Virus record (IMG/VR): IMGVR_UViG_3300037311_000193
Span: 1-26,287 of that record
From: a virus
Taxonomy: Duplodnaviria; Caudoviricetes
Strand: one strand, 5' to 3'
Length of the DNA: 26,287 nucleotides
Each line of letters begins with the position of its first letter. The first letter of the stretch is position 1. Position numbers and translations under genes: made by a program. Below the pieces are notes generated by a model, which did no database searches, was not told where the DNA came from, and saw only the letters and a program-made list of their open reading frames with translations. Shown piece by piece: positions 1 through 26,287 of this stretch.

Positions 1-2
1 GC

Positions 3-1592
3 TTCCTGGCCATCGCCGGGGCCAACAGCGCGGCGGGCCTGCGCTCGATGCCGGTGCGCGACCTGTTCCTGGACGAGGTGGACGCCTACCCCACCGACGT
101 CGATGGCGAAGGCGACCCGGTCCAGCTGGCCGCGGCCCGGCAGACCACCTTCGCGCGGCGAAAGCGGCTCATCACCAGCACGCCCACGACCAAGGACTAC
201 AGCCGCATCGAGACCGCGTACCTCGCCAGCGACCGCTGCCGCTTCCACGTGCCGTGCCCGCACTGCAAGGGCATGCAGCCGCTGGAGTGGGGCGCCGACA
301 AGCCCCACGGCATCAAGTGGGACCGCGGCGCCGACGGCCGCGCGCTGCTGTCCAGCGTGCGCTACGTGTGCGCGCATTGCGGGGCGGAGATTGCCGAGCA
401 CCACAAGCCCGGCATGCTGGCCGGCGGCGCTTGGGTGCCCGAGAACCTGGCCGCCGGCGGCAAGGTGCGCGGCTTCCACCTGTCGAGCCTCTACTCGCCG
501 CTGGGCTGGCTGAGCTGGCCCGAGCTGGTAGCCGAGTGGGAGCGGGCCATCGCGGCGTCGCGCTCGGGCGACCCGAGCCTGCTGCGCGTGTTCGTCAACA
601 CCCGGCTGGCCGAGACCTACGAAGACGACGGCGACAAGGCCGACGAGCACCAGCTGCGCCGCCGGGCTGGTGACTATCCGCTCCGCCAGGTGCTGCCCGG
701 CATGCTGGTCATGACCGCTGGCGTGGACGTGCAGGGCGATCGCCTCGAGGTGTACTTGTGGGCCTGGGGCCGCGGCCTCGAGCGGCAGCTGGTCGACCGC
801 GCGGTGCTGTACGGCGATCCGGCCATGCCCGAGACCGAGACCGGCTCGCCCTGGGCCATGCTCACCGAGTACCGGCGGACGCCCGTGCTGCACGGCGCCA
901 GCGGCCGGCCCGTTCCGCTGCTGGCGGTGGCCATCGACACCGGTGGCCACCACACCCAGGCGGTGTACAGCTACGTCAGCTCGCACGGCCATGCCAATGT
1001 GCTGGCCGTCAAGGGGCAGAGCCAGGCCGGCAAGGCCGTCATCGGCAAGCCCACCGACGTCGATGTCAACTGGCGCGGCCAGCGCGTGAAGCGCGGCGTG
1101 AAGCTGTGGCCCGTGGGTGCCGACACTGGCAAGGCCGAGATCTACGGCCGGCTGCGGCTCGAGCATCCCGGGCCTGGCTTCGTGCACCTCACCAAGCAAC
1201 TGCCGGGCGAGGTGTTCGAACAGCTCACCAGCGAGCGCATGGTGACGAAGTATGTGCGCGGCCATCCGCGTCTGGAGTGGGTCAAGCCTCCAGGCCGGCG
1301 CAACGAAGCGCTGGATTGCGCCGTCTACGCGCTGGCCGCCGCCCATTGGCTGCACATGGACCGCTGGCGCGAGGGCGACTGGGCCAAGTGGGAGCGCCGG
1401 GTGGCCGCGCGCGACCTCTTCGACCAGGCCCAGGCGGCGCCTCAGCCCGAGCCGGCCGAGGGCGCCGCCGCCGACACCGCCGCTGCTGCCGACCAGCCGG
1501 CACAAGCAGCCGCGCCGGCGCCGCCGTTGCCCATTGCCCGCCCCCCTTCCGCCATCCGCGCCAACCGCCGAATCCGAGGAAAGCTCCGATGA
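3..1592 (+). CDS. terL: Terminase large subunit, lambda gpA family (5' end outside window)
   Basis: The frame is open from base 3 (FLAIAGANSAAGLRSMPVRDLFLDEVD, Walker B). It also has STPT, the CPHC...CAHC Zn motifs, GFHLSSLYSPLGW, the nuclease motif TAGVDVQGDRLE and RNEALDC. Confidence 0.95.
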   Translation, partial: FLAIAGANSAAGLRSMPVRDLFLDEVDAYPTDVDGEGDPVQLAAARQTTFARRKRLITSTPTTKDYSRIETAYLASDRCRFHVPCPHCKGMQPLEWGADKPHGIKWDRGADGRALLSSVRYVCAHCGAEIAEHHKPGMLAGGAWVPENLAAGGKVRGFHLSSLYSPLGWLSWPELVAEWERAIAASRSGDPSLLRVFVNTRLAETYEDDGDKADEHQLRRRAGDYPLRQVLPGMLVMTAGVDVQGDRLEVYLWAWGRGLERQLVDRAVLYGDPAMPETETGSPWAMLTEYRRTPVLHGASGRPVPLLAVAIDTGGHHTQAVYSYVSSHGHANVLAVKGQSQAGKAVIGKPTDVDVNWRGQRVKRGVKLWPVGADTGKAEIYGRLRLEHPGPGFVHLTKQLPGEVFEQLTSERMVTKYVRGHPRLEWVKPPGRRNEALDCAVYALAAAHWLHMDRWREGDWAKWERRVAARDLFDQAQAAPQPEPAEGAAADTAAAADQPAQAAAPAPPLPIARPPSAIRANRRIRGKLR

Positions 1593-1870
1593 TCTGCAAC
1601 CGCCGCACCGAACTAACTAGAGAGCAGCGCACCGCGCTTGCCGAAGCACGGCGGCTGCTGTCGCCGCTGTTTGCCGGGCAAACGCTGAACCTCTATGTGC
1701 CCGAGGGTTGCGTTGATGCCAAGGTTGAGCGCGAGCGGCGCATCCGCGCCGCACTAGAACAGGGCGAGCCAGCGTCGGTCATCGCCAGGCGCGAGGGCGT
1801 CAGCGACCGCTACGTGCGCGCGCTGCGCGGCCGCTTCGTGACGGGAGCGCGCGGAACTGTTCACCCCTGA
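1589..1870 (+). CDS. Mor/C-like helix-turn-helix transcription activator (93 aa)
   Basis: ATGA overlap with the terL stop. FAGQTLNLYVP...RERRI followed by an HTH (ASVIARREGVSDRYVRAL) resembles the Mu Mor/C family. Confidence 0.65.
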   Translation: MICNRRTELTREQRTALAEARRLLSPLFAGQTLNLYVPEGCVDAKVERERRIRAALEQGEPASVIARREGVSDRYVRALRGRFVTGARGTVHP

Positions 1871-1896
1871 CCCGTTCCGGGGCAGCCTCGCACAAT
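1852..1896 (+). promoter_or_regulatory. Putative activator-dependent late promoter, copy 1
   Basis: CGGAACTGTTCACCCCTGACCCGTTCCG (1852-1879) has inverted CGGAAC/GTTCCG ends and is followed, after an 11-nt gap, by CACAAT. It is 25/28 identical to 7251-7278. Confidence 0.6.
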
Positions 1897-1929
1897 CTCT
1901 TGCACGCTGCAGATTCGTGAGGCTCCCGT

Positions 1930-2421
1930 ATGCCGGCCACTGTCCAGATCGTCGAGAAAAACGGTGCCGGTGGCACCACGACCGACAAGACCTCCGGCAC
2001 CATCCGGTTCAAGAACGCCGACAACGCCACCGTCGACCTGCTGAACCCGATGGTGAAGCCGGGCGCCGGCAGCGACTTCTCCTTCGAGAAGTGGCTCCGG
2101 TTCAACGTGTCCGGCGGCACCTACACGCAGATCACCAACATCCGCGCCTACAGCGACGGCGCCAACGGCCTCGGCACCGGCGCGCTGCTGTGGGCCAGGG
2201 CGGTGGCCAGCTACGCCACGCCCATCGAGGCGACCTCCACCTCCGGCTACACCAACTTCTTCACCTACACGAGCGGCAGCGCGCTCACGCTGGGCGCCGG
2301 CCCGTTCACCAGCACCGGCGAGAAGGGTGACCACCTCGTGATGATGTTCGAGGTGCAGAGCACCGCCAGCGGCGGCCTCACGCCGACCGAGACGCTCACC
2401 ATCGCGTGGGACGAGATCTGA
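1930..2421 (+). CDS. Putative virion structural protein (163 aa)
   Basis: Thr/Gly/Ser-rich, beta-type sequence with high GC3 codon usage; first gene after promoter copy 1. Confidence 0.75.
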   Translation: MPATVQIVEKNGAGGTTTDKTSGTIRFKNADNATVDLLNPMVKPGAGSDFSFEKWLRFNVSGGTYTQITNIRAYSDGANGLGTGALLWARAVASYATPIEATSTSGYTNFFTYTSGSALTLGAGPFTSTGEKGDHLVMMFEVQSTASGGLTPTETLTIAWDEI

Positions 2422-2428
2422 GGCGCGC

Positions 2429-2677
2429 ATGCACGTGGCGCCGTTCGAGATCGCAGCGGGCGAAGCGGGTGCTGCCCGCGTGGCCAGCAACGGCGTCGCC
2501 ACGCTGACGCTGCAGTCCGCCAGCGACACCGCCCGCCTGTTCCGCCGGCGCGCCGTCAAGGGCGCGGGCTCCGACCAGGCCCAGGCCATCGAGTGGATCG
2601 TGGCCGAGCTCGACGGCGTGCGCGTGTACTTCGACGGTGTGCACGTCGTGGTCACGCGAGAAGACCTCAACCCGTAG
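2429..2677 (+). CDS. Hypothetical phage protein (82 aa)
   Basis: GAGG RBS upstream, tight packing and consistent codon usage. Confidence 0.7.
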   Translation: MHVAPFEIAAGEAGAARVASNGVATLTLQSASDTARLFRRRAVKGAGSDQAQAIEWIVAELDGVRVYFDGVHVVVTREDLNP

Positions 2678-2685
2678 GAGATCCC

Positions 2686-2931
2686 ATGGAAGTCGTCGTT
2701 CCCGCGCTGCCGCCGCTGCCGGCGTTTCCAGCGAGCGGCACCGATGTCGAGCGCGGCCAATGGCTGACGCTGGCCGGGCTGCACGCGCAAGTTGCGAAGC
2801 TGGAGTCGGACAGGCTCACTCGTGAGGCCATCCTGGGGCTCATGGCGGAGTTCTCCAAGGTGTATCCGAAGATGGGCGCAATGGACTTCGACCAAGCCGT
2901 CGAACTCATCAAGCTGGTCAAGGGGGCCTGA
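2686..2931 (+). CDS. Hypothetical phage protein (81 aa)
   Basis: AGGAG RBS before ATG 2686; fills the gap between neighbouring genes. Confidence 0.7.
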   Translation: MEVVVPALPPLPAFPASGTDVERGQWLTLAGLHAQVAKLESDRLTREAILGLMAEFSKVYPKMGAMDFDQAVELIKLVKGA

Positions 2932-2934
2932 GCA

Positions 2935-3513
2935 ATGGCGAGCTACGGATTCCGGCAGCGCATCCTCGAACTTCGCGAGGACGGCGCCGCTCTCACCAAC
3001 TCGACGACGGCGACCAGCCTGCTGCCGAGCTCCGGCTCCGAGGCCTTCGTCGGAGCTGGCCAGCTTCGTCCGGGCGCGGTGCTGTGCTTCGATTTCTCCG
3101 GCCGCATCAGCACGGTGGTGACGACGCCCGGCACGCTGACACTGGCGCTGCGTCTGGGCTCGATCGACGTGTTCAGCAGCGGAGCCATGACGCTGAACAC
3201 GACCGCGCAGACCAACGTGCACTGGCATCTGCGCGGCGAGCTGGTCTGCCGCGCCACTGGCACCGGCACCAGTACCACGCTGTTCCCGAAGCTGTGCTGC
3301 TTCAAGAGCCATGCAGTCATCGGATCGCCAGCGCCATCGGCCGGCGGCGCCGGTGAGCACATGCTGCCGTACAACGCGGCGCCAGCGGTCGGTTCCGGCT
3401 TCGACTTCTCGGCCTCGCAGCTGATCGGCCTGTTCGGGACGTGGTCGGTGGCCAGCGCCTCCAACAGCATCCAGGTCCACTGCGGCAGCGTGGACATCTA
3501 CATCGGCGGGTAA
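2935..3513 (+). CDS. Putative virion structural/decoration protein (192 aa)
   Basis: Beta-rich Thr/Ser/Gly composition; operon packing. Confidence 0.7.
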   Translation: MASYGFRQRILELREDGAALTNSTTATSLLPSSGSEAFVGAGQLRPGAVLCFDFSGRISTVVTTPGTLTLALRLGSIDVFSSGAMTLNTTAQTNVHWHLRGELVCRATGTGTSTTLFPKLCCFKSHAVIGSPAPSAGGAGEHMLPYNAAPAVGSGFDFSASQLIGLFGTWSVASASNSIQVHCGSVDIYIGG

Positions 3514-3517
3514 GCCC

Positions 3518-4321
3518 GTGCCCCTGTCGCGCGCGGCGTTCTCCAGGCTGTGGGCGCCGGCGTCGGGCGGGCCGGTGTACGGGCTCAGGTTCCCAAGCAA
3601 TGGCGACAGCCCGGCCGGCACCATGGTGGCGTTCCGCTTCACTGGGACGAACGCGCCGAGCGCCTACCCGGCCACCTACGTGTGGCGGGTGAAGTACCGA
3701 CAGCAGAACATCAGCGGCGCAGGCCGCTACTTCACGCTTTTCTTCTGGGCGGACACCACGCTGACGGGGTTCGTAAACACCGGCTACTACGGGTTCCACC
3801 CATACCCCGATCCTGCGCCAAACGGCACGCCCCCCAAGTGGGAAATCAGTCTAGACGGGCAAGACGTCCTAGGCCCTGTGGTGACGCTCGATCAGTGGTT
3901 TACGCAGGCGGCGGTGGTTCGCTTGGTGAACACGGACGAACTGGAAACGACCTTCTACTACGACCTTGCGGGCGCAGGGACGACCGCAAAGATTACCTTC
4001 ACCACTACAACCAACTATGCGTTGACTTTCCCGCAGGGCGCGGCGCCCGGCATTGTCTTCGGCGATGCGCCGTGGTCGGTGGACGCTGAACGTCTAAGCG
4101 GCACTCTCGGGCCGTTCAAGATGTTCAACACCAACCTGAGCGAAGCTGACATCGTGTCGGAGGCGGGCAACATGGCCTCGATCGTCACGAGCGCTGGAAC
4201 CTCGAGCCGTTGGTGGTTCAAGCCCACGTTTGACAGCGTGGACGACCTGACAGACAGCGTGACTGGCAAGTCGGCCGCTTGGTACAACACGAACAAGGCC
4301 ACGCGGGAGCTGGTGACGTGA
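3518..4321 (+). CDS. Putative LamG/concanavalin-A-like domain virion protein (267 aa)
   Basis: LDQWFTQAAVV...IVFGD...LSGTLGPFKMFNTNLSEADI resembles the LamG-like jelly-roll pattern; visibly lower GC3. Confidence 0.55.
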   Translation: MPLSRAAFSRLWAPASGGPVYGLRFPSNGDSPAGTMVAFRFTGTNAPSAYPATYVWRVKYRQQNISGAGRYFTLFFWADTTLTGFVNTGYYGFHPYPDPAPNGTPPKWEISLDGQDVLGPVVTLDQWFTQAAVVRLVNTDELETTFYYDLAGAGTTAKITFTTTTNYALTFPQGAAPGIVFGDAPWSVDAERLSGTLGPFKMFNTNLSEADIVSEAGNMASIVTSAGTSSRWWFKPTFDSVDDLTDSVTGKSAAWYNTNKATRELVT

Positions 4322-4473
4322 TCCGCGTGCGGCGCTCGCCGTTCGGCCTGATGTCGCCGGCTCTTGCCAAGGCCGAGGTGCGGGCGATCGAAAAGCGCGT
4401 GCGCGAACAAGCGCAGAAGCTGCGGGACGAACTGAAGGCGCGGCGGGATCTCGTTGGGCTGGTGAGGGTCTGA
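4318..4473 (+). CDS. Small basic hypothetical protein (51 aa)
   Basis: GTGA overlap with the upstream stop, GGAG upstream, and it ends 1 nt before the next ATG. Confidence 0.45.
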   Translation: MIRVRRSPFGLMSPALAKAEVRAIEKRVREQAQKLRDELKARRDLVGLVRV

Positions 4474-4474
4474 C

Positions 4475-5359
4475 ATGGCGACCTTCAGCACAAGCGCTTC
4501 AATCGGCGTATCCGATGCAGGCGCATCGACACAGAGCACCGGCAATGTCGTTGTGGCGTCGGACGCGATTGTCTACGCGCTTGTCGTCAACTCAGACGCC
4601 ACGCCGCTAGCGCCGACCGGCGTCACTTGGGATCCCAGCGGGGCGAACCAGGCATTTACGCAGCTTGGCACGACGCTGACCATCACCAGCTTTGGCCGGG
4701 CGAGCCTGTGGCGGATCATCACGCCCACGGCTGGCACTGCTCCGGTGCGAGCAAGCTGGAGCGGGAACCAGACCGAGCGCACGGTGATCGTCTGGGTCGG
4801 TACGAACATCGACACGGCGACGCCGAACGAGACGCCGGTAACCGCGACCGGGACGAACACGACGCCTACGGCAACGGCCAACACTGGCATTGTCTCGGGC
4901 GACATGGTGGTGACGTTCGGTGCTTATCAGCACGCGCTCACCACGGCTCGGACGTTCAACAGCCCCACGGGCGGCACAAACGTCAACGAGCGGCAGGACA
5001 CGGCTTCGTCCCCCGATGGCTACTCGGGCGGCGCGGTCATGGACGCCGAGGCCACCGGCACGAGCATCTCCCCGCAGTGGACGATGAGCGGCGCGGTGGA
5101 TGGGTGGGGCATCTTCGTTGTCCCGCTGAATGACGGCGTTACCAGCACGCGCGCCCAGCAGGGCTCGCGCTTCGGTGCCGATGACGGCAGCGAAAGCGCG
5201 CACACCTGGTTGGCGGCCCAGGGTGCCGATGTCAGCGTGGCACCGGACACACCGTTCCGCGTGCGGCTGGGCGTGCAGGCAACCGGCGATCCGGCAGCGG
5301 CTGCCTACCAGCTCGAGTGGCGCAAGGTCGGCGACAGCAACTGGACGAAAGCGGAGTAG
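4475..5359 (+). CDS. Putative virion surface protein (294 aa)
   Basis: Thr/Ser/Ala-rich beta-sandwich-like sequence with a C-terminal RFGADDGSESAHTW...YQLEWRK segment. Confidence 0.7.
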   Translation: MATFSTSASIGVSDAGASTQSTGNVVVASDAIVYALVVNSDATPLAPTGVTWDPSGANQAFTQLGTTLTITSFGRASLWRIITPTAGTAPVRASWSGNQTERTVIVWVGTNIDTATPNETPVTATGTNTTPTATANTGIVSGDMVVTFGAYQHALTTARTFNSPTGGTNVNERQDTASSPDGYSGGAVMDAEATGTSISPQWTMSGAVDGWGIFVVPLNDGVTSTRAQQGSRFGADDGSESAHTWLAAQGADVSVAPDTPFRVRLGVQATGDPAAAAYQLEWRKVGDSNWTKAE

Positions 5360-5361
5360 AC

Positions 5362-5973
5362 ATGCCCGATGCAAAGATCAGCGCACTCACTGCGGCATCG
5401 ACGCCTGACGGCACCGAGATACTGCCGCTGGTGCAGAGCAGCACGACGCGCCGCGCCACGGTCCGCGAGCTGCAGCACACCGCCCTCATGCTTCTGGACA
5501 CGGCGTTCACGCTTACGAGCACGACTGCTGCGCAACGCCTGTTCAACGGGTCCACGAACGGACGGCTGACGCTCGCGACGGGCTGGTATCTGTTCGATGC
5601 GGTCATCGCCATGACCAGCATGTCGGCAACGTCGGGCAACGCGCAGTTTCAGCTGCTCGGTGGAGGAAGCGCGGTTCTAGGTCCGGTGCTCTACCACACC
5701 GTCGGCATCGACGGCCTGAACAACACGGCCGCAACTCAGACGGGGTCGTGGTCGACCGCCTCCAACTCGCCGGCCGCTGCCGTGACCGCCGGCACAGCGG
5801 CAGCCATGATGATGAATATGCGCGGCTCGTTCGAAGTCACGACGAGCGGCACGATAGTGCCGTCGGTCGCGCTGCTGACCGCTGCGGCGGCCGTCGTCTC
5901 GGCCGGCAGCTTCTTCCGCTGCATGCGAGTCGGCGACGTGAACGTCAACCCGGTCATCGGTTCCTGGTCCTGA
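5362..5973 (+). CDS. Putative fibre/appendage protein (203 aa)
   Basis: GGAG RBS. The N-terminus MPDAKISALTAASTPDGTEILPLVQ is a motif type common at the start of phage fibre proteins. Confidence 0.7.
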   Translation: MPDAKISALTAASTPDGTEILPLVQSSTTRRATVRELQHTALMLLDTAFTLTSTTAAQRLFNGSTNGRLTLATGWYLFDAVIAMTSMSATSGNAQFQLLGGGSAVLGPVLYHTVGIDGLNNTAATQTGSWSTASNSPAAAVTAGTAAAMMMNMRGSFEVTTSGTIVPSVALLTAAAAVVSAGSFFRCMRVGDVNVNPVIGSWS

Positions 5974-5984
5974 CAGGCTAGGGC

Positions 5985-7244
5985 GTGACCGAGCGCATCC
6001 TCCAAGAGGACGACTTCCTGCTGCTGCAGGAGGACGACAGCGCGCTGCTGCGTGACTATCAGGCCGTCCGCCTGGCGCCGTCCACGCACATCTCCGCAGG
6101 CGCGGCCACTGCGACCACGCAGCGGCTCACCGGCCTGACCGGCACGTTCACGGCCGGCCGTATCAGCGACGACACCAACCCAGTCCCGCCGGTCGACATC
6201 GGCGCAGACGGCAACTCGGAGTTCGAGTTCAGCGTCACGCTGGCCTACGACCTGCCCAACGCGGAGGTCTACGAGTTCCGCCTGACCGCGGCCGGCGTGC
6301 CGTTGAACACCTACCCGCCCCAAGCGCCGCGGGTCACCGTGGACACCGGTGTGCCACCGCCGCCGCCGCCGCAGGAGCCAGAGCAGTCCGTCTGGAGCAG
6401 CCGCAACAGGCCCGGCTCCGGCCCGCTGTCGGTGGGCCAGTTCTATGTGGCCCCGCGGGTCATCATCACGTCCGATGCGCTACCAGCGGCGCGAACCGCC
6501 ACTGCCAGCCTGGCCGCCGCCGTGCAGTTCGCGCAGAGCGTGGCGTCATCGCTGCAGGCTGCGCTGCAGGAGTCGCGCACCGTCTCAGGCAGCGCCAGTG
6601 CGGCGGTGCAGGAGGCTCGCGCCGCGTCGGCTGCGGCTGGTGCTGCAGTGCTCGAGGCGCGCACCGCAACCGCGGCCGCCGGCGCCGCTGTGCAGGTGGC
6701 GCTGGCCGCCACCGCCAGCTTGTCGGCCCAGGTGCAGGCCGGCTTCACCGCGTCGCTGCAGCTCGAGGCGGCCATCGCCGCGTCGCAGGTCGCCACCACC
6801 GCCCTGGGTGCCGCCGTTCAGGCCTCCGCGACGGCCACCGCCAGCCTCAGTGCCTTCGTCCAGGCCGGCACGTCGGCGGTGACGTCGCTGCAGGTGGCCG
6901 TGCAGGAGGCGCGAGCTGCCACTGCGGCGCTGCAGGTGGCCGTGGCGGTTCATGGCAGTGCCACCTCGGCCATGGGCGCTGCCATCGCGACCTCGGGCGT
7001 GGCCAGTGCGTCACTGGCGGCGGCGGTGCGTGCGGCGCGTTCCGGCGCTGTGCTCTTGGGCGCCTACATCGACGACCCCGCCGCGCTCGTGTTCACTGCC
7101 GACAGCCGCGCGCGCGTGGGCGCCGCCGGCGATGCTGTCCGCGGCCAGCGCGTGGGCGCCGCCGGCGATGCTGTCCGCGGCCAGCGCGTGGGCGCTGCCG
7201 GCGAAGCCGTCGCGCGCGGACGAGTCGGCCGCCCGCGCGAGTAG
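5985..7244 (+). CDS. Ala-rich repetitive virion protein (419 aa)
   Basis: N-terminal ILQEDDFLLLQEDD, a poly-Pro linker, about 14 repeats of 14 aa, and C-terminal 12-aa repeats. Confidence 0.75.
   Translation: MTERILQEDDFLLLQEDDSALLRDYQAVRLAPSTHISAGAATATTQRLTGLTGTFTAGRISDDTNPVPPVDIGADGNSEFEFSVTLAYDLPNAEVYEFRLTAAGVPLNTYPPQAPRVTVDTGVPPPPPPQEPEQSVWSSRNRPGSGPLSVGQFYVAPRVIITSDALPAARTATASLAAAVQFAQSVASSLQAALQESRTVSGSASAAVQEARAASAAAGAAVLEARTATAAAGAAVQVALAATASLSAQVQAGFTASLQLEAAIAASQVATTALGAAVQASATATASLSAFVQAGTSAVTSLQVAVQEARAATAALQVAVAVHGSATSAMGAAIATSGVASASLAAAVRAARSGAVLLGAYIDDPAALVFTADSRARVGAAGDAVRGQRVGAAGDAVRGQRVGAAGEAVARGRVGRPRE
7112..7219 (+). repeat. 36-bp in-frame tandem repeat (2 exact copies plus 1 degenerate)
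   Basis: GCGCGTGGGCGCCGCCGGCGATGCTGTCCGCGGCCA at 7112 and 7148, degenerate copy at 7184; encodes RVGAAGDAVRGQ. Confidence 0.9.
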
Positions 7245-7250
7245 CGCGCC

Positions 7251-7295
7251 CGGAACGCTTCACCCCTGACCTGTTCCGCGACGGCCGGGAACAAT
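7251..7295 (+). promoter_or_regulatory. Putative activator-dependent late promoter, copy 2
   Basis: CGGAACGCTTCACCCCTGACCTGTTCCG (7251-7278) is followed by AACAAT at the same 11-nt spacing as copy 1, just upstream of the gpW-portal-capsid genes. Confidence 0.6.
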
Positions 7296-7302
7296 TCCGC
7301 CC

Positions 7303-7848
7303 ATGCAGGCGCGGCTCGTTCTCGGCGACACGCTGAACTTCCCCACCACCGTGGCAGGCTACTCCGCCGCCGACGGCTGGGTGCTGAAGTTCGTGCTGGT
7401 GCCGCGTGCCGCCGGCCCGGCGCCCATCACGCTGACCAGCACCGCCGACGGCGAGCAGCACCGCGTGCAGGTGGGTGCGACCACGACCGCCGCCTGGACG
7501 GCCGGCGCCTACTCGTGGCACAGCTGGGTGGAGAAGGCCTCCGAGAAGTACAGCGTCTCCAGCGGCTCCATCACGCTGCAGGCCGACCCGCGCAGCGCTG
7601 CCACGTCTGACCTGCGCAGCCAGGCGCAGGTGGCGCTCGAGGCCGCGCGTGCAGCCCTGGCGGCGTGGACGCCCACGCAGCGCAGCTACACCATCGCCGG
7701 TCGGTCCATGACCTTCAACAGCACGGCCGACATCCTGCCGATCGTGCGCTACTGGGAGCAGCAGGTCGCGCGTGAGGCGCGTGCCGAGGCTGCGTCGAAG
7801 GGCCTGGACAACGGCCGCCGCGTGTTCCTGAGGCTCGGCCGTGCCTGA
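7303..7848 (+). CDS. Head completion protein, gpW-like C-terminus with an extra N-terminal domain
   Basis: YTIAGRSMTFNSTADILPIVRYWEQQVARE is a gpW-like pattern, and the gene lies directly before the portal. Confidence 0.7.
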   Translation: MQARLVLGDTLNFPTTVAGYSAADGWVLKFVLVPRAAGPAPITLTSTADGEQHRVQVGATTTAAWTAGAYSWHSWVEKASEKYSVSSGSITLQADPRSAATSDLRSQAQVALEAARAALAAWTPTQRSYTIAGRSMTFNSTADILPIVRYWEQQVAREARAEAASKGLDNGRRVFLRLGRA

Positions 7849-9472
7849 GACCCTGCGCCAGCGCATCGGCCGCCTCATCGCCGGCAAGCCCGCGCCCGCG
7901 CCGGCGGCGGCTCCGCAGCGGCGCGCCTACGCGGCCGCGCGGCCTTCGCGCAACAGCAGCGGCTTCGGCGGCACCACCACCAGCGCCGACGCCGAACTGG
8001 CCACCAGCCTGGCGCGCCTGCGCAACGGCTCGCGGCAGATGGTGCGCGACGCTGCCTATGCGCGCCGCGCGCGCACCGTGGTGGTCAACAACGTCATCGG
8101 CTCCGGCGTCGGCCTGCAGGCCAACGTGCGCGCGACGCGCGGCGATCTGCGCGGCAACGTCAACGACGCCATCGAGCGGGCATGGCTGGAGTGGATGGCC
8201 GCCGACAGCTGCCACACCGGCGGCGTGCTGCACTTCCACGACCTCGAGCGCGCCGCCATGGGCCAGGTGTTCGAGGCCGGCGAGTGCTTCGTCCGCATGC
8301 ACTACCGCGCCTTCGGGCAGAGCCGCGTGCCGCTGGCGCTGGAGCTCGTCGAGGCTGAGCGCGTGCCCGACAACCTGGTCGAGCCTGGCGCCGCCAGCGC
8401 CACCGGTGAAGTGCGCATGGGCATCGAGGTGGACGTGTTCGGCCGCCCGCAGTTCGTGTGGATCCGCGAGCGCCACCCTGGCGACGTGCGCGGCCGCATC
8501 AGCGGCACCGAGCGTTACGAGCGCGTGCCCGCCAGCGACGTGTTCCACCTGCGCATCGTCACGCGCTGGCCCCAGACCCGCGGCGAGCCCTGGATGCACG
8601 CCGTCGTGCGCAAGCTGGACGACATGAACGAGCTGACGTCGGCCGAGCTGCAGGCCGTGCGCGCCAGCGCGTACTACTTCGGCACGATCACCACGCCCGA
8701 GGGTCCGGCGCCCGACGCCACCGGTGTGGCCAACGACACCGACGCCGAGTCCAAGCCGGTCATGGACATCGAGCCGTTGACGATCACGCAGATGGCCGAG
8801 GGCGAGCAGTTCCAGTTCCACGCGCCCAACCGGCCCAACGCGAACCTGGACGCCTTCCTGCGCCACATGGTGCGCGAGTTCGCGGCCGGCAGCGAACTGA
8901 GCTACGAATCACTCAGCCGGGACTACAGCCAGAGCAACTACAGCAGCAGCCGCCTGGCCCTGCTGGACGACCGCGACAACTGGAAGGCGCTGCAGCAGTG
9001 GTGGATCCGCTCGTTCCGGGAGCCGCTGCACCGCGTGTGGCTGCGCCAGGCCGTGCTGGCGCGCGCCATTCCGCAGATCACGCCCGAGGCCTACGCCAGC
9101 GACATGGAGCGCTACGGCTCGGTGCGCTTCAAGCCGCGCGGCTGGTCGTGGATCGACCCGACCAAGGAAGTCGAGGCGTACAAGGAAGCCATCCGCGGCG
9201 GCCTGACGACGCTCACCGACGTCATCGCCCAGACCGCCGACGGCCGCGACATCGAAGACGTGGTCGAGACGCGCAAGCGCGAGCTCGAGCTGCTGGCCGA
9301 GCACGACCTCGAGGTCGACACCACCTTCGAGGCGCCTGCCGCTGCCGCTGCCCCTGCGGCACCGGCCGCCACGCGCCCTGGCGCGCCGTCCGCGGCTGAC
9401 GACAACGACGACGACGTCGAAGGCAGCAACAACACCAGCAGCGGCCGCGTCGTGCCGCTCGCCAAGAGGTGA
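7841..9472 (+). CDS. Portal protein, lambda gpB family
   Basis: LRNGSRQMVRD, NVIGSG, GECF, QTRGEPW, SRDYSQSNYSSSRLALLD and WSWIDPTKEV motifs. Confidence 0.95.
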   Translation: MPETLRQRIGRLIAGKPAPAPAAAPQRRAYAAARPSRNSSGFGGTTTSADAELATSLARLRNGSRQMVRDAAYARRARTVVVNNVIGSGVGLQANVRATRGDLRGNVNDAIERAWLEWMAADSCHTGGVLHFHDLERAAMGQVFEAGECFVRMHYRAFGQSRVPLALELVEAERVPDNLVEPGAASATGEVRMGIEVDVFGRPQFVWIRERHPGDVRGRISGTERYERVPASDVFHLRIVTRWPQTRGEPWMHAVVRKLDDMNELTSAELQAVRASAYYFGTITTPEGPAPDATGVANDTDAESKPVMDIEPLTITQMAEGEQFQFHAPNRPNANLDAFLRHMVREFAAGSELSYESLSRDYSQSNYSSSRLALLDDRDNWKALQQWWIRSFREPLHRVWLRQAVLARAIPQITPEAYASDMERYGSVRFKPRGWSWIDPTKEVEAYKEAIRGGLTTLTDVIAQTADGRDIEDVVETRKRELELLAEHDLEVDTTFEAPAAAAAPAAPAATRPGAPSAADDNDDDVEGSNNTSSGRVVPLAKR

Positions 9473-11478
9473 ACGCCATGGAGCGTGTGTTCGGCATCGG
9501 CCCTTCGTTCCGCCGCGACAAGGACAGCGGCACCCTCACTGTCGACATGGCGTTCGCGAGCGAGCGGCCGTACGAGCGGTGGTGGGGCGTCGAGGTGCTG
9601 AAGGTGTCCGGCGCGCGCCTCGGCCGTCTCAACGACGGCGACGGCGGGCCGCTGCTCTTTAACCACAACTGGGACGAGCTGCGCGGCCGCCACGTGCCCG
9701 GCACGGTGCGCGCCGACAGCGACGGCGTGCTGCGCGGCCAGGTCGAGATCCCGTCCTCCACGCAGGCCACGCGCGACGCGGCGGCGCTGGTGGAGGCGCG
9801 CGTGCTGACGAAGGCCAGCGTGGGCTACCAGATCCACCGCGTGGTCGAGCAGACCACCAGCAAGTCGGGCCAGCGCATCGAGCGCGAGATCGACGGCCGA
9901 ACCTTCGAGCGCCTGCTGAAAGAGCACCGCCAGGTGCGTGACGGCCGCGAAGTCGGCGGCGATCGCGCCGCGTTCGTGCGCGCGCTGGATCAGGTCTTGG
10001 GCCAGCCCCTCGAGCGCGCCGACAAAGAGCTGCCCACGTACCTGGTCATGGACTGGGAACCGCTCGAGAACTCGCTCGTGACCGTGCCGGCCGACAACGC
10101 CGTCGGCGTCGGTCGCGCGATCGAGGCGCCCGCTGCCGAAGTGCGGGTTGCCTTGTCTGTTTCTGCAACCGCTGCACCCGCAGCACCAACGGAGAAAGCC
10201 GCAATGGCCGACACCCCCCACGCCGCCGCGGGCGCCAACGCGGACACCCTCCCGGCGCAGGCGCGCTCGGTCCCCAGCGCGCTGGAACTCGAGCAGGCGC
10301 GCGTGCGTGCCATCGACAACCTGTGCAAGGCCAACAAGATCGACACCCCGGTGCGCGATCACTGGATCGGCACCGGCCTGTCGCTGGACCAGATCAGCGA
10401 CGACCTGCTCCGCATCATCGAGGAGCGCGGCCGCACCACCAGCAAGCCCGCCAGCGCGCTGGGTCTCAGCTCGCGCGAGGCGCAGCGCTTCTCGCTGCTC
10501 AAGGCCATCAACGCCACCCGCGACCAGAACTGGACGCAGGCCGGCTTCGAACTGGAGGCCAGCCGCGCCATCGCGCAGCGCCTGGGCAAGACGCCCGACC
10601 CGAACCGCTTCTACGTGCCGCTCGAGGTGCAGCAGCGTGACATCACGGCCGGCACCACGACGGCCGGCGGCTTCCTGGTGGGCACGACGAACATGAGCTT
10701 CATCGAGCTCATGCGCAACCGCTCCGTCGTGTACAGCATGGGCGCGCGTCGCATGTCGGGCATGACCGGCAACGTCACCATCCCGCGGCAGAGCGGCGCC
10801 GCCAGCGCGGTGTGGCTGGCCAACGAGGCCAGCACCATCACCGAGTCGGATCAGGTGTTCGGCCAGCTCTCGCTGACCCCGAAGACCGTCGGCGCCTACA
10901 CGGAGATCAGCCGCCAGCTGATGCTGCAGTCGAGCCCGGACGCCGAGAGCCTGGTAACGAGCGATCTGGCCACGGTGTGCGCCCTGGCGCTGGACGTCGG
11001 CGCGCTGCGCGGCTCCGGTGCCAGCGGCCAGCCGCAGGGCATCGTCGGCACGGCCGGTGTCGGCTCGGTCACGGGCACGTCGCTGGCCGCCGCGGGTGTG
11101 CTGGAATTCCAGAGCGACGTCGCCGCCGGCAACCTGATGTCGGAGGCCTGCGGCTACGTGACGACGCCCGCCGTCGCGGCGCTGCTGATGGCGCGCCCGG
11201 AGCTGCCCAGCACCGGCACCACGCGGCTGTGGCAGGGCAACATGCTGGAGGGCACGCTCTTCAACATGCGCGCCATGTCGTCCAACCAGATGCTGGCCGC
11301 GACGATGCTGTTCGGCGACTTCTCGCAGGTCGTCATCGCCGAGTGGGGCGTGCTGGAGGTGGAGGTGAACCCCTTCGCCAACTTCCAGGCGGGCATCGTG
11401 GGTGTGCGCGCCATGGTCACGGCCGACGTCGGCGTGCGCTACGGCGGCGCCTTCTCCTACGCCACGTCGATCACCTGA
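9469..11478 (+). CDS. Prohead protease-major capsid protein fusion (HK97 fold)
   Basis: Protease motifs PLLFNHN, ASVGYQI and WEPLENSLVTVPAD; capsid motifs AGGFLVGT, IPRQSG, LTPKTVGAYTEISRQLMLQS and FGDFSQ. Confidence 0.92.
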   Translation: MNAMERVFGIGPSFRRDKDSGTLTVDMAFASERPYERWWGVEVLKVSGARLGRLNDGDGGPLLFNHNWDELRGRHVPGTVRADSDGVLRGQVEIPSSTQATRDAAALVEARVLTKASVGYQIHRVVEQTTSKSGQRIEREIDGRTFERLLKEHRQVRDGREVGGDRAAFVRALDQVLGQPLERADKELPTYLVMDWEPLENSLVTVPADNAVGVGRAIEAPAAEVRVALSVSATAAPAAPTEKAAMADTPHAAAGANADTLPAQARSVPSALELEQARVRAIDNLCKANKIDTPVRDHWIGTGLSLDQISDDLLRIIEERGRTTSKPASALGLSSREAQRFSLLKAINATRDQNWTQAGFELEASRAIAQRLGKTPDPNRFYVPLEVQQRDITAGTTTAGGFLVGTTNMSFIELMRNRSVVYSMGARRMSGMTGNVTIPRQSGAASAVWLANEASTITESDQVFGQLSLTPKTVGAYTEISRQLMLQSSPDAESLVTSDLATVCALALDVGALRGSGASGQPQGIVGTAGVGSVTGTSLAAAGVLEFQSDVAAGNLMSEACGYVTTPAVAALLMARPELPSTGTTRLWQGNMLEGTLFNMRAMSSNQMLAATMLFGDFSQVVIAEWGVLEVEVNPFANFQAGIVGVRAMVTADVGVRYGGAFSYATSIT

Positions 11479-11485
11479 TGACGGA

Positions 11486-11513
11486 GGGCGCCCTGGTTCG
11501 CTCCAGGGCGCCC
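11486..11513 (+). other. Strong stem-loop just after the capsid stop (possible mRNA stabiliser or attenuator)
   Basis: GGGCGCCCTGG-TTCGCT-CCAGGGCGCCC forms a perfect 11-bp stem with no U-tract. Confidence 0.55.
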
Positions 11514-11522
11514 GCTGCTGCC

Positions 11523-11705
11523 ATGAAGCAACTGAACGTCAAGGTACTGCGGCCCTTTCTCATCAAGGGCGAGCCCGTCAAGGTCGGCGCCAAGCTGACC
11601 TTCGACGCCCCTCTGGCCTACGAACTCCTGCACGCGCAGAAGGTCGAGGTCGTGCCCGATGCCAAGCCTGCCGGCCAGAAGCCGAGCGCGGGCGAGAAGG
11701 AGTAG
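11523..11705 (+). CDS. Small head-associated protein (60 aa; alternative start 11478)
   Basis: MKQLNVKVLRPFLIKGEPVKVG resembles the small proteins typically found right after capsid genes. Confidence 0.65.
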   Translation: MKQLNVKVLRPFLIKGEPVKVGAKLTFDAPLAYELLHAQKVEVVPDAKPAGQKPSAGEKE

Positions 11706-11709
11706 AGCC

Positions 11710-12078
11710 GTGCTCAACAACGTCGGGTCGATGACGACCTACACCTCCAGCATCAACACCGCCAGCCAGGCGGCCGGCGCGCAGAACGGCGGCTACATCG
11801 ACATCAGCGCCGCCGAGGGCGAGGTGGTCGTGGTCGTGCCGGTGGGCGCCGTCACGGGCTCGGTCGTCGTCAAGGTGCAGGACGCGGACGACACCGGCGG
11901 CACGAACGTGGCCGACCTGGCCGGCGTCACCAGCGGCACCTACAACACCGCCAACAGCGTGCTGAAGCTGACCTTCCCGGCCAGCTCCGCGCGCCGTGCC
12001 GTGCGCGTGGTGGCCACCGTCACCACCGGCCCCATCCTGCTGGGTGCGGCCGTCGGCTTCGTGCCCAAGATCATCTGA
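11710..12078 (+). CDS. Putative capsid decoration/cement protein (122 aa)
   Basis: AAGGAG upstream of GTG; jelly-roll-like pattern (YIDIS...VKVQDADD...RRAVRVVATV); position after the capsid gene. Confidence 0.65.
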   Translation: MLNNVGSMTTYTSSINTASQAAGAQNGGYIDISAAEGEVVVVVPVGAVTGSVVVKVQDADDTGGTNVADLAGVTSGTYNTANSVLKLTFPASSARRAVRVVATVTTGPILLGAAVGFVPKII

Positions 12079-12086
12079 GCGGCGCT

Positions 12087-12359
12087 GTGGCCTTCGTCGA
12101 GAACTTCGCGCCCTTCTTCGCCGACTTCGGCGTCGATGGCACGCTGGCGGGCACGCCGGTGCGGGGCATTCTCGACACGGCCACGGATGTGTACGAAGGC
12201 GAGCTGCTCACGCAGCGGCCCACCTTCCTGCTGGCGCCCGGCGCGGCGCCGGCCGTCGGCCAGTCGCTCGTGCTGGCTGCCGCCACCTACACCGTGCGCC
12301 AGGTGCTGGCCGAGCCGCCGGACGGTGCGCTCAGCCGCCTGGTGCTGGTGAAGGTCTGA
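12087..12359 (+). CDS. Head-tail joining protein (gpFII-like)
   Basis: FFADFGV...VRGILD...YTVRQV...PDG pattern and synteny. Confidence 0.75.
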   Translation: MAFVENFAPFFADFGVDGTLAGTPVRGILDTATDVYEGELLTQRPTFLLAPGAAPAVGQSLVLAAATYTVRQVLAEPPDGALSRLVLVKV

Positions 12360-12362
12360 GCA

Positions 12363-12791
12363 ATGGCGCTGGCAGCCGCTCAGGTCATTGATGCGGTGGT
12401 GGCGCGCGTGGCGCCGCTGGCTGCCATCGGCGGCCGCGTGTCCGCCAGCCGCACATGGCCCTGGGACCAGGCCGAGCTGCCGGCCTGCCGGGTGTTCGCC
12501 ACGGCAGAGGCGGTGCAGCCCACGTCGGTGGGCGACCGCGTCGGCCAGCACACGCTCGACGTCGAGGTGGCCTTCAGCGTGCGCGCGGTGGCCGATCTCG
12601 ACGACCAGATGCACGCGCTGGCCGCCGGCGCGCTGCCGCTCATCTTCGCCGAGCCGGTGCCGTACGGCCTGCAGCTCATCGCCATCAACCGCCGCCTGCA
12701 GGGCGACGGCGAGGCCGCCGTCGGCGTGATCTCGCTGGACCTGCAGGCCACCTTCTTCGCCGCTGCCGCGGCACCCGAGACCATCCTGTAG
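12363..12791 (+). CDS. Tail terminator/completion protein (gpU-like)
   Basis: RVSASRTWPWDQAELPACRV pattern; immediately precedes the tail tube gene. Confidence 0.7.
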   Translation: MALAAAQVIDAVVARVAPLAAIGGRVSASRTWPWDQAELPACRVFATAEAVQPTSVGDRVGQHTLDVEVAFSVRAVADLDDQMHALAAGALPLIFAEPVPYGLQLIAINRRLQGDGEAAVGVISLDLQATFFAAAAAPETIL

Positions 12792-12800
12792 GAGCCTCCC

Positions 12801-13451
12801 ATGGCCATCACTCTCGCCACCGGCACCACCTTCGCCATCGCCAGCACCTATGGCACGGCGTCCAACATGACGGCCATCACCAACGCGGCCGCGGCGGTGG
12901 CCACGCTCGGTGCGGGGCACGGCGTCGTCGTCGGCGACTTCCTCGAGGTCACGTCCGGCTGGGATCTGCTCAACGGCCGCATCGTGCGCGTCAGCAACGT
13001 CGCGACCAACGACGTCACGTTCGAGTCGATCAACACCACGTCGACCACGCGGTACCCGGCGGGCTCCGGCACGGGCACCGTCCGCCGCATCACGGCGTGG
13101 ACGAACCTCAGCCAGATCACCACGGGCTTCGCTGTCAGCGGTGGCGACCAGCAGTTCGCCGACGTCACCACGATCAGCGACCGCATCCAGAAGCAGATCC
13201 CGACGCAGCGCTCGGCCGTCAACGTGACGCTGCCAGTGTTCGACGATCCGGCGCTGGCCTGGGTGAGCGCCGTGCGCACTGCGAGCGAAACCGCTGTCGC
13301 AACCGGCTTCCGCATGATCTTTCCCGACAACTCGCGGCTCGTGGCGAACGCCTACTGGTCGCTGCGCGAGGTGCCGACGGTCGAGGACTCCACGCTGCGC
13401 GGTGAGATCACGCTTTCCTTCGCCGCCCAGCCGGTGCGCTACGCGACCTGA
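12801..13451 (+). CDS. Major tail tube protein (siphovirus)
   Basis: AGGAG RBS; motifs GTTFAIASTYG, GDFLEVTSGW, SGGDQQF and QIPT. Confidence 0.9.
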   Translation: MAITLATGTTFAIASTYGTASNMTAITNAAAAVATLGAGHGVVVGDFLEVTSGWDLLNGRIVRVSNVATNDVTFESINTTSTTRYPAGSGTGTVRRITAWTNLSQITTGFAVSGGDQQFADVTTISDRIQKQIPTQRSAVNVTLPVFDDPALAWVSAVRTASETAVATGFRMIFPDNSRLVANAYWSLREVPTVEDSTLRGEITLSFAAQPVRYAT

Positions 13452-13453
13452 CC

Positions 13454-13822
13454 ATGGCCCTCGCCCGTGACCAAGTCCGCGCCATCGCGCTGCCCGAGGA
13501 GGTCGTCGCCGTCGAGGAGATCGGCGGCGAGGTCATCGTCCGCGGTTGGGACATGGCGCGCCAGCTCCGCTTCTTCGCGGCCCGGCGTGCCGCGCTCGAG
13601 CGCGTGCGCGACCTGCCGCCCGAAGACGCGCAGCAGGTCGCCGCGGGCGAGATGGTGCCGCTCGCGCTGCACCTCGGTGTGGTGCTCGACGACGGCCAGC
13701 CGGTCTACACCGAGGCGCAGTGGGCGGCCTTCGGCGCGATGCATGCTGGGGTGGCCATGGCGCTCTTCGAGCGCGTCATTCGGCTGTCCGGCGCCGACCG
13801 CGCGGCCGAAAAAAAAACCTAA
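13454..13822 (+). CDS. Tail assembly chaperone (gpG-like)
   Basis: Lies between tail tube and tape measure genes and ends EKKT* on an A9 slippery run. Confidence 0.85.
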   Translation: MALARDQVRAIALPEEVVAVEEIGGEVIVRGWDMARQLRFFAARRAALERVRDLPPEDAQQVAAGEMVPLALHLGVVLDDGQPVYTEAQWAAFGAMHAGVAMALFERVIRLSGADRAAEKKT

Positions 13823-14013
13823 GGCGCAGCCCCGAGCTGCGGACTCTGTACAGCCTGGCCGAGCGGCTGCACATGCCGGTGTACCGGCTCATGGCCGAGA
13901 TGCCGGCGCAGGAGTTCGGGCGCTGGCTGGCGCACTTCGACCTGCAGCAGCAGGACCGCGAGATGCCCGCCGACAAGCGGCAGGCGCTGGAGCAGTGGTT
14001 TGAGCTGGAGTAG
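13808..14013 (+). CDS. gpT-like extension reached by -1 frameshift (gpGT = 13454-14013)
   Basis: A9 run at 13809-13817; the -1 frame reads NLRRSPELRTLYSLAERLHMPVYRLMAEMPAQEFGRWLAHF, ending 3 nt before the tape measure start. Confidence 0.8.
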
Positions 14014-14016
14014 CCG

Positions 14017-15972
14017 GTGACCGCGCGCGCGCAGATCGTTCTCTCCGCAACCGACGCCACCGCCGGCGCCTTCGAGGCCGTGCAGGGCCGGCTGCGGCAG
14101 CTGGCTGCGCAGAGTCAGACCGTGGTGTCGCGGTTCGCCGGCCTCGGCACCGCGCTGGCCAGCCTTGGCGCCGCGGCGGGCCTGGCGGCGTTCGCGCGCC
14201 GCGCGCTGGACTCGCTCACCGCCATCGAGGACCTGGCGCAGGCCACCGGTGCCAGCATCGAGAACATCTCGGCGCTGGAGGACGTGGCCAAGCGCACCGG
14301 CACCAGCTTCGAGACCGTCGGGTCGGCGCTGCTGAGGTTCAACCAGTCGCTGGCCGCTGCCAAGCCGGGCAGCGACATCGAGAAGGCGCTGACGGCGCTG
14401 GGGCTCTCGGCGCGCGAGCTGCAGCGGCTGGATCCCGCCGAGGCGCTGCTCCAAACCGGCGTGGCGCTGCAGCGCTATGCGGACGACGGCAACAAGGCGC
14501 GCATCTCGCAGGAGCTGTTCGGGCGCAGCCTGCGGGAGGTGGCGCCGCTGCTCAACGACATCGCCGAGCGCGGCACGCTGACGGCCACCGTCACGGCCGA
14601 GCAGGCCAAGCAGGCGGCTGAGTTCGCCGACCGCCTGGCGTCGCTGCGCGCGAACGTGGAGAACCTGTCGCGCTCCATCGTCAGCGACCTGCTGCCGAGT
14701 CTCAACCAGCTCTTCGAGCGCGCGCGGCGCGAGGGCTTCCTGGCCTCGCTCTTCACTCCGAGCGAGACGGCGCAGCTGCAGCAGCGCGCCACCGAGATCC
14801 AGAACACGCTGTCGCAGGTGTCGCGTGCCTTCGAGCGTGCGCAGGCGCTGAGCGAGCGCGCCGATCTCCCGCCGTCGGCGCGCAACCGGTACGCCGCGGA
14901 CGCCGTCCGGCTGCGCGGCGAGCTGGAGCGTGTGCAGCAGCAGGCCCTGGCCGCCAACGAGGCGGTGAAACGCGCGCTGGGCGGGCCGGATCCGCGGCGT
15001 GCCATCGAGGATCGCGGCTTCGTGCCGGCACGGCCTTCGCTGCCGAACCTGCCGCAGCTCGTGGTCGCGTCGGAGCAGCTCAAGCGCTTCACTTCCAACA
15101 GCGTCGAAGGTGCCGAGGCCTTCGGCGCCGCGCTGCGTTCCATCGAGCAGACCGACACCGCCAAGCTGCGCGCGCTGAACGAGCAGCTGACGGTGCTGAG
15201 CGAACTGCAGCGCGAGACGCGCGGCGACGCTGGCGTGGCCGAAGCGCTGGCCAGCGTGCGCAAGGCCATCGCGGACATCGGCACCAAGTCGCTCGACGCC
15301 GTCGGCCCCACCCAGGCCATGCGCGACGCGCTGGCCGCGCTGGAAGACACCAACGTCGTGCGCATCCAGCAGGTGAGCGCGGCGATCGACGAGCTGTTCC
15401 GCCTTCGTGAGCTGGGCCTCTACGGTCCCGAGGTCGACGAGGCGATCAGCCGCCTGCGCGAGAAGCTGGCCGAGCTGCAGAAGCCGCTCGAGCAGGTCAG
15501 CGAGTTCGCGGCGCAGGCGGCGCGCAACATCCAGGACGCGCTGGGCGATTCGCTGCTGCGCGCCATGGAGGGCAACTTCGACAGCATCGGTGATCTGTGG
15601 AAGGGGCTGCTGCGGCGCATGGTGGCGCAGGCGGCCGCGGCCCAGATCAGCCGCGCGCTGTTCGGCCCGCAGTTCGGCGCCACCGGCCAGATCGGCGGCC
15701 TCATCGGCCAGGGGCTGGACTTCCTGAGGTCCTTCGGCGGCTTCCGCGCTGACGGCGGACCGGTAAGCGCAGGCCGCGCCTACGTCGTGGGCGAGCGCGG
15801 TCCTGAGCTGATGGTGCCGCGCGGCGCCGGCACAGTGGTGCCCAACGGCGCGCTGGGCGCGTCGTACACCTGGGCGCCGGTCATCAACGTCAACGGCAGC
15901 GCCGACACGCGGCAGATCGAAGCGCTGCTCGCGCGCGAGCGCGTGCGCGCCATGCGCGCCTGGGGAGCCTGA
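14017..15972 (+). CDS. Tail tape measure protein (651 aa)
   Basis: Ala/Leu/Gln-rich helical sequence, N-terminal IVLSATDAT, C-terminal FRADGGPV...YVVGERGPELMVP. Confidence 0.92.
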   Translation: MTARAQIVLSATDATAGAFEAVQGRLRQLAAQSQTVVSRFAGLGTALASLGAAAGLAAFARRALDSLTAIEDLAQATGASIENISALEDVAKRTGTSFETVGSALLRFNQSLAAAKPGSDIEKALTALGLSARELQRLDPAEALLQTGVALQRYADDGNKARISQELFGRSLREVAPLLNDIAERGTLTATVTAEQAKQAAEFADRLASLRANVENLSRSIVSDLLPSLNQLFERARREGFLASLFTPSETAQLQQRATEIQNTLSQVSRAFERAQALSERADLPPSARNRYAADAVRLRGELERVQQQALAANEAVKRALGGPDPRRAIEDRGFVPARPSLPNLPQLVVASEQLKRFTSNSVEGAEAFGAALRSIEQTDTAKLRALNEQLTVLSELQRETRGDAGVAEALASVRKAIADIGTKSLDAVGPTQAMRDALAALEDTNVVRIQQVSAAIDELFRLRELGLYGPEVDEAISRLREKLAELQKPLEQVSEFAAQAARNIQDALGDSLLRAMEGNFDSIGDLWKGLLRRMVAQAAAAQISRALFGPQFGATGQIGGLIGQGLDFLRSFGGFRADGGPVSAGRAYVVGERGPELMVPRGAGTVVPNGALGASYTWAPVINVNGSADTRQIEALLARERVRAMRAWGA

Positions 15973-15975
15973 TCC

Positions 15976-17619
15976 ATGCAGCAGTACTCGAGCGTCGTGC
16001 AAGACGCCAACGGCAACGGCATCAGCGGAGCGTCGGTGACCGTCACCCGCGCCGCCGGCGGCGCGGCCACGCTGTACAGCGGCAACGGCACCGGGCTGCT
16101 GGGCAGCAACGTGGTTACCACCGACCCCGGCGGCAACTACGCCTTCTATGCCGCGAACGGGCGGTACACGCTGACCATCACGGCCAGCGGGTTCACGACG
16201 CAGACGCGGGATGTAGTGCTGTTCGACCCGAGCGACGACCGAGTCAACGTGTTCGACCGCGGGGTGATTGGCAATGGTGTCGCCGACGACACAGTCGCAT
16301 TTCAGGCTGCAGTCAATGCCGCGATCGCGGCGCGAAAGGTCCTGTACGTGCCGGCTCACGATGTCGGCCAGTACATCAGGACATCGGCGCCCATCGTGGC
16401 CAACGGGCCGCTGGAGATTGTGTGCGATGGTCCGTTCGGCACCACGCTCTACGGGGTCGGCCTCACGGCTGGTCAGTACGTGCTGGACTTCGACTGCCTG
16501 GATGCCAACCAAGTCGAGCACGTGCGCATCCAAGGGCTCACGATTCGCAGCGACAACGGCGCGCCGCACGGATTGCGCCTGAAGAACGTGGCACAGGTTG
16601 TGGTGGAGCAGACCCGGCTCTATGGGCTCGTGGATGGCATCAACATCGAGGGGACGCGCTGCTACACGCACCGCTTCTCGATGGTGTCGGGTGTCAGCAT
16701 CACCGGGCGCACAGTGGAATGGCTGGCGGGGTTCTCGGGCGGCGGTCAGTTTATCTTCGACAGCTGCACGTTTCTGGGCGCCGAGGGGGCGTTCGTGCCT
16801 TCGACGGCGTTCCTCGACAACCTGTCCTTCTACGGGTGCAACTTCGAGCAATGCACCAGCGGCGTGGTCATCAATGGCACCGTCGCAGGTTTCACGTTCA
16901 GCGGCAGCCGCACCGAGGGCAACGATGCGGCCGACATCATCCTTCGGCCCGTGCTCTCGTCTGAGTACGTCGGCGGCATCGACATCAGCGGCAACGTCTT
17001 CAGCGCCTCGGACGCTTCCGCCACCGCGCGGATCAGCATTGGCGGCGACGCCGGAAAGGTGCGCGGGTTCGCTGTCACCGGCAACGTCGTGACGCACGGC
17101 TCCGATGCGTTCGGCGGCCCGCTCGTGAGTCTCAATGGTGATGGTGAGTCCGGCATCATCGCTGGCAACTTCCTGCGGGGCACCATAGCCACGGCGGTTT
17201 CGGGCTGGCGCTCCGGCGTCGCGGTCTACTCCAACGAGAACCTGGCCGGCAAGTTGCCGGAGGTGGCCGGTATGACCGGCACGTACACAGCGACTGCCAC
17301 GGGCATGACGACATCGCCCACCGGGACGGTGAAGTACACGGCCTTCGGTGGCATGGTGGTGCTCGACATCCCTGCGATCGTGGGCACCAGCAACAGCACC
17401 GCCTTTACGCTCACTGGCATGCCATCGCCCATCCGTCCGGCGGTCGACAAAGACGTGCTCGTACGGATCCAAGACAACGGCGCGGCCATCACTTCGGGCT
17501 ATGCGCGGATCAAGACCACCGGAGTGATCGAGGTTTATGCGAGCCCCAACGGTGCCGCGTTCACGAGTTCCGGGCAGAAGGCGATCAGCACGAACTCGAT
17601 CTCCTACACGCTGGCGTGA
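15976..17619 (+). CDS. Tailspike/receptor-binding protein with pectate-lyase-like beta-helix (547 aa)
   Basis: N-terminal anchor (VQDANGNGISGASVTV...TTDPGGNYAFYAANGRY), GNGVADDTVAFQAAVN entry motif and beta-helix-like repeats (ISGNVF, VTGNVV, IAGNFL). Confidence 0.8.
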   Translation: MQQYSSVVQDANGNGISGASVTVTRAAGGAATLYSGNGTGLLGSNVVTTDPGGNYAFYAANGRYTLTITASGFTTQTRDVVLFDPSDDRVNVFDRGVIGNGVADDTVAFQAAVNAAIAARKVLYVPAHDVGQYIRTSAPIVANGPLEIVCDGPFGTTLYGVGLTAGQYVLDFDCLDANQVEHVRIQGLTIRSDNGAPHGLRLKNVAQVVVEQTRLYGLVDGINIEGTRCYTHRFSMVSGVSITGRTVEWLAGFSGGGQFIFDSCTFLGAEGAFVPSTAFLDNLSFYGCNFEQCTSGVVINGTVAGFTFSGSRTEGNDAADIILRPVLSSEYVGGIDISGNVFSASDASATARISIGGDAGKVRGFAVTGNVVTHGSDAFGGPLVSLNGDGESGIIAGNFLRGTIATAVSGWRSGVAVYSNENLAGKLPEVAGMTGTYTATATGMTTSPTGTVKYTAFGGMVVLDIPAIVGTSNSTAFTLTGMPSPIRPAVDKDVLVRIQDNGAAITSGYARIKTTGVIEVYASPNGAAFTSSGQKAISTNSISYTLA

Positions 17620-17693
17620 CAGTGCAATGTGCCTACCTGCTCTCTCGACGCTGAAGGCTGTGCCCAACCGTTCGCCGATCAGGTCGAGCTGAT

Positions 17694-18350
17694 ATGTCTA
17701 CGGTACTTCTGCCATCCTCGGCGTCTCCAGCCGCGCCTCCCTCCGGCACCGTCGACTGGCCCTCCGACCGCTTCATGCTGCCCGCCGCCGTCCGCTTTGG
17801 CGTGCGCCCGGCGCGTTCAGCCTGGTCGGCCGTGTACACGCGCCAGCGTCAGCAGGTCTCGCACTTCGCCGACCGCCTGACCGTATCGCTGGCGCTGCCG
17901 CCCTGCGGCCCGGCCGACGGCGGGCGGCGCGAGGCGTGGCTGAACTACCTTGCGGCCGAGTCGCCGTGGGTGCGCCTGCGGCACTTCGTGCGGCCGGTGC
18001 CCATGGGCACGTTGCGCGGCACGCTCACGGTGGCGGCCGAGGCGGTGGCGGGCCTGCGTAGCGTCACGCTCAACACCGGGCAACCAGGCGCCACGCTGCT
18101 GGGTGGCGATGTACTCGGCGCCGGCGGGCGCCTGCTGCCCGTGGCCTACGCCGGCGCCGTGGCCGACGGCTCAGGTGTCATGATCGTGCCGCTGCAGGTT
18201 CCGCTCCGCGCCACCCTGGCCGCCGGCAGCGCCGTGACCTGGAGCCAGCCCACCGGCGCCTTCCAGTTCGAGGGCGACGGCCTCGAGCTCGACTACTCGC
18301 CCGGCCTGCTGCAGCGCGGCGTGGATCTGCAGTTCGTGGAGGTGGTGTGA
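17694..18350 (+). CDS. Putative distal tail protein
   Basis: Position downstream of tape measure/tailspike; RPVPMGTLRG and TLLGGDVLG...PLRA pattern. Confidence 0.65.
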   Translation: MSTVLLPSSASPAAPPSGTVDWPSDRFMLPAAVRFGVRPARSAWSAVYTRQRQQVSHFADRLTVSLALPPCGPADGGRREAWLNYLAAESPWVRLRHFVRPVPMGTLRGTLTVAAEAVAGLRSVTLNTGQPGATLLGGDVLGAGGRLLPVAYAGAVADGSGVMIVPLQVPLRATLAAGSAVTWSQPTGAFQFEGDGLELDYSPGLLQRGVDLQFVEVV

Positions 18351-18922
18351 GGGCGCTCAACGCGGCCGCCCTGGCTCTGCTGGACAGGATGGCGGCCGGC
18401 GAGGCGCTGCCGATGCCGCAGCTGGTGGAGATCATGACCACCGTGCCGCAGCGCTACACCACCGGCGGCTACCCGCTGACCTGGGGCGGCTTCACCTGGC
18501 AGGCCGTCGGGCTGGCCATCGAGCCCATCGAGGACGAGGCTGGCAACGGCGACCCCTCGCAGATCACGCTGGCGCTGCCGGCAGTGACGTCGAAGCAGCT
18601 CGCGTTGGCGCTGGTCGAGCCGATCGACGGCGTGCGCGTGCGCATCTATGACGCGCTGGTGGACCCGGACACGATGGTCGTCGAGCACGCCGAGCTGGTC
18701 TGGAGCGGCACCGCCAACACGCCCGGCATCGACGACGGCGACGTGGCCACGATGACCATCCTGTGCGAGCACCGCGCCGCCATCGCCTTCAGGCCCAAGG
18801 CCAGCCGCTACACCAACGACGAGCAGCAGCGGCTTTACCCCGGCGACACCGCCTTCGACTATGACCCAGGCCTGGACCGCGGCAGCGTGGTGTGGCCGGC
18901 GGCCAGCTTCTTCAGGCAGTAG
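18347..18922 (+). CDS. Putative tail hub/minor tail protein (gpL-like position)
   Basis: GTGA overlap; LTWGGFTWQAVG and RYTNDEQQRLYPGDTAFDY motifs. Confidence 0.75.
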   Translation: MRALNAAALALLDRMAAGEALPMPQLVEIMTTVPQRYTTGGYPLTWGGFTWQAVGLAIEPIEDEAGNGDPSQITLALPAVTSKQLALALVEPIDGVRVRIYDALVDPDTMVVEHAELVWSGTANTPGIDDGDVATMTILCEHRAAIAFRPKASRYTNDEQQRLYPGDTAFDYDPGLDRGSVVWPAASFFRQ

Positions 18923-18924
18923 GC

Positions 18925-21525
18925 ATGAGCCGCTGGGGTTCCGCGTTCCGCATCATCGGCTCGGCGCTGCTGTCGCCGTTTGTCGGCTGGGGCCTGTTCC
19001 TGTCCACGGTGCTGGCCGAGGATGGGCGCCGCCGCCGCGACCGCGCCAACCGCGCCGCGCGCAACGCCTACAACGAGAGCCTGGTCGACCGCGTGCAGAT
19101 GCTGGACGTCTCCGCGGACCCGGCTCGCCGGCTGGCCATGGGCCGCGTGCGCGTGGGCGGCCAGATGCTGCGCCAGCCCTGGAGCACCGGCGCCAACCGC
19201 GAGAAGCTGACGATGGTGCTGGAGTTCGCCGGGCACGAAATCGACGCCTTCGAGGGCTGGTACGCCGACGACCTGCCGCTGACGCTGGACGGCAGCGGCT
19301 GGGTGCAGACCGCCCCCTACTTCAAGTCGCGCACGGAGTCGGGTCTGGTGTCGGGCGCGCTGAATGGGTCGGGCGGCGCCACTGTCACCCTGCCGCAGAC
19401 GCCGCTGTCGCCGCCGGCCGGCAGCATCGCGGCCACGTGGGCCGAGGGCAGCGGCGAAGGGCAGATCGCCGGCTCGCTCACCTACAGCGTGGCGGGCAAC
19501 GTCGTCACGCTGTCGGGTGGGCCGGCGGGCGCGCTGTACAACGTCTCCTACCAGTACAGCACGGGCACCAGCCTGCTGCGCATCCGCTCCTGGCGTGGCA
19601 CGCCGACGCAAAGCGTGGGCGGCGAGATCGCGGCGGAGTACCCCGGCGACATGCGCGCCACCGACCACTACCGCGGCGTGGCGCTGGCGGTGGTGGACAT
19701 CTTCTTCGACAGCGACGTCTTCACCAGCGGGCCGCCGCAGATCAGCGCACTGCTTCGCGGCGCGCGCGTGTTCGATCCGCGCACGTCCACCACGGCCTGG
19801 AGCCAGAACCCGGCACTGCTGAAGCGCTGGTATGCGCTGCACGCCAACGGCCTGGCCATGCCGGCCGACGAGCTGCGCGACGCCGACGTGATCGCCGATG
19901 CCAACGTGGCCGACATCAGCACCGCGTTCACCGTGCGCAAGCCCGACAACAGCACCGAGGTGGTGACGCTGCCGCGGTACCGCGCCAGCCTCGTCGCTGC
20001 CACCGATGCCGACCCGCGCGAAGTGTGGGGCGAGCTCATGGAGGCCGACGCCGGCAAGTGGGGATGGCAGGGCGGCGCACTGCGCATGCGCTGCGGTGCG
20101 CTGCGCAGCTCCAGCGGCACGGTGGGGCCGGACTGGATCTTCCGCGTGGCCGGCGAAGGCGCACGCCAGGGCGAGGCCTTGGTGCGCATCACCAACGCGA
20201 TGCCGCGCGAGCGCAAGGTGAACATCGTGTCGGGCAAGTGCGTCGACCCGGCGCAGCGCTACCAGGTGCTGCCGTTCCCGAGCGTGCGCGACTCGGTGCT
20301 GGTCGCGCGCGACGGCTCGTTCCCGCTCGAGGTGGAGCTGGGCGCCGTCGACCACATCGCCCACGCCCAGCACTTGGCCAGCATCATGATCCGCGAGGCG
20401 CAGGCGCCGCTGCGCATGGAGATGCAGACGGGCCTGCGCGGCTACCGCTGCGAGCTGTTCGACGTCTTCCTGCACGACCACCCTCGCTACGGCATGAACC
20501 AGAAGCCGATGGAAGTGATCGGCTGGCGCTGGAGCCCGAGCGAAGGTGTGAGCCTGCGCTGGGCCGAGATCAGCGCGGCGCTGTTCACCCCGCAGGCGGA
20601 GCTGCGCGGCCGCGATCCGTCGCCCGACAGCAACCTGCCGCTGCCGTGGGATGTGCCGCGCGTCACCGGCCTGGACGCCACCAGCAACACCACGGCGGTG
20701 GCCGACGGCAGCATCATCACCCGGCTGGTCGTCACCTGGGATGCGGTGGCGGCGTTGACCGTGGCGGCCAGCGGCGAGATCGAGGTGCAGTACCACGATC
20801 TCACGCAACCACTGCCGGCTGGCGACTGGGCGAGCTGGAGCGAGCGCGGGGACGCCACGAAGGCCGTCATCCCGGGCGTGCGCAGCAACACCCCCTATGC
20901 AGTGCGGGCGCGTGCGATCCGCGGCGTGCCATACGTGCGCGGCGACTGGTCGGTGCAGGATGTGGTCGTGACCGGATCGCGGCGCCAGTCGCTGATCTAC
21001 CGGCAGGCCTCGGAACCCACCGGGGCCACCGTGCTCGACGGCGATGAGTGGTATGACACCGACAACGGCAACCGTCACCACGTGCGGGCCGCCGGTGCTT
21101 GGGTCGCGGTGGAGGTTGGCTCGGGAGGCTTGGCGCCGAATGCGGCGTCGGTCGTGACTTTCGACGAAAACGACTTCGCAGGCGCCGGTGCGACTGGGGG
21201 CAGCTATACGGTGCGCCGGTCGTTGGTGGTGACGCCATCAGTCGACTGCACGATCGAGTTCACCGCCAATGCCACGGCCCAGGGCGTTCACCCCGACAGC
21301 GCGCAGAACCTCGAGTGGTGGGCTGTGCGAACTGGGTCGAGCGACCTGGCGCTCGGGTACGCGAACTTCGGCGGCACGACGACGACCGGAACGGCTCAGG
21401 CCACCGCGTCCTTCGCCGCCACCGCCGGCGTTGCCATCACCTTCGAGCTGCGCACCCGCGCGGGCTCCGGCGTCAGCGTGAAGCTGTGGCAGTCCCAGAT
21501 GCGTGTGACGGAGGTGAGGCGATGA
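18925..21525 (+). CDS. Tail tip/central fibre protein (gpJ-like)
   Basis: AMGRVRVGG, GHEIDAFE, RGARVFDPRT...WSQNPAL, an FN3-like segment and DGDEWYDTDNGN. Confidence 0.85.
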   Translation: MSRWGSAFRIIGSALLSPFVGWGLFLSTVLAEDGRRRRDRANRAARNAYNESLVDRVQMLDVSADPARRLAMGRVRVGGQMLRQPWSTGANREKLTMVLEFAGHEIDAFEGWYADDLPLTLDGSGWVQTAPYFKSRTESGLVSGALNGSGGATVTLPQTPLSPPAGSIAATWAEGSGEGQIAGSLTYSVAGNVVTLSGGPAGALYNVSYQYSTGTSLLRIRSWRGTPTQSVGGEIAAEYPGDMRATDHYRGVALAVVDIFFDSDVFTSGPPQISALLRGARVFDPRTSTTAWSQNPALLKRWYALHANGLAMPADELRDADVIADANVADISTAFTVRKPDNSTEVVTLPRYRASLVAATDADPREVWGELMEADAGKWGWQGGALRMRCGALRSSSGTVGPDWIFRVAGEGARQGEALVRITNAMPRERKVNIVSGKCVDPAQRYQVLPFPSVRDSVLVARDGSFPLEVELGAVDHIAHAQHLASIMIREAQAPLRMEMQTGLRGYRCELFDVFLHDHPRYGMNQKPMEVIGWRWSPSEGVSLRWAEISAALFTPQAELRGRDPSPDSNLPLPWDVPRVTGLDATSNTTAVADGSIITRLVVTWDAVAALTVAASGEIEVQYHDLTQPLPAGDWASWSERGDATKAVIPGVRSNTPYAVRARAIRGVPYVRGDWSVQDVVVTGSRRQSLIYRQASEPTGATVLDGDEWYDTDNGNRHHVRAAGAWVAVEVGSGGLAPNAASVVTFDENDFAGAGATGGSYTVRRSLVVTPSVDCTIEFTANATAQGVHPDSAQNLEWWAVRTGSSDLALGYANFGGTTTTGTAQATASFAATAGVAITFELRTRAGSGVSVKLWQSQMRVTEVRR

Positions 21526-21532
21526 CGGCCCG

Positions 21533-21676
21533 CTACACGCACCGCGCCGGCTCCGTGCGGCAGTCGGGCGGGTCGATCTGCCTGCGGTCGTCGTCCGTGG
21601 TGTCGGAACCGCCGCCGCCGCAGCCGGCCAACAGCGCCGCCAGCAGCAGGGCCAGTGAACGAGACAAGACGCACAT
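21533..21676 (-). CDS. Small lipoprotein (47 aa)
   Basis: AGGAGG RBS; signal peptide with lipobox LLAG-C, then GGGG and a C-terminal Cys pair. Confidence 0.7.
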   Translation of the reverse strand: MCVLSRSLALLLAALLAGCGGGGSDTTDDDRRQIDPPDCRTEPARCV

Positions 21677-21697
21677 CAACGCCTCCTGGGTGAACCA

Positions 21698-22015
21698 ATG
21701 AACGAGAACGACCAGCACGCCGTGGCGCGCGATGAGCCGAAGCGCAAAGAGCGCTGGCACGTCGGCAAGGAGATCCCGCTCGCCGTCATCTTCGGCCTGC
21801 TGATGCAGACCGGCGGCCTGGTGTGGTGGATGCGCGGGCTGGTTGCTACCGACCACGACCACGAGAAGCGGCTGGCGCTGCTGGAGCGCGAGCGCGAGAC
21901 GGGGCGGCTGTCCGAGCGCGTGGCCGTCATCGAGCAGGCCGTGGTGGACATCAGGCGCAGCACGGAGCGCACCGAGTCGCTCCTGGCCGAAGTCATCAAG
22001 AACGGGCGGAAGTGA
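21698..22015 (+). CDS. Single-TM coiled-coil lysis-module protein (putative holin/antiholin)
   Basis: WHVGKEIPLAVIFGLLMQTGGLVWW transmembrane segment followed by a coiled coil; first gene of the lysis cluster. Confidence 0.6.
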   Translation: MNENDQHAVARDEPKRKERWHVGKEIPLAVIFGLLMQTGGLVWWMRGLVATDHDHEKRLALLERERETGRLSERVAVIEQAVVDIRRSTERTESLLAEVIKNGRK

Positions 22016-22287
22016 TGCCTGCCGTGCTGCTGCGACTGCTGACGCCCCAGAACTGGAAGCGCGGCGTGGCGCTGGTGATCCTGTGGTGCTACGGCTACCA
22101 GCTCTGCGCGTGGCCGGCGCTGACGTGGGCGGCGGCGCTCGTCTCGGCTGCCACAGGCGCAACGTGGCCGGGGCCGCCCCAGCTTCCCTGGGAGGCCATG
22201 CTGGCCGGCACCACCACCCTGGCCGCGGTGGGTGGCCTGGAGACGTGGCGCGAGCAGGTTCACCACAAGATGGGGAGTTCGACATGA
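22015..22287 (+). CDS. Putative holin (resembles the GTA 3TM holin family)
   Basis: TGATG overlap, hydrophobic segments (WKRGVALVILWCYGYQ...PQLPWEAMLAG), directly upstream of the endolysin. Confidence 0.6.
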   Translation: MPAVLLRLLTPQNWKRGVALVILWCYGYQLCAWPALTWAAALVSAATGATWPGPPQLPWEAMLAGTTTLAAVGGLETWREQVHHKMGSST

Positions 22288-22745
22288 CCGACGAACGTCT
22301 GCAGCAGTCCTTCTGGCTTTCGGAGTTTCTTCGCTCCGACACAGGCCAGCGACACGGGATCGACAACACCCCCAACGCCATCGCGCTGGCGAACCTTCGG
22401 CACGTGCTTGCGCCGGGAATGCAGCGCGTGCGCAACCTGCTGCGGGAGCCCGTGTTCATCACCAGCGGATACCGCTCGCCCGCGGTCAACCGACTGGTCG
22501 GTGGCAGCGCCTCCTCCCAGCACTCGCAGGGCTTGGCTGCCGACTTCGTGTGCCCCGAGTTCGGGCCGCCGCGCGCCATCTGCCGAAAACTGCTGGAGCA
22601 TGCGAGCGAGGTGCGGTACGACCAGCTCATCTTCGAGGGTGCCTGGGTGCATGTGTCGTTCGTTCCAACGGCGCCGCGCGGTCAGGTGCTGACGGCGCAC
22701 TTCACGGCCGGGGGCGGTGTGACATACACGCCCGGACTGTCGTGA
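22284..22745 (+). CDS. Endolysin, peptidase M15A family
   Basis: LSEFLRS, ITSGYRS, SQHSQGLAADF and DQLIFEGAWVHVSF provide the Zn ligands H/D/H. Confidence 0.9.
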   Translation: MTDERLQQSFWLSEFLRSDTGQRHGIDNTPNAIALANLRHVLAPGMQRVRNLLREPVFITSGYRSPAVNRLVGGSASSQHSQGLAADFVCPEFGPPRAICRKLLEHASEVRYDQLIFEGAWVHVSFVPTAPRGQVLTAHFTAGGGVTYTPGLS

Positions 22746-23167
22746 TCTGGACTCACGTGGCAGCCGCGATCGGCGCGGCCGCTCTTGCCTTCGCCGGCGG
22801 CTGGCAGGTGCGCGCATGGAAAGCCGGCAACGACGAGGCCGCGGTGCTGCGTGCGGCCCAGGTCGCGGCTGAGCAGCACGCCCAGACTGCCGCCCAGGAG
22901 GCCACAGCCCATGAACGCACCCGCCAAGCCCTGCAGCGCGCGCTGCGCCAGCGCCACCCTGCCGTCGACGCCGCCCTGGCCCGGCCGGTGTGCCCAGACC
23001 TCGCGGTCGGTGGCGCCGCCGCGCCTGCGCTGGCGCTGGGCGATGTGGTCGTGCCTGCTGACGCTCTCGGCCGGCTGCGCGTCGCCGCCGGCGACCATCA
23101 CCCTGACGGCGCTGCCGGCGAATCTGGCGCAGCCCTGCGACCCGGGCCCACCGATCCCGACCGCTGA
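22742..23167 (+). CDS. Inner-membrane spanin (Rz-like)
   Basis: GTGA overlap; N-terminal TM (AAAIGAAALAFAGGWQVRAW) followed by an Ala/Gln-rich helix. Confidence 0.75.
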   Translation: MIWTHVAAAIGAAALAFAGGWQVRAWKAGNDEAAVLRAAQVAAEQHAQTAAQEATAHERTRQALQRALRQRHPAVDAALARPVCPDLAVGGAAAPALALGDVVVPADALGRLRVAAGDHHPDGAAGESGAALRPGPTDPDR

Positions 23168-23270
23168 GGTGCGCCTGGCCGACCTGCTCGAGGTCTGGGC
23201 GCAGCGGGAAGCCGCCGCGGCCGAGTGCCGCGACCGCGTGGTGCGCCTGCAGCGCGCCTGGCCGCACTGA
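23010..23270 (+). CDS. Outer-membrane lipoprotein spanin (Rz1-like; start uncertain)
   Basis: Overlaps Rz in a shifted frame; lipobox LSAG-C, Pro-rich LPANLAQPC and AECRDR. Confidence 0.75.
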   Translation: MAPPRLRWRWAMWSCLLTLSAGCASPPATITLTALPANLAQPCDPGPPIPTAEVRLADLLEVWAQREAAAAECRDRVVRLQRAWPH

Positions 23271-23427
23271 AGCTGGGCGGCCCGCTCTCAGCTGTCGCTG
23301 ACCGCGTCCAGCCCGGCGCTGGTGTGCGGGGGAATCCTCCCGAAAAGGCGCGCGGGACGCGGTTCCCGCGCATGGCGCGCGCCGTTCGCACCTAGGAACG
23401 CGCCACGCGCGGGATGCGCGGATCGGG

Positions 23428-23486
23428 CTCGAAATCCGGTGTACGGGTCTCCCGTACCGAGGGTTCGAATCCCTCCCTTTCCGCCA
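23428..23486 (+). mobile_element. Phage att core = 3' half of tRNA-Ser(CGA)
   Basis: CTCGAAA anticodon loop, long variable arm GTACGGG-TCT-CCCGTAC, T-arm GAGGG-TTCGAAT-CCCTC and acceptor 3' strand CCTTTCC-G-CCA. No matching 5' half (GGAAAGG, D-arm) upstream; lies 29 bp from the integrase stop. Confidence 0.9.
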
Positions 23487-23515
23487 GTGTGCGGGACTTC
23501 TCTCCAAGTTCAGGC

Positions 23516-24469
23516 TCACCGCTTGCGCCCTCCGATGCGCCCCACGGCCTGCGCCAGCGTGTCGTGGGTGAGGTGAGCATACCGCTGGGTACTGCGCGGG
23601 TCGCGATGCCCCAGGACGCGGCCGACGGTGTACAGGTCCACCCCCGCGTTGACCATCTCGCTGGCGGCGCTGTGCCGCAGGTCGTGGAAGTGCGCGTGCC
23701 GTAGGTCTGCAGTCGCGCGGGCGCGCTCGAAGGCGCGCTGGATGGTGATCTTCGGCCCTGGCAGCGGCAGGTGGCTGACCAGGTGCGCGATCTTGGGATG
23801 GATCGGCACGGCGCGGCGGTCGCCGTTCTTCGTGTCCTCAAGCAACAGGGCGCTGCCGTGCGGCTCGGCCCGCATGATCTCGCCCAGGCGCAGGCCGGCG
23901 TAGAAGGCCACGCGGATGGCGATCTGGGCCTGCCAGTTCGTGCAGGCCCTGCAGATCCGCAGCATGTCGCGCCGGCTGAGGTAGACGTGGCGCTCGTTGC
24001 GCACGCTCGGCAGCGGCATGCGCGCCGTGGGGTCGGCGTCGACCAGGCCGTGCCGCTTCCAGGCCCAGCGCGCCGCGGCCTTCAGGCAGGCCAGCCGGTT
24101 GCGCACGGTGGAGGCGCTGGTCTCGCTGCGCTGGATGACCTGCTGGGCCACCTGTGGCAGTTCGGACAGCCGGCGGCCGGCGTAGGCCCAGGCGATGGCA
24201 GCCAGGTGCTCGGCGGTGGACCTGTAGCTCTTGAGCGCGGTCTTGTCGCGCAGGTAGAGCACAACGGCTTCGTCGATCAGGGGGTCGCGTCGCTCGACAC
24301 CAGTCGCAACAGCCCAGAGTCGCGCGGTTTCCTTGACGTCGTAAGCGTCAGCTTGGGCTTGACTCCAGCCTTTCGGAAGTAGGCGGCTAAGGCGGTGGCG
24401 TCGACCCTCAACGACACGGTCGAACTCGAAGCGCCAGCGCTTGTTGCGGGTGTCCCAGCGGATCGGCAT
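23516..24469 (-). CDS. int: Phage tyrosine integrase (317 aa)
   Basis: Starts MPIRWD; catalytic residues GLRLGE (R), TKNG (K), HDLRH, LGH and TQRYAH (Y); adjacent to the tRNA-derived att core. Confidence 0.93.
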   Translation of the reverse strand: MPIRWDTRNKRWRFEFDRVVEGRRHRLSRLLPKGWSQAQADAYDVKETARLWAVATGVERRDPLIDEAVVLYLRDKTALKSYRSTAEHLAAIAWAYAGRRLSELPQVAQQVIQRSETSASTVRNRLACLKAAARWAWKRHGLVDADPTARMPLPSVRNERHVYLSRRDMLRICRACTNWQAQIAIRVAFYAGLRLGEIMRAEPHGSALLLEDTKNGDRRAVPIHPKIAHLVSHLPLPGPKITIQRAFERARATADLRHAHFHDLRHSAASEMVNAGVDLYTVGRVLGHRDPRSTQRYAHLTHDTLAQAVGRIGGRKR

Positions 24470-24621
24470 CGGAGGCGGTACTGTTCCACGTCGGCGGGGT
24501 CGAAGCGTACCGCGCCGCGGCCGGCCCCGACGCGGTACCGCGGCAGATCGCTCTCGTCGATGTCGTACACCGCACGGACGCTGAGCCCCAGCAGTGGCGC
24601 GACTTGGGCGGCCGTCAGCAT
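24277..24621 (-). CDS. xis: Excisionase-like HTH protein (114 aa)
   Basis: MLTAAQVAPLLGLSVRAVY...RYRVG...VRFDPADVEQY is a Xis/HTH_17 pattern; directly upstream of and overlapping int. Confidence 0.85.
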   Translation of the reverse strand: MLTAAQVAPLLGLSVRAVYDIDESDLPRYRVGAGRGAVRFDPADVEQYRLRCRSAGTPATSAGASSSTVSLRVDATALAAYFRKAGVKPKLTLTTSRKPRDSGLLRLVSSDATP

Positions 24622-25655
24622 GCGGCGGGCATCCTGTCAAGCGGGCTAATGGTGCCGCGTGCACAGACAGAGCCGACGACGTGGGTGTAGATCGTCGTCG
24701 TCTCGATGTCCTTGTGGCCGAGCAGCTCCTGGATCGTGCGCAGGTCAGTGCCGGCCTGCAGCAGGTGGGTGGCAAAGCAGTGGCGCAGCGTGTGCGGTGT
24801 CGCGGGCTTGCCGATGCCGGCCGCGCGCGCCGCGGCCTTCATGGCCCGCTGGACGGTCCAGTCGAAGATGTGGTGTCGGCGCCGTTCGCCTGTCTCGGGG
24901 TTGGTGTGGTAGTCCTCCGTCGCGAAGACGTACTGCCACGCCCACTCGCTGCCGGCGCGCGGGTACTTGCGGGCCAGGGCGTTGGGCAGGTCGACGCTGG
25001 CGTGGCCGGTGGCCAGATCCAGGTGGTGCCAGCGGCGGCGCTCCTCGAGCAGCTGCGCCAGCTTCGGGACCAGCACGCGCGGCACCATGGTGACGCGGTC
25101 CTTGTCGCCCTTGCCGCCCCGCACGGTGAGGCGCAGCTGCTGCAGGTCGAGATCCTTGACGCGCAGGTTCTGGCCCTCGGCCAGGCGCAGACCCGTGCCG
25201 TACAGCAGCTCGAGGAACAGGCGCGCGCGGCCTTGCACCTGGCCCAGCAGTGCGCGCGTCTCCTCGACCGAGAGCACGACGGGCAGGCGCGTCGGCTGCT
25301 TGGCGCGCACGATGTTGTCGACCCAGCCGATCTCGACCTCGTAGACCTTCTGGTACAGGAACAGTAGCGCCGCCAGCGCCTGGCGCTGCGTGCTGGCTGA
25401 CACCTTGCGCTCGGTGGCCAGCCAGGAGAGGAAATCGCCGACCTCGATCTGCCCCAGCTCGCGCGGCGAGCGCTGCGCCCAGTGAGCGAACAGGCGGATC
25501 CAGTGCCAGTAGGCAGCGAAGGTGTGGCGGCTGTAGTGGCGCACCGCGCAGGCCTGCTGCACCGCCTGGCGCAGGGTGCGCGGGCGGGTGTCGCATAACG
25601 AGGGCGCGGCGTCGGGCTTAACCGGCGGCGGGCTTGTGGCGACAAGGGCTTGCAT
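24615..25655 (-). CDS. intI: Integron integrase (346 aa)
   Basis: N-terminal RHYSRHT...FLSWLATERKVSASTQRQALAALLFLY; catalytic GLRLAE, GKGDKDR, HTLRHCFATHLL, LLGH and IYTH; integron-specific insertion HHLDLATGHASVDLPNALARKYPRAGSEWAWQYVF; C-terminal SPLD. Confidence 0.95.
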   Translation of the reverse strand: MQALVATSPPPVKPDAAPSLCDTRPRTLRQAVQQACAVRHYSRHTFAAYWHWIRLFAHWAQRSPRELGQIEVGDFLSWLATERKVSASTQRQALAALLFLYQKVYEVEIGWVDNIVRAKQPTRLPVVLSVEETRALLGQVQGRARLFLELLYGTGLRLAEGQNLRVKDLDLQQLRLTVRGGKGDKDRVTMVPRVLVPKLAQLLEERRRWHHLDLATGHASVDLPNALARKYPRAGSEWAWQYVFATEDYHTNPETGERRRHHIFDWTVQRAMKAAARAAGIGKPATPHTLRHCFATHLLQAGTDLRTIQELLGHKDIETTTIYTHVVGSVCARGTISPLDRMPAAC

Positions 25656-25668
25656 AGTGCGGTGGCGG

Positions 25669-25707
25669 CGTTATGCGACGGTGGTGTCTGCTGAATTCAC
25701 GTTAGGC
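25669..25707 (+). mobile_element. attI: Putative attI site (crossover G|TTAGGC at 25701|25702)
   Basis: GTTRRRY core 46 bp upstream of the intI start, with no attC-type L boxes before it. A second direct GTTATGC lies 31 nt upstream, similar to the accessory repeat of attI1. Confidence 0.7.
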
Positions 25708-26180
25708 GTCACGCAAAACCCATGTTCTGCTCCACCAGCGCCCATTCATTCGGGCCGTGCCGCTGGTACGTGCGCCCGGACAGCGGGCCTTCCAGCACGA
25801 TGCGCCAGTCGTGGTCAGGGTCAGCCGCTGCCATCGCTTCGGCCTGCGCGCCGGTCATGTAGGCATCGTCTGCCGTGTCCTCGTCCACGGTCGGCTCGGT
25901 GTAAACCGGCTCGCCATCACGGTGCAGCGCGGCGTAGCCAAAGCCCACCGCAATTTGTCCTTCGGCCGGGAAGTAGCTGGGGCGCGGCCCGCAGTTCAGG
26001 CAGCCGCCGTGTTTGCCTTCAATCGCGGGCAGCTTGGCCCAGGTCGTTGCTTCGGTCATGGGTTCCTTTCCGGCGCCAGTGACGCCTAACACTTCGGTCA
26101 ACGCGACCCGCCACGGCGGGCCGCTCCTTCACGCTTCGGGGCCGTCAGTGCGCGCCGTGTCGGGCGCGTTACCTCGGGCG
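25702..26180 (+). mobile_element. Integron gene cassette 1 (479 bp)
   Basis: Bounded by GTTAGGC at both ends. The left junction GTTAGGCGTCAC (25701-25712) is the exact reverse complement of GTGACGCCTAAC (26079-26090), as expected for a once-circular cassette. Confidence 0.85.
25709..26059 (-). CDS. Cassette 1 hypothetical protein (116 aa, CxxC)
   Basis: GGAAAGGAA RBS before ATG 26059; the ORF fills the cassette and its TGA abuts the core site. Confidence 0.85.
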   Translation of the reverse strand: MTEATTWAKLPAIEGKHGGCLNCGPRPSYFPAEGQIAVGFGYAALHRDGEPVYTEPTVDEDTADDAYMTGAQAEAMAAADPDHDWRIVLEGPLSGRTYQRHGPNEWALVEQNMGFA

Positions 26181-26186
26181 TTAGGC
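26084..26186 (+). mobile_element. attC: attC site (103 bp)
   Basis: R'' GCCTAAC, 5-nt spacer, L'' GGTCAACG ... L' CGTTACC, 6-nt spacer, R' GTTAGGC. Extra C26099 and A26106 give the extrahelical G and T on the bottom strand, and the inner stem is CCCG.CACGGCG/CGCCGTG.CGGG. Confidence 0.93.
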
Positions 26187-26287
26187 CCCAATGCCTTGCG
26201 CAGCGCAGCCATGTGTTCGTCCATCAGCCCGTTGGGGTCCCATACTCCGCCACGCACCACGGTCCACGCAGTGATGCAGCGTTCAGC
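26129..26287 (-). CDS. 3' end of the cassette 2 ORF (start outside window)
   Basis: The open frame ...AERCITAWTVVRGGVWDPNGLMDEHMAALRKALGPNARGNAPDTARTDGPEA* stops inside the attC. Confidence 0.6.
   Translation of the reverse strand, partial: AERCITAWTVVRGGVWDPNGLMDEHMAALRKALGPNARGNAPDTARTDGPEA

Follow-up and report, generated by a model that had tools for sequence, protein, structure and literature searches.

Integrons are gene-swapping devices known mainly from bacteria, and the mosaicism of phage genomes is commonly put down to recombination, homologous or illegitimate. The window, by which we mean the whole stretch of 26,287 nt analysed here, raises the question of whether a phage can possess an integron of its own and use it to acquire and reorder its accessory genes, as the original prediction held. 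The locus has the parts of an integron, its cassette genes are inverted, its integrase IntI belongs to a phage-restricted clade, and different cassettes stand at the same attI GTT. The reading that we favour is that a phage-adapted integron with inverted cassettes likely reshuffles small early genes.

Phage backbone, IntI and attI

The phage late genes reported from the sequence were confirmed with Pfam and PHROGs. A head and tail block occupies 3..21525 on the + strand, with a terminase (3-1592), a lambda-type portal (7841-9472) and a protease-capsid fusion (9469-11478) by Pfam, and a tail set of major tail, tape measure, distal tail and tail tip proteins by PHROGs. Likely lysis genes follow (21698..23270, +), including an Rz-like spanin (22745-23167, +; PHROGs, E 1e-4) and a gene (22286-22745, +) that is called endolysin-like from its position only and gave no family match in profile searches of Pfam, PHROGs and NCBIfam. 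The predicted tRNA-Ser att core is the 3' part of a tRNA-Ser(CGA) gene (attP core, 23429..23487, +) and was common to all six phage att regions aligned; the two top bacterial matches to the att region span this segment alone, and for the tRNA of the att region the best bacterial matches were 87-88% in five genomes. A whole tRNA called by ARAGORN at 23394-23486 was rejected, as bacterial and phage alignments keep just 23429-23487, and the limitation of the bacterial matches to this segment identifies it as the 3' part rather than a whole tRNA. Both int and xis are present as claimed: int (23516..24469, -) encodes a phage tyrosine integrase of 317 aa (PF00589, phrog_1) whose relatives are 42-75% identical in the best 27 of 50 viral loci, and xis (24277..24621, -) an excisionase-like HTH protein (HTH_17, phrog_66). 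The record thus has several marks of a temperate phage, namely virion genes, integrase, excisionase and attP core. It stops at 26287, inside the cassette array, and a 1,794-nt contig extends it rightward.

Beside xis lies intI (24615..25655, -), encoding an integron integrase of 346 aa that scored 399.6 bits against TIGR02249 in a profile search (cut-off 265) and matched VchIntIA (2A3V) with E 2.6e-70, aligned over residues 32-342. The original description of an enzyme with all catalytic residues and the ALARKYP motif was borne out: the integron-specific insertion is intact, with ALARKYP beginning at residue 226, and of the residues that we take to be catalytic, all 120 close homologues share R157, K182, H288, R291 and H314, and 119 of them Y323. 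Values of dN/dS between 0.13 and 0.43 in seven of seven pairs indicate that intI is under purifying selection. Three contigs on record, the longest of 38,169 bp, encode an identical IntI (P0241). The end of intI and the beginning of xis overlap by 7 nt, and among the repeats listed there were no IS-like or transposon ends, in agreement with the claim that none separate the two genes. A chimeric join, the possibility raised at the outset, was checked against contigs of runs X2 and X3, which derive from one sample of a second study and bridge it at 23992-24652 and 24208-24769, respectively.

A clear ribosome-binding site is absent upstream of the intI start in the window. Consensus scans, which can miss promoters in 70% GC DNA such as this, detected neither a sigma-70 promoter nor a terminator within 23200-26287, and the DNA upstream of intI gave no LexA box. 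A perfect inverted repeat of 10 bp brackets the intI start codon, with arms at 25590-25599 and 25670-25679; both arms are largely kept in an alignment of 20 loci, and the repeat is likely to provide accessory IntI binding sites. The attI site (25670..25707, +) has its crossover after G25701, 45 nt from the intI start codon. Sequences of relatives are alike up to the GTT and differ beyond it, and contigs fork within attI at 25703-25704, as expected had the attI-like site been read correctly. The site is conserved and specific to the IntI clade; when 13 loci from an attI pattern search were mapped, L210 proved to be a chance match and L216 a site without intI.

Cassettes with inverted genes

Cassette 1 spans 479 bp (25702..26180, +) with GTT cores at both ends, and its gene (25709..26059, -; 116 aa) is antisense to attC. 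The attC of 103 bp (26084..26186, top strand +) carries the R''/L''/L'/R' boxes; its bottom strand folds well (z -4.5, equalled by 0 of 200 shuffles) compared with a z of -2.2 for the top strand, and the complete cassette that had been proposed thereby stands. The scanner that we built for attC sites made 0 calls in 602,110 shuffled bases and recovered three sites, on the expected strand, from a class 1 control. Cassette 2 begins at 26181, and the 3' end of its gene (26129..26287, -) runs off the end of the record, just as a second cassette start had been noted; its reading frame crosses the crossover and ends within the attC of cassette 1.

Both cassette genes of the window are on the - strand, antisense to attC and in the same direction as intI-xis-int. 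With intI on - and the attC top strand on +, the geometry of intI, attI and attC is regular and the genes are flipped. In a canonical integron the cassette genes lie on the attC top strand; here they do not, and both belong to conserved families. This inversion means that the array cannot operate in the manner of a bacterial one driven from Pc. The antisense orientation is a feature that the original prediction had missed.

The cassette 1 protein has 436 homologues, its near relatives (76-85%) sit in attC arrays in seven of seven viral loci, and homologues were found in nine phage records and 0 plasmids. Searches of Pfam, PHROGs and NCBIfam gave no match to the protein and Atlas none that was usable, and for 49 aligned members of its family Pfam gave no convincing match. 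Its structural model (pLDDT 89.6) had no Foldseek match at E <= 0.001 and a best VIA-align Z of 3.5, a missing fold match that does not establish a new fold. Relatives of the cassette 2 gene occur in eight viral loci (77-97%), in a family of 97 proteins. At the crossover, 76 of 85 of these proteins carry Pro-Asn, with 75 distinct tails, and identity in the family is 0.89 before the crossover versus 0.15 after it. Across 142 attC sites, stop codons gather at +1 (26) and +8 (19) from the crossover. One locus (L244) has a gene of the cassette 2 family directly at attI, ahead of intI.

A phage IntI clade and variable first cassettes

In the phylogeny of IntI that had been called for (112 rows), the window falls into one 33-member clade with an SH-aLRT of 99, comprising the window, 23 IMG/VR records, five metagenome contigs and four genome contigs, nearly all of them phage or prophage. 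Cassette genes inside the clade were 77 antisense, two sense and six ties (85 in all), compared with nine antisense, 73 sense and 15 ties (97) outside it; per locus, the antisense to sense ratio was 23:0 versus 2:22, counts that are not independent because clade members are related. Orientation by codon model missed AT-rich bacterial cassettes, for which reason a longest-ORF test and a combined rule were added, and a codon-free test was less clean, with 29 antisense, 15 ties and nine sense among viral intI loci. A phage integrase lies at most 1.5 kb downstream of intI in 22 of the 27 clade loci that could be assessed, compared with 0 of 57 outside, so the proximity of intI to a phage integrase recurs among viruses, and the layout repeats with unrelated tyrosine and serine integrases. 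Bacterial IntIs were at most 56% identical to that of the window, one 2.6-kb contig excepted, in 40 of 64 parts of a genome scan, and INPHARED yielded nine IntI records, all below 60% and none a clade member.

The closest relative, L001 (IntI 86%), is a 40.2-kb provirus in which a cro-like repressor gene is followed by eight attC sites and then intI; here the array does reach a phage repressor gene, the check that had been proposed for the window. Repressor-family genes lie upstream of the array in both L001 and L002, and L007 bears a duplicated cassette. Around the 27 closest int relatives intI was absent from the flanks fetched, from which it follows that the integron module is optional. Among capsid relatives, five of seven scanned loci had no attC in flanks that may not reach the early region.

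Contigs from sequencing runs join the same attI to three different first cassettes. In run X1, from which the window may itself derive, two paths lead out of attI. Cassette 1 makes up a separate 489-nt contig there, entered either from attI or from a contig whose end is an attC right arm, and likewise left by two paths; in X2 and X3 a nearly identical intI-attI is followed by a third first cassette. The attI junctions fall at GTT, with homology downstream of only a few bases. Contig depths in X1 were 17.9 for cassette 1 and 16.3 and 15.9 for its entries, and as these do not sum, the graph paths are inferred. No clean joint skipping cassette 1 was among the joints listed, and contigs drop rare forms. 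The varied first cassettes at one attI fit the idea of a phage integron that acquires and reorders accessory genes. The original interpretation is supported, and neither the bridged xis-intI join nor the layout of L001 refuted it.

Origin and use of the integron

We put at roughly 0.8 the probability that this is a phage-resident integron, its cassette genes co-oriented with intI-xis-int, whose own IntI likely moves the cassettes and whose cassettes the early-left promoter likely transcribes. A single transcript, started by a promoter under repressor control at the array's far end, would pass through attC bottom strands, cassettes, intI and xis; IntI would therefore be made upon infection or induction, at a time when DNA replication can leave attC single-stranded. 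The enzyme would insert by attC x attI and excise by attC x attC recombination, as in bacterial integrons. With insertion at attI and the promoter at the far end, the newest cassettes would be the ones most distant from that promoter, which turns the bacterial Pc rule around. Where a gene has no stop at the crossover, whichever site precedes it would supply a new C-terminal tail, and phages with arrays and no nearby intI might borrow the enzyme in trans. Accessory genes in the arrays include methylases and an Acb2/Tad1 protein. A broader proposal, to which we give even odds, is that temperate phages of Proteobacteria harbour a virus-specific integron branch whose pool of inverted cassettes is largely separate from that of bacteria, acting as a lytic-timed, site-specific engine of early-gene mosaicism that shuffles counter-defence genes, rewrites C-termini at each move and serves co-infecting phages that have arrays and are devoid of intI.

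It is unlikely that the arrays owe their reshuffling mainly to an integron integrase of the host, or to homologous recombination by the phage at repeated attC sites, with the phage's own intI carried along as a dispensable passenger. Some arrays, both beside close int relatives (L157 with 10 attC, L159 with five) and around cassette 1 relatives (L050-L056), have no intI in the flanks fetched, which would suit such a scheme; IntI genes are common in one betaproteobacterial family, at 141 of 317 genomes, L008 and L053 have genes for single-strand annealing upstream, and two intI copies (L212 and L213) are truncated. Against this scheme stand purifying selection on intI, invariant active-site residues and a conserved, clade-specific attI, together with junctions at the attI GTT that share so few bases downstream. 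We regard it as considerably less probable still that IntI has mainly been co-opted for secondary integration, dimer resolution or regulation via the start-codon repeats, with cassette movement as a side effect. The conserved inverted repeat around the intI start and two loci (L002 and L004) where intI adjoins xis-int with 0 attC called point that way, but most clade loci have a separate integrase, the integron-specific insertion is intact and cassettes vary at attI.

Recent capture of a host chromosomal integron, a prophage border or a misassembly is the least probable account and is largely refuted. Most published phage integrons are captures according to the accessible text of PMC9892861, the record ends within its array, and in Denitromonas (L075) a clade member is followed by host-type genes without an integrase. 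In the window, however, the attP core lies between the lysis genes and int, on the side opposite from intI, and this position of the intact attP places intI inside the phage. Contigs of the second study span the att region as well as the xis-intI join, and both the recurrence of the layout with unrelated integrases and the occurrence of cassette 1 homologues in nine phage records and no plasmid speak against capture. On the phage-resident reading, an integron in the early operon would let small accessory genes, among them methylases and an anti-defence protein, be exchanged by a site-specific route, and a platform of opposite gene polarity would alter the relation of cassette position to expression. 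Environmental surveys that take every intI or attC as bacterial would count phage ones too.

Phage integrons have already been published, mostly as host or transposon captures (Qi 2023, PMC9892861). The accessible part of that paper describes three complete phage integrons and one In0, which are two pieces of the integron of a Vibrio host, a P1 mosaic of class 1/Tn402 type and, in a cryptic prophage, an integron of Shewanella type, 95% identical to the host species' enzyme; it also reports recombination of phage attC sites by IntI1. Those phages resemble the window in having intI, attI and attC cassettes in phage genomes and in their methyltransferase cassettes, but their IntIs are 41-54% identical to ours, and the same part of PMC9892861 contains no account of an IntI clade particular to phages, of inverted genes or of a place beside xis-int. 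Unlike in the window, every annotated gene upstream of intI in M16-3 faces away from it, and the CALIN of TJE1 is forward by attC scan. Our literature search found no published account of an inverted phage integron lineage, and nothing relevant on linker or boundary sequences.

Class 1 (IntI1/attI1) and sedentary chromosomal (VchIntIA) integrons share with the window the integrase family, the attC anatomy, the bottom-strand folding preference and an array pointing away from intI. In those systems the cassettes lack promoters and are transcribed from Pc next to attI, and LexA usually controls intI, as far as the available sections of PMC11551772, PMC8876359 and PMC5027507 go, whereas in the window the genes are antisense and consensus scans found no Pc-like promoter or LexA box. 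Its IntI is 51-54% identical to IntI1, and the locus is not of the class 1/Tn402 type. Inverted-integrase integrons, as presented in the accessible portions of Cury et al. (2016; PMC4889954) and PMC13323075, are alike in that intI faces the same way as the cassette genes, but they flip intI relative to attC, whereas the window flips the genes. Here intI is on - and attC on +, so that intI does not lie on the attC top strand. The lambdoid early-left operon ends in xis-int, and the lambdoid order of repressor, small variable genes, xis, int, att and lysis is shared by L001, L003, L006, L008 and L011. What sets these loci apart from the lambdoid operon is that attC sites delimit the variable genes and that there is a second recombinase.

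The integron and its phage surroundings

The record is 26,287 bases long, all of it within the window, and carries plus-strand head and tail genes up to 21525 (Pfam or PHROGs matches), followed by likely lysis genes and, at 23429-23487, the 3′ part of a tRNA-Ser(CGA) gene. Aligning six phage att regions leaves this stretch as the only one common to all, the best two bacterial matches span it alone, and we read it as a putative intact attP core. Beyond it, on the minus strand, lie int (23516-24469), xis (24277-24621) and intI (24615-25655), the xis start and the intI stop overlapping by 7 nt. The original prediction of a tRNA-Ser att core, int, xis and intI following phage late genes was borne out by Pfam, PHROGs and TIGR matches and by the att alignment. 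Since attP lies beyond int, away from intI, the latter lies inside the phage, integrated or not. Elsewhere in the backbone, seven ORFs lacking a PHROGs match are found between the terminase and a head-tail joining gene (1930-7244), an odd site for a block so large, and a 547-amino-acid tail-spike-like protein with a pectate-lyase-like domain is encoded between the tape measure and distal tail genes (15976-17619), in a stretch of lower GC content.

Against TIGR02249 the integrase reaches 399.6 bits, the cut-off being 265; its residues 32-342 align to VchIntIA and, among the residues that we take to be catalytic, all of the 120 closest homologues retain R157, K182, H288, R291 and H314, and 119 of them retain Y323. 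As originally claimed, it is a true IntI by sequence; dN/dS is 0.13-0.43 across seven intI pairs. An attI-like site had also been proposed and is upheld by a crossover at G25701, where conservation among relatives reaches GTT and gives way to divergence, while the anticipated attC (26084-26186) folds best as its bottom strand (z -4.5, 0 of 200 shuffles as good; top strand z -2.2) and the first cassette has the expected size of 479 bp. Judged by integrase, attI and attC, the element is an integron with predicted recombination activity. A perfect 10-bp inverted repeat (25590-25599 and 25670-25679) flanks the intI start codon and could possibly mediate autoregulation through IntI binding; one arm, within the coding sequence, encodes a Leu-Cys/Gly-Asp motif present in 74 of 120 homologues. 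At a related locus (L216:887-939), attI and the intI-start motif are kept without intI, and lysis-type genes come next.

Antisense cassettes and the IntI clade

A feature absent from the original prediction is the orientation of the cassette genes. The first, a minus-strand gene for 116 amino acids at 25709-26059, runs antisense to attC and co-directionally with intI-xis-int, and the minus-strand frame of the second cassette represents a conserved family. The first protein has 436 homologues, and each of its seven closest viral loci (L051, L052 and L054 being near-duplicates) has an attC array on the strand opposite to the gene, while the neighbours differ. Our home-made attC scanner, trained on these phage sites, made no calls in 602,110 shuffled bases and assigned the forward orientation to each of two controls, one a class 1 integron and the other phage TJE1, so that a mistake over strand does not account for the inversion. 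Measured from the crossover, antisense stop codons are most frequent at +1 (26) and +8 (19) over 142 attC sites, of which 26 have no gene end close by. At 25 of the 142 (arrays in loci L053, L056, L157, L159 and others), attC contains the start predicted for the antisense gene that comes next, and attC can thus also provide N-termini.

Scanning viral records for IntI gave 49 loci, 38 with a near full-length protein, and the seven closest relatives (65-86%) are all viral; bacterial IntIs peak at 56% among the best 80 kept from 40 of 64 parts scanned, bar one 2.6-kb contig at 69%, and 56% is also the maximum in 317 further genomes of one family, among them one unpublished genome that contributes to this count alone. 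A tree of 112 rows (31 viral, 71 genome, 5 metagenome, 4 references and the window), from which we removed 14 loci that duplicated or nearly duplicated others, along with any row containing stops or having fewer than 250 aligned residues, groups the window with 23 viral, 5 metagenome and 4 genome contigs in a clade of 33 (SH-aLRT 99), from a short search with SH-aLRT support only and an outgroup not confined to one side of a branch. Cassette genes in this clade are 77 antisense, 2 sense and 6 tied, against 9, 73 and 15 outside it, or 23:0 versus 2:22 antisense to sense by locus, counts that overstate independence because clade loci are kin. When orientation was judged by the longest ORF, independently of codons, viral intI loci came out as 29 antisense, 15 tied and 9 sense, and genome loci as 11, 13 and 65, a weaker split that counts against a clean inverted-cassette picture.

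Of 27 assessable clade loci, 22 have a phage integrase no more than 1.5 kb downstream, versus 0 of 57 loci outside the clade. The neighbouring integrases include unrelated tyrosine and serine types, and PHROGs adds a serine integrase undetected by this test at L114, a locus that also carries terminase, portal and capsid genes. In the closest relative, a 40.2-kb, 95% complete provirus (L001), the order is a cro-like repressor gene, eight attC sites and intI. Counting against the pattern, intI is truncated at L212 and L213, and L075 belongs to the clade yet is followed by genes that are presumably host-type. The latter locus, from cultured Denitromonas halophila SFB-3, carries its intI together with two inverted cassettes where a contig ends, in a genome with four IntI-like matches. 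One phage with a clade intI (L004) encodes Avd and a reverse transcriptase at 4141-5885, likely a diversity-generating retroelement.

Viral IntIs of a second, distinct group (L027, L028, L030, L034, L035, L036 and L038), 44-51% identical to that of the window and six of them forming a clade (SH-aLRT 99), have intI mid-operon; same-strand attC-like sites lie downstream in L027 and, weaker, in L036 and L038, which looks like an inverted-integrase design within phages. The virus Rctr41k (L152) also has intI mid-operon, and the attC scan gave no call there.

Signs of cassette movement, and cassette cargo

In run X1, which may be the source of the window, the attI contig stops at 25703 with two exits, the window's cassette and another contig of 579 nt. 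The first cassette, on a 489-nt contig without differences, has two entries, one from attI and one from a contig of 3,632 nt that terminates in what looks like the right arm of an attC (matching by eye how one L056 attC ends), and exits to contigs of 1,794 and 421 nt. Most simply read, these are variants that occur together, one having gained further cassettes at attI before the first; as the linkage of the two extra contigs is presumed and depths do not balance, the cassette may instead be shared with a second phage. Runs X2 and X3, one sample of a different study, match the window at ≥99% from intI through attI up to 25704 and then enter a third cassette.

The second cassette's family offers a separate line of evidence. 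A conserved end motif occurs in 85 of 97 proteins, 76 of these 85 have Pro-Asn at the crossover, and 75 distinct tails follow, mean identity being 0.89 over the 12 residues before the crossover and 0.15 over the 12 after. A gene of this family lies directly at attI, ahead of an intI, in L244, and one cassette is duplicated in L007.

Most of the 143 genes scanned in or adjoining arrays have no Pfam match; those matched include Dam, N6/N4 and C5 methylases, two PAPS-reductase domains, an RNA ligase and an ASCH domain, and no toxin-antitoxin or resistance families were found. One Acb2/Tad1 protein exceeded the cut-off and one fell below it; the former gene (L159:5944-6228) is in an attC array with no intI nearby. 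The first cassette's protein was modelled confidently (pLDDT 89.6) with no match in structure comparison, and has distant homologues in nine Bacillus phage records and none in plasmids.

A proposed mechanism and known integrons

We propose, with a probability of about 0.8, that transcription starting at a repressor-controlled early-left promoter reads across the bottom strands of attC and on into intI and xis. Infection or induction would then bring about IntI synthesis, and the enzyme would act on attC bottom strands, its usual substrate for recombination (PMC5027507). Scans of 23200-26287 for sigma-70 promoters and terminators, and of the region upstream of intI for a LexA box, were negative; both are weak in GC-rich DNA, and the window's intI has no clear ribosome-binding site.

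Shuffling by a host IntI or by homologous recombination seems improbable. In its favour, many arrays lack intI in the fetched flanks, and two of the 27 closest int relatives have arrays at the same position (10 and 5 attC sites), where intI is absent from the fetched flanks of all 27. That IntI serves another purpose we regard as very unlikely. Still less credible is capture or misassembly; contigs of the X2/X3 study span the xis-intI join, which speaks against a chimera.

The accessible portions of PMC4889954, PMC9024848 and PMC13323075 do not describe this layout, nor does that of Qi et al. 2023 (PMC9892861), which reports three complete integrons among 10,705 phages, derived from host or transposon integrons, and demonstrated recombination of phage attC sites. 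In literature where subscription journals were thinly covered, we came across no description of a phage lineage of IntI with inverted cassettes. The window belongs to none of the canonical Pc-driven, class 1 or inverted-integrase types and, unlike Pc-driven arrays (PMC11551772 and PMC8876359), the proposed phage array would receive new cassettes at the position farthest from the promoter. The window contributes contig branching at the crossover and exchanged C-terminal tails.
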